The notes: generated by a model not told the origin, from the letters alone. A DNA stretch of 64,000 bases from Vitrella brassicaformis CCMP3155 (GCA_001179505.1 CDMY01000492.1:1-64000); one strand, 5' to 3'. Counted from the first letter of the stretch, positions 1 through 64,000 are shown. A program made the numbers and translations.

Positions 1-1720
1 GCCCCGATTGGCACGCCTGCCTTCGAGGACCGCACTCTGCAGGCCATTGTGGCCGGCCATCAGCGTCTGCTCGACGCGCTCGTCGCCTTCTCCAGCGACA
101 GCTGGGACTTTGCCGTCCAAGGCGCCAACCTGCTGCTCCGCTACTGTGGATCTCCCCGTCTCCTCTATTGGTGTCGTCTGCTCGCCCCCTCTCCCTCCCT
201 CCTCGCCACCGCCCGTGCTCACGATGACGCGAAGATGGCTGCATTCGAGCGCATCTCCCGCGCGGGCGCCCTGCCTTTGTCCGCGCGACGGCAGGTGCAG
301 CTCCCCATCCGGCTGGGGGGCTTCGGTTTGGTGTCAACGGCGCGTGTGGCGTCGGCTGCGTATCTGGGCTCGGTGGCTGCTACTGTGGGGGACGTGTGGG
401 ATCGTTTTCGTGGGCACTCCTGGATGCTTGGGACCGAAGCCGCCCTCTTGGCCCTGCCTTGGCTCGCCCAAGCTGCATCCGCCCGCACCGATCTCCTCGT
501 CTCTATCCCCTCGGCCGCCGTTCCCCCCGTCTCGCAGTTCATCGCCCGCCCTCACGCTCGGCTGCAGCAGCGGCTGAGCGAGGCCCTTGCCAAGCAGGAC
601 TTCACTGTGCTGCTCGAGTCGTTCCCCGTCGGCAGCCGGGAGCGGGCGCGCCTCCTCGCCTGCCAGGGGCCCCTGTCGTCTGGCTGGCTCTCCGCCATCC
701 CTGGCCAGTCGAGCGGCGTCAACCGGAAGTGCCTCAACAGCTTCGCCTACCGCATGGCCACTGCCGTCACCCTCGGCCTCCCTTTCCCCCTCGCCAACCT
801 GTCGTCAACATGCACGTGTGGGGCGGCCATCGACGCACTCGGCGACCACTTCTTTCTCTGCCACCAGGCGACGGCGGAGCGCGTCTTCAAGCACAACACC
901 CTGTTGGACGTGTTCAAGTCCATCCTGGCGGAAGTCGGCATTCCGGTCGTGGCAGAGGTGCCCCTCCGCTCTCTCGGCATCACCCCACCCGACTCGGACC
1001 CCAACAGCCAGCGCATGGACCTCTTCTTCACTGTGGACGGTGAGGGCATCCTCGCCGACGTCACCGTCCGCCACCCCTGCCGACCCGACAACTCCACCCC
1101 CCACCACCGCTCCGTCAATCGCACCAATGGCCGCCTGCCGGGCGGTGCCGTGGCGGCTTCGGGGGAGAGGGAGAAGGAGCGCAAGTATGGGGCCAACTGT
1201 CGGCAGCAGGGCTACACATTCATCCCCCTCGCGGCGGAGACGTTCGGCTGTTAGGGTGGGAAGACTCTCACCCTGCTTCGCCGCCTAGCGCGACGCCGCG
1301 TTCCACGACCCGCCAGCTCTGCAGAAGATCGTGTGTTTTTTCATGAGGGTGTCATGAACCACTGAAGGCAGTGTTTGTCGGTGGCATTGATGCGATGGAA
1401 TGCTTTTCAAGTGTCCTGCCGCGCGCATCGTGCGGCCGATGGTCGGACACAGCAACGCGCAGGTCTGTTTCCTGAGGACCTCATCTCTCGAGGGCCCTAC
1501 AGGGCGCAAACCCGCACGTTCATCTGCCAGGACCGGCCATGAGGGGCTTGTTTTGGAGCTGAGGTTGTGGTTTGGGTTTGGCCTACATGGTGTCCTGCTG
1601 GCGTTTGAGCTGCTTGTCGCCTGTGATGATGTCAGATTGTCGGTTTGGTTTGTGTCTGGATGCTGCGGCCGTTCATGTCGTGCGGTTCCCTTGTGTTTCC
1701 ACGATCGTGTTCGTTGTCTA
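1..1720 (+). mobile_element. CRE-clade non-LTR retrotransposon (family A), 3' part: RT thumb region, zinc knuckle and restriction-like endonuclease; inactivated; 5' part lies outside the window
   Basis: ORF 49-1254 has QVQLPIRLGGFGL, GPLSSGWLSAIP, CTCGAAIDALGDHFFLC (Cys/His knuckle), KHNTL, QRMDLF and ADVTVRHP (PD-(D/E)XK-like). The frame continues past stops at 1252 (TAG) and 1363 (TGA) to FPEDLISRGPY...*1542, then a GT-rich 3' UTR. Confidence 0.85.
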
Positions 1721-1794
1721 TGCACGTACATTACCGACTCCAGATCAGATTTTCTGATCGCTCATGCTTCTGTGAAAGTCAATTTTCACAACAG

Positions 1795-2090
1795 CGAAGA
1801 AAGACTTTGACACGCTCTTTGAGAGCTTCCCGGCTGGCAGCCGTGATCGATGCCGCCTCCTCTCCTGCCTGGGGCCTCTGTCGTCTGGCTGGCTGTCGGC
1901 CATCCCCGCCTATACCCGAGGTGACAAGCGCAAGTGCCTGAACAACTACGCCTACCGCATGACCACTGCCCTTACCCTCGGCCTCCCCTTCCCCCTCGCC
2001 AACCTGTCGTCCACATGCACGTGCGGGGCGACTATCGACGCACTGGGCGACCACTTCTTCCTCTGCCACCAGGCGACGGCCGAGCGTGTG
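1795..2090 (+). mobile_element. Second, diverged internal fragment of CRE family A
   Basis: Translates DFDTLFESFPAGSRDRCRLLSCLGPLSSGWLSAIP...CTCGATIDALGDHFFLCHQATAERV, paralogous to ~595-885. It ends at the inverted-repeat element. Confidence 0.85.
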
Positions 2091-2545
2091 TTGTATATAC
2101 AGGCAATGGGACCTTGAACCCTAGTCCTCGCCGGAGGCTCGGCCATACGGTTCAAGGTCCCATTGCCTGTACAAAGGAAGGTTAAGGGTTTGTAGGGCGC
2201 AGATGGGTGTCAAACAAGCTGCTATGCTGGGGGCCGGAGGCAGGAGGCAGCAGCAATTAAAGGCACTTTGAAAGCAACTTATTTTAAATCTTTGAAAGAA
2301 AGGAGGCGCCGAGATATAGCAGTCTTTAAAGCCAGTGAATGAAAGCACTTAGAAAACCTATGCAAGTGTCTTATCAGATCGCCATAGGGTGCAGATGGGT
2401 GTCAAACAAGCTGCTATGCTGGGGGCCGGAGGCAGGAGGCAGCAGCAATTAAAGGCACTTTGAAAGCAACTTATTGTAAACCTTCCTTTGTAACTCCGGC
2501 TCGGCCATAGGGTTCAAGGTCCCATTGCCTGTATATACAACACAC
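2086..2545. mobile_element. Non-autonomous inverted-repeat element (MITE-like) with nested internal repeats
   Basis: Perfect 37-bp inverted repeat gtgtgttgtatatacaggcaatgggaccttgaaccct at 2086-2122 / 2509-2545. Internal 91-bp direct repeat at 2193-2283 / 2385-2475 with one mismatch. AT-richer than the flanks and has no convincing ORF. Confidence 0.75.
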
Positions 2546-2637
2546 ATTGGCCGTCGCTGGTCCCGGATCGCTCCGGCCCCGAGATGCCCCCAACGCAGCT
2601 CCTTCTCCCCTCTTCTCTCTCCCCTCTTCTCTCCCGC

Positions 2638-5600
2638 ATGGGCATCTTATCGGCTCTTGTCTGTCTGGTCGTTTTCCTTTCGTATCTATTGACGGTTCTT
2701 GCGCCGCCCAAGAAGTATTATGGAACGCCAGACTTTCCCAGCGCGTGGCTCCATCGGCCCCATAGCTGCAGGTACATCTGCCCAGCGCGCTCCATGTGGG
2801 GTCTAAGGCTTCTTTTGCGTGTGTGTCTTGCGTGGGTGACACTGTGGCTCTTGCTTAGTTGGTACTACATTGACGCTGCGCAGGCCCGCAAGTACGATGA
2901 CTTGCGAGAGTCCTGCGAAATGGCAAAGGAAGATATGAATGGAGACGTGGTCAGTGATCGCGCTGGTGGCACGCACTGAATTCGCATCCATCTATTCGCT
3001 TGTCTGTCTGGCTGCAGCTGGTTATTGACGATGACTACGAGTCAAGGTGGCTGGCGGAGTACCTCCGCTCACAAGGGGAGACTGGTCTATCATATTGGAC
3101 CTTGTTCAAGAGAGTAAACAGCTACATGTCATCGCCAGCTAGGGTGTGTCGCCTGCCTGGTATCTGCGCTTGTCAGCTGGGAGATTGGCCGACTGAGCAG
3201 CCGGATAAGATGCCGGATCTCGGAGGAACAGCAACAGGTCATTCGCGCACAAGCCTATGCATGTATGCATGCATAGATTGGTCCTGTGTCGCTTGCTGTT
3301 TTGCGACAGAACGCTGTGGGTGGGTCCCAGGGGGTGATTGGGATTGGAATGGGGCTGCAGCTGGGTCGTGGGAGGTTCGTTGGGATAACAGAGAGCCCTG
3401 GTAGTTGAGCTACATGATCATTGATGTGATAATGTGTGGAGCGCGCTTGCCTGCGTCGTTCAGGGACGCGTCACATGGATGGGGGGTCGTGTCAGTCAAA
3501 GGGGCTGAATACGACGAGCCCTGGGACCTGGTCATGGTGTCAAGTGCCCACTCTACCTCCCGTCCTGCCATCGTAAGCAACCGAAAGGATGGACGTATAT
3601 ACATGTGCTTGCAGGCATTGATTGGTCTCGTCTCTTTCCTTCCTTCCTGTGTGCAGTGTGAGAAAAGAGAGAGCGCCTGTGGTCAGACCCAATCGATACA
3701 TTTGCTACCTTCAGCGACCCTTGTGGTTGTCCCTCTGCTTCAGTTGATGCTCCCACCGTCATGATCCGAACGGCCACAGCCTTTCCTGCGACGCCTGCAG
3801 ATCAGGTGTTCGAAGTAAACCTGACCTTCTCGGACCCGATCAACAACCTGAGTTTCGACGTCGATTTCACCAACCCAGCCAGCTGGCAGACCATTGGAGG
3901 GGTGGGGGGAGCCGTCGCGTCGATGCAACAGACCGGCACACACGAAATCAAGGAGACGATAAGGGCCGTGCAGCCGGGGTGGGTCACATTACAGGTGAAG
4001 GACATGGTGTTTACGCGCACGGCCGATGGGCAGCAAAACACAGCTTCAAACAAACTCATTTTCTACTCTGGTTGGCACCATGTACATAAGCAACATTTCT
4101 ACCGGCCTGGACTGGTGCATGCCCCACGTATCAGGTTGCCACATGGCGTGGAGTGAAGACAAAAGTGTGGATCCTTCAGAGACACTGAGCGCATACAGGT
4201 ACACATGCACGCGTGGAGACACCAATTCAAACGGATATATACATGCATACATACACGCGTTTCCCGCTCTCTCTCTCTTCCCTTCTTTCCCCCCTTCTAG
4301 TTGGTGGCATTGCGGCAGGTACAGTCTCGTTGGTGGCAGACAGTCAAAGTGCCTCACAGACACATTGGGCATGTGTGTGTGTGTGTGTCCAGGTTGTGCA
4401 AGGACCGGCCTGCATGCCAGATTTATGTGTTCGAAGCTGTGAGCGGCTTGCCGGGAGGCGGCACCCTCCCGTCAGCCTGTCACATCTATGAAGACCCCGA
4501 TTTTAGCGGCCCTGTCGATCCCAGTAAAGTCAAAAGCACGCGATCATGCGCCGAGAGGACAGGTGCATACACGCATACACAGTAGGTAGCGAAAGCACGT
4601 AACAATACATAACGCATTGATGCTTGCAGACGTCACCGCTCCCAGGCTGTCTCTGGTGCGCAAAGTGGACGGATCGGGAGCCATCCTGGGCGGCGGCACT
4701 CTCAACGCCTTCTATGACCACTCGAAGAACATTCACATGCACGTGGACATCTTCCTGAGCGAACCCATCAAGTACTTTGACCCCAGTGATCTCGAGGTCA
4801 CTGGGCAAAACTGTTCCATCTCTGGCGAGCTGGGCTTCGGTGGGGGATCTGCCGTCTTGAAGAAGAAATCCAATGGCATCGGCACGACCTGGCCCCCGTG
4901 GGACACACATTTCCGCCTCTTGGTGAGTCAGTCAGACACGCGCGCACATTTGAATCACCAAGTGTCACCTGTCTTTTGTTCGCCAGCTACGAATGGACGA
5001 GAGTCCTCCGTGGTTCGTTACGGGGAAGGTAACGATCGCACTGAGCCCCTCGTCAAACGCAAAGGACTTCTCCAACAGCCCCATCGCCCCTGGATCGGCC
5101 AGTATCGAATTCAACATCATCCCAGGTCACTCACATGTGACACTGCAGCGCGAAAAGACGAACGATAAATGCGTTGTCTCTCCGTCGCTGGTGTGCGTGC
5201 AGGGTGCGACACAATGCAGAGAATGAACGACACGGTTCTGACGGGCGGCACTCTGAAGGACTGGATGGGTGTGCCTGGGCATGATTTCGGATCGTGTGCT
5301 TACACGTGTCGAGTGGAGCCCTCGTGCAGTGGGTTCAGCTTCAACAAAAGCGACGGCACGTGTTGCCTCAAGTGGGGACCACAGGAGGATGGGGAGGGAG
5401 GGTGGGTGCCCTCAGCCATGACGTCAATCGACTCGGCCGTGCGCGACTGTCAATGCGCCACTGACTGCTTTGGTCAGTCCACGCTTCACGTTTACTGCAC
5501 GTACGAGACACACTGCGCGCGATTGGGGCTCGTTTCACTTGCAGAAGTTTTTCTGCCACAAGTGTGTGGCGACGGCATTGTTTCGGGCAATGAGACCTGT

Positions 5601-8600
5601 GACGACGGCAACGAGGCATCCTTGGATGGATGCTCCGCTACATGCCAAGAGGAAGATGGGTGGTTGTGCATGACGCCAGGCCAGCTGTGCTCACGTAGGG
5701 CAAATACCAACAAACATGTTGTGTGAAAGCAGCATGCGTGCTGATGTGGGAATCGCCGCCCCTCTGCCGGCTCCTTTTTTCTCCCGTTCAGCTCTAGTGT
5801 GCGGCGATGGACTGCTCGCTGGCTCCGAACAATGTGATGACAACAACACCGCGTCTCTCGACGGGTGCTCTGATGCGTGCCAGATTGAGGAGGGATGGAC
5901 CTGTCCCACGCCAGGGGAGCTTTGCGCACCAATCTGCGGCGATGGCCTCTTGAAGGGAAACGAGCAGTGTGACGATGGGGGCATAAACAATGGTGTGTCA
6001 AGCGGCGGGTACTGCAGACGAGACACGCCAGCGCATTGATTCTGTCGTCTGTCTGCATTCACGATGTGGTGTCCTCCTCCGTCTAGGCGATGGCTGCAGC
6101 GGTAGCTGCGGCATAGAATCAGGCTGGCTGTGTCCGACGCCGGGATCACCATGCGTTCGTAAGCACACAGGGAGACGACAGGGCTGTGTGTGGTTGCTGC
6201 CTGCATGTTGTCTGTCTGTCTGTCACTCAGCCAAGTGTGGCGACGACATTGTTGTGGGAAACGAGACCTGCGACGATGGCAATGAGGCATCATTAGATGG
6301 ATGCTCATCAATCTGCACCGTCGAGCCAGGGTGGACGTGCCCTATACCAGGGTCGCTCTGCGGTGAGAGCGACACAACGAGCCACGCTTGGCTGTCTCAT
6401 TGGCTTGTCTGTCTGCATGGGTCAGTTCGCATACCGACGGAACCCCCCACTACTGATAGCTGCTTTTGCTCAGAGGGCTTCGGCTGTGGTCAGCAGGCTT
6501 CATATACTCTAACCATTAATGTGACTGCTATGTCCTGCATACGTGCAGTCAACAACGTGTGCAGCAACTGTAGACTCGCATTCGGTCGGTCGGTCGGTCG
6601 GTCGGATGCGCCTGATTGCATGTGCCAAACACGTGACTGGACAGTGTCTTTGATATTTGATACATCATGTGCAGACACTCCGGTGCGGTATGCGTGCTAC
6701 CAGGACTGGACCGCTGACGAGTGCACGGAAGCCGGTGCAAACTACACATGGTGCGGCACAGGTGAGCGCGCGGTTTACCAATTCCTTCCCGTCTGTCTGA
6801 TCGCCACTGTCCTTCACTGTTGTGTAGCCCCGACGCCGCCCCCCTCACTGATCGATGACATCACCGATGACGTCGATAAGCTCAAAGTGAGCATGGCAGA
6901 GAGTGAGCCAGTCGCATCCCTTCCTGCCTCAGATCGACACTGACCCCTCACGTGTTGCCTTCCCACCATAGGACGAGCAGGCCCTGAACGAGACGCAGGT
7001 GGGTGATGCCATCGACGAGCTGCTGGATGAAGAAGAATCGGGCGGCCCCACCGCCCCGCCAATCGACTCGGTGGATGCCTTCGCTGAGCGGCTGGTGCGC
7101 GCGGTCCAGGTGGCCAACGCCCTCAAGAACAAGGACATGGACGGCGTCTTGCTTGAAAGAAATATCACCGATGGCGACGTCAAGGCACAGAAGCGAGTCA
7201 TCATGAGGGCACTGCTCAAAGACATCGCTAAGGTGACACGACCGACACGCCGTATGAACTCACGTTGCCAGAATGCACCCCGTGCTGTCTTGTGCTTTGC
7301 TTGCTATCCCTGCACGTCATGTTGTGCGTTAGGTGGCGACTGAGCGATCGACTGGCGGTCTCGTCGGCGTGGCGAGCACCCCATCTGAGGTGCTCCTGTC
7401 GGCCGTCACACTTGCGACAACGGTAGAGGCGGCCGACGAGGCAGAGAGCGCCGACATTGACGACACCTCGACGGCGGTCTCGGCATTCACCTCTCTCGCG
7501 AACATCTCGAAGGACGCCATCGCACAGGCAGACGACGCAACTGCAGCGGGGACAGCCAAGGCTCTCAGTGGCGTCGAACATTATCTGGACGCAGCAGCGG
7601 GCCTCTTCAGACAGCTTAAACGCACTGCTAAGTCCCCGCCAGCGCCGCAGGCGAGTCGACGGCTGACGGCCGACGCATATCATAATATGTCATCTGATAT
7701 CCACACGTCCACGGCGTGGCTGGGGGACGGCCTCGCGGGCAGCCTTGCCGCGTCTGCCCGAGACAGCGTGGAGGTCGTCAGCCCAAGCGGAGGCACACAT
7801 ATCAAAGTGGCGGACCCGGCCAGAGTCAGCGGGCAACCCGTATTGACGATGACCACGGCCCAGCAACCCGTGGCTGTGAGCTTTCCCTCATCAGTCGACT
7901 CTTCAACGGCCAGCTGCAGCGGGGCTCAGAGCGCCCAGAGCATACAGATGACCTTCTGGTCCCAGGATCCGTACACCTATGCTGACAGCGACGTTCCGAT
8001 CAACGAGACGCAGACCAACAACACCATCAAGAGCGCTGCCCAGGGCACCCTCACCGTGGAGGTGTGTAGCATAAATGTATCTCTAGCCTTAAGCATGCTG
8101 CCCTTCGTCTGCTCTGCTTGTTTGCCTCCCTCAGAGTCGCCAGTGTGGCAGTGCTTTGGCACTGCGTTCGTCCAGCGTCGACGAGCCATTTCGTCTCTTC
8201 CTGCCGCGGCCCTCTGCGACCCATCTGAGGCGCCTGCAATCGGCATCAGTGAACCGGACAGTGACTGTGGAGGAGGCGTGTGGGTTCTGGAACGACGCGA
8301 CGCACCAATGGGACACACAAGGTACATTTTTGGACTCCATTTCTTTGGAGGGACGCACACACACACATGCACGCATGCACATGTATCAATGCATGAATCA
8401 ATAATCACTTGTAGGGTGCCGCACAAGCGAAGCTCGCTCGAATGCTACCACTTTGTGCTGTGAGTGCGGTCACCTGACATCCTTCAGTTCACTTTTCAGG
8501 TGAGAGGCGATGCATCGCCGCATTTCAGGTGACGTTGCCTTTCCGTCTGCATGGGTGCATACAGGAGTGTGATTCGGGAGAGCAGCATTGAGGATGTGCT

Positions 8601-11600
8601 GGGTGGCGCCGGGGACTCCCTCAAGTGAGCACTGAGAGGATCGTGCGAGCCAGTATCATCGTAAATCGGTACCGTGCTCTTACGCATGGATGTAGGAACA
8701 TGGCTGACATTGACGCATGGGTCAAGAACATCGCGGGGACATTTGTGCTCGTCATGATCGCTATCCACCTCGTATGTTTGGCGCTATCGATATACTTCGA
8801 CTGTCGTCATCCGTACGCAAACACACTACCAAAGTGCAATGAACGTGGCCATACTACGCTGCTCACGTCTCTCTCTCTCTCTGTCCACCCGTGTGTAGCA
8901 TCACAGATCAGATTCTGCTCGACATTGTCAGCAACACAATTTACCAATCCACAACACACAAACAACAGCCTCTGTCTGTCTGTCTGTCTGTCTGGTCAGT
9001 GGATGACCGATCCACTTCTAGACGCGAGACACGCGGCGGTAAGTGAGTTCGTGAGTGCGTGAGTGCGTGAGTTGTGTGTGGGTAGAGCAGAGCCTGCCTT
9101 GCCGTCCATGCATGCATGGATACGTACCCTCCCTCTCTCCTTGGCTGGCTGACTTTCAGCGGACTCGTGTCCAGAAGGGCTTGCAATCTTGCACCCGCAG
9201 GGCCTACCATCCCTGGTGGTGTGATTTCTTCATATGCCGCCTGTTCGGGGGCATCTATCTTCACTGCAGAAAGCGAGAGCCCACCATGCACCTACAAGAG
9301 CTGCGCACTCTCAGGTGCGCCGCGCCCGATAGTTAGCACCCACGGCTGAGTCTGACACGCGGGCGGACGGCCCGTCCCCCCCTTGCCTGGCCTGCCTCAG
9401 GTCTGTCCGTCATGAGCTGATGCATGAGCCGACCAAGGGGCGGACCGAGGGCTTCACCAGCATCGAAGCTGTGGCTACCAAGGAGGTCACAAAGACAAGC
9501 CCTGTCTCCGTGTATTCGGCCTCCACAGAACACACGAAGCTGCGCAGTCGTGTGCACGAGCCGGTGAAGCCGCTGAACGACTTGATCAAAGAGTCTTGGC
9601 GCTCGGCGAAACCCAAAGAAACAGTAGACTCCCGGTTGATCGCCAACAAGGCCATGTCGGGGCTCAGCGATGTGTCTCTCTCGGAGTTCGTCATCAGCGG
9701 TGAGTTGTCGCCCCGCAAACGCATCATCAAACATGTCGGCTCGGAAGGAGGGTCGGATTCCGAGGACCGGACGCCCGTCGACGAGCCACGAGTCAGAGAG
9801 CTGTCGTTTACCCCCAGTGACCAGGCTGTGGTCGATGCCAGAGGCATGCGGTCCATGGTGGGGCCAGACAAGGACTGGAAGGACCGACCCAAGGACGTCA
9901 AATTGATCAAGTAAGCAAGCAAATGGCCGGCTGCCTGCCCGTCTCTTTCACTGCCTCTGTCTGCAACCAACGGTAACCCATTGAGTACGTGTCTTACTTA
10001 CTGAATTGCTTGACGCAGGAGTGGCGTCTTGAAGGAGGCGCTCCGCCAGCGTCTGTTGCTGGAGCTGCAGCGTCAGCAGGCCGCGGCTGTCATCATTCAG
10101 AGACGCTGGCGGGCCATTCTGGAGCGCATGGTGGCCGAAGCCGACGAACAGAAGGCTCAGGAGGCTCTCTGCGAGGGGCAAGCGGAGGTAAATGAGGCGC
10201 CCGTGCGGCCGGCACTCATTGGGCGCCCCCAGCTGCAGCAGGACACGGCCGACGCGACGAGACACGCACGCCATATCCAGTTCGCCAACATGGGCGAGCA
10301 GGTCGGCGATGCCGACTCCCCCATGTCCATCCACCGCCTGCAGACGGGCATGTCCGTCCAGCCGGGCCTTGAGAAGATCATGTCGACAGTGCGGGATGAC
10401 ATCGAGGGTGACACCGACAGCGCCGGTGGCGTATCGCCAAAGCTGCACACTGGCCAGACAATCCCCATCGACGCTTACTTCGGTGAAGAACCCGACGAAC
10501 AAGCTGACGTGAAGCTGACGGTGGACCGTGAGACCAAGGGCTGTAAGACAGGCTACAAGAAGTCCGTGTCAATCGTGGCCGAAGGAGACGGCAAAGGAGG
10601 AAAGAAGCGAACGGTTGCCGCAGCACGCCGCAAGTCTGTGACCGACTCGTGGCTCGATGTCAATGCCGGTAGGTAGTTACACATAGGTAGGTTATGTGTG
10701 TTGTAATATATCTAATGTCTATTTCTCCTTTGGCATGCAGAGGTCGACTTGATGGTGACTCTGTGGGGCGTCATGGCTGCTGTGTATAAATACAATGTGC
10801 CCTGTTTCTCTCAGGTGACCCGGACTCTCCGGCGAGTCGAATACGTTGAGTGGGGTCCAAGCAAGATGTTCCGTGAGGTGGTCAGACGGGACCATCCGCT
10901 GTTCAAGCTGTTCATACTGAACCCAACGTCTGCTTCACAGAGAGAGACAACAAAAAACGCACAAAGACACGGATAGAGATGTCTGCTCCTGTCTTTTGTG
11001 TGTCGCATGCTTTGTCAGGTATACTGCCGTGCAGCGCACCTTGTTCTTCGGCTCCATTAGTTTGGGCATCCTCACCATGTGCGCCGTGTTCTTTGACCGA
11101 CCGAGGCAGGGAGCGGGTGACACCGTCTTGTTGGCCTTCAATGGAAATGAGATCGCTTGGCAACTGACGTTGCGGCAACTAGTCGTGCTCCTCTGGTAAG
11201 CAAACACTAATGACTAATCAAAAGGTTGTGTCGCCGGGCGGGCTGGCTGCTACCTGGGTGGCACATTTTCTCTGATTCTCCGTGTAGGTCCATCATCCTG
11301 GCCAAACCGATCCCCTTGGCGCTCATCCTCCTCTTCCGCAAGGCCGTACCCCACATTCGACCCTCTGCCCGAAGAAGCAGTAAGGGGAAAAAAATGCGTG
11401 CGTCTTCTGTGGCTGCGGTGTGCGTGCATATTTGTGTACGTGCAGCTGCCTATTCACTCAAGACCGGCCTGTCTCAGAAAACTGCCTTCTTGCGTACGGT
11501 TGGCAGACCGGTCGCTGACATCACTGGCCGGCACTCTGGTAAGGCCTGCCTGTCCAAGGCGAAAGAGAAAACGCCTCTGTGGTATCCACCTGCACTGCCT

Positions 11601-12490
11601 TGCCCATCTTGTAGGTCATTTCCCACTTTCGACGAAGATGGCTGTGCTGTTTCGTTGGCGCCTGAAGGAGCGGATCGGCATCGCGATCGGGCTGCTGTAT
11701 TGGTTCGCATGTGATGCCTTCCTGCTCCTTTTCGCCTTCTCTGAGCGGCTGGCGGAGTCCACTCCCGAGCGGCCGCCGAGGATCATCTACCAAGTGAGCA
11801 GATAGGAGCACATACACTACACACACCATGAGACCATGTGGTACGTGACCCAGTGTGCGTATCAACAGATTTGGACACAGCATGGTTTGTGTATGTGTGC
11901 AGGACTTCGTGCTCGCGTGTACGTGCACACACTGGCCATGTGCTCCATGGATGCGGGCATGTCATGAATGCGCTCACGAGACCCCACTGTGTCGTTTGCG
12001 TGCAATTGCAGGCACAGTCGAGCTGCTCAACTCGTTCATTATTCAGCCGATTCTCTTTTTTATGGTGTTATCTCTGCTGCTAATGGCCATCCTCCGCATT
12101 GGCGTATGCGACTGGGTCGTGTGGTTCATGCCACACTGGTTCGACTTCTCATTCTCGGTCCGTACGGCCGTCAGTCACACGCACACACGCACAAATACAA
12201 TACCGACATGCCAGCAGTCGGGTTGATGTTTTGTGTGCTTCCATGGCGTACACACGTGCAGGGTGCTCAGGGAATCCACGAGCTGACCATCCAGCTCCAG
12301 GCCATCACCGACACACACGAACTCGCCAGAGGCATTCTTGGATTCGCGTAAGCAAAATGTTTATATGCATACACACACACATACATGATAGAACCCTGCG
12401 GCAAACACTTTGTGCGTATGTGTGTCTCCTGTGCTCAGGGGATTGAACATCGACTCGATAGGCATGGTGCAAGACGTCTTCACCTTCTGA
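2638..12490 (+). CDS. Multi-exon polycystin-1 (PKD1)-like GPS-domain membrane receptor
   Basis: Signal peptide MGILSALVCLVVFLSYLLTVLA (ATG 2638). Bacterial Ig-like segments APTVMIRT..FEVNLTFSDP (~3730-3840) and FLSEPIKYFDPSDLEVTG (~4750). PAN/apple-like CAYTCRVEPSCSGFSFNKSDGTCCLK (~5295). Several CGDG..E.CDDGN..DGCS..C..E.GW.C repeats (5540-6365). GPS CGFWN..QWDTQG / CCECGHLTSFS (8280-8490). TM ~8730-8800. IQ motif IQRRWR (10095). PKD1-type DHPLFKLF..RYTAVQR and ELLNSFIIQPILFF TM motifs. Last exon GLNIDSIGMVQDVFTF* ends at 12490. Exons are bounded by GT..AG. Joining of the 5' exons (2638-3700) is the least certain part. Confidence 0.75.
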
Positions 12491-13183
12491 GTGTTTAAGG
12501 TTTAAATGCTTACAGCCAGAGCGTAAAGGTGCTTGTTTTTCGGCCATTTTAAAGGTGGGACAGGCGTCTGATTGTCGCCTTGTTAGTAGTGACACACTGT
12601 CGGACTCTTGTTTAGTAATTTGCCCGCTAGACCCGTTAATTTAGTGCTTGCTTGGGGAGGTGCTTTTGAATACTAAATCCTTACCCAGCTGTCTGCCTCT
12701 TTGCTTGCAGCCAGCTGCCCGTCCGTGAGTCTGTCTGTCATGTATGCACATATCAGTTCAGAGTCTCGAAACCGACGAAGGCCGGCGTCGGATTCAGTGC
12801 TTCTGACGCCACTCGTCGAGTTCGACCACATGACATTCGAATTCGTGGGTCGCCACACGCCGCTTCATCATATGACCAGCCTCCCCCCGTATCTGCTGTT
12901 GGCCATGGCCGCTGCTGCTGCTGCTGCTGCTGGGTGTTCGTCATCTCACTCATTGGCCGAATATGACATGTAGGATGTCTTCGAAGACCGCCTGACGTTT
13001 TTGCTGTGGCTCGCCCAGTGGGCAAGAAGCGTCCGATCAGGGTTTGTTACTAGCCGTTTTTCCCTGTGTTCGCTTCCAAGCTATGTAGCTTGACACACTG
13101 AAGCAAGGCGAGTCAGTGAGGTTGGTTGGGAGAGATTCCCTTCCGTAGAAGCGCTCACCGCGCCCATTGGCTTTACTCACTGA

Positions 13184-15510
13184 ATCATATACACACACTC
13201 CAAGTCCAAACGTGCATGGGCAAGTGTGCGCACAGAGACATTCATCATATACACATAATCCAAGTCCAAACGTGCATGGGCAAGTGTGCGCACAGAGACA
13301 TTCATCGTATGCACACACTCCAAGCCGACGCGTGTATGGGCAGGTGTGCGCACACAGACATTCATCATATGCACACACTCCAAGTGCAAACGTGCATGCG
13401 CAGGTGTGCGCACACAGACATTCATCATATGCACACACTCCAAATCGACGCGTGCATGAGCAGGTGTGCGCGCAGAGACATTCATCATATACCCACACTC
13501 CAAATCGACGCGTGCATGAGCAGGTGTGCGCGCAGAGACATTCATCGTATGCACACACTCCAAGCCGACGCGTGTATGGGCAGGTGTGCGCACACAGGGC
13601 AACATTCATCATATGCACACACTCCAAGTCCAAACGCGCATGGGCAAGTGTGCGCACAGACATTCATCATATACACATAATCCAAGTCGACGCGTGCATG
13701 GGCAGGTGTGCGCATAGAGACATTCATCATATGCACACACTCCAAGTCGACGCGTGCATGCGCAGGTGTGCGCACACAGACATTCATCATATACACACTC
13801 CAAGTCGACACGTGCATGAGCAGGTGTGCGCATACAGACATTCATCATATAGACACACTCCACACTCCAAGTCGACGCTTTCATGGGCAAGTGTGCGCAC
13901 AGAGACATTCATCATATGCACACACTCCAAGTCCAAACGCGCATGGGCAAGTGTGCGCACAGAGACATTCATCATATACACATAATCCAAGTCGACGCTT
14001 CCATGGGCAAGTGTGCGCACAGAGACATTCATCATATACACATAATCCAAGTCGACGCGTGCATGCGCAGGTGTGCGCACAGAGACATTCATGACATACA
14101 CGCACTCCAAGTCGATGCGTGGATGTGCAGGTGTGTGCACAGAGCCATTCATCATATACACACACTCCAAATCCAAACGGGAATGCGCAGGTGTGCGCAC
14201 AGAGACATTCATTACATACACACCCCAAGTCGACACGTGCATGCGCAGGTGTGTGCACAGATACATTCATCATATACACACACTCCAAATCCAGAAGGGA
14301 ATGCGCAGGTGTGCGCACAGAGACATTGAGACATTCATCATATACACGCATTCCAAGTCGACACGTGGATGCGCAGGTGTGCGCACAGAAACATTCATCA
14401 TATACACACACTCCAAATCCAAACGGGAATGCGCAGGTGTGCGCACAGAGACATTGAGATATTCATCATATACACGAACTCCAAGTCCACACGTGCATGC
14501 GCAGGTGTGCGCACAGATCCAATCATCATATACACGCACTCCAAGTGAAAACGTGCACGCGCAGGTGTGCGCACATAGACATTCATCATATACACGCACT
14601 CCAAGTCCACACGTGTATGCGCACGTGCACGCGCAGGTGTGTGCACAGAGCCATTCATCATATACACACACTCCAAACCCAAACGTGCATGCGCAGGTGT
14701 GCGCACAGAGCCATTCATCATATACACAGACTCCAAGTCGACACGTGCATGCGCAGGTGTGAGACATTCATGATATACACACACTCCAAATCCACACCTG
14801 CATGCGCAGGTGTGTGCACAGATCCATTCATCATATACACACACTCCAAATCCACACCTGCATGCGCAGGTGTGTGCACAGATCCATTCATCATATACAC
14901 ACACTCCAAATCCACACCTGCATGCGCAGGTGTGTGCACAGATCCATTCATCATATACACCCTCCAAGTCGNNNNNNNNNNNNNNNNNNNNNNNNNNNNN
15001 NNNNNNNNNNNNNNNNNNNNNNNNNNNNNNNNNNNNNNNNNNNNNNNNNNNNNNNNNNNNNNNNNNNNNNNNNNNNNNNNNNNNNNNNNNNNNNNNNNNN
15101 NNNNNNNNNNNNNNNNNNNNNNNNNNNNNNNNNNNNNNNNNNNNNNNNNNNNNNNNNNNNNNNNNNNNNNNNNNNNNNNNNNNNNNNNNNNNNNNNNNNN
15201 NNNNNNNNNNNNNNNNNNNNNNNNNNNNNNNNNNNNNNNNNNNNNNNNNNNNNNNNNNNNNNNNNNNNNNNCGCGTGCATGCGCAGGTATGCGCACAGAG
15301 GCAAGGTGTGCGCACAGAGACATTCATCATATATACACCCTCCAAGTCGACGCGTACATACACACACTCCAAGCCAACACGTGCATGCGCAGGGGTGCGC
15401 ACACACATGTTCATTATATACACACACTCCAAGTCCAAACGTGCATACGCAGGGGTGCGCACAGAGACATTCATCATATACACACCCTCCAAGTCGACAC
15501 GTGCATGCGC
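13184..15510 (+). repeat. 60-bp minisatellite array 1 (contains a 300-N gap at 14972-15271)
   Basis: Tandem unit catcatatacacacactccaagtccaaacgtgcatgggcaagtgtgcgcacagagacatt (60 nt) with variants. Confidence 0.95.
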
Positions 15511-15812
15511 AAAGCCTTCGCCTTCCCCCATTCGTCACAGCGGCAGCAACAACTGAGCGACACCATCAACGGCAGCGTGTCTCCATGGATGCGTGGGTGG
15601 GGGTTGTTCTGTCTGTCTGTCTGTCTGTCTGTATCCGCTTTTGTACGTGCGTAGGTGGGGGGGGGAATTGGGTGCTGTGTTGAAATAGGCTGTTTACAGC
15701 TGGATGGCAAATATGCTGTGTTGCTGGGGACACACGAGGGGACGACATACCACGGCCTAGGTCTGTCTCTCATCTAGCTTTTACATGTGCGTGCGTGCCG
15801 CTGTGAATTGTC

Positions 15813-17700
15813 ATGGCGGCTCAGCATTGCTCTCTGCCTACTCGTGTACGCGATTCGCACACGATGGGTTACCGATATGTGAGCCTCTGTCAGATAGATC
15901 GTTACTTTAGTGTCGTAAAGGCAACACTCCAAGGGGACGGGATCGCACACTTGCTCGCTCTGGACTTGAGAAAGAGAGAGCTATCAGACTATTTGTAGCC
16001 TTCATGATGGCCCCACTCGCTGTGTGCAGTGTATTGGTCTGTATCTGCCTCCATCTTTCGCCGTCACACACGTGTACATCTGCACAGCTGTCCACACGTG
16101 TGAATTCATTATATGTGCCATTGGATGGGTCGCACGCATTATTGCATCGTGTCCGATAAGGTCACACGGAGTTCGACACGGGGGCAGACAGAAGTTTTCT
16201 CTGCTACCTGCCTGCCTGCCTGCCTGCCTGCCTGACGACAGAGGGAAGGCGGCGGGGCGAGGGAGCCGTTCATTGCATATTATGCATGTCTTCGACTACG
16301 GCGGTAGTCAACTCCTGGGAATGAAAGGGCAGGTATGGATTGGATGAAGGTACGGTCTATTGGATCATCTCGTCTCACCTGTGATGGACCTCTGCTCTCG
16401 CACAAAAAGATCTGACGCCATCTCACGTCGCTGTGCTTTTTGGGGCCCGAGATTTGTTCGATATGATGGCGCCTTACTTGGGGCCCTTTCAGAGCGAGAA
16501 GTATTACAGACTCGCAGACTCGGTGAGGAGGACTGATTTCGCAAAGCAATGTCAGCTGAACAGCTTTTTTCATCCTGTGCACAGTACAAGAGCACCTGCC
16601 TTCATCTTTTTGTGATGAGCAGACATTTTGATTATCAAGTCACTCAGATGCTCTTGCAGCAGGGAGGTAGTAGCTCGCTCGGCTGCCAGAACTGGGTGAG
16701 AGAGGACACACGTAAAACCTTCAACTTAATGGGATCAGTCATCATCTTTGTGTCTTGCGCTCTGTGTAAATCAGGTCGGCATGACACCGATCCACCTGAA
16801 GTTTAATGCTCCACAGCTGCGAGCGAATGCAGGCTTGCTTTCTGGAGAATTTGCTGAAGGATCCAGAGTTGGACGACCTCCACAGCATCTTGATGGCTCA
16901 GAATCAGGTAAAGTCAGACCAGTTCACTCACTTGCTCAGATGCAGAACGTTCATGGCCTTTCTCTCCTGCAGGATGGAGACACCATCTTCCATGTGGCTG
17001 TCTTGAGATAAGATCAAAAAGAAATGCTGGAATCGCTCTTTGAGGTGGCTTCCAAGATGTCTATCTCAAAGCAACTGGAGCTTTCGGTATGGAAAACAAA
17101 GTGAGCAGGTGCTTGATTTACGTGGACTTTTCTCTTTCCCTTATCTTCTTGTTGTCTGTAGGCCGGAAGACGATTCTTCAGATCGCCGGAAGACGATTCT
17201 TCAGATCGCCAGAGAGTCAGTCTTTCCTTTCAAGGTCATGGTCCTTCTGAAGCACATGGGAGACTTTTTTCGGACAAATCCCATCATTTTTTCAGACAAA
17301 TCCCATCATTCAGCAGCTGCGCTCTTAGCATCGAGCAAGCTACTTCTCCAGTACAGAGGGACAAGGTCCTGCAGAAGAAGCGGCCTTCGATTATCGACCA
17401 GCTGTACTTGCTGTCGCATCTGAGAAAGCTTGATCTGAGCGATGCAAAGCGATGTGCGCTCACGAAGCACCATTTGAGCTCATCCTCCATGTGAGCAGAG
17501 CTTTTGCGACTCATAGAGTCCCATATCTATTTTCTTGCCCTGTAATTTTGAAGGAAATGGGTTCGAAGGCTGTGGCGGCTCTGGAAAAGTCGTATCGCGA
17601 GGCCTATTCGTTTGTCAAGACCGTTGAAGAGTCCATTGGCATTCCCTTCTCAGAGTACCCACTTGTCCTCTCACATTACGTATGCAATACGATGCGCATG
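15813..17700 (+). pseudogene. Decayed ankyrin-repeat-type gene
   Basis: Ankyrin-like motifs GDGIAHLLA (~15935), GMTPIHL (~16777), DGDTIFHVAVLR (~16975) and KTILQIA (~17190) lie in GT-AG-bounded exon-like blocks. In-frame TAA at ~17009, frameshifts, and frame-breaking 23-bp and 22-bp tandem duplications at 17163-17208 and 17265-17308. Confidence 0.45.
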
Positions 17701-18004
17701 CGACACATTATCCTCTCCATCCAATGCGAGTAACTTGCATACTGTCTCACTCCGCATCTGAATGGAAGCCGCGCAGGTTCGCCGAGGAAAAAGCACCTCT
17801 CGCATCATTCATCGCACCAGTGAGAAAGAAGACTTGCAACACTTCAGTTTTGGAATCAATCTCTGTCCCTTTGCCCTGCTGCAGATTCTCCAGTGTTTTC
17901 TCAGTCTGTCAATCTTGATGCAAGTCATCTTACACTGCAATGCAGTAAGAAACCTCATTAATTGTACCTCGCGTCTCATACAGCCACTTCTTCTTGATTG
18001 TGAC

Positions 18005-20491
18005 GATACAGACACTCCAAGTCGACACGTGCACGCGCAGTCGACACGTGCACGCGCAGGTGTGCGCATAGAGACATTCATCAGATACAGACACTCCAAG
18101 TCGACATGTGCATGCGCAGGTGTGCGCAAACAGACATTCATCAGATGCACCCACTCCAAGTCCAAACGTGCATGCGCAGGTGTGCGCACACAGAGACATT
18201 CATCAGATGCACCCACTCCAAGTCGACACGTGCACGCGCAGGTGTGCGCACACAGACATTCATCAGATGCACGCACTCCAAGTCGGCACGTGCGCGCAAG
18301 TGTGCGCACAGAGACATTCCTCAGATGCACCCACACCAAGTCGACACGTGCATGCGCGGGTGTGCGCACAGAGACATTCATCAGATACAGACACTCCAAA
18401 TCGACACGTGCACGCGCAGGTGCAGATACAGACGCTCCAAGTCGACACGTGCATGCGCAGGTGTGCGCACACAGACATTCATCAGATGCACCCACTCCAG
18501 TGCATGCGCAGGTGTGCGCACACACACGCACTCCAAGCCGACACGTACATGCGCAGGTATGCGCACACAGACATTCATCATATACAGCACTCCAAGTCCA
18601 CACGTGCATGCGCAGGTGTGCGCACACAGACATTCATCATATACACGCACTCCAAGTCCACACGTGCAAGTCCACACGTGCATGCGCAGGTGTGGGCACA
18701 GAGACATTCATCATATACACGCACCCCAAGTCCACACATGCATGCGCACGTGCATGCGCAGGGGTGCGCACTCCAAGTCCACATATGCATCCGCACGTGC
18801 GTGCGCAGGTGTGCGCACAGAGACCTTCGTCATTTGCACGCACTTCAAGTCCACACATGCATGCGCACAGGTGTGCGCACACAGACATTCATCATATACA
18901 CACACTCCAAGTCCACACGTGCATGCGCACGTGTATGCGCAGGTGTGCGCACACAGACATTCATCATATACACACACTCCAAGTAGTCCACACATACATG
19001 CGCACGTGCGCACAGAGACCTTCGTCATTTGCACGCACTCCAAGTCCACACATGCATGCGCACGTGCATGAGCAGGTGTGCGCACACAGACATTCATCAT
19101 ATACACGCACTCCAAGTAGTCCACACGTGCATGCGCAGGTGTGCGCACACAGACCTTCGTCATTTGCACGCACTCCACGTCCACACATGCATGCGCACGT
19201 GCGGAGGTGTGCGCACATAGACATTCATCATATACACGCACTCCAAGTCCACACGTGCATGCGCAGGTGTGCGCACAGAGATCTTCGTCATTTGCACGCA
19301 CTCCACGTCCACACATGCATGCGCACGTGCGCAGGTGTGCGGACATAGACATTCATCATATACACGCACTCCAAGCCCACACATGCATGCGCAGGTGTGC
19401 GCACAGAGACACTCATCATATGCACGCACTCCAAGTAGTCCACACGTGCATGCGCAGGTGTGCGCACAGAGACCTTCGTCATTTGCACGCACTCCAAGTC
19501 CACACATGCATGCGCACGTGCATGCGCAGGTGTGCACACACAGACATTCAGTATGTGCACACACTCCAAGTCGACACGTGCATGCGCAGGTGTGCGAACA
19601 CAGACATTCATCATATACACACACTCCAAATCAACACGTGCATGCGTAGGTTTGCGCACACAAACATTCATCATATACACACACTCCAAGTCGACACGTG
19701 CATGCGCAGGTGTGCGCACACAGACATTCGTCATATACATACACTCCAAGTCCAAACGTCCATGCGCATGTGTGCACACACAGACATTCAGTATGTGCAC
19801 ACAGTCCAAGTCGACATGTGCAGGCGCGAGTGTGCGCACACAGACATTCGTGTGCACATAGTCCAAGTCGACACGTGCATGCGCGGGTGTGCGCACAGAG
19901 ACATTTGTCATATACACACACTCCAAGTCCAATCGTCTATGCGCAGGTGTGCACACACAGACATTCAGTATGTGCACACAGTCCAAGTCGACACGTGCAT
20001 GCGCAGGTGTGCGCATACAGACATTCAGTATGTGCACATAGTCCAAGTCGACACGTGCATGCGCGGGTGTGCTTACAGAGACATTCGTCATATACACACA
20101 CTCCAAGTCCAAACGTCTATGCGCAGGTGTGCGCACACAGACATTCGTCATATACATACACTCCAAGTCCAAACGTCCATGCGCATGTGTTCAGACACAG
20201 ACATTCAGTATGTGCACACACTCCAAGTCGACACGTGCATGCGCAGGTGTGCGCACACAGACATTCATCATATACACACACTCCAAGTCCAAACGTCCAT
20301 GCGCAACACCCGCGCACACAGACATTCAGTATGTGCACACAGTCCAAGTCGACACGTGCATGCGCAGGTCTGCGCACACAGACAATCATCATATACACAC
20401 ACTGTGCGATTACAGACATTCATCAATACACACACTCCAAGAAGATACGTGCATGCGCAGGTGTGCGCGCACAGACATTCATCATATACAC
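18005..20491 (+). repeat. 60-bp minisatellite array 2 (more degenerate; unit variants in blocks)
   Basis: Same ctccaagtcgacacgtgcatgcgcaggtgtgcgcacacagacattcatcatatac unit. It abuts the copia gag fragment at 20492. Confidence 0.95.
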
Positions 20492-21169
20492 ACCACTGCC
20501 GCAGACACAATCTCCTGTGCCTTGCCATTGCATCCGCAGATCAGCCAGGTCCAGGGGTCCTTGAGGGCCTGGTGCTCCTTGGAGGGACTGCGGGTGCTGG
20601 CTGGGCCACTCTCGGCACTCGCGCTGGGCGCGGGGATGAGGCTCCCCTCTGTCGATCCGGCCTCCCACAGCCCGGGGGCCTGGTCTTTCTCTGCCTCAGT
20701 CGTGGGCAGCAGCTGCTCCAATGACCTGGCCGTCATCAGACCTTGCAGCTTCATGTGGAACGCCTCCCAGTCAGCCGGGTCACCCGAGAATTTGGGTACC
20801 TCCAGCTTGGCCATCTCCGTCGTGGACCTTGACTGCGTGCCGCCCGTCAGTCCGTTGTCCTTCAATGCAGTCGTCACAGCCGAGGCGATTTGCTGTGCCT
20901 GGGAGTTGTTGTTGCTGGTCATCACGTTGCTGAGGGCAGTGGCAACGGCCGACCCTAGCGCATTGACGTCTATACCCGACGTCGTCATCGCGCCGCACCT
21001 CACTCACGAATCGCCACACTTCGCTGCGCTCATGTCAGATGCGGTGTGTGCGAGGTGAATGTCCGTTCACTGAGCCACATACACAGATGGCCATGTCCAC
21101 ACACACATAGTGACCACCGTGAATGTAGCATACAGTGTAACACAACGGCCGGCCAGGTAAGATCTGACA
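20492..21169 (-). mobile_element. Ty1/copia second copy: LTR + PBS + N-terminal gag only
   Basis: 20492-21169 is near-identical to 25514-26432. It encodes MTTSGIDVNALGSAVATAL...LEVPKFSGDPADWEAFHMKLQG and is cut off by the satellite. Confidence 0.85.
21033..21169 (-). repeat. Copia LTR, 137 bp
   Basis: Bounded by TGTCAGA...TCTGACA (TG..CA, 7-bp inverted ends). Matches 26228-26432. Followed on the minus strand by a PBS-position sequence TGAGCGCAGCGAAG (TGGGCGCAGCGAAG in the other copy). Confidence 0.8.
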
Positions 21170-24100
21170 CAGTCAGTGACGCATCGGCGTAGCCATCTAG
21201 TGAGAAAAGAATCATACGCATGTTACCCACATACATCGCCTCTCATTCTCCTCCAGAGAAAGTGATGCCTAGGTCCCGTGTTCCTTTAACATACCGCAGT
21301 ACATGTCAACATGCATGCACATGCACCGGTGCGGGACCATCCAAGACACGAGACAAGATAGAGCACGCATAGGCGAGGTCAGGCCGACACGTGGTGGCCG
21401 CGTATTGCAGGTGGCCAACCACTGATCGATACGGAAAATTGGCTATGCTGTCCACCTCAGCCGCCGAAAAGCTCTCACTACGCGCATTGAAGTCAGGGCC
21501 GATAGGCAGGGGGCAATCTGCCGGCCCACAGTCAGTCATGCCGAACTTGTCTATCACAGCATCCATGTACTTGGTCAGATGTAGCGTGAGCTGCCTGCTC
21601 TCTCTGTCACGACTCACTGACACACCCAAAAACGTGCTGACATCACCCAGGTCTTCAATCACGACCTTCTCTCTCAGCATCTCTTTCAGCCACTCGTATC
21701 CTCCACTCACTGATGCAACAATCATATCACCTACATAGCGTGCGAGCAGAACGCCGAGAGACGGCTGGTAGTACAGAGACGTCTCGTTACGGCACGAAAG
21801 GAAGCCTAATTGAGACAAATATGAATCGATATGCACATTCCATGCACGAGGAGCACCTGGCAGACCATACAGCGCTCGCAGCAGCTCCATCACAAATCCA
21901 TCTACTTTGTATCCAGGAGGGAATTCACACCACACAGGCTCATCTAGAGGTGAGTAAAGAAAAGCTGTCTCCACATCCAGGTGCTTCAGTTCTAGGTCCA
22001 TCGCATTAGCTGTGCTGGCCACCACATGGAATGCATCAAACTGCAGAGTGGGAGAGAAGGTGGGGCCTCTCTCCTCCACTGGCTACTCAAAGCCACGCAC
22101 CACTATCCTAGCCTTGAACTTGTGAGCTCTGATCGCAAAAACCCACTTGATGGACAATACTCGCTTCCTGGCTGAGATACTCGCTTCCTGGCTGAGCTGC
22201 GAGTCACTGTCTTATACACATTCTTGTCGCGCACACTGTTCATCTCACGATCCATTGCTTCTTGCCATCTATGCTTCAGTGGACTACGCATTGCCTGTGC
22301 GTAAGACCTGGGCTCGCCCAGCAGCCGCGCAAGCGCCAAGTCACGTCTCAGATCCTCATCTATTCCAGTAGTCATGATTCACACACAGAAAACAGTGAGT
22401 GGATGCACACTCGTCTCACGCACATACAGCACATAACTCAAGGCACACACGCACATCACACACAGATGCACACATGCCGATGCACACGTACACACACATG
22501 CACACGCACATGCACATCTACCCGTACTCACTCTCCGAGCCCTCTGTCTCCCCCTCTGTCTCCAAACGCACTCTCTCATGCTCGTCGATCTCCTCTCCTC
22601 TCAAGCTCGGCGTCTAGCCCAGCTTCTCCCTGACGAGTTCGTTGACCTTCTCTTGCCGCTCGCGCTGAGCCTGCTGCCTCCTGGCCAATGTGCTGCCGGT
22701 CAGTTGGGGTGTCCGCTTCTTGATGTACTCCTGCAGGGTGGGCAGCTCTTTCTGCACGTCTGCTCTGACGGCGTTGACCTGCCGCTGGCCGCAATTGGAG
22801 AAGTCGTAGCCCTCCTCGTCTCGCTTGGGTGGCTGCACCTTGCGCCGCAGATTGTATCTGCCGCCCCCTCTGTCGCGCTGGTCTCCTTGTTGTTGTGGTT
22901 GCTGTACAGCTGGTGGTGGGGTTGGTGGGGGTGGTGGTGAGGATGATGGGCCGTCACGCTGTGGCTGGGTCTGCGGGATGGGCTGGGGTCGTGGGGTATT
23001 GTTGGTGTTGGTGGGTGCGGGGGGGGTCGGGGTGTTGTTGGCGTTGGTGGCAGGCGTGGGCATGGGGGAAGGTGGGGTCGTGGAGCTCGACAGCGACGGG
23101 ACGCGGGTGTTGAACTGCAGACGCTCGTCACCCACACGCTCACACACCGTGTCACCTCCTCCCTCATGCCCGTGTTGCCCGTGTGTCCTCCCCGTCCCAC
23201 TCTCGTCTACCCATGGGGCTGGTGTGGGGTTCATCATGCGCTCCTGTCGCTCCTTGAAGGGGAATCGGGTCTCGTCCACCGTCACCTCCGCAGTCTCGAT
23301 CACCTTGTTCGTGTTGGGGTCGAGGACGCGGTAGGCGCCCTTCATGTTCGGAACCACGCCCAGCATCACCATCACCTTGCTCTTGGGCTGCAATGCCGTC
23401 CGCTTCTCCTTCCTCTGGTGCACGAATGCCGCCGACCCGAAGAGGAACAGGCCTTTGATGCTCGATTTGGTGCCGTAGAGGGCGAAGTGGGGAGAGGTGA
23501 TCTCGCCGTCGGGAAGCTGCACCGCCTTGGACACAACGATGTTGTGGATCTTGACGGCATATTCGAGCGCGTAGGGCCAGTAGGCGAGGGGCATGCCTGC
23601 GTCTGCGAGGATCGCCCTCACCATGCTCATGATGATGTCGATCCTTCTCTCCACGACGCCGCCCTGGTGCCGCTTGTGTGGGGCGTCGAACTGCTGCCGG
23701 ATGCGCCGCTCCCTGCAGTACTTGGCCAAGGCGCCGTACCGGAACTCCTTGGCGCCGTCGCTCCGCAGCGTCTTGATCTCACTCCTGACCTGCTCGTACT
23801 TGCTCACACACTCCGTGATCTTCTTGCGCGATGTGACAGTGAAGGCGGTGGTGTGGCGGGTCTTGTCATCCGTCAGCAGGAAGAAGCCCGTGTGGCCCTT
23901 GATCGACGTTGGCAGGGGCTTGTGGTCGAGGTGCACCAGGTCGAAAGGCTTCTCCGCTCTGGTGCCGGGGTCCTTGCACACATTCTTGAGGCGCATCTTG
24001 CCCGCCATGCACCAATCACACACGCCCTTGTCACCTGGTGGCTTGATCACGGGCATGTCCTCGACGAACTTCTGCGTCTTGGCCAGCTTGTCGTAGCTGA

Positions 24101-26432
24101 CGTGGCAGCACAGCCTGTGCGTACGGATGGCCGCCTCCTTGGTCTTGTCGCTCGTGGCCGCCGTCAGCGGTGGGGCGGGTGGGTTTGCGGATGGGGGTGG
24201 GGCTTTTGCGGGTGAGGGTGGGATCGGTCCGGCGCACAGGTAGTACAGGTTGCCTTCCATGCGGAGAGCGATGGTGTGCTGCACTGAGCCCCTTGCAGAA
24301 ACGATGAGTACCCATGCACTCGATCGAGGATACCCGCAGACAGCAGGTTGACAGACAGGCCGGGTACGTAGAGCACGTTGCCGATCCGCACGGGAAGCTC
24401 ACGGCCGTCCGTCTGCCGCACGAGCATCTGGATGGTGCCCACACCCTCCGCTGTGGTCGTCTGCCCCGTCACCGAGCGAATGCGGTACTTTGTGGTTGGC
24501 TCGATGTTGGTGAAGTACCTCTTGTCCCACACGCAGTGCCGCTCTGATGCGGAGTCGTGCATGATCCGCTGGTCCTTGACATTGGAGAGCGTGGCCGCCA
24601 CACACGTCTCGACGATGATGTCCGTCTCGCTCTCGTTGTTGTCGACCATCTCCACCTTGGCATGCGACGCCATGCCGACGTCCTGGGTCTCCTCCACGAT
24701 GTATGACGACTCGAAGAGGGGCGAGTCGTCGCACTCCCCAAACGCCACGTTGACGTGGGTGCCGCCCCTTCTGCCACGGGAGCCCCCGCTGCCCCCTCTC
24801 GACGGCTGATAGCCGCCACGGCCGCCTCTGCCGCGATACCCTGGGGGAACCCAGCCGGTGGGCCACTGCACCCTCTCGCGCTCCTCGTCTGCTCTGAGGA
24901 TGAAGCAGTGCCGCCAGCCGCCCTTGTGTGCCTTCTGGCAGTAGTCGCACTGCACGACGGCAAGGGGCTTGCCGTTGTCCGTCTGGCCGCCATTGGCTGT
25001 GAAGCCCCCTCTGCCGTTGCCCATCTTGCCGCCTCTGCCGCGGCTCACGCCCCTGTGGCCGCCTCTGCCTCTGCTGGTGCCCCTGCCTCTCCCGTTGTGC
25101 TGGTTGCCGCTCCACGACTTGACATTCGCCGTCATGGAGATGTTGCCGCCGTTCTCTCTGTTGTGGTCGTCGGCGTAGTTGATGAGCACCTGCTGGAACT
25201 CATCCCAGTTGCTGCCAGCCGATTGGCCGTGGAGGTACTTGATGAAGTCCTCCAGGGCCGTCTTCCGGATGGCCCGCTTCATGATGTCGATCTTGATGTG
25301 CTCGTTGATGTCCTGCCCGAGCGCCTTCGCCCGCGCGCACAGCTTGTTGAAGCGCGCCAGCTCGAGCTGCACGTCGATGCTGGTCATCTCGAAGTCGATC
25401 ACGTCCTGCACCGACTTGCCCTTCATGGCCTTTCGGTCTGACGCATATGCCGACGCCAGCCGATAGAAGAGCAACGCACCCTTGCCCTCCTTCTCCGTGT
25501 CGCCCTTCCATTCCACCACTGCCGCAGACACAATCTCCTGTGCCTTGCCATTGCATCCGCAGATCAGCCAGGTCCAGGGGTCCTTGAGGGCCTGGTGCTC
25601 CTTGGAGGGACTGCGGGTGCTGGCTGGGCCACTCTCGGCACTCGCGCTGGGCGTGGGGATGAGGCTCCCCTCTGTCGATCCGGCCTCCCACAGCCCGGGG
25701 GCCTGGTCTTTCTCTGCCTCAGTCGTGGGCAGCAGCTGCTCCAATGACCTGGCCGTCATCAGACCTTGCAGCTTCATGTGGAANNNNNNNNNNNNNNNNN
25801 NNNNNNNNNNNNNNNNNNNNNNNNNNNNNNNNNNNNNNNNNNNNNNNNNNNNNNNNNNNNNNNNNNNNNNNNNNNNNNNNNNNNNNNNNNNNNNNNNNNN
25901 NNNNNNNNNNNNNNNNNNNNNNNNNNNNNNNNNNNNNNNNNNNNNNNNNNNNNNNNNNNNNNNNNNNNNNNNNNNNNNNNNNNNNNNNNNNNNNNNNNNN
26001 NNNNNNNNNNNNNNNNNNNNNNNNNNNNNNNNNNNNNNNNNNNNNNNNNNNNNNNNNNNNNNNNNNNNNNNNNNNNNNNNNNNTTTGCTGTGCCTGGGAG
26101 TTGTTGTTGCTGGTCATCACGTTGCTGAGGGCAGTGGCAATGGCCGACCCTAGCGCATTGACGTCTATACCCGACGTCGTCATCGCGCCGCACCTCACTC
26201 ACGAATCGCCACACTTCGCTGCGCCCATGTCAGATGCGGTGTGTGCGAGGTGAATGTCCGTTCAGTGAGCCACATACACAGATGGCCATGTCCACACACA
26301 CATAGTGACCACCGTGAATGTAGGTGCGTACCTGAGCCACATACACAGATGGCCATGTCCACACACACACATAGTGACCACCGTGAATGTATCATACAGT
26401 GTAACACAACGGCCGGCCAGGTAAATCTGACA
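21170..26432 (-). mobile_element. Ty1/copia LTR retrotransposon, gag-PR-IN-RT-RH order, inactivated
   Basis: gag with knuckle CDYCQKAHKGGWRHC. Protease IMHDSASERH..GVGTI..VLYVPGLSVNLLS. HHCC HRLCCH..CDWC. Integrase LDHKP..RSDGAKEF..VERR. RT EPRSYAQAM..WQEAMDREM, KARIVVRG, HLDVETAFL, ALYGL, YVGD (YVDD mutated), LQYAATTCRPDL. Then VLRYVKGT and LDGYADAS (RNase H start). Frameshift at ~24285 and several stops. Confidence 0.93.
26228..26432 (-). repeat. Copia 5' LTR, 205 bp (carries an internal tandem duplication of ~68 bp)
   Basis: TGTCAGA..TCTGACA ends. The block tgagccacatacacagatggccatgtccacacacacatagtgaccaccgtgaatgta occurs twice, versus once in the 21033 LTR. Confidence 0.8.
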
Positions 26433-26565
26433 CGCACCTGCGTATACACGCGTGGACTTAGAATGTGTGTATACGATGAATGCTTCCTGCGCATGCACGC
26501 TTGGACTTGGAGTGTGTGCATATGATGAATACCTCTGTGCGCGCAGCTGCGTATGCATACACAGA
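26433..26565 (-). repeat. Two to three units of the 60-bp minisatellite in inverted orientation
   Basis: ggacttggagtgtgtgcatatgatgaat is the reverse complement of the array unit. It directly abuts the copia 5' LTR. Confidence 0.85.
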
Positions 26566-26589
26566 GCATGAAACTGCATGCATACCTGG

Positions 26590-27800
26590 TCTCGAGGCCT
26601 CAGGTGCGGCTACAGCAGCGGGTAAGCGACCAGCTGCACAAGTTCCGCTTCAATGAGCTCTTCAACTCCCTCCCGCCGGACGGCAGAGCCCGCGCCCGCC
26701 TTTTGAGCTGTCGAGGACCTCTCTCATCTGGTTGGTTATCCGGAATCCCTTCCAGCGACCACAAGTCCCTGAACAACTTCCAGTGCCGCCTTCCCGTCGC
26801 CGAGTGCCTCGGCATCGCCTTCCCGCACGCGACCGTCACGCAGCGATGCATCTGCGGTGACGAGGTCGATAACCACTACTTTGTCTGCCACACAGCCCGC
26901 GTGTGCATTACGAGACACAACAACATACGCAACTTGTTTGTTCGCATCCTGGCTGAGGCTGATGTTCCCTCCAACGTGGAGATGCCCCTGCAGAGCCTCG
27001 GCATCACCCCTCCGGACGACAATCCCAACAGCCAGCGCGTGGACATCTATGGCGTGATCGACGGCCACGATTACATGCTCGACGTGACCATCACCCATCC
27101 CTGCTGACCTGACGCATCCACTATCCCCTCCCACGGGACGGTGAGCCGGCCGGCGCGAAACTTTCAGGTAGCAAAGCAGCCCAACTTGCGGAGAAGAAGA
27201 AGATCGACAAGTATGGCTGCCCCTCAAGCAGCCGGCTTTCGCTTTGTCCGTCTCGCCGCGGGGGCATTTGGCAGAGGGGGAGAGCAGACAAGTCTCAAGA
27301 TGCTCGCCAAGTGGAAGCCTTGCCCCACCTCTATTCCTGCTGACGAAGATGGGGCTTCTCGAGAGAGCGTCATCAACCATTGGAGCCAGCTCCTGTCCGT
27401 GAAGCTGACAAAGCACAACGCTTTTGAAGTGGCCAGTTGTGCGCAGCGCCGCCAGAGGGCCGCGGAGGGCCAGCGCTTTCCAGAGGACTTCGTCAGCCGC
27501 GGGCCATACAGGCCGCACACCAACCCCGCCTCGGGGCTGTAAGGTGGCTGGCTGGCTTCGGATGCCGTGTGCATCGTGTTGCATGTCTCGTACTTGTGTG
27601 TTTGCAGTGAATCCTGTGTGTGCCTGCACCGTGTGTCTTCGCACGGATGTGTGTCCTGCGTGGCGTGCAGTGGTTGAACGTCTGTTCTTTGGTTTGCAAT
27701 GTGTGTTTCCCGTTGCCCTGCGAAGTTTGCTTGATTCGATCGTCGGTGTCTGGATGAGGCTTACCAACTACGTCGCCCCTTCTTGGTTTTACTGCAAAAA
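26590..27800 (+). mobile_element. CRE family A, 5'-truncated copy
   Basis: RARLLSCRGPLSSGWLSGIP, CICGDEVDNHYFVC, RHNNI, QRVDIY..DVTITHPC*(TGA 27105)PD, ...FPEDFVSRGPY..*27542, then a GT-rich UTR. Confidence 0.85.
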
Positions 27801-27829
27801 CAATGGTTGCATACGATATGAAGCGACAC

Positions 27830-28038
27830 GGGGGCTCACAAAGCGGACGAGGGACTTGTGCGACGCGTATAGGGGCCTCGGCTGAGGAAGTCCTCTGGAC
27901 TGAAGCCCTTTTTCTCTCGGGTCCTCCTGGAGATGCGACATATTTCGCGCAACTAGCCACCTGGAACGCGTCGTGCTTTACGAGCTCCACGGACAAGAGC
28001 CGCGCTAATAGTTGATGATACGAGCTCCACGGACAAGA
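27830..28038 (-). mobile_element. CRE family A, extreme 3' end, inverted
   Basis: The minus strand reads LSVELVKHDAFQVASCAKY and FSPEDFLSRGPYTRRTSPSSAL*, matching the C-terminus of the other family-A copies. Confidence 0.75.
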
Positions 28039-28440
28039 AGAAATACCACTCGGCCGTCCGCGACTCCCGCATGACCTTCTGCCCTCTGGTGGTGACGTGT
28101 GACGGTGTGTGGGGACACGGTGCCAACGTGTTCATCGCCCACATGGCTCATGCGCTGTTGGAGAAGGAGGGGTGGAAGGGACGGGGATTCAGTCATGTGT
28201 CTGGATGGATTCGCTCGCGTTTGTCTATCGCCCTCGCGCGTGCGACTAGCTACTGTCTGCGTGGGGGAGGGAGGGGAGGGTTTGCGGGGCTGGGGTGTTG
28301 TGATGGGGCGGGGATCGATCCCTCCTCCCCTTGAGCCTGTCCGATTGTTTGACTCTGCGTGGTGGTGGGACTGTATTTATATGAGTGTCACGGACACACA
28401 GACAATTGTTATGGTTAATGCACGTTGTCTCATTTTCGTG
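28039..28440 (+). mobile_element. CRE family B, 3'-end fragment
   Basis: KKYHS..FCPLVVTCDGVWGHGAN..GWIRSRLSIALARATSYCLRGG (ORF ends 28334) is homologous to the C-terminus of 54049-55113. Confidence 0.8.
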
Positions 28441-28755
28441 TATGTAGCGTGATCTGCGGGCGATACTCGCGAGGCTGTATGGCTACCGAGACTTGAGTGA
28501 ACAGCTGCCCCCCTGAATGCCCAGCCGGCTGGATGACCTTGAAGCTTAATAGATTGGCGAAATCAAGCCTGCTGCGATTGTTGTCCCACCGCGTCCCGGC
28601 TTTTTCGAACCCGCAAACTATGAGGTGACCTCGAAGCTTCTCCAGCGGGCGAAACCGCCGGACAGCCTGAGTCGAAGCTTCCCCGCTAAGGTCGGGCCAC
28701 GATTCCATTACGATTCCACCGAGCCTCAATTCGTTGAGGGAGCTGTCGGGAAGTA

Positions 28756-29301
28756 TTGACCAAGGAGCGCCTCAGTATGCCATTGATTCGGAAAGTGGGC
28801 CAAGCTGTAGACAGACTTTGGGAGAAGAAAGGATCCCTTGGCATCAGGTCCTCCAGAGTGAAGACGAAGGCGACCCTTCTCGGCCTCGTCGAAGGCGGCT
28901 ACGAGTCATTGCGAAAAAGCGGATTCGGCCCCTACCTGAGAGAACACCGTGATGGCTTTGGGGGTGTCATCAAGGATATCCCTTCCGATGACAAGGCAGC
29001 GGAGAGAAAGCAAGCAAGCTCCAAGAGGCAGCTCCTACGTCGTCGCATTGTATCGGCTTTCTTGGAGCTTCAAACCATGCTGATCGGCCTCGCTATGTGT
29101 ACCTTCAGTATTATGGCCTACTACGACATCACAGAAGTCAATAAAATCAGCGCCAAATGGCTCATGTATGTGTTCGTGTCTGCCGTGGGTCTGTTCGTCG
29201 CAACAGCACTTTTTCTTGCAGTTGGCTCTTCATGTATTCGCGTACACCAGTATGCTGAGGGCGAGGGTGGGGAGGACGATGAAGATGAGGAAGATGCATA
29301 G
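28756..29301 (+). CDS. Hypothetical small membrane protein (two or three hydrophobic segments, acidic tail); may be a terminal exon
   Basis: 181-aa ORF ...LIGLAMCTFSIMAYY..WLMYVFVSAVGLFVATALFLAVG..GEGGEDDEDEEDA*. A close paralog lies at 55352-55910. Confidence 0.45.
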   Translation: MTKERLSMPLIRKVGQAVDRLWEKKGSLGIRSSRVKTKATLLGLVEGGYESLRKSGFGPYLREHRDGFGGVIKDIPSDDKAAERKQASSKRQLLRRRIVSAFLELQTMLIGLAMCTFSIMAYYDITEVNKISAKWLMYVFVSAVGLFVATALFLAVGSSCIRVHQYAEGEGGEDDEDEEDA

Positions 29302-30874
29302 CCTTACTCATCCTGCTATACAAGTACCTCTATCTGTGTACATGTTCGTAGTGTAAGGATCAGTGGATTTGCAGTGAGGCAGGTAAAGGCCGAAGCCTCA
29401 TTCATGCATGGAGTGGCGCTCTATGGTTGAAGAGCAGAAAAGACCGTACGGAACAATGGATGTGTGCAGCCACTTTCCTTCCGTAGCTAGCGGTAAAGCA
29501 GCCGTTGCAATAGTAGGGAGATGTCAATACTTCGGTATGCATGAAAAACGACTCGAGGACTATCTGGCTTCGGTTCTCCTGTATTGAAAGCGGAAGCCTT
29601 TCTTATGCTCATATCTCTCAAGTTGATCCATCTCGGTGTCGAGTAGAATTGTTTTCGCACAGGCATTTTCCTTCTTTGGAAGGGTCGACGCGTGCATCTC
29701 CAGGTGTGTTAAGGACCACCAATCTGGATTAAACCAGCGAAGATTGGTTATCACCTGTTACAAGTCAATTCAGCTTTTTACTCACCTTCCGAAGCTGCGT
29801 AGAGTTTTGGTCTTTGGTATTTTCTGGTGCACACCCGCCATGAGCAAAGCAAGACCCACAGATATTCGACTGGCCAACACTTACTAAGTTCGTGCGACTC
29901 ACAAGTATGTAAACGCATGGCTAATCGATGTTTGACAGCACTTGCAATGTTGTTCGTTGTATCTTCTTGCGCAAAGGCAGCAATCACGCCAGCTACCTCC
30001 CTCGGAGCTTTGAGTCATGCGGCACGCACAAACAAAGAGTCTGACCGCCCTCGTATCTTCGTGTCTCCCTTTGATAATAGAAGTGCAGCACACCCTAAGA
30101 GGGAGAGAATGCAAGAGATAGGTGCTTGCATGAGGAATGATGTACTTATGTACCTTGTCATCAATGTGCCCTGCCAATGAGAGAGGTCACCTGTCATGAG
30201 ACAACAGCCTACAGAGACACACAGCTCGCAGACAGGCGCATCATGATGTGTGTGTGCCAACGTTTGTGCATATCTGTGTGGGACTTATCGATTGTGATGG
30301 TTTCAATCGATTGGATTGAGGCATGGCATTCAGTGCTTCAAGCACGGGAAAATCAAGTGTCTGGCTGTCTCCTCGCTCTCGAGTCCCCCCATCTAGGCAC
30401 AGCCCGACCCCTCCCCCTCCCTTCTACTCACAGACGCATGCATGCATATGTGCATCCACACGTGCACACGTGTGTGGGATCTGAGCATGCCTGGGCACTC
30501 TCAGTGCATGGACCAAACACGCCACATGAAGGCGAGTGCATGCAGCTTGCACACCACTCAATGTCGGGTCAGCCGACAAATTGGTTGCATCAGTGAGTCA
30601 CTGGCACACCGTCTGAGGTGTGCAGGCAGAGGTCACAAGCGACCCCCTCTCTCCCCCTCCCCTACTCACGTCAACACGTGTTTGTCACACGCAGCAGTGG
30701 GTCTGTCTCTCTGACCATTGCAAGTGACACACCTGACTATCATCCATCGTCCTGGTGCCTTTCTACCCGTCATGTATGCATGTCAGGAGCCTCAGCTCCG
30801 TCAGCATGCAATGAATCGGTGAGGCTACCCCTCACCCGCCTATGTACTCAGAGCTACCGGTCTGTGTTGGGTGT

Positions 30875-33690
30875 CTACCCCCACTGGATGCCGGAGTCCG
30901 GGTACCCGCCCATCATCGGAGCGGACGAGCCCTCATAGCCTCCCCCGCCGCGTCCGCCTCGCCCGCCGCCTCGCCCACCGCCCCTTGACCAGAAGGGGCC
31001 TGAGGGGCACACACATATGCACTCATGGGCGGTGATTGGCGGTTTGACGCGTCTGCCGTACCGTTGTGGTCGCCTTGGCCGCGTGGCGTCTCTGGGCGTG
31101 TGCACTTGAAGGTGTCCTCTGATAAAAGCAACACACGCCAGCGTGCATGGCCTCGCAGGGGTGAGCTCGATTGTCCTGCTCACTTGGCTTGGGAGGTGCC
31201 TTGGGGAACCCCACCCCGCTCTCAGAGGCCGACTGCTGGGCCTTGACCTCCGCAGCGATCAGGGCCAGTGCCAACTCCAACTTAAGGCCGTTCTCGATGC
31301 CCCCGAGGCTGAGGATGCCCTCGATGGCCGCACTGGTGATGCGCCAGTGCTGGAGGGCCGCGTAGGGGCTGTCCATGCCCTCTCGCTCGGGCATCCTCCT
31401 CAGCACCACATCCCCGTCGGTGGTGGGCTCCTGCAGCGAGGCAGGCACCTCGTTGCGGCTGACAAAGTGGGCCGTGCCGTTGTTCATGGTCAGCTCGCGC
31501 GCCAAGTCGTCCGCCACTTCCCAACTCACGCGATGGGGCCCGACGCTGATGCCGATGGCGGGCAGCTCGGGGTCACGGGATGACCTGTTCAGACGCAGTT
31601 GTAGGCTAGGGTGGAGGCGGCCTGGTGTCGGTGCGCTGCCGGGCATGGGATGGTGGTATGTGTGGCTGTGGGGGCCGAGGTTGGGGTGGTGTGCGGAGCC
31701 GTTGAGGTTGGAGTTGTGGTCGTAGCTGTGCGGGGGAATGGCACCGGTGCCCGGCACCATCGGCATCCCCATGCCACCCACCAACGCACCTGCAACAAAC
31801 ACATGGCCAAGTAAGGGCATGTGTGGCGTGACGAGTGTGCGTGAGGCATTCTCACCGTTGTCCATCGTCATGTGCGGCGGCATCTGCATGGTGGGTGGCG
31901 CCATGGAGAAAGCCGTCTGCGTGACGGACGATGCGGGCGGACCATCCATCGCTGCGGCCACCATGGGCGGACCTGCTCACCCCACACACGCACCAGCCCA
32001 CCAAGATGTGCATGCATTAGCATGTGCGAGCGAGCGTGTGTATTCGTCCTTCTCACCGTGTGTGGTGGGGGCACTTGACGACGCGCTCATGGTGTAGTTG
32101 GTCGGGGTGGTCTCGCCTGACGGGACGTCTGACACCGACACCCACACATGGCATGGATGCATTCACGCCCTTCTCCCTTCCTCCCGACCGATGCCCACCG
32201 GAGGATGGCCCTGAGTCAGTCCCAATGAGGCCACCACGCAGGAAGAACTCTCGGCTGATGTTGTAGCCCGCTAAGGGGGGCCGGACGCCTTGCGCGAAGG
32301 CTTCCAACTGCGCCTTGAAGTGGGCGTGCTTGTTGAAACTCTTGCCGGTGGTCTCTCGCAGGCGTTTGGTCTGTTCGTGCTGCCACTGGATGCCTGACAC
32401 GGACAAGACACATGCATTGTGTGTGTGCGTTGCGGGTGGATTGACCACCTGGTGCGTTCATGTCCTTCCGACACTCGCACTCGGTCGGATCCACATCGAA
32501 GGAGTAGCGAGGGATGCTGGTCAAAACCACCTTCTTCGTGTCACGATACTCCTTCGCGCGGCCTGCACGCACACAGAGAAGCCACATGAGCGCATCTCAT
32601 GACACTCACTTCCCGACCTCGTCCCCTCACCTCCGGCGAGATCGACGTAGGTATCGAAGATGAAAAACTCGCGAGGGGCGCCAGGCTCTCGTTGCTTCAC
32701 CCTCACACCACCATGGGTGGCCACGTAGACAAACCCGCCCCTCTCCATCTCGAAGAGGTTTTCCTTGCTGTCCAGGTGGTCGACGGCCGTGAAGACCTCG
32801 CTCAGGTGTCTCTGTGACATCGGGTACAGCGACAGGTCTGGCCCGCCGTACTTCTCCCTGATGGCGGGGACACAGCCGGTGAGCGTCTCCCCTATCATGT
32901 CGTAGCGCTCCTCCTTGAACTGCTCGCTCTCTGCATAGACCCGTCCACAGACAAGGAGAGGCATGTGCGTCTTTTCCCCTGCCCCCCTCTCTCTGTTTCA
33001 CTCGTGCTGTGCGCACCTTTGAATGCCCCTTCATGGGAGCTCATCTGCTCGTCCTTGGCGTGCGAGGTGGTGCCCGCCGCACCACCATTGCCGCCCTCGT
33101 CCACAGCAGGCTGCTCCTGCCCCTCTACAGGCTGTGTCATCTCCTGCATGACACACAAGCAAGGCACACATCAAGGAGCCGGACCGTGTGTGTCCGATGT
33201 CTCGACAAGGATGACTCGCTCATCCGCTCCGTGCACAAGAACATACACGCATGCTGCCATGCATGGCTCTTCTCTCTCTCTGGGAAGCCCGTGGTGCGCA
33301 AAGGCATGTGCAAGTTCGCGAGTATGTGCATCTCACCGTGTCGTGCTGGTCTTGAGGTGGCACTACGGTGCCCTCCTCTCCAGTGGGAGGCACCACTTCC
33401 CCCTCCTTCGGCACTGTCGACATGACGATGCCCACTCGCCACTAAAGGTCTCGCAGTTGATGAGCTGCCCACGGACCGACAACTACACGTACCCTCCTCC
33501 TCTCAGCATGAACTGAGAGGTCGCAGGGAGGGGGATGGACGCTGCGGCTGCTGCGAGCTTTGGCAGTGGTTTGACGGGAGAAAGTCTCGAACTTCCCCGG
33601 GGCCCTGTATGCATGCAATGGGGGCCGCAAGCTTGGCTCAGCCAAGGGCCTTCCTCGTGGGCGTGGACCTGTCGTACTGTCTGCCAAGGG
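30875..33690 (-). CDS. Multi-exon hypothetical protein with a Pro/His/Gly-rich linker and a C-terminal RGG motif
   Basis: A chain of GT-AG-bounded coding blocks: EERYDMIGETLTGCVPAIREKY.., KVVLTSIPRYSFDVDP, GIQWQHEQTKRL.., DPELPAIGISVGPHRVSWEVADDLAREL.., SRGGGRGGGRGGRGGGGY. Start and end are approximate and no family was recognised. Confidence 0.6.
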
Positions 33691-35189
33691 CGATTCCTTG
33701 TTGTTTTGCGGCCGTGGTCACTTCCTGCCGCCCCGTGTGGCTGCTCCACTCTTCCTCTTCCCTCCCTCTTGCTCATCCACCAAGGCCGCTTTTCCTCGGT
33801 CTTCTGCCTCTCTACTTCACCTTCTCCCTCACCTATAACGATGGTGACGGTCGGTAATGGCATTTGCACAGAATGCCGCACTCATTTTCCTTGGTGTGTG
33901 TCTGTCGGTCGGTATGCGTGTCTCTCGTCGATTTCTTGCACTACTCGTGTCTCCAGGCTAGGACGGGCTGGTTTTCGTTTTCGCGGGTTGTGTATTCACT
34001 GGTCGAGTCACGGAAAAGGGACACATAACCGCGGAAGTCCCTGAAAACACACACATCCGTAATCGGTAGACGAGCCAAAAAGAGACCTTTTTCCCTTGCG
34101 ATTCTGTGTCGGCATGGCGTGAATGGACAAAGACTCGTGTGATCTGGACCTGTGAAGATCCCCACACATCCAGCAGCAAGCAGCGCGTCGGGCAGGGCAA
34201 CATCCATCCCCTTCTCGGATCTCTAGTTTGTTGGCCTTCATCTCATCCTCTTCATCGGACGGGCACCAATCCCACCCATCTTCCCTCATCCACGGTAATA
34301 GGAAGGCAGGCAGATCTCCACGGGGAGAAAAGCAGACCATGGCACGTGAGGCAGGAGGCACAGGCGAGCCCAGAAGCGTGTGGTGGCTGTTAGCTCTCGT
34401 GCGTGTAGGGCTGAAGTTATGGTAGGCATCCCCGTTCGTGAACTGCAGCAGAGGCGTCCTCTGCTCCTCCTGCCTCCGGCTGCAGCAGAGGCTGTCGAGA
34501 GAGAGGACTGAGGCACGGATGGGGGGTGTCTGCCATGATGGACACCTGAACGGGATCCGGGATGGATCTATGGATGGGCAACTCCATGGGGCTGCCGGCT
34601 CTGAGCCGCACGTCAGCACTGAGGGCGAGGTGGACACTCGTCAGCTCAAGGATAGAGGGATGGCTTGGTCTTTCGAGTCAGCGACCACAGGTGCTATGGT
34701 CATGCAAGCAAGGCAGGGGTGGTCCACCTTTTGGCTGGGCCCTTACCGCAGCGTTTGGTTGTGTTGGCCCGCGTGATGGCGAGGGTGATCCCTCGTCGCG
34801 GGGCGTCGGCGTCGTGCGGCGCCCAGCCTCACAGACACACCTTCGAGTAGATTCTTCAGCTTACTGTCGGGAATCACGGGTCGATCCAGCCGCCTTGAGA
34901 AGGGTGCTGGGTGGAGCCTTGAACCAACACCGTGATTACATCATCCCTGGCACGTCACACGCATAGATGAAGAGCACATGTGGTGTCAAGCCATTTTTGT
35001 GTACTTCTTTGCGTCTGCTTTAATCAGATTGGACATGTAGAGCCGTTTGAAGAGTTGCACTCTCAGTCGCGATCCGCCGAGTGTTTCTGGATCAGACTGA
35101 ACTACTCACCCACTCAACAACCTCTCTGGGCGCCTCCATGGTGTGGGTTTCATGCTTGTCGCGTGCCGTCCTCTGTGTGCATGGATTAG

Positions 35190-35900
35190 ATGGGGGATAG
35201 GCTGTCGTGTGTGTGTGTGGTTCTGCGAGTCGGTGCCTGTGGGTTTGGGCGCGTGTGCGTGTGTGTGTGTGTGTGGGTGTGTGGGCGGGGTGTGTGTGTG
35301 TTGTGTGTGTGGGCCGGTGTGTGTGTGGTGAGGGGTGTCTGTGTGTGTAGGGACATGTGTCTGTGCGCTTGCGTGTGTTATGCCGTCGCGCCCGTCGATT
35401 TTCCTGCGGTGATTTTCGAGGAGATGCTTGCGTGTATCCGCGGGGTGACCGCCTCTCGTCGCCTCCCGCCTCAGGGGCGTGGGGCGACGTGGGCACGGCT
35501 GCTCGCGGCCGTATCTGAGCTTCCCTTCTCTTCGTGTCCAGGGTATTTGCCGCTGGCCGGTCGATCTGCGCTGTCTGTCTCATTCGTACCGGGCGCATGT
35601 GGTTACGTGGCGCTGTAGCGTGGTTCGCACGTCACCAGGGCCCCTTCCTATGGCCGCGTGGCCGCCGCCTGCCGGCCGTCTGAGGGGGTGACGTGCATGC
35701 TTCAGTGCGCATCTGTCTTCATGTTGTCGCCCTTTCCGTGACTCTGCAGATTCGCCGGCCTGCTTCTGCCCTTTGCGTGTTGCTTGTTGCTTGTTGCGTG
35801 TTGCGTACTGTGTGTCGCGGGTTACATGTTGCGTGTCGGACAAGCAGGGGACCAGGCCGTCGGCCACCTAGGGCATCGCGAGAAACCGCTCCCCCCGTTT
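35190..35900 (+). repeat. GT-rich repeat related to the tail of the 36970 CRE copy
   Basis: Shares gatctgc(g/a)ctg(t/a)ctg and ggccgtc(a)ggccacctaggg..gaaaccgct blocks, and GT-rich composition, with 38650-39350. Confidence 0.5.
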
Positions 35901-36184
35901 CTGGATCACAGATCGATTGCACTTAGGTGCACTCTACATGTTAAGGATTGATGATCTACGACGGACTGGATGGGCAGGGCATGCAAACAGTGATCGAATT
36001 GGAGGGACAGCTAGTTTAGTTCTTAGTATGCATTCTTGATGGACTCCTCGTGCCGATGCGCTTTTCGTCAACCACGTTCTCCCCCTCTTGACGACTATTG
36101 AGAGGCAGATCGATGAACGATAGAGGCTTGGGAAGTCCACAGCTCTCTACACACAAGCAGGCACACAAAAGGTGACCCTTCTGC

Positions 36185-36330
36185 CGTATACAGACACTCC
36201 AAGTCGACGCGTGCATGCGCAGATGTGCGCACAGAGATATTCGACATATGCACTTCAAGTCGATGGGTGTTTGCGCAGGTGTGCGCACAGAGATATTCAT
36301 TCTATACACACACTCCAAGTCCAGACATGA
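36185..36330 (+). repeat. Isolated short copy (~2.5 units) of the 60-bp minisatellite
   Basis: tacagacactccaagtcgacgcgtgcatgcgcagatgtgcgcacagagatattc... Confidence 0.85.
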
Positions 36331-36969
36331 AACTGACAATACGCCTCATTCTTGCTAGAATAAAGAATTTATCGTGAACGCATCAACTCAGCGTTTCCCC
36401 ACACGCTCTCACAAAAAGAGAGAAAGACGGAAACAGCAGAGTGTGCCAACGATCGATCGAGGCATGTGTAATTGACAGAAACGATGGAGTGCTGCTGTTG
36501 TTGCGAAGTGCTCATGATGCCCTTCGCCCCTGTCTGTGACCCTGATGAAGGCGCTCGGCTCAGAGAAGTGGACGTGTGTGGACGTGTGTCGGGATGTGAT
36601 GGACGGATGGATTGGATGTCGTGGACCGTGTGCTGATGGAGAGGATGCCGCCTGGATGAATGGATGAATGGATGGTGCTGGTGCTGATGCTGATGGATGG
36701 CAGGCTGAAGGATAGTAGTTGTGTGTAGGCAAGCATGACGATAAGCCGTAGATACGCACAGCGAGAGGCAGGGCAGAAAGAAGCGCTAGATAACCCCGCA
36801 TTGCATGCATGCGTGGGCTTGGGGGCGTAAGACAGGAGATAGCAGCAGTTGGCCGAGCGAATTAGTGCCGTTGCGTTTCATGATTCGTTGTTGATCCTCC
36901 GATATGCCAACAATCCTGTGTTCGACGATGAAGGGTCACCGATGGTGCCTGATGAGCCACACGAGATAT

Positions 36970-39350
36970 GCAGGATCAAGTGGCGAGCGACTTCGACGTG
37001 GCCGAGCACGAGCTGGCGGGCGTGCTGCAGCAGCTCGTGCGCGAGAAGTGCGAGGTGTGGGGCGAGCACTTCACCAAGGGCATGAACCGGCCGGCGGACA
37101 TGCCCGCCGGTGTGTGCGTGCGAGACGAGGGGCTGCTGGTGCTGGGCTGCCCGTTTGGCACATCGGAGTTCATGGAGCGGCACTTCGCCAAGGTGCTCAA
37201 GAAGACCCAGCACCTTCTCGACAACCTGCCCCGGCTGGAGGACCCGCAGAGCGCCGGGAAATTCCTCCGCTTCTGCGCCACGCCGAAGTTCCACTACCAC
37301 CTCCGCACCTCCCTCCCCTTCACCCGCCCCCTCGCCGAGGCTGCTGGCAAGCACTCTCGCGCCCTCATCCAGGCCGCCTGCACCCTTTTCTTCCTCGGCG
37401 ACGTCCAGACCAAGACCGTCCGCCAGCTCAAGCTGCCGCTGACTGAGGGGGGGTTCGGCCTCACTGATGCCGCCCGCATCGCGCCAGCGGCGTACTTCGG
37501 CGCGAATGCGGTGGTGTTGGCCGATGTCCTCGCCCGCCACGAAGGCGCCGCGTGGATGCCGGCGCATGGGCGCGCAGGGCTGGAGGCGCAGCCATGGGTG
37601 CAAGCGATCCAGGCCGCGTACGACCACCTTCTCACCCACTACCCCCGCTCCCCCCAGTCCGACCCCCTGCCTGACGTCCGCAGCCTCATGCTCCGCCCCG
37701 TCGGCGGCCTGCAGGCCAAGCTGACCCAGCGCATCCACCAGCAGGAGTCCGCCTCCCTGCAGGCAGCCCTGAACGACATGCGTGACGACGCCGGCCACCC
37801 GACGACCGACGGAGCCCGTCTGCAGAGCTGCAAGGGGCCGGGGGCGACGGCATGGCTGCAGGCTATCCCATTCAGCCCCGCAACGACCATCTCCCCCGAC
37901 GCCTTCGTGTGGAATGTGCAGTTCCAGCTCGCGTGGTGAAGGGACCGACGACCTGTGGGGCGTGCACGAAGCCCTGCGACCCGTGTGGCGACCACATGCT
38001 CAAGTGCCCCAATCGCGGCTACCTCACCAACCGCCACAACACCGTCCAAGCGACCGTCTACCGTATCTGCAAGGAGGCCCGATGCCCCAGCGTGAAGACA
38101 GAGCAGCTTCTGCGTGACTACCAGTGCCCACTCCCGCAAACGACCGACAAGCAGCGGATGGACCTGGTGATCACCCAGCATGACGGCTCTAAGATCATGG
38201 CTGACGTCACCGGCACTCACCCCACTCACGCCGACCGCCCAGGCGACCCCAGGAACCTCACCAACCAGCGGCCCGGCTCAGTACTTCGCACCGCCGAGAA
38301 CCGCAAGAGGGGCCAGTACGCCGTTGCATGTGCATGAGGAGGGTACACGTTTTTGCCTTTGGCCTTCGAGTCGTATAGACGGTGGTCTCCGACTATGGAG
38401 ACCTTTTTGCACAAGCTAGGCAAGGCAGTGAAGGAAACTCACTACGGGGACGACAGAGATTTTTCAACAGGCCGCGTCGTGGCCCGATGGTGGGTCCTCT
38501 TGTCGTGTGCAGTCAGGCGTGAGTGTGCCCTCACGGTGCGCGGCAAGAGTGAGACCGCCACACCATTCATCCGCCCCTTCCCCCGAGACGAAGTCTGGGG
38601 GAGGGGCCCTTACTCTCCTTCCTAGGCCTTTTGCTCCGCACACCGTGACTTCGTGTGTGCGGGCGTGTCTGTATATGGGTGCGTGCGTGTGTGTGCGAAG
38701 GTGTGTATGCGGGTGAATGTGTGTGAGTGTGTGGGTGTGTGCGAGTGTGTGGGAGTGTGTATGAGTGTACGGGTGTCGGTGGGCGTGTGTGCGCGTGAGC
38801 TGCCGGCGTCCGTGTAGGGGTGGGTGACGTGGGTGGATGCGCCGGCGTGGCGCCCGTCTGCGTCAGGTCTGTCTATGTGTTTTGCCGCTCTTGTCGCGGG
38901 CGCGCTGGGTAGTCGGTCGATCGCCTGCCGCCCCCCTCCGCCATGGAGGCTGGGGCGGCGGTGCGCCTGACTCTCGTACATCTCCATCTCTCCACCCTTC
39001 CGTGCGTGCCTGTGCCGAGGGCGGGTTTGTGTGTGACCGGGCGATCTGCACTGACTGGCTGGCCACCTGGGGATGGGCGGTACGTACGTATAGAGTCATG
39101 GTGCAGCACGCACGCCTCCTCAAGCAGGCCGCTGGGGTGGCGTGTGTGCGATGTTCCCTGCCTACTCGTCTGTTCCCTCGTTCGCAGCGCACTGCCTACC
39201 CGCCTGTTTGCAGCCCCTGCCCTCTGCGTGCTGCGTGGTGCGTGGTGCGTGTTCGTGTTGCATGTTAGGGTGCGTGTTTGCATGTTGGGTCGGACAGACA
39301 AAGGACACGGCCGTCAGGCCACCTAGGGTGCTCCCTGAAACCGCTGCTCC
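36970..39350 (+). mobile_element. CRE family A, 5'-truncated copy with a long GT-rich 3' tail
   Basis: KCEVW..LVLGCPFG (RT domains 6-7), QLKLPLTEGGFGL, GATAWLQAIP, frameshift ~37935, CGACTKPCDPCGDHMLKC, RHNTV, QRMDLVI..ADVTGTHP, stop at 38336, ..FPRDEVWGRGPYSPS*38625. Confidence 0.85.
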
Positions 39351-40105
39351 GATATGACTTGACGTCATTCTCTCGAGATCTGTTGCTTCGGCACGGTCTT
39401 CGGTCGTTCCGACCACATTCCCTTCGGCAGGGCGTCTTCCCAAGCCGCCTTTGGAGCCGCAGAGTGATGGTGGAGTGCGCATGTGAGTGATGGTGGAGAA
39501 CGAGTACGTCGTCCTGCGGATCACCCTCTCGGTGCCGGTCACCCTCCCGGTGAGTCCGCAGCGAGGCGACACGAGTACTCGTACGACAGCTAGCTGCCCT
39601 TCTAGCATCCTCTTCCCTCAGCCAGATCTCGCTCTTCCTCTGAGTCCGCGTGCCTTCTCGTCCTTCCAGGACTCACCCTGGTGCTGACCTACTCCTCTCC
39701 TCTCTCCCCGACTGACCGGTTGCATATCAGGGGATGCTTTTGAGGGTTATGTCTCACTGGGAATGCATGCACGCATATCTGCCTGAGATCTGCCTGTCTG
39801 TCCGTCTGTGTTGTCTCTCTAGCCTCCCAGTGTGTGCCTACGTATCCGCCACAAGGTCCGTCCCCTCGCCGATCACATACTAAGGCAGACAACACGTCCA
39901 CACCCGCACATCGGTCAGGAACACGGGACACTCACTCAAAGCGGACGGCACGAAAGCATGTGTGTGGCTGGCTATCTCTCTCTCTCGGTTGGCTGAGATC
40001 AGTCGGTGATCTGGTGTGTTTGCGTATGGATGGCTGGTATGGTTCTCGGGTGGGTTTGACAGTTGCCAGAGAGAGGACATCCACACCATAACACTTTCGT
40101 AACAC

Positions 40106-40119
40106 TGGTGCATCTGCCG
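40106..40119 (+). promoter_or_regulatory. Putative primer-binding site (tRNA-Gly-like) of the gypsy-like element
   Basis: TGGTGCATCTGCCG lies one base after an LTR-type end ...CGTAACA (40104). It matches 13 of 14 positions of the complement of a typical eukaryotic tRNA-Gly 3' end (TGGTGCATCGGCCG), recalled from memory and not checked against this genome. Confidence 0.6.
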
Positions 40120-40359
40120 TTCTTTTTTTTCCATTCGCAGGTCTGTCGTTTGGCTGCGAGGGGTGTGGTCTGCCCATGGGCGTTGTCGTCATTGTGTTTG
40201 GTGTTGGTTTGGATGGATGTGTATCGGTCTGGATGAGAGCGAGATGGTGTCCATGTGGCTGTGGGGAGGATCAGATCAGCCGCACATAACGAGCCAGCCT
40301 CAGCCAGATCTACCACGAGAGCACCGGCATTCAACGTTGCGTCATCTCTGCTGTCCGCT

Positions 40360-40399
40360 GCTGTCGTTGCTGTCGTTGCTGTCGTTGCTGTCGTTGCTG
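40360..40399 (+). repeat. 9-bp tandem repeat (GCTGTCGTT)n in the gypsy leader
   Basis: About 4.5 perfect units. Confidence 0.85.
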
Positions 40400-40450
40400 T
40401 TGGGACGTGTGCTGGTGGTCGCAGGTTGAGTTTGTTTCGGTGCGAACAAG

Positions 40451-40636
40451 ATGACGACTTCTCCCCCCTCCTGGACTGACTGGCTCGATCTCATCTACAG
40501 GCGCACTGATCTCATCTACGCCTGCTACGTCGACGACATCATCGTCGCTTCCCGCACCCCTGCTGTCCTCTTTGAGCTGCTCTCTCACCTCAAACGCGTC
40601 GATCGGCTGTCCTCTGCTGCCTGGCGTGTGCGCTGA
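40451..40636 (+). CDS. 61-aa mini-ORF containing an isolated reverse-transcriptase YXDD palm motif
   Basis: ..ACYVDDIIVASRTPAVLFELLSHLKRVDRLSSA.. with YVDD at 40526-40537. Resembles the gypsy RT segment YLDDILIxSxTxxEHLxHLxxVLxRL. Confidence 0.5.
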   Translation: MTTSPPSWTDWLDLIYRRTDLIYACYVDDIIVASRTPAVLFELLSHLKRVDRLSSAAWRVR

Positions 40637-40747
40637 CCGTCCCGTTCGAACTCGTGAAGTCCTCCTCGAACTCTGAAGCCCTCCTGATGCCCCTGCGTTG
40701 TCTGGTGTCTGTAGCTGATCCTCGTCTGCCCGCTCTCTGCTGTTGTC

Positions 40748-42061
40748 ATGTCCAAGCCCTCGTCCAAGCCCTCGTCTCGTCTTCGACCTTCTGATCTCGT
40801 TCGTGGCCCCCTGCTCACCCACCACACGGCGTCCGAAACCATTCGCGAGAAACTCAACCGCTGCCTCAGGAGAGTGGATTACGACCGACGAGACGAGTAC
40901 GAGCTGGTGGGGTTTCTCTACGCTAAGGAGCAGGTCATTGACGAAATCGATGAGCTCGATGAGCGCCGCGATTGATCGGGTATCTCACGGAGGGAGTACG
41001 GCGAGAGGGTGAACGACATGCGTCGCCGTCTGACACATGTGCAGCAGGAGATCCAGCGTCGCACGGCGACTCGGCGACCCCCCTCCTCTCCCCCTCCCCG
41101 CACTCGTGCGCCCCGTCCCCGGTCTCGTTCTCGTTCGCGACATCTCTCGCCGCCCTCATATCAACGTGTCACGATCGACAGGAGCGGTGATCGTCGTCTG
41201 GACAGGAGGTCTGGTGATCGTCGGTCGCAGCGTCACGGTGGGGTGGAGCTCAAGCCTGCTGCTGTTGTTCAAGCAGAGGAAGCGGCGCGTGTGCAGACGA
41301 CCGAGCCCGCTGAGCCGTCTCAAGCACCCGAGACCCAGCAGCCCCCCACACAGCCACAGACGACCACACCACAGCCCTCCCACGCCACGTCTGAGCAGCA
41401 GCACACGTACAACCCCGACACCGAAGAGGTCGGCGACCAGGAAGATCAGGACGACGAGGAGCAACAGGAGGACTCTGAGGAACAACAGGAGGACGAGCAG
41501 CAGCACGAGGCCATCGAAGAAGCCGAAGAAGAAGAGCAGGAGACCGAGCGGGAGCAGCAGGAGGAGCCCACAAGCGACGAGCAACTCCCTACCCACCAGC
41601 AAGGTGCACAAGACAGTGCCTCTCAAGACCCCGCCCCCCACCCGACTCCCTCTCCCCCTCCCGCCCACGTCCCCCTCGCCCACACTCCCAAACTACCTGC
41701 TTGCACTCCCACTCGTGGTGTCTTCCCCCTAGAAGCGGCGGTCCAGGAGCAGCTGCAGTTCTACGTGCACTCTGTGGACCAGCTGTTCTTCACGGGCCTC
41801 TGGTTGTGCGGCCACTGCGATTATCAGACGGTGCGAGGTGCGTCGATTCAGCAGGGCGGAGAAGCGGACTTCTGGTTTCAGCCGCCGGCGTGCTGTGTCA
41901 AGTGTCAGAGCCCCCCACACAGGGCATACCCCTCAGCGGTCCCGGCATTCGCGACTGGCCCGTGGAACAAGGTCTACGACTACTCGCAGTTCCCCCCAGC
42001 GCAGCTCAGCGAGGAGGGTAATGAGGCTCGCGGCCAGCACATCGTAAACCTCGCGAAGTAA
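40748..42061 (+). CDS. Extra ORF upstream of gag (~437 codons, one internal TGA at 40973)
   Basis: ORFs 40748-40975 and 41009-42061 are in the same frame. It has a coiled-coil/Arg-rich N-terminal part, a Q/E-rich linker and a C-terminal CGHC...CVKC motif. Confidence 0.55.
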
Positions 42062-42317
42062 TCCCACACCCACTACTTCGACTCCTTTTTGCTGCCCCCC
42101 TTCCCCGACCCCTTTTTCCTGCTGATCGCCGCTGCTGCCTGTGGTGTGCTGCTGACCGACGGTGTCGCTGCTGATCGTGTGTGTATTGAGGGACTCGTCT
42201 GGCGCTGCGTGTGAGCTGGTGGTGGATCGATCGCTGTCTGGTGTTGATAACTGAGAGACCTGTGGTTGGTCCGTTCATAGTGGGACTCGTGTGTATATCG
42301 TGAACAAGCGGTCCATC

Positions 42318-42396
42318 CCATCCTTCCTGTTCGAATCCATCCTTCCTGTTCGATCCCATCTTCCTGTTCGAACCCGTCATTCCCGTTCGAATCCAT
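42318..42396 (+). repeat. ~19-bp imperfect tandem repeat immediately before the gag ATG
   Basis: Four copies of (c)ttcc(t/c)gttcga(a/t)(t/c)cc(a/g)tc ending just before ATG 42401. Confidence 0.7.
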
Positions 42397-42400
42397 CATC

Positions 42401-45400
42401 ATGTCACGTGCACAGCCACATTCGTCCATGCATACGAGTGACAGCATCTTGGGGCCCATGCCGTCACGTGGCCCACCTGACTTCAATGCTGCTGCTCCAT
42501 CCCGCCCCTCATCATTACATGAATCAACTGCTGCTGTTCATGCTGCTGCTGCTCCATCACATGCATCACATGACCCATCTGCTGCTGCTGCTTCATCCCA
42601 TCCACTACAGGCACCACCGCCACAAACACCACATACACCTGCACACATCGCATCACGTGCTGCATCATCGGGCCATTCGAGGAGGAATGTCGTCACACCT
42701 GTGGAGGGAGATGGGCAGCCGTCCAGCCGTCTCGCTGCAGCGAATGCAAAAGCGTCGATCACGGCATGGCGGGCGTCGGAGAGGTTACAGGGGTTCTTTG
42801 AAGGCCCCAGCGCGCCCAGTGGGCCTGCTGCTGGTCAGCTGGATCACACCCTCCCTCCGCGTGAGGTCGCGGCCGAGCCCCACCGGCTGAATACTATGCA
42901 GCTGCGCAATGGGAGCCGTATCCCCACATCTCCAAGCACGAATGCCCAAGCCGTTGTCTGTGCTCACCCATTCGCTGGCGAGGCTCGGGGGGGCCCTACC
43001 GTTTCCACCGAGAGAGCTGCTGCGGGGCTGTCGGACGGGCTGGACAGGTCGACTTCGAGAGGCACAGACAGGCGGAGACGGAGCGATGATAACGAGGGAG
43101 ACGTGTTTGATGACGAGGGTGACCAGGACGGCCAGGACTCCCCTTCACCATCGCCGCCCACCACAAGTGGGCAGTCGGGTAGGGAGGCCCCAGGACGGGC
43201 GTCCGCTGCTGCACAGCCGGTTGCCGTGGCTGATGGTGGTGGTGCTGAGGGTGACGATTCACCTCGGACGGTCAGGCAGCTCGACACCTCGCCTGACACT
43301 CAACCACAAGCAGAGGCACAAGGACGACCGTCGCATGGACCTGCCCACCGGCGAGAGGGTGACACGTCGGATGAATCGATGACTGTTAGTAGAAGAGAGT
43401 TTGAGGCGATGCAGGCGGAGCTGGCCAGGTTGAGGCAAGGGGCATCCTGCCGTAGCACTCCTGCGTCGGTATATCAGCGCACTCCTGGGGAGCTCCGTCT
43501 TCGGCCACGAGTGTCTGTGGTGGTCAAGTATGGCGACATTCGCAAGTGGGACTGGGCTCAAGTGCTGCCTGTCTTGTACCCACCCACCACGGATGCGGAT
43601 CTCTTGTTGGCGACCTTGCAGGAGCAGATGGAGGTGTTGGAAGGCCTCACTCATGCGGAGAGGCGGAGAGTCTTCTGGGATTGGGTACAGAGAGCCGAGG
43701 AAGAAGGCATCGTCCGCTACGATGACGGCGCCGGAACGCTCACTCGTGTCATAGCGGACCGGCCAGGCTGCAGAGTCAGTCCCATCCATCTCCCGGAGGT
43801 CTCGGAGATCCCCACCCGCCCACCCGGTCGCACGGCATCGATTCCCCCGGGCGCGTCTGCTGTGTGTGCGGGGGGTGCGGTCGCACGCGGAAGAGCTGCT
43901 GCACGCGAGAGGGGCACTGGAGGGGCTGGACGAGAGGCGGAAGCACACCAACAGCACCAGCCGGAGGTGAGGCACCCGCAGCAAAACCCCCGCCCACATA
44001 ATACCCAGCCCCCAGCAGGCGACTCAAGGACCGCAGGGCAGCCAATGCAGAACGCATCTTCGGCTCAGCAAAACCACCCACATAATGCACCCAATGAGGA
44101 CCGCCAGCCGCCCCTCCGTATCTTGCAGCGAACGTCTGCCGAGGCAAAAGGATCAGGGGACCAACACGTCCCCTTCACCGCAGTACAACACTTCGAGGCC
44201 CCGCCCAACGTCGCAGCGTCCAGCCAGCAAGTCCACCACACTAACCAGCGGACACGTGCGGCCGCTGCATATGCAACAGCCGGCGGCAGCGGCGACCCAG
44301 ATTGGCCACACAGAAATCCTGGGGACCGTGACAGTGGACGTGGCAACAACGGAGGACGTGGGCCTGATGGTGGAGGGAATAGTGGAGGCCGCCGCGAAGG
44401 TGCTGGTGGAGAGGGCCGGCGGGGTGGTGATCGTGATAGGGACCGACGAGACGATCGCCGACGAGATGAGAGGAGCCGTGACGGACACCTCAGCCCCGTC
44501 CTCCAGGATGTGTTCGAGAGAGAAGATGATGACTTGGGCAGGGAGTGGGAGGATATGGTGGCTCGCGAGCGCGCGAATCGAGCGCATGAAGAGAGGCTGC
44601 GACGAGAGGAGGAACGTGAGCAGCGGCGGCGGGCGATGAAAGAGCTGAAGCCGTCCCCTTTCAGTGGCGATGATGGGATGCCGGCAAAGGAGTGGTTGAG
44701 AGAGTTGGAAATGTGGTTCGACGAGGCTGCCGTAGTCATCCAGATGAGGCCGCAGATGTTCCACAAGCAGCTCAAGCCAGGAAGCAGTGCAGCCGCTTGG
44801 TGGTACAACTTGCCAGAGGTGACTCCCGGCAGCTGGAATGAGCTGCGGGAGGCATTCATCGAACAGTACGTGCCACGCGCAATCTCAGACCTCATCTATC
44901 GACAAGACCTGAAGCGGATGCGGATGGAGGACAATGAGACGATCGATGCATTCACCAAGCGTTTCAACATCCAATGCACGAAGGTCAATGGCCTCACCGA
45001 TGACGAGAAGAGGACGAACTATCTGTCCGCATTGGCTCGACCGGTGTACAACGCCATGAAGCCGTTGCTGATTGGGAAGAACGACCAGGAGATGAAGAAG
45101 GTCAACTATGCCTACCTCTGTATGCTCGCCCGCGAGGCAGCACCTGAAAAATACCGGAAGAGCGACACTTCAGATACAGCTGACCGTGACAAGCGCCCCA
45201 ACAAATCGAGCAATCGCCGCGGCGACAAACCTCCACGCCCTCTCTTCGCCGCAACGAGCACCGACAACGCTCTCGCCTCACTAATGGCCGTGACGACCCC
45301 CGCACTGCTTGCATCACTGCAGCAGCCCGCCACCATAGCAGCCAAACAGGACGATAGTGAGGATGAGGATCAAAGGGAAGAATATGAGGAGGAAGAGGAG

Positions 45401-45883
45401 GACGACGACGACGAGGCGGATGAGTTGACCACGGGCAAGACATCGATTGGCAGCACCACAGCCGACCAACTCACAGCTGCCCAGGCAGTGGCTGCCCTCC
45501 AGCTGAATGCCCTTAGCAACCCCATGCTCGCCCTCGCAAATCCTCTGGCTGCCCTTGCCAATCCATTCGCTGCTCCACTGGCGGCTCCGCTCGCCGCTCT
45601 CTTCAACAAACCCCAAGGCCTCTCAGACACTCGACTCGACGAACTCTGCAGACAGAACCCAAAAGCCAAGGACAATCTGAAGAAGTTCCCGTGTGAGCAC
45701 TGTGGACACCCATCCCATTCCATGATGACCTGCATCAAGCTCAAGAAGCTGCTCGTGGAGGCATGCGACGATCCATCGCGACGTCAGTCTGGCCCGCAGA
45801 GAGGAGGCGCACCCGACAAGCCCACCAAGTCGCCGCCTCCTCGCAAGCCACCTGAGGAAAACGAGAAGCCTTCGCGCCCCTGA
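42401..45883 (+). CDS. gag: Retrotransposon gag (1160 aa)
   Basis: LKPSPFSGDD..KEWLRELEMWF..WWYNL..SWNELREAFIEQY..LKRMRMEDNETIDAFTKRF (retrotransposon gag core) and the CX2CX4HX4C knuckle CEHCGHPSHSMMTC. Confidence 0.85.
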   Translation: MSRAQPHSSMHTSDSILGPMPSRGPPDFNAAAPSRPSSLHESTAAVHAAAAPSHASHDPSAAAASSHPLQAPPPQTPHTPAHIASRAASSGHSRRNVVTPVEGDGQPSSRLAAANAKASITAWRASERLQGFFEGPSAPSGPAAGQLDHTLPPREVAAEPHRLNTMQLRNGSRIPTSPSTNAQAVVCAHPFAGEARGGPTVSTERAAAGLSDGLDRSTSRGTDRRRRSDDNEGDVFDDEGDQDGQDSPSPSPPTTSGQSGREAPGRASAAAQPVAVADGGGAEGDDSPRTVRQLDTSPDTQPQAEAQGRPSHGPAHRREGDTSDESMTVSRREFEAMQAELARLRQGASCRSTPASVYQRTPGELRLRPRVSVVVKYGDIRKWDWAQVLPVLYPPTTDADLLLATLQEQMEVLEGLTHAERRRVFWDWVQRAEEEGIVRYDDGAGTLTRVIADRPGCRVSPIHLPEVSEIPTRPPGRTASIPPGASAVCAGGAVARGRAAARERGTGGAGREAEAHQQHQPEVRHPQQNPRPHNTQPPAGDSRTAGQPMQNASSAQQNHPHNAPNEDRQPPLRILQRTSAEAKGSGDQHVPFTAVQHFEAPPNVAASSQQVHHTNQRTRAAAAYATAGGSGDPDWPHRNPGDRDSGRGNNGGRGPDGGGNSGGRREGAGGEGRRGGDRDRDRRDDRRRDERSRDGHLSPVLQDVFEREDDDLGREWEDMVARERANRAHEERLRREEEREQRRRAMKELKPSPFSGDDGMPAKEWLRELEMWFDEAAVVIQMRPQMFHKQLKPGSSAAAWWYNLPEVTPGSWNELREAFIEQYVPRAISDLIYRQDLKRMRMEDNETIDAFTKRFNIQCTKVNGLTDDEKRTNYLSALARPVYNAMKPLLIGKNDQEMKKVNYAYLCMLAREAAPEKYRKSDTSDTADRDKRPNKSSNRRGDKPPRPLFAATSTDNALASLMAVTTPALLASLQQPATIAAKQDDSEDEDQREEYEEEEEDDDDEADELTTGKTSIGSTTADQLTAAQAVAALQLNALSNPMLALANPLAALANPFAAPLAAPLAALFNKPQGLSDTRLDELCRQNPKAKDNLKKFPCEHCGHPSHSMMTCIKLKKLLVEACDDPSRRQSGPQRGGAPDKPTKSPPPRKPPEENEKPSRP

Positions 45884-47820
45884 GGGGTGGAGTGCGAGGG
45901 CCCATCTCACCACCCCTCCCCCTCATGCATACGACTGACCCACCTGCTCGTGCGTGTAATGGGGATGCGGCCGTTGACGACGGACGTGACGGATGTGACG
46001 GGGATGCGGACTGCTCTGACGTGGCATCGTCGATGAGTGCGTGTGGCGCCTCCTCCGATGGGTATCATCTGAGTGGATTTGTCGACGATCAGCCGACAGA
46101 CGGGTTGCGAGAGGGGGCTGCTGGGGATGTCGATGCTGATTCGCAGCCGTCTGCCGGTCCGGCTGTTGTTCGTGCTGAATGCCCTTCATACCTGCATGCT
46201 GCCCGCCACCATGTCGCCCGCCTTGTTCGTACTCATCCATTTGCCATCTTGTATGAGGGGCCGGGCGACGCATTCAAGGGACATCTGCGGCACCGCCGAC
46301 AGGGGGGTCGGCGCCAGAGGAACTCGACTCACGCGGCTGCCGGGCTTCTTGCAGTGCTGCCTTCGGCGGGCCTGCTGATGTCACCAATTGGGGCGTTGGG
46401 CGTGGGTGCATGCGGGAGGCAAGGAGATCGTGGGAGTTGCCAGGAAGGTCCACGCTCGTCTACTCAGTCGGAGCCCCAACCAAACACAAGCCAGCCGTCC
46501 TTCAGCGGGCCGTCACTCTGCTCGTTGGCTCAGGATCAGCCACCATCGCCAGCGTCACGGTGCCAGATCCTTCTCGGCAGGGAGCCTGAAGATGAAGGCA
46601 CGACACACACAGCCGTCGACAGAAGCCCCCCCTCCCCAAGGCAGGACACTGCTACCCTTCCCCTTGCTTCTGTTGACCCACCGTGTGGCGAATGGGCGGA
46701 GCTGGTCAACCCCTCCTCTGACGATGAGTCGACGTGCAGCTCGACTGCCCGAGGAAGGGCTCGGTCATATGATGGATGGGACACCCCATCGCTCGCCGCC
46801 CTGCCAGAAACACCGGACCACAATGTGTGTGTCCTGACCCCTACCCCACTCGTCTCCCCTGGACACTCACCTGGCAGGGATCGAGACCCTGGCTGGCGGC
46901 ACTTGTGGGTGGAAAGACGGCCCCGTACGCATAAAGGTGATGATCATCTTCACGCGTTGGCATCTCTGTGGATGGAGATCGACGGTGATGGAGCGTCGTC
47001 TGCCGTTGACAGCAGCACCCCCTTCCTCCCCTCCTCGTCTTCTTCGACCTCGTCGAGCCTTGCCTCTTGGGACGCACGCGAGAGCTGCCGGACCGACGAT
47101 CGACGACGAGCATTCATGGCGTCCCTGGTAGAGGCGCTGAAGACGAAGGAGGAGAAACTCAGAGCTGCATACGAGGAGAAAGGCAAGAACCCCTTGGTGA
47201 AGGCTCAGCTGGGAATGATTGCTCACGTCGAGGGCATCCTGACGGCGGTCTTGGTGGACACTGGGGCGGGGCCCTCGTGCATTAGCCATGAGCTCTTCCT
47301 CCGACTGAGCCGCCTCAGCCCAGCCATCCGTGAGAGCCTTCGAGCTCGCTTCACCCCACTTGATGACACGATCGTTCCAGAAGGCGACCAGAACACCCCT
47401 CTCGCCGTTGTCGGAGTGGTCCGTCTACGTGTGGGCAACCACAGAAGAGACAATCTGTGGCCGTTCCGCATCGTGAAGGGGCTCTGTGCACCTGTGATCG
47501 TGGGCATGGATATGTTGGGGTTCGCTTCTGCCTTCAACATGCGCAAGCAACGCCTGCGGCTGCCTGGCTTCCCTCAGTTCCATCTGATCGGTTATCCTGA
47601 CGCCAGGGCGCGGGTTGGTCTTGCAATGCCTCAGGCGGCTCCAGCTGCTGATATGGCCTACCGATGTGAGGACCTTGGGGATGTCTTTGATCGTCTGTGC
47701 CCATTGCATGCACCTGAGGAGACACCATCCATGTACACACCCTCTTTGGATTCATCTTCGTTTTCGACGTCACCGTACCCACCGTCTGTGTCGCGACATG
47801 CATTTGTTTGCAGTCAATGA
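45856..47820 (+). CDS. pol ORF with a retropepsin-type aspartic protease, in the -1 frame relative to gag
   Basis: VLVDTGAGPSCIS (~47245) and F.IV..L..PVIVGMDML. The frame opens at 45856, overlapping the end of gag. Confidence 0.8.
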   Translation, partial: GKREAFAPLRGGVRGPISPPLPLMHTTDPPARACNGDAAVDDGRDGCDGDADCSDVASSMSACGASSDGYHLSGFVDDQPTDGLREGAAGDVDADSQPSAGPAVVRAECPSYLHAARHHVARLVRTHPFAILYEGPGDAFKGHLRHRRQGGRRQRNSTHAAAGLLAVLPSAGLLMSPIGALGVGACGRQGDRGSCQEGPRSSTQSEPQPNTSQPSFSGPSLCSLAQDQPPSPASRCQILLGREPEDEGTTHTAVDRSPPSPRQDTATLPLASVDPPCGEWAELVNPSSDDESTCSSTARGRARSYDGWDTPSLAALPETPDHNVCVLTPTPLVSPGHSPGRDRDPGWRHLWVERRPRTHKGDDHLHALASLWMEIDGDGASSAVDSSTPFLPSSSSSTSSSLASWDARESCRTDDRRRAFMASLVEALKTKEEKLRAAYEEKGKNPLVKAQLGMIAHVEGILTAVLVDTGAGPSCISHELFLRLSRLSPAIRESLRARFTPLDDTIVPEGDQNTPLAVVGVVRLRVGNHRRDNLWPFRIVKGLCAPVIVGMDMLGFASAFNMRKQRLRLPGFPQFHLIGYPDARARVGLAMPQAAPAADMAYRCEDLGDVFDRLCPLHAPEETPSMYTPSLDSSSFSTSPYPPSVSRHAFVCSQ

Positions 47821-48119
47821 GCGTTGTTCATTGGCTTTGCATGGTTGTGCTCCCTTTTGTTTGCTTGGTACGGACTGATGCTTAGACGAACTTCGTCGCC
47901 CGTTCTAAGTATAGACTTGCCTTTCACAGTGAGGCAGTAGTCGCGGAGATAGATAGCGATGGCCACAATCATAAAAGGAATGCCAGCAGTTCTGCTCTCC
48001 ATGGGTTGGACGGGCGGGGAGAGGGGGGGCGATAGAAGTGCGTGGGTTGGTGAAAGTAATGGCGTGAGATGAGTGAATGTATGGGAGAGAGAGTGCCGTC
48101 CGCACGTCTCATTCTTCTG

Positions 48120-48620
48120 CCTCACGCACAGAGAGAACCAGTGAGAGGACAGAAATCATAATGCGATGGCTGTCTCCCTTTTTTCCTTGCGTGTGTGCTG
48201 TCTTCAGTCCTCACTGACCGGTGCGTGAGCTTCAGGGTTTGAGTGAGTGAGTGGGGTCTGCTCTGTCTGTCTGTGTGTAGTTGTGTCTTCTTGAATGATT
48301 CGCTTGGCCTTTTCTGCTGTCTGCAGGGCGAGGAAGCCGAACAGCCACATCGAAGGTTTCTGGCGTTCTCATGCTCCTGCCCCATCATGATTGGCTGTCC
48401 CTGTTGATTCACTATGGGCTGACCGTTGCCATCCGTCCGTGGCACAAGTATCTTCACCGGCGGGACGTCTTCATCCGTGGTTGGTAGGTAGATCTTCATG
48501 TTCATCTCTCTTGCTGCTAGATAGGCTCTCAAGATAAAATCACATTCGCGCCACTTGATATCGCCACTCCTGCCGGTAAGATGGGGAAGGTGGTTTTCGT
48601 CTCAAGATTGAGTGTGGTCA
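48120..48620 (-). mobile_element. Degenerate copia-type gag N-terminal fragment (different family)
   Basis: HLPHLTGRSGDIKWRECDFILRAYLAAREMNMKIYLPTTDE aligns by eye with VPKFSGDPADWEAFHMKLQGLMTARSLEQLLPTTE of the 21-26 kb copia. Confidence 0.45.
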
Positions 48621-48847
48621 TCTTTGTTGTCGTTGTTGTTATTGTCTTTCTTCAGGTACGGCTGGTTGTTGACTGCTGCTAATGCTGAGCTCCCAATCGA
48701 ATAAGAATAAGTGGCTTATAGCCATGTTAGCATCTGTCCCTCGTCATTACTGAGCTCGCAGGGCCTCCGGCCTTTTTTTCTCCTTAATATGACGGCTGCT
48801 CGGGCCACACCTGCCAGCATCATATCCAGCTCGAGCAGCTCTGCAGA

Positions 48848-51800
48848 ATGAGTACAGAATCGACCCCAGTCTCAGCCGACTCAGCCCATCCGCCCCCGCC
48901 GTCTCAGGAGAGCGTCTCTGCAGTGCTGGGAGACGATGTTTCGCCCTTGCAGCCAGCCGCTGGTCCTGTGCGGTGTTGCCCATGCAACAAAGACCGGAAC
49001 AGTACCACTGGATCGAGGTGCAAGAGGAAGGGGAAGAAGCGGGGCTGCCCCTGTTTCGAGAAGGGCAAGAAGTGCACCAACTGCCGTTCCTGTGACCTAG
49101 GCATATGTGAGAATCGAGAGCCCGAGGACAATACCTTCACCGCCGAGGAATCGAACTTTCCCTCTACTCATCCTCGTGCCTTCCACTCGGATGAGTCTTC
49201 GCTACGATGCGGATCCGCGGCGTATGTCCCTCCCAAGTGTGCCAGCTGCCACATCCGCCCGGCGTCCTCAAGCAAGGGCATCTGCTACGCCTGCCTCAGC
49301 AATGGTGCCGAGCCTCTCCACCGCCCGCCTCCCGCCATACCCCTCGCTCCCCCTGCTGGCCCTCCGACGTCTTCATTCGTCCAGGAGAGGATTCATGAGG
49401 CCTTCGGAGCCACCGATTTCAATCAACAGAGCAACCTCATGGACACCGACTGGCAGCGCTGGCACGCCCGCCTCGGCCCGCTGCGAGGGTGCCTTTGGGA
49501 TCCGCCGGGTGCTTCGGGGAAGCGGCTGGCCCGACTGCTTGCAACCGAGGGCCGTCGGTGGCGTGAGGAGCAGCTGCCGAGTGAGCGCGTCCTCATCTGC
49601 GCTTGCACGATTCTCTACCGGGCGCCAGATGTCACTGGCGAGGACATCGCCGAGACGGTGGAGCGGCGGATGGACCAATGGGAGAAGGGCGACTTCGAGC
49701 AGCTCGTACAGGAGGCTGAGCGCAACAACGCCTTCCTGGCCACCAGACCTGTCGGCAAGGACGACGCCAACGAGGCCACTCTGCGCCAATTCCGTCGCCT
49801 CATCGACAAGGGCAAGGTCAGGCAGGCCGTTCGGCTCCTGACCGAGCGGGAAGGGGGAGGCGCGCTGGACCCCAACGACCTGGCTGAGGCCGACCCTGCG
49901 GGCCGCACCGTTCGGGAGGTCCTCGAGTCGAAGCACCCTGCCCAGAGTGACCCTGACCCATCCTGCTTCCTCGACCGGCCCCTCCCTCCCCTCACCCAGG
50001 TCGAGATCACCGCCAACCACATCGAGCGAGCGGCACGGGCAACGAAGGGAGGCGCCGGCCCTGTTGGTGGCGAGTCATCGGTCTGAAAGATTCTCCTCCT
50101 CAAGTGCGGCGCGGCAAGTGCGGAGCTGCGCAGTGAGTTAGCGGCCATGGCCTCACGCATCGCCAATGAGGACGTGCCCTGGGAGCAGCTGCAGGCCCTG
50201 CGCGCATGTCGGCTTATCGGCCTGGACAAGCAACCGGGTGTGCGGCCCATCGGGATCGAAGAGGTCCTCATGCGCATCATGGGCAAGGCGATGGCCAAGG
50301 CGGTCGGGGTGGATGCGGAGATTGTATGCGGTGCGGACCAGCTGTGTGCCGGGCTCAAGGGGGGCGTGGAGGGTGCCATTCACGCGGTCTCCGGCCCGTT
50401 TGACTCGGGAGGCGTGGAGTGCGCGCTGCTGGTGGATGCGACGAACGCCTACAACACGATGAATCGCGCTGCCGCCCTGTGGAACGTCCGCGTCTTGTAG
50501 CCGTGGTGCTCTCGCTTCCTGTTCAACACCTATCGCGGCCATGCGGCCCTCTACATGCGCGACCAATCCGCGCCGCTGTGGAGTCGAGAAGGCACCACAC
50601 AAGGCGACCCCTTGGCCTCCCTCTTTTACTCCGTGGCGACCCTGCCGCTTGTATGGGAGATGAAGCGGCCAGCAGAGGAGGGCCCTCAGGCGTGGTTTGC
50701 CGACGACTCCGCCAAGGTGGGAGACCTCCAGCCGGTGCGTGACTGGTGGGATGAGCTGCAGCGGAGAGGGCCATTGAGGGGCTATCACCCCAACGGCAAG
50801 AAGAGCAAGCTGGTGGTGCGGGCGGGGTGTGAGGAGCGGGCGCAAGAGGTGTTTGGCGATACTGACGTGGAGATCGTGAGTGGCGCTCGATATATGGGGG
50901 GCTTTGTGGGGACCGCAGAGGGCAAGCGGGCCTACGCCACCGNNNNNNNNNNNNNNNNNNNNNNNNNNNNNNNNNNNNNNNNNNNNNNNNNNNNNNNNNN
51001 NNNNNNNNNNNNNNNNNNNNNNNNNNNNNNNNNNNNNNNNNNNNNNNNNNNNNNNNNNNNNNNNNNNNNNNNNNNNNNNNNNNNNNNNNNNNNNNNNNNN
51101 NNNNNNNNNNNNNNNNNNNNNNNNNNNNNNNNNNNNNNNNNNNNNNNNNNNNNNNNNNNNNNNNNNNNNNNNNNNNNNNNNNNNNNNNNNNNNNNNNNNN
51201 NNNNNNNNNNNNNNNNNNNNNNNNNNNNNNNNNNNNNNNNNNGAGCAGCTCGTACAGGAGGCTGAGCGCAACAACGCCTTCCTGGCCACCAGACCTGTCG
51301 GCAAGGACGACGCCAACGAGGCCACTCTGCGCCAATTCCGTCGCCTCATCGACAAGGGCAAGGTCAGGCAGGCCGTTCGGCTCCTGACCGAGCGGGAAGG
51401 GGGAGGCGCGCTGGACCCCAACGACCTGGCTGAGGCCGACCCTGCGGGCCGCACCGTTCGGGAGGTCCTCGAGTCGAAGCACCCTGCCCAGAGTGACCCT
51501 GACCCATCCTGCTTCCTCGACCGGCCCCTCCCTCCCCTCACCCAGGTCGAGATCACCGCCAACCACATCGAGCGAGCGGCACGGGCAACGAAGGGAGGCG
51601 CCGGCCCTGTTGGTGGCGAGTCATCGGTCTGAAAGATTCTCCTCCTCAAGTGCGGCGCGGCAAGTGCGGAGCTGCGCAGTGAGTTAGCGGCCATGGCCTC
51701 ACGCATCGCCAACGAGGACGTGCCCTGGGAGCAGCTGCAGGCCCTGCGCGCATGTCGGCTTATCGGCCTGGACAAGCAACTAGGTGTGCGGCCCATCGGG

Positions 51801-54800
51801 ATCGGGGAGGTCCTCATGCGCATCATGGGTAAGGCGATGGCCAAGGCGGTCGGGGTGAATGCGGAGATCGTGTGCGGTGCGGACCAGCTGTGTGCCGGGC
51901 TCAAGGGGGGCGTGGAGGGTGCCAATCACGCGGTCTCCGGCCTGTTTGACTTGGGAGGCGTAAAGTGCGCGCTGCTGGTGGATGCGACGAACGCCTACAA
52001 CACGATGAATCGCGCTGCCGCCCTGTGGAACGTCCGCATTTTGTGGCCGCGGTGCTCACGCTTCCTGTTCAACACCTATCGCGGCCATGCGGCCCTCTAC
52101 ATGCGCGACCAATCCGCGCCGCTGTGGAGCCGAGAAGGGACCACACAAGGCGACCCCTTGGCCTCCCTCTTCTACTCTGTGGCCACCCTTCCGCTCGTGT
52201 GGGAGATGAAGCGGCCAGCAGAGGAGGGCCCTCAGGCGTGGTTTGCCGACGACTCCGCCAAGGTGGGAGGCCTTCAGCCGGTGCGCGACTGGTGGGATGA
52301 GCTGTAGCGGAGAGGGCCACTGAGGGGCTATCACCCCAACGGCAAGAAGAGCAAGCTGGTGGTGCGGGCGGGGTACGAGGAGCGGGCGGAGAGGTGTTTG
52401 GCGATACTGACGTGGACATCGTGAGTGGCGCTCGATATATGGGGGGCTTTGTGGGGACCGCAGAAGGCAAGCGGGCCTACGCCACTGAGAGGGTGCAAGA
52501 GTGGCAGCGGTGTGTCAACCGGATGGTGGACGCAGCGGCCAAGTACCCGCAGGCAGCCCACACGGCACTCACAACGTCTCTGCAGGCCGAGTGGAATTTC
52601 TTCATGCGGGTGATGCCTGAGGAACGAGCGACATTCGAGCCGCTNNNNNNNNNNNNNNNNNNNNNNNNNNNNNNNNNNNNNNNNNNNNNNNNNNNNNNNN
52701 NNNNNNNNNNNNNNNNNNNNNNNNNNNNNNNNNNNNNNNNNNNNNNNNNNNNNNNNNNNNNNNNNNNNNNNNNNNNNNNNNNNNNNNNNNNNNNNNNNNN
52801 NNNNNNNNNNNNNNNNNNNNNNNNNNNNNNNNNNNNNNNNNNNNNNNNNNNNNNNNNNNNNNNNNNNNNNNNNNNNNNNNNNNNNNNNNNNNNNNNNNNN
52901 NNNNNNNNNNNNNNNNNNNNNNNNNNNNNNNNNNNNNNNNNNNNACGAAGGGAGGCGCCGGCCCTGTTGGTGGCGAGTCATCGGTCTGAAAGATTCTCCT
53001 CCTCAAGTGCGGCGCGGCAAGTGCGGAGCTGCGCAGTGAGTTAGCGGCCATGGCCTCACGCATCGCCAATGAGGACGTGCCCTGGGAGCAGCTGCAGGCC
53101 CTGCGCGCATGTCGGCTTATCGGCCTGGACAAGCAACCGGGTGTGCGGCCCATCGGGATCGAAGAGGTCCTCATGCGCATCATGGGCAAGGCGATGGCCA
53201 AGGCGGTCGGGGTGGATGCGGAGATTGTATGCGGTGCGGACCAGCTGTGTGCCGGGCTCAAGGGGGGCGTGGAGGGTGCCATTCACGCGGTCTCCGGCCC
53301 GTTTGACTCGGGAGGCGTGGAGTGCGCGCTGCTGGTGGATGCGACGAACGCCTACAACACGATGAATCGCGCTGCCGCCCTGTGGAACGTCCGCGTCTTG
53401 TAGCCGTGGTGCTCTCGCTTCCTGTTCAACACCTATCGCGGCCATGCGGCCCTCTACATGCGCGACCAATCCGCGCCGCTGTGGAGTCGAGAAGGCACCA
53501 CACAAGGCGACCCCTTGGCCTCCCTCTTTTACTCCGTGGCGACCCTGCCGCTTGTATGGGAGATGAAGCGGCCAGCAGAGGAGGGCCCTCAGGCGTGGTT
53601 TGCCGACGACTCCGCCAAGGTGGGAGACCTCCAGCCGGTGCGTGACTGGTGGGATGAGCTGCAGCGGAGAGGGCCATTGAGGGGCTATCACCCCAACGGC
53701 AAGAAGAGCAAGCTGGTGGTGCGGGCGGGGTGTGAGGAGCGGGCGCAAGAGGTGTTTGGCGATACTGACGTGGAGATCGTGAGTGGCGCTCGATATATGG
53801 GGGGCTTTGTGGGGACCGCAGAGGGCAAGCGGGCCTACGCCACCGAGAGGGTGCAGGAGTGATAGCGGTGTGTCAACTGGATGGCGAACGCAGCGGCCAA
53901 GTACCCGCAGGCAGCCCACACGGCACTCACAACGTCTCTGCAGGCCGAGTGGGATTTCTTCATCCGGGTGATGCCTGAGGAATGAGCGACATTCGAGCCG
54001 CTGCGAGATGCCCTCACCCACTACCTCACCCAGCTCTCCAGCCATGCGGTGACCGCCACTGAGGCCCAGCTGATGATACTGCCTGCGCGTCATGGGGGGA
54101 TGGGGGTGAGGGACCCGACGGAGCGAGTGGCGGCGGCGTATGAGACGTCCACCAAGGGCACTTCCCTGCTGGTGTCCACCATTCAGAACGGCGACCCACG
54201 CGACGGCCCTCCATTCAACCCCTTCCAGCACCGTGCCGATATGCAGCAAGCGGTCAGGCAGGAGCGGCGGGCGACCGATGAGGCTGCCAAGGAGCGCTTC
54301 GAGGACGGCCTCCAGCAGCTGCCCCCAGAGAGACGACGGGCGGTCCACCGGGCGATCGAGGCCAAGACGGCCGGGTGGGTGACTTGCCGGCCTGACGCAG
54401 AGGACCACACCGACCTGACGCCTGACGAGTTCCGCGACAACATGGCCATCCGATACGCCTACGAGCCTCCCAAAATGCCCACCCACTGCGACGGCTGCGG
54501 GGCTCCGTACTCGCTCGACCACGCCCTCAACTGTGGAGTGGGTGGGTTAGTGATTCGGCGGCACAACGAGGTGGTGAACGTGCTGTGCGACCTTTCTGCC
54601 AAGGCTTGGGGCGAGTCGGCGGTCAGGAAGGAGGTGGTGATTGTGGAGCCCGAGGAGGGGGAGAAGGGGGTGCGGATGGACATGGTGGTGAGGGGGGTGT
54701 GGGAGCGGCAGAAGGACGTGTCGTTTGACCTCTGCGTGACAAACGCTGACGCGTCATCCTACCGCAACCAATCGACCGCCTCCATCCTCAAGAACAAGGC

Positions 54801-55200
54801 CAAGGCCAAGGCCAAGAAGGCCTACCACAGCCGTGTGTGCGAGGACAAGTCCATCTACTTCACCGCCTTGTGCGTGACGGTGGACGGTGTGTGGGGCAGA
54901 GAGGCCAATGGTTTTTTCAGCCGCCTGGTTGAGAAGCTGCGCACCAAGGCTGCGTGGGCAGACAAGTCGTATAGCCAGGTGATGGGATGGGTTCGTGCTC
55001 GTCTGTCTATTGCGTTGGCGCGTAGTGCGAGTATGTGTGTGCGTGGTGGGCGGCGCCGCTGGAAGATACGCCAGGCGGGCGCTGAGGATGGTGCTGGCAT
55101 GTTTGTCGTGTGATTTGATTGATGGTTGGTCGATTGACGCAGTTCATTTCATGAGAGACCGACAGACTCTGCCTGCCGTTGCGCTATGAGTCAATGTATT
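48848..55200 (+). mobile_element. CRE family B non-LTR retrotransposon, near full length, single ORF broken by stops; internal region repeated across gaps
   Basis: N-terminal Cys-rich domains. RT: GVRPIGIGE, LLVDATNAYN, GTTQGDPLA, FADD, GYHPNGKKS, RYMGG. Knuckle CDGCGAPYSLDHALNC, then RHNEV, RMDMVVRG and FDLCVTN (REL endonuclease); stop at 55113. Stops also at 50084, 50498, 52305, 53401, 53860/53863 and 53983. Confidence 0.9.
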
Positions 55201-55351
55201 TCCACCCCCACTATCGGGTGACCTCAAAGCATCTCCAGTGGGCGAAACCGCCGGACAGCTCTGAGTGACGTTGGAGCTTCTCCGCTAAGGTGGGGCCACG
55301 ATTCCATTACGCTTCCACCGAGCCTTCATTCGTTGAGGGAGCTGTCGAGCC

Positions 55352-55910
55352 GTGTTGACCAAGGAGCGCCTCAGTATGCCGTTGGTTCTGACAGTGGGCC
55401 AAGCAGTAGACAGACTCTGGGAGAAGAAGGGATCCCTTGGCATCAGGTCCTCCAGAGTGAAGACAAAGACCACCCTTCTCGGCCTCGTCGAAAGCGGCTA
55501 CGAGTCATTGCGAAAAAGTGGATTCGGCCCCTATTTGAGAGAACACCGTGATGAGTTTGGGGGTGTCATCAAGGATATCCCTTCCGATGACAATGCAACC
55601 GAGAAAAGGCAAGCAAGCTCCAAGAGGCAGCTTCTACGTCGTCGCATTGTATCGGCTTTCTTGGAGCTTCAAATCATGCTGATCGGCCTCGCTGTGTGTA
55701 GCTTCACTATCAAGGCCTACTACAACATCACAGAAGCCAATAGGATCAGCGCCCAATGGCTCATGTATGTGTTTCGTGTCTGCCGTGGGTCTGTTCATTG
55801 CAGCAGCATTAATTCTTGCAGTTAACTCTTCATGTATGCGCGTACACCAGTTTGCTGAGGACGAGGGTGGGGAGGACGATGGAGATGAAGAAGATGCATA
55901 GCCTTACTCA
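55352..55910 (+). pseudogene. Frameshifted paralog of the 28756-29301 membrane-protein ORF
   Basis: The homologous block is 55210-55950 vs 28615-29350. An extra T (gtgtttcgtg vs gtgttcgtg, ~55772) shifts the C-terminus. Confidence 0.6.
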
Positions 55911-58900
55911 TCCTACTATACAAAGTACCTCTATCTGTGTACATGTTCGTAAAATGAATTGTGACGGTGAGACGATATCGAATTCTAATGTGTATGAAGG
56001 AGAAAGAAAAGCAAAGCATCCAGAATCACACCCTGTTTTGGCTCCTCTCCAATCGAATGACCACGTCACAAACCTGACCACAAGATTACCATGTCAGGGT
56101 CAATTTGCAAAGGAGTTTGGACCAAGAATGAAGCCCAATCATTAGGCGGAAAAATGCATCTCGTTGGCACTAGAGTGGGTGAGGTCGCTTGAGCGTCGTG
56201 GGTGGAACGTCGGCATGATCATTGAGACCGAGTGGAGCGGACAGAGGCCCCAGAAAAAACGAACGCATTATCGTCGAAAAACTGGTCAGTTCCGGTCTTC
56301 TCTTCGCCTATTTCTGTGTATGTCTTTCTCTGAGTGTATCATGCAGGCCGGTTTGGGCATCCATGTGCGAGGGTCGTCATCGTATCACACCCACAACCAG
56401 CAGCCGCCCCCACCTCCCCCCGACTTCACCGCTGGCAGCGACCCGTTCGCGTCATGAGTTAGTGATGGCTCAGGGATATGAGAGGCTGGTTTGTGGCCAC
56501 GAGAAGCGGCCGCTCCGTGAGAAGGATGGGCATCTTCAGTTGGACCGCCGTTCATGCCCGGCCACACTCCCAACATCCCCTAAGCCTCCTCCATTTCCCC
56601 GTTCGTCTCATGTCGACTGGCCGCCTCTACGCTCGCTCCATTCTGGCGAGTCCCGTCGCTTGAGAATGAGTCCCTCGGATGATCAAATAATGTCGACGTC
56701 CGTGTGACTCTTATCCCCTCTCCTCTGCCAGATGTGGTGAGAATGAGAGGGAACGATCCCTCATCTGATAGCTTCACCCTCATATTCGCGAGGATCTGTT
56801 GTTGAGATTCTGTCTTGCGAAGATGCGTAGCAGGCGACTCGTATGGTGACATGCTTTTGACCCCAATCTCCTCCTCACGCCTCTGTGTCGGTCTGATATG
56901 TTCTTGGCCTTCTTCCTCACCGTACTGATGTCTTATCGGCTGTTGTGATGCATCATGGAGGGCAGTAAGGGGAGGACGCGCTTCCCTTTCGCGATAGACG
57001 CCGAACGTGAGCCAGACGTATGAGATGGCGACAAACGCGCAAGCAATGGCTGTCTGCATGATGTATGTATCGATGGATGTGTATATATATACATGCGTGA
57101 CCCTGCATGTTATATGTACGTACCTGCAGTATATCCCATCTATCGTCGTTCCCGAAGAAAAGCGCATTCTAAGTGGACATGATATACATACTTCTACACA
57201 ACAACGTGCACACATACTAATCGCCCCCATCTACCTGTGGGTTGTCACTCTTGACCGCGTAACACAATCCAGCACCAGCACACTGACCTGCATACACACA
57301 TACATACTAACATGATACATGGATATGTATTCATGTACAGAGTATCATGAAGTGATGTGCATATACAGCATGTGCCTATGCATAGAGGAGCATATGTATA
57401 CATACATCGTGTACATGTGTGCGTGTCTTCACACCTACCCGCGAGTATCCATGTCCACAGGAGGAGGGCTATGGAAGATAACTTGTGATCACGCCAAGAC
57501 TGCAGATGTATCCATGTATGTATCGTGATACATGAATACGTACATTAATGCACATGTACGAGTAAGTTACATGATTTACATACACGCAGTACACAATGAA
57601 TGCGTACCTGGTAATACAGACTGGTGAGCAACATGGCTGTCACCAAGAGGTGACTGACAAGCAAGCACACAATCGTGTGACTCGAGAGAATGACAGAGCG
57701 ATTCGTTCGTCCATGCCTTATCCAGCGGCACGTCCCATTGCAGAATCACTATCATCACACTGATGTGTGAGACCTCTAAAGAGGAGCAGAGCGATCACAG
57801 GAGCGCACGCTGAAGTCTGTTTTCACCTGAGAAAAAGTCCGTTTCAGGTGATAACGAATTCGATAGATCTTCTACCTTCTCTACTCCTCTCTGGGCACCT
57901 GCGAGCTAACCTGAGCTGAGCTTCAAAGGGGATGTCTTGCGAAACTGGTTGTGCAGATCTTGCGCTCGAGTCACGGAGGGCACGCACAAGGCCGCCCGCG
58001 GCTTGTCGAACAACTCAAAGGGGCGCCGTAGCCGCCGAAGCAGATGCAATCTCCGAAATTCAATAGAGAGATCTTCGAAGTCCAAGTAGAACCTATGGGA
58101 CTTCGAAGTCATGTCTCCACTCTCGAGCCAATCCACGTGCCAACCCACGTGAGCGACAGGGCTACAGCGATCTCTTTGACGCTGTAGCGTCTTACCCGGT
58201 GGAAGACACAAAGGGAGCGACACAAAGAGACTCAGAGGCCCTGACAAATGAGGTCGGTGTGATGCATATTACCCGATGTAGATCATGTCACCCGAACGGT
58301 ATGTAAGACTTGCTGTGGCGCTTAATCAAAATCACCGAAACCCGCAACGTCTTGCAAAGCACGCGGTCCGGGAAGTCAACAGGGGAGAGTAGCTTAGTTG
58401 GCGTGGGCCGGTCGTTCAAATGAGTGATTCTTTGACGGTCCCCTTGACGGCGTCAAAGTCAGTCGCTTATTCGTTCCATACGCTACGGTGCCCCCGTCAA
58501 CGGAGGGCTTTCGTCCCTTCGTTTTTCCGGACTCCGTAATTCGTGTGTGGTGGCGGTCTCGGTGATGATTTTTCCCCTTTGCACAGAGCAGACGAGCCCA
58601 GACAAACTGCACCAGGCTGTCGTCCGTCATCTGAAGGTGAATTTGATGCCCTGTCCATTGCCTGCAAAATTCTTTTCAGAACATGGGTCGTATCTGACCG
58701 CCCCTCGGCTCCAGACCAAATTATGCAGCAAACATCCCTCTGCATGGCAGTCGCAGCGGTCAGACCGCAGCTGGTTTTAAATCATCACGGTTCACTTTGA
58801 CATTGTCCCCTTCGAGATGTCATGCCCGCATTCCTTGACTGCGTCCCGGCTCAAGAATACTCAGAAAACCAAGTCATGTCTCGAGCCAATCCACACGCCG

Positions 58901-61046
58901 ACCAGCCAAGGATTCTAGCCCTCTCTTCAACAAAAAACCTCCTGTTTTTGTGTTACGGCTAATGCAAGTTGTCTCTTCGTGAGACGCGAAAAAAGGGTGG
59001 TGTTTAGGGTAAGATTTTTGAAAAAATGGAAGACACGAGAGATAAGGGAGAAGTGCCGCAGTGCTCAAGGCCATACAGAATGGACGCCTCTTGGCTTTTC
59101 TGGAGCCGATCCCGATGCAGTTCTGCTTGAACACGTTTAGACGTGGCGGCGGTCCCTCAACCAAGGTTCATTTGTCACGGTTGAATGAATTTTTCGAGGT
59201 GTGATCCGGCGCATTTCGCGCAAAGAAACACCTTCTGAGCCATGTCTCGAGCTAATCCATGCGCCAACCAGCCGAGCGGATTGTGTGTCGCTCTCTTGAC
59301 GAGAAACGGTTTCAACGCTTTCCAAGAGTAACTTCCGCCGTCCACAGACAGGCAAGGCGGCAGCTCTGCACGTGGAAGACTCTGGGATTCTGTGCATACG
59401 GCGTGTCGTGCTTGTCCAAAGCTGACCACATCCAGGACACGTGAGTTGCAAGCTTGCATGCAGACACTTTTCAGAAATGTTTCCTCTGTCTGCTTTCCTC
59501 TGCCTTGTAGGCTCGAGCCCAGGGCGACGACAAGGGGGTCTCCGACACACAGCGACTGCACCGAGGTTACAAGCAACAAGCACGCTTCAAGGGCCTTCGG
59601 AGGTTAATGGCTGCCTTAATGCTAGAGATGATTGGGCGCCGTGCGAAGGAAAAGGACATGGCGTTCTCGTCGTGCTGAAAAAATGACATTGTACCGGAAT
59701 GGGTCGTCGAATCTATTGGTCCACTTCACTGCTTGTCGTGTCATGCAGTATGCCCGTATATATGCACGTTCACAGTCATTCAAAGAGGACACTTGGACAG
59801 AGATATCAGAGCACACGCCACGCCACGTACACACGCACATGTAGATAAACACATGCACCATGGAACACGCCACAATCCATGAATACGTCATGTCATGCAC
59901 CCTCCCGACCCCTCCGACCCCCCCCCTCGTCCTCACTCACCATTGAAAAATGACAGCGGACAGCACACACCGGCACACCGAGAGCACCACCGGACATCAC
60001 AATATGAACCCACCGGCATGGATGCATGCATCCCACACCACAGACGACGGCGGCAGCACTCTTGACAACATGATACCATGCAAAGACATGTTCCACCTTT
60101 GACACGCACCGCACATGCATGCAACTGCGCGGAGACGTCAGCTGCGCTGGTCTCCCGTCAATCAGTCAATCCACAAGGGCACAGTCAGCAAACGGGGGCA
60201 GAAAACAAACCACACATGCGTGCACGTGTGTGCTCATCCATGCCCTTCCCCCTCCCCCCAACCCCCAACCCCCGACACACGTTCATTGCACACCAACACA
60301 GCACGACCCCCCGACCCCCCTCCCTCCCAGAATATGAGCACACACCACAAAGCTCACCCCGCCCGCCCGACAGACAGACAGACAGACAGACAGACGAGGG
60401 GGCCAAGGGGGCCAAGGGGGCCAATGGCAGCAAACAGCCAATCAGAAACTGACCATACGAACGAGCACACGAGTCAGTCGAAAACGTCTTATCGATGACC
60501 GGCGTTTTCGGCCACTCATGGTCTTTTGTGATCTCTCTTATTCACTGCTTTCTCATCTCTCTCTTCAACAGACATTTTCCCCTTTGTGATTGAAAAAGGA
60601 CACTGGGACACATGTAGACAGAGTGAAGGACACTGGCAGCAGTCTCTGCCCCTAACCCACCACCCACCCCCGGAGACGCAGACACACAGACGCAAACACA
60701 AATACAAACACAGACACAGACACAGACACACGCACAAACAGACAGANNNNNNNNNNNNNNNNNNNNNNNNNNNNNNNNNNNNNNNNNNNNNNNNNNNNNN
60801 NNNNNNNNNNNNNNNNNNNNNNNNNNNNNNNNNNNNNNNNNNNNNNNNNNNNNNNNNNNNNNNNNNNNNNNNNNNNNNNNNNNNNNNNNNNNNNNNNNNN
60901 NNNNNNNNNNNNNNNNNNNNNNNNNNNNNNNNNNNNNNNNNNNNNNNNNNNNNNNNNNNNNNNNNNNNNNNNNNNNNNNNNNNNNNNNNNNNNNNNNNNN
61001 NNNNNNNNNNNNNNNNNNNNNNNNNNNNNNNNNNNNNNNNNNNNNN

Positions 61047-62305
61047 AAAGAAACACCCGGGGCAGACCCCGACGTTCGTCCTGCGTGAGAGGACCGATCC
61101 GTCCGTACGCCACACGTCGCACAATGCGGCAGCATGCCTCACTCTGCTCACCCGTTCAGAGGGGAGGGGTCTTCCGTCAAGTCGACACTGGCCAGGTCGG
61201 ACGCTTCCGGCACCCAGACACCAACCTCGTTGACGAAACTGCACGCACACCCACCTATCACTTGATGTGATAGGCACTCAATGAGTTGTACTTGACGATG
61301 GCGCAACTGGTGAAGTCCACCGATTCCGATCTTTCATCGGTGATCTGAGATAAGTAGCAAGCGAGAACATCACAAACGTGCCACCAGTCAGCATAGACGG
61401 GCCTCTCTGACCGTAAAGAAGGTCAATGTGTCGACGGTCTGGTCATTGAGGGCCTCCCTGATGCACACGTTGAATCGGACAGTTTTGACATTCCTCCCTC
61501 CTTGCGGATCCTTAACCGAAACTGCAGGAAGAAGTCGTCGGTATTATCTGTTCGTACCGCATACACAGAACGTCGGCACCTTAGTGGCTCAAGATACTTC
61601 CTTCTCGCATACCGATCACAATGAAGTTGGGCGTCACCTCCGTGTCGTATTCCTGGCAACCCCACGAAAGTGGTGATTTTGCGAATGCATTAATGCGCAA
61701 GGGAGTTGGCCTTACTGCTGAGATTTCTCGCAGAATCAGCTCGGCTGTTTGCGCATTGAAATCCCGGATTTTGGGAGAGCTGGCGCCAGGTAGACCGACG
61801 TTGAGGACGCCCTCGTCGAGCACCTGCAATGGACAGAACTCCCACCTGGTCACTCAGTGCCCGTTCTCTGCGTGTCTACCCTCTCAAAGGTGCCTTCGGC
61901 GTCTTCTCGTGCAGGGTAGGACGCGTCACATTCTGGCAGGTCGAAGCTCGCAGCTGGAAAGGTCGTGTTCAGCAGGTCCAAATACTCTTCCGACTCGCGG
62001 ACCTAGCGGATGGCAGGGAACACAGCGTGGTTTCGTCAGGAGGCAGACCGGCGGCACCTCACGGTTTTGATGGCTGTGCTAAGTGCTGCGTTGAGCTGCA
62101 CGTCTCCAATGTCACCGGTCACGTAGGGATCCGCCGGCTCCTTGGTGCCTGCGATCGCATCCCGAAGTTCACCGACCAACTCCAGAAGTTCACCGAGAAA
62201 CTGCGCCTTGCTGATCTCCGTGGGGGCGGCAGCCACCGATGGAAGCGACACAACGAGGGAGCAGAGAAGAGAGAACAACACGCTCACCGAGGGGGGGACC
62301 GACAT
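61047..62305 (-). CDS. Secreted protein with a solute-binding-protein family 3 (type 2 periplasmic-binding fold)-like domain; multi-exon; continues into the gap
   Basis: Signal peptide MSVPPSVSVLFSLLCSLVVSLPSVAAA (ATG 62305). First intron 62003-62062 (GT..AG). Spliced motifs VLDEGVLNVG, ALNDQTVD, ITDERSESVDF and PLNG.TNVGVCPG match the SBP_bac_3 pattern (G.L.VG / AL..G.VD / IT.ER...VDF / L.GK.VGV..G). Confidence 0.65.
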
Positions 62306-63199
62306 GGGTCGATTATGTGGATGGCGAGAAGACGACAGTGTCACCTCCCCTTACTCGGTCGGTCGCAGCCTCGACGTCGGTGTCCGTTAAGTGTGACCCT
62401 TCGCATGCCGCCGTTGTGATGTACGCAACGGCCAGTCTTGCGAAGCCGGCCAACTTGAAAACGCAAAGTTATTCAGTCCCGCTCAGAAAACGGTGATGAG
62501 CCGATAATTCGTTACAGTAAGTATCGCCTAAAGCAATCAGTACAGGGGTGATTGCTTTATGCGTTTGATTGGTTTATACGAACAAGCCAATGATTGCTTT
62601 ATCTGCTCCTTGTTTTCTGCGGGGTTTCTCGCCGTGAATGACTCACCAGAGCCACCCTCCATCACATTGACTCTTTTTTCCCCGCTCAAAACGACTCTGA
62701 AACGACGAAAACCATCCAATCACTCACATTCGATCCGCCTGCGGTCTGAATGTCTCCTGAGTGTCTGATTCACCCTCCACCAGCTAGTGATTCAGCCTGA
62801 GCTATTTTGCATGAAAAATCGTCGTCAGTCCATGGAAGAGGAGTCATCAACATGACGTCAGTGGGCCCACGACGCCATGCACAAAAGGCATGGACAGCAG
62901 ACAAGACAGCATGCATGCCATAAATCGGTCAAAGTTCCTGGGCGGCCGCCGCCTGCAGCAGTGAATGCATCAGACGAAATGGGTTGGTGGATGGGTGGGT
63001 GGGTGGGTGGGCGGGCGGGTGTGAGGGCAAGGGAGGGAGACTGGACGGCAACTACAGTACTGGACGGTCACATCAGCCCCGCAAAAACGTGTGTTGGGCT
63101 GGATGAATGTCATCAGATGCCTCAGATGACTCATCTGACTCTCCTGTGAGTCACCAATGGGCCCTTGTTGCCTCGCAAGTGAAGCACCGCTGCTCTTCC

Positions 63200-64000
63200 A
63201 TTTACATAGTGCTCATTCTTCTTGACTTTCTGGACAACACGTGCGTTGCGGCAGACCTCAGGAAGTCGGTCGACGGCTGCGTCGTGGTAGTGGAGGAAGC
63301 GCTGATGGGCAAGTTCTCACCTATGACTTCGGCCACCATTGCTCCTGTTTGGTCGCCACCTTCATCAGCAGGTGAACAGGGAAACGCGCCATCACCACCA
63401 CGCGAGTCGATGATGCTGTGGCTGTCGTGTGCTCTGTCCCGGCAGAGCACGTGGCTGCGAATAGATGGGGCAGTCGTTGGCATCCCTGTAGATGTCCAGA
63501 TACCAGAAACGACCACGTCTAACAAGCGGGTAGCGGTCTCCTCTCCTTGTTGCGGTCATATGGGCTGCACCGGGGCCAATAAGAAACTCGATGCAGTATT
63601 GATCCACCAGGTGAGCGACGGAGAAGAGATTGAACTTCAGATCAGGCACATACAGCACACCATCCACACACACGGTCTTCTTGCCGTTGTTGACCTCTTT
63701 GCAGGTGTACTTGATGCGGCCGACTCCTCTGGCTGGTACGGACGTGCCATCGGCCATCACGATCTTGATGTGTCGGTCAAGCGGCTTGATTTCGTCGAAG
63801 AGAAACTGCTGGTGGCAGCATGTCTTGCCGGCTCCTGAATCGATCATCATGGAGGTAGATCTCACAGACACACCACTGACGTTGACCACCTCTTCCTCGC
63901 ACTTAACGGCCGTGACGGTCCCCACCATTTCCAGCACAAGTGCGAGGTGTGTATCCAAGCCAAGATGAAGATTCGTCCGTACCTGGGAAATGCATTCCGC
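63200..64000 (-). mobile_element. Copia-type gag-protease region of another family (extends beyond the window)
   Basis: MMIDSGAGKTCC..VMADGTSVPARGVGRI..VLYVPDLKFNLFSV is the typical copia protease signature. Confidence 0.75.

What the first reader, a model, noticed from the sequence alone, without database searches (positions are those of the whole stretch)
40104..42061. Gypsy-like element whose leader holds an RT-palm mini-ORF and a large extra ORF upstream of gag, while pol itself has no RT
Seen in sequence: after an LTR-like end (40104) and a tRNA-Gly-like PBS (40106-40119) come a (GCTGTCGTT)n repeat and a clean ATG-to-stop 61-aa ORF with ACYVDDIIVASRT..HLKRVDRL (RT motif C and the following helix). 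Next is a ~437-codon ORF with a CGHC..CVKC motif, then gag, then protease, with no RT at the normal position. Established: YXDD is the RT catalytic motif, and extra 5' ORFs are known in plant Ogre/Tat elements, but I know of no stand-alone RT-palm micropeptide in a leader. Inference: this is either a conserved leader microprotein (regulatory, dominant-negative or uORF) of an undescribed Ty3/gypsy lineage, or a fossil RT scrap trapped in the leader.
Basis: partly seen in the sequence, partly recalled or inferred. Interest (0 to 1): 0.75.

Follow-up and report, generated by a model that had tools for sequence, protein, structure and literature searches.

The report
Decayed RT scrap in retrotransposon leader
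The 61-codon "RT mini-gene" is an accidental open frame, present in this copy only, over an old unselected scrap of reverse-transcriptase sequence in the leader of a Ty3/gypsy jumping gene of the alga Vitrella; the "missing RT" is because this copy is cut off after its protease.

Summary
The LTR end, a 15-nt PBS matching the genome's own tRNA-Gly(GCC), the 9-nt repeat, the 61-aa ATG-to-stop ORF with YVDD, a large ORF upstream of gag, then gag and protease are all present. Two details are wrong. The "437-codon ORF" carries an in-frame TGA at 40973 in this copy, though it is intact in sibling C846. "Pol has no RT" is an artefact: family homology is documented to 47302 and unrelated repeats begin at about 47788. 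Other copies (C818, linked through C268 and C1003) carry the RT tail, RNase H and integrase.

The mini-ORF is RT-derived. A gypsy-RT HMM scores it 18.1 bits (E=3e-4), top of 3132 six-frame peptides, against a decoy maximum of 8.7 bits. It covers the motif B tail, YxDD and the following helix.

It is not a conserved microprotein:
- Its ATG lies in a 77-nt segment missing from four siblings, which have no Met in that frame.
- One sibling reads YLDN and has lost the stop.
- dN/dS is 0.94-2.8.
- Nucleotide identity is no higher than in the flanking leader.
- There is no RNA covariation.

Verdict: a fossil RT scrap fixed in the family's leader. The extra ORF upstream of gag is real and family-specific, with unknown function, and is mildly interesting. 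Interest is low. The scan's earlier notes do not cover this feature.

The parts
36499..36906 (+). 5' LTR, first part (starts TGTTGCGAA)
   Evidence: Siblings C823, C846, C1003, C33 and C268 join this block directly to 39348 onward. The C268 5' LTR starts at the same TGTTGCGAAG.
36907..39347 (+). Foreign 2441-nt insertion inside the LTR, flanked by an exact 9-nt target-site duplication TCCGATATG (36898-36906 and 39348-39356); not part of the element
   Evidence: Absent from all siblings. The duplication was read. Part of it resembles another repeat on C823.
39348..40104 (+). 5' LTR, second part (ends TTCGTAACA, an imperfect inverted repeat of the start)
   Evidence: 89-94% identical to siblings. 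The C268 3' LTR ends at the equivalent of 40104-40106.
40106..40120 (+). Primer-binding site complementary to the 3' end (+CCA) of tRNA-Gly(GCC)
   Evidence: The tRNA gene was found twice in this genome (C246:18434-18504 and C338:18279-18349). The reverse complement of its 3' end plus CCA equals window 40106-40120. The first 10 nt are conserved in six copies.
40349..40400 (+). 9-nt microsatellite (TGCTGTCGT, 5.7 copies), expanded in this copy
   Evidence: siblings have fewer units.
40430..40633 (+). RT-derived scrap (stop-to-stop 68 codons; motif B tail, YVDD, following helix)
   Evidence: Gypsy-RT HMM 18.1 bits, E=2.9e-4, HMM positions 51-104, top of 3132 six-frame peptides. Decoys reach at most 8.7 bits. 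Pfam RVT_1 E=0.0013.
40444..40521 (+). About 77-nt segment holding the ATG and the first 23 codons of the mini-ORF; absent from C823, C846 and both C1003 copies, and only its first ~30 nt are kept in C268
   Evidence: Alignment A1 and identity table. It extends the colinear match to RT, so it is probably ancestral and was deleted in the other subfamily.
40451..40636 (+). 61-aa ATG-to-stop mini-ORF, complete in this copy only
   Evidence: no Met in four siblings; dN/dS 0.94-2.8.
40748..42061 (+). ORFx, a family-specific extra ORF upstream of gag, broken here by an in-frame TGA at 40973-40975
   Evidence: Intact 386 aa from its first Met in C846 (= P0001, an annotated Vitrella protein). Only 4 homologues, no Pfam family. 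The CxxC...CCxxC motif and many C-terminal columns are invariant. N-terminal omega is 0.31-0.56 in 14 of 15 pairs.
42401..45883 (+). gag ORF (1160 aa)
   Evidence: Retrotrans_gag E=6e-11 at residues 795-878. A CCHC knuckle, CEHCGHPSHSMMTC, is in the translation.
45892..47820 (+). Protease ORF; family homology is documented to 47302 and foreign repeats begin at about 47788
   Evidence: gag-asp_proteas E=0.0014 (below cut-off) with VDTGAG. The only other copy (C43) matches to 47302, where its contig ends. From 47788 onward only unrelated repeats match.

Best explanation
The window holds the 5' two-thirds of a Ty3/gypsy-type LTR retrotransposon of Vitrella brassicaformis. In order it has: a 1.17-kb 5' LTR split by a later foreign insertion, a tRNA-Gly(GCC) primer-binding site, a 630-nt leader, an extra ORF (ORFx, with a nonsense mutation in this copy), gag and protease. 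Family homology is documented to 47302, and unrelated repeats begin at about 47788, so the RT, RNase H, integrase and 3' LTR that other family members carry are missing from this copy. Inside the leader lies a patch of about 200 nt that descends from a reverse-transcriptase gene (motif B tail, YxDD, next helix). It was already in the leader of the common ancestor of the sampled copies. It most likely arrived through an aberrant template switch or recombination during reverse transcription; this step is inferred, not shown. It has since drifted as non-coding leader sequence. In the window/C268 subfamily an ATG happens to precede it, and in this one copy the frame stays open to a TGA, which makes the 61-codon ORF. 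It has no catalytic capacity, because motif A and most of the palm and fingers are absent, and there is no sign that it is selected as a peptide, a uORF or an RNA structure.
For: Truncation: family homology is documented to 47302, and from about 47788 only unrelated repeats match. There is no family pol, 3' region or 3' LTR anywhere else in the window. The family has pol: the C818 open frame shows the RVT_1 tail (profile positions 165-204) at the edge of an assembly gap, RT_RNaseH 8.5e-35, Integrase_H2C2 and rve. The link to this family is the C268 element, which has 5' LTR, PBS, leader, pol C-terminus, 3' region and 3' LTR, with CAGCCG on both flanks, and C1003, which has pol C-terminus, 3' region, LTR, leader and ORFx. 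RT origin of the scrap: gypsy-RT HMM 18.1 bits, E=2.9e-4, rank 1 of 3132 peptides. Sibling scraps rank 2, 4, 6 and 8. Decoy sets (reversed, plus 20 shuffles) reach at most 8.7 bits. The match to P0034 and P0005 is colinear and nearly gap-free. Pfam RVT_1 gives E=0.0013. No selection: the ATG and 23 codons are missing in four siblings, which have no Met in the frame. C823 reads YLDN and has lost the stop. dN/dS is 0.94-2.8 in all ten pairs. Nucleotide identity is 83-87% (window against siblings), the same as or lower than the neighbouring leader at 84-94%. None of 29 predicted RNA pairs shows a compensatory change.
Against: The RT similarity is short (about 55 aa) and weak. Sibling scraps alone give no Pfam hit at E<=1, and a five-sequence profile finds no RT among solved structures. 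The family's own YxDD region lies in an assembly gap in C818, so the scrap could not be compared with its presumed parent; the nearest RT available (P0005) gives only 22% identity. Only seven copies, all from one fragmented assembly, were available. dN/dS on 38 codons has wide error. No expression data could be examined.
Confidence: 0.8

Rival explanations
1. Chance resemblance: the leader stretch never was RT sequence, and YxDD plus a hydrophobic pattern arose by accident in a GC-rich non-coding leader.
For: Sibling versions give no Pfam hit. The profile of five copies finds no RT in the PDB. BLAST against the closest RT gives only E=0.01-0.17.
Against: An unbiased six-frame search with a gypsy-RT HMM puts this peptide first of 3132 at E=2.9e-4, and a sibling version second. 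Twenty-one decoy sets never exceed 8.7 bits. The match is colinear over motif B tail, motif C and the helix, with the spacing seen in real RTs.
Confidence: 0.1
2. Functional leader peptide or uORF: the mini-ORF is translated from the genomic RNA and regulates gag/ORFx translation, or acts as an RT-mimicking peptide, at least in the window/C268 subfamily.
For: The ATG is shared by the window and C268. The ORF is clean in the window, and the stop is kept in four of five copies.
Against: Only one assembled copy has the complete ORF. C268 deletes the RT-like part. Four siblings have no start. dN/dS is at or above about 1, and conservation is no higher than in the flanks. The window copy is itself dead: truncated, with a nonsense codon in ORFx and a split LTR.
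Confidence: 0.04
3. Cis-acting nucleic-acid element: the patch is kept because the RNA or DNA serves in packaging, dimerisation, or as a homology patch for strand transfer, not because of its coding history.
For: The patch is present in every copy whose leader is intact across that position (five of seven copies), despite 13-17% divergence between the window and its siblings.
Against: It is no better conserved than the surrounding leader. A 77-nt deletion is tolerated in one subfamily. RNAalifold finds no compensatory pair, and the covariation term is unfavourable at +1.88.
Confidence: 0.06

Closest known systems
Ty3/gypsy (Metaviridae) LTR retrotransposons
   Same: TG...CA LTRs, a tRNA-complementary PBS one base after the LTR, gag with Retrotrans_gag and a CCHC knuckle, a DTG protease, and in family members the order RT, RNase H, integrase. 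The closest proteins are gypsy-type pol fragments.
   Different: This copy is truncated before RT. The family carries an extra 386-437-codon ORF between leader and gag. A chromodomain-like tail seen by eye gets no Pfam Chromo hit.
LTR retrotransposons with additional ORFs (aORFs), reviewed in PMC7264820; bdelloid elements in PMC5408684
   Same: ORFx is a sense-strand extra ORF present in most copies. It has no homologue outside the element family, as described for many aORFs; PMC7264820 states that aORFs occur upstream or downstream of gag-pol.
   Different: Most described aORFs lie between pol and the 3' LTR. ORFx lies upstream of gag, in an alveolate alga, and has a coiled-coil, RS-rich, acidic and CxxC...CCxxC layout with no database match.
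Reverse transcriptase palm domain (Pfam RVT_1, PF00078)
   Same: The mini-ORF aligns to profile positions 139-175, covering the motif B tail, YxDD and the next helix.
   Different: It scores 19 bits against a cut-off of 29.6. Motif A, the fingers and the thumb are absent. It is 61 aa against about 205 profile positions, so it cannot be a polymerase.
Upstream ORFs in retroviral and retrotransposon leaders
   Same: A short ATG-to-stop frame lies in the leader ahead of the main ORFs.
   Different: A regulatory uORF keeps its start and stop across copies. Here the start is missing from four siblings, and the peptide evolves neutrally.

Membership tests
Ty3/gypsy LTR retrotransposon | Long terminal repeats with TG...CA ends and a target-site duplication | tested here: met
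   The LTR runs 36499-40104 (minus the insertion), TGTTGCGAA...TTCGTAACA. The C268 copy has both LTRs with CAGCCG on both flanks, though the last 3 nt of its 3' LTR are ambiguous. The window copy has no 3' LTR.
Ty3/gypsy LTR retrotransposon | PBS complementary to a host tRNA 3' end, next to the 5' LTR | tested here: met
   Fifteen nt (40106-40120) match the 3' end plus CCA of tRNA-Gly(GCC), which occurs twice in this genome, with 0 control hits.
Ty3/gypsy LTR retrotransposon | Pol domain order protease, RT, RNase H, integrase | tested here: met
   Met for the family: C818 shows the RVT_1 tail, then RT_RNaseH (8.5e-35), then Integrase_H2C2, then rve. The YxDD core lies in an N gap. Not met in the window copy, which stops after the protease.
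Chromovirus clade of Ty3/gypsy | Chromodomain at the integrase C-terminus | tested here: inconclusive
   The C-terminus reads ...YYVRREGRLPAWENESEL..., which looks chromodomain-like by eye, but Pfam gives no hit even at E<=10.
Reverse transcriptase (RVT_1) | Score above the curated cut-off and the full set of palm motifs (A, B, C) | tested here: not met
   19 bits against 29.6. Only HMM positions 51-104 of a 130-position motif A-to-thumb model are matched. No motif A is found in any frame of the leader.
Conserved micropeptide / regulatory uORF | Start codon, stop codon and frame kept across copies | tested here: not met
   Four siblings have no Met. A 77-nt indel removes codons 1-23. C823 has lost the stop.
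Conserved micropeptide / regulatory uORF | Purifying selection on the peptide (dN/dS below 1) | tested here: not met
   NG86 dN/dS is 0.94-2.8 (one pair has dS=0) over 38-39 codons in ten pairs.
Retrotransposon additional ORF (aORF) | Present in most copies of the family, open over long divergence, no cellular homologue | tested here: met
   ORFx is found in six copies. It is intact in C846 and open up to gaps or single lesions in C1003a and C33. Only 4 homologues exist, all from the Vitrella element family. N-terminal omega is 0.31-0.56 in 14 of 15 pairs (C823 vs C846 is 1.02), against 0.5-5 in most off-frame comparisons.

The most novel reading that the evidence does not exclude
In the window/C268 subfamily the RT-derived patch is not mere debris. 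It would be a translated leader peptide that mimics the motif B-C surface of the element's own RT and tunes reverse transcription or downstream translation. Together with ORFx it would make this alveolate Ty3/gypsy lineage one with two accessory products ahead of gag.
Probability: 0.03. Interest if true: 0.6.

Novelty: new member of a known kind. Interest (0 to 1): 0.2.

Why it matters
Little for the headline claim: there is no stand-alone RT micropeptide and no RT-less pol, only a truncated copy carrying a fossil RT patch. Two things are modestly useful. First, the family is now delimited, which helps annotate a genome whose transposons are barely described: LTR limits, a PBS matched to the host's own tRNA-Gly(GCC), two subfamilies, and a non-autonomous derivative in C268. 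Second, ORFx is a real, family-wide extra gene upstream of gag with no known relative. That position is uncommon for additional ORFs, and this is an alveolate example that could be tested for a role in RNA handling or nuclear steps. The scrap also records an ancient internal rearrangement of a retroelement genome.

Tried and rejected
1. Conserved microprotein: rejected on start, stop and frame, and on dN/dS.
2. Decayed nested RT insertion with frameshifted remnants: tblastn of the family pol and of P0005, and an RT HMM over all six frames of the leaders, found nothing beside the scrap. A 7.5-bit 'PFG'-like hit inside the LTR (window 39363-39464) is within decoy range and was dismissed.
3. Pol continuing beyond a nested insertion in the window: no hit. 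The integrase just past the window end (C492:64004) is not of this family, as it is absent.
4. Conserved RNA structure: no covariation. One search, with two sequences, was uninformative.
5. Function of ORFx: Pfam found nothing. The AlphaFold model was poor (pLDDT 42.7), so no fold search was run. The ESM Atlas gave only weak zinc-ribbon leads at 0.78-0.80.
6. Profile of the scrap against the PDB: no RT.
7. The big representative-protein search was not used. A 46-position profile cannot reach significance against 1.8 billion sequences, and the targeted HMM test answered the question.

Full report
**Source.** The window is scaffold C492:1-64000 of a 72,700,666-bp assembly in 1064 pieces. Those are exactly the figures published for Vitrella brassicaformis CCMP3155 (PMC4501334). 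A sibling ORF is 100% identical to an annotated Vitrella protein (P0001).

**What is in the sequence.**
- The 61-aa ATG-to-stop ORF at 40451-40636, with ACYVDDIIVASRT...HLKRVDRL, is real. Pfam RVT_1 matches it weakly: E=0.0013, 19 bits against a cut-off of 29.6, profile positions 139-175.
- The 9-nt repeat is real: 40349-40400, 5.7 copies.
- The LTR end at 40104 is real. The string TTTCGTAACA-C-TGGTGCATCT recurs in six copies, and a 3' LTR in C268 ends at that point.
- The PBS guess was tested against the genome. The pattern GCATCTG-N(50-64)-CGGCAGATGCA hits twice (C246, C338), with 0 hits for the control. Both hits are a 71-nt tRNA whose anticodon loop TTGCCAT gives Gly-GCC. Its 3' end plus CCA is complementary to window 40106-40120, 15 nt.
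- Gag has Retrotrans_gag (6e-11) and a CCHC knuckle. The next ORF has VDTGAG and a sub-threshold aspartyl-protease match.

**Corrections to the observation.**
- The "437-codon ORF" (40748-42061, here called ORFx) has an in-frame TGA at 40973-40975 in this copy.
- The 5' LTR is 36499-36906 plus 39348-40104. All siblings join these two blocks directly.
- The intervening 2441 nt is a later insertion, flanked by an exact 9-nt duplication, TCCGATATG.

**Why there is no RT here.** The only other copy of the protease region (C43) matches to 47302, where its contig ends. From 47788 onward only unrelated, highly repeated sequences match, followed by a tandem non-LTR array. No family pol, 3' internal region or 3' LTR occurs anywhere in the window. 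The copy is truncated.

The family does have pol. On C818 an open frame reads, from the edge of a 300-N assembly gap, the last 40 positions of RVT_1 (WVEHLRRLALVLERLRDHNMKIKPAKCYF...). It continues with RT_RNaseH (8.5e-35), Integrase_H2C2 and rve.

That pol belongs to the same family as the window copy, on two grounds:
- C268 holds a short non-autonomous element. It has a 5' LTR, PBS, leader (to the equivalent of 40473), pieces of ORFx, the last 70 codons of pol, a 1.5-kb 3' region and a 3' LTR. CAGCCG lies on both flanks.
- C1003 has the pol C-terminus (95% identical to C818), the 3' region, an LTR, the leader and ORFx in one stretch.

The nearest public protein with a complete RT is another Vitrella gypsy-type pol, P0005, 67% identical to the C818 fragment.

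**Is the mini-ORF RT-derived?** I built an HMM from 63 gypsy-type RTs, taking 130 aa around YxDD. I searched every stop-to-stop peptide in all six frames of the window and five sibling loci, 3132 peptides and 183,518 aa in all.
- The best hit of all is window 40430-40633: 18.1 bits, E=2.9e-4. It aligns to HMM positions 51-104, running LknapatF to YlDDivifSkt to ehlehL..v..rL.
- Sibling versions of the same stretch rank 2, 4, 6 and 8.
- Reversed peptides and 20 residue-shuffled sets reach at most 8.7 bits.
- Against individual RTs the match is colinear and nearly gapless, for example with P0034 and P0005.

So the stretch is RT-derived, but it is only a scrap of about 55 aa. No motif A and no thumb are found in any frame of the leader.

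Two caveats apply. Sibling scraps alone give no Pfam hit. A five-sequence profile finds no RT among PDB chains.

**Is it a conserved peptide?** No.
- In the alignment of six leaders, about 77 nt (40444-40521) carrying the ATG and codons 1-23 are absent from C823, C846 and both C1003 copies. C268 keeps only the first ~30 nt, then has a deletion.
- The four siblings have no Met in that frame. C823 reads YLDN and has lost the stop.
- NG86 dN/dS over the shared 38-39 codons is 0.94-2.8 in all ten pairs, no lower than in the two wrong frames.
- Nucleotide identity of the scrap is 83-87% for window against siblings and 92-93% among siblings. That is the same as or lower than the adjacent leader and LTR.
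- RNAalifold finds no compensatory pair.
- The 77-nt segment extends the in-frame RT match by about 7 bits. It is therefore more likely ancestral and deleted in the other subfamily than a new insertion (inference).

**ORFx.** It is one intact ORF in C846, 386 aa from its first Met. It is open up to gaps or single lesions in C1003a and C33, and carries one stop or frameshift in C823 and in the window.
- It has only four database homologues, all from the same element family (two from the Vitrella genome, one each from ENA and JGI), and no Pfam family.
- The N-terminal helix-rich part has omega 0.31-0.56 in 14 of 15 pairs in the true frame (C823 vs C846 is 1.02), against mostly 0.5-5 in the other frames. 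The rest has omega about 0.5-1.3 in most pairs.
- The C-terminal CxxC...CCxxC block and many neighbouring columns are invariant across five sequences.
- Structure prediction was poor, and the Atlas gave only weak zinc-ribbon leads.
- It fits the known category of additional ORFs of LTR retrotransposons (PMC7264820), in the less common position upstream of gag.

**Mechanism and verdict.**
- Shown: the element's anatomy, its truncation, the family pol, the RT-likeness of the scrap, and the lack of selection on it.
- Inferred: that the scrap entered the leader of the family's ancestor through an aberrant template switch or recombination during reverse transcription, and has since drifted. Its source RT lineage could not be determined, because the family's own YxDD region lies in an assembly gap.
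- Verdict: the headline idea, a stand-alone RT-palm micropeptide in an RT-less gypsy element, is not supported.

**Limits.**
- No expression data were available.
- Earlier notes of this scan concern neighbouring features and other elements of the same genome, not this one. They served only as an early lead for the organism, which I then checked myself.

Noticed in passing
window 36907-39347: A 2441-nt insertion inside the 5' LTR with an exact 9-nt target-site duplication, TCCGATATG. It carries ORFs 36968-37939 and 37852-38337 with no Pfam hit, and part of it resembles a repeat on C823. It is probably the 3' part of a non-LTR element.
   Followed up: partly
window 47788-47910, 48034-48278, 48287-48690: Three short repeats with dozens of copies across the genome: the ~120-nt unit at 83-98% identity, the others at 76-83%. 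They begin exactly where the gypsy copy breaks off. Their nature is unknown.
   Followed up: no
window 48750-55200: A tandemly arranged non-LTR (CRE-like, according to another note of the scan) element with units spaced 1357-1546 nt apart in the assembly, including N gaps; 92-93% identical to a copy on C823.
   Followed up: no
window 20491-26424 (minus strand): A copia-type element with repeat blocks about 5.0-5.2 kb apart at both ends (20491-21128 and 25514-26323, 99-100% identical). ORFs carry Pol_BBD, gag_pre-integrs, rve and SH3_retrovirus. No RT domain was seen in the two large ORFs scanned.
   Followed up: partly
window 13000-15700 and 17900-20300: Large arrays of a 60-nt satellite with more than 70 copies.
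   Followed up: no
window 42315-42404: A 19-nt (or 37-nt) tandem repeat in the spacer between ORFx and the gag start. ORFx and gag are in the same reading frame, separated by the ORFx stop.
   Followed up: no
L023 (C1003:1-6462): A tandem arrangement: pol C-terminus, 3' region, LTR, leader, ORFx (part), N gap, partial LTR, leader, ORFx. This is either a recombined array of the family or an assembly collapse.
   Followed up: partly
G000 C246:18434-18504 and C338:18279-18349: Two identical 71-nt tRNA-Gly(GCC) genes whose 3' end primes this retrotransposon family.
   Followed up: yes
window 39363-39464 (inside the LTR) and its siblings: A peptide resembling RHGLRSFRSLPFG gives a 7.5-bit match to RT motif B in C268. 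This is within the decoy range, so it is probably chance.
   Followed up: yes
G000 C492:64004-64285: An integrase core (rve, E=8e-10) starts just past the window's end. It is not of this family.
   Followed up: no
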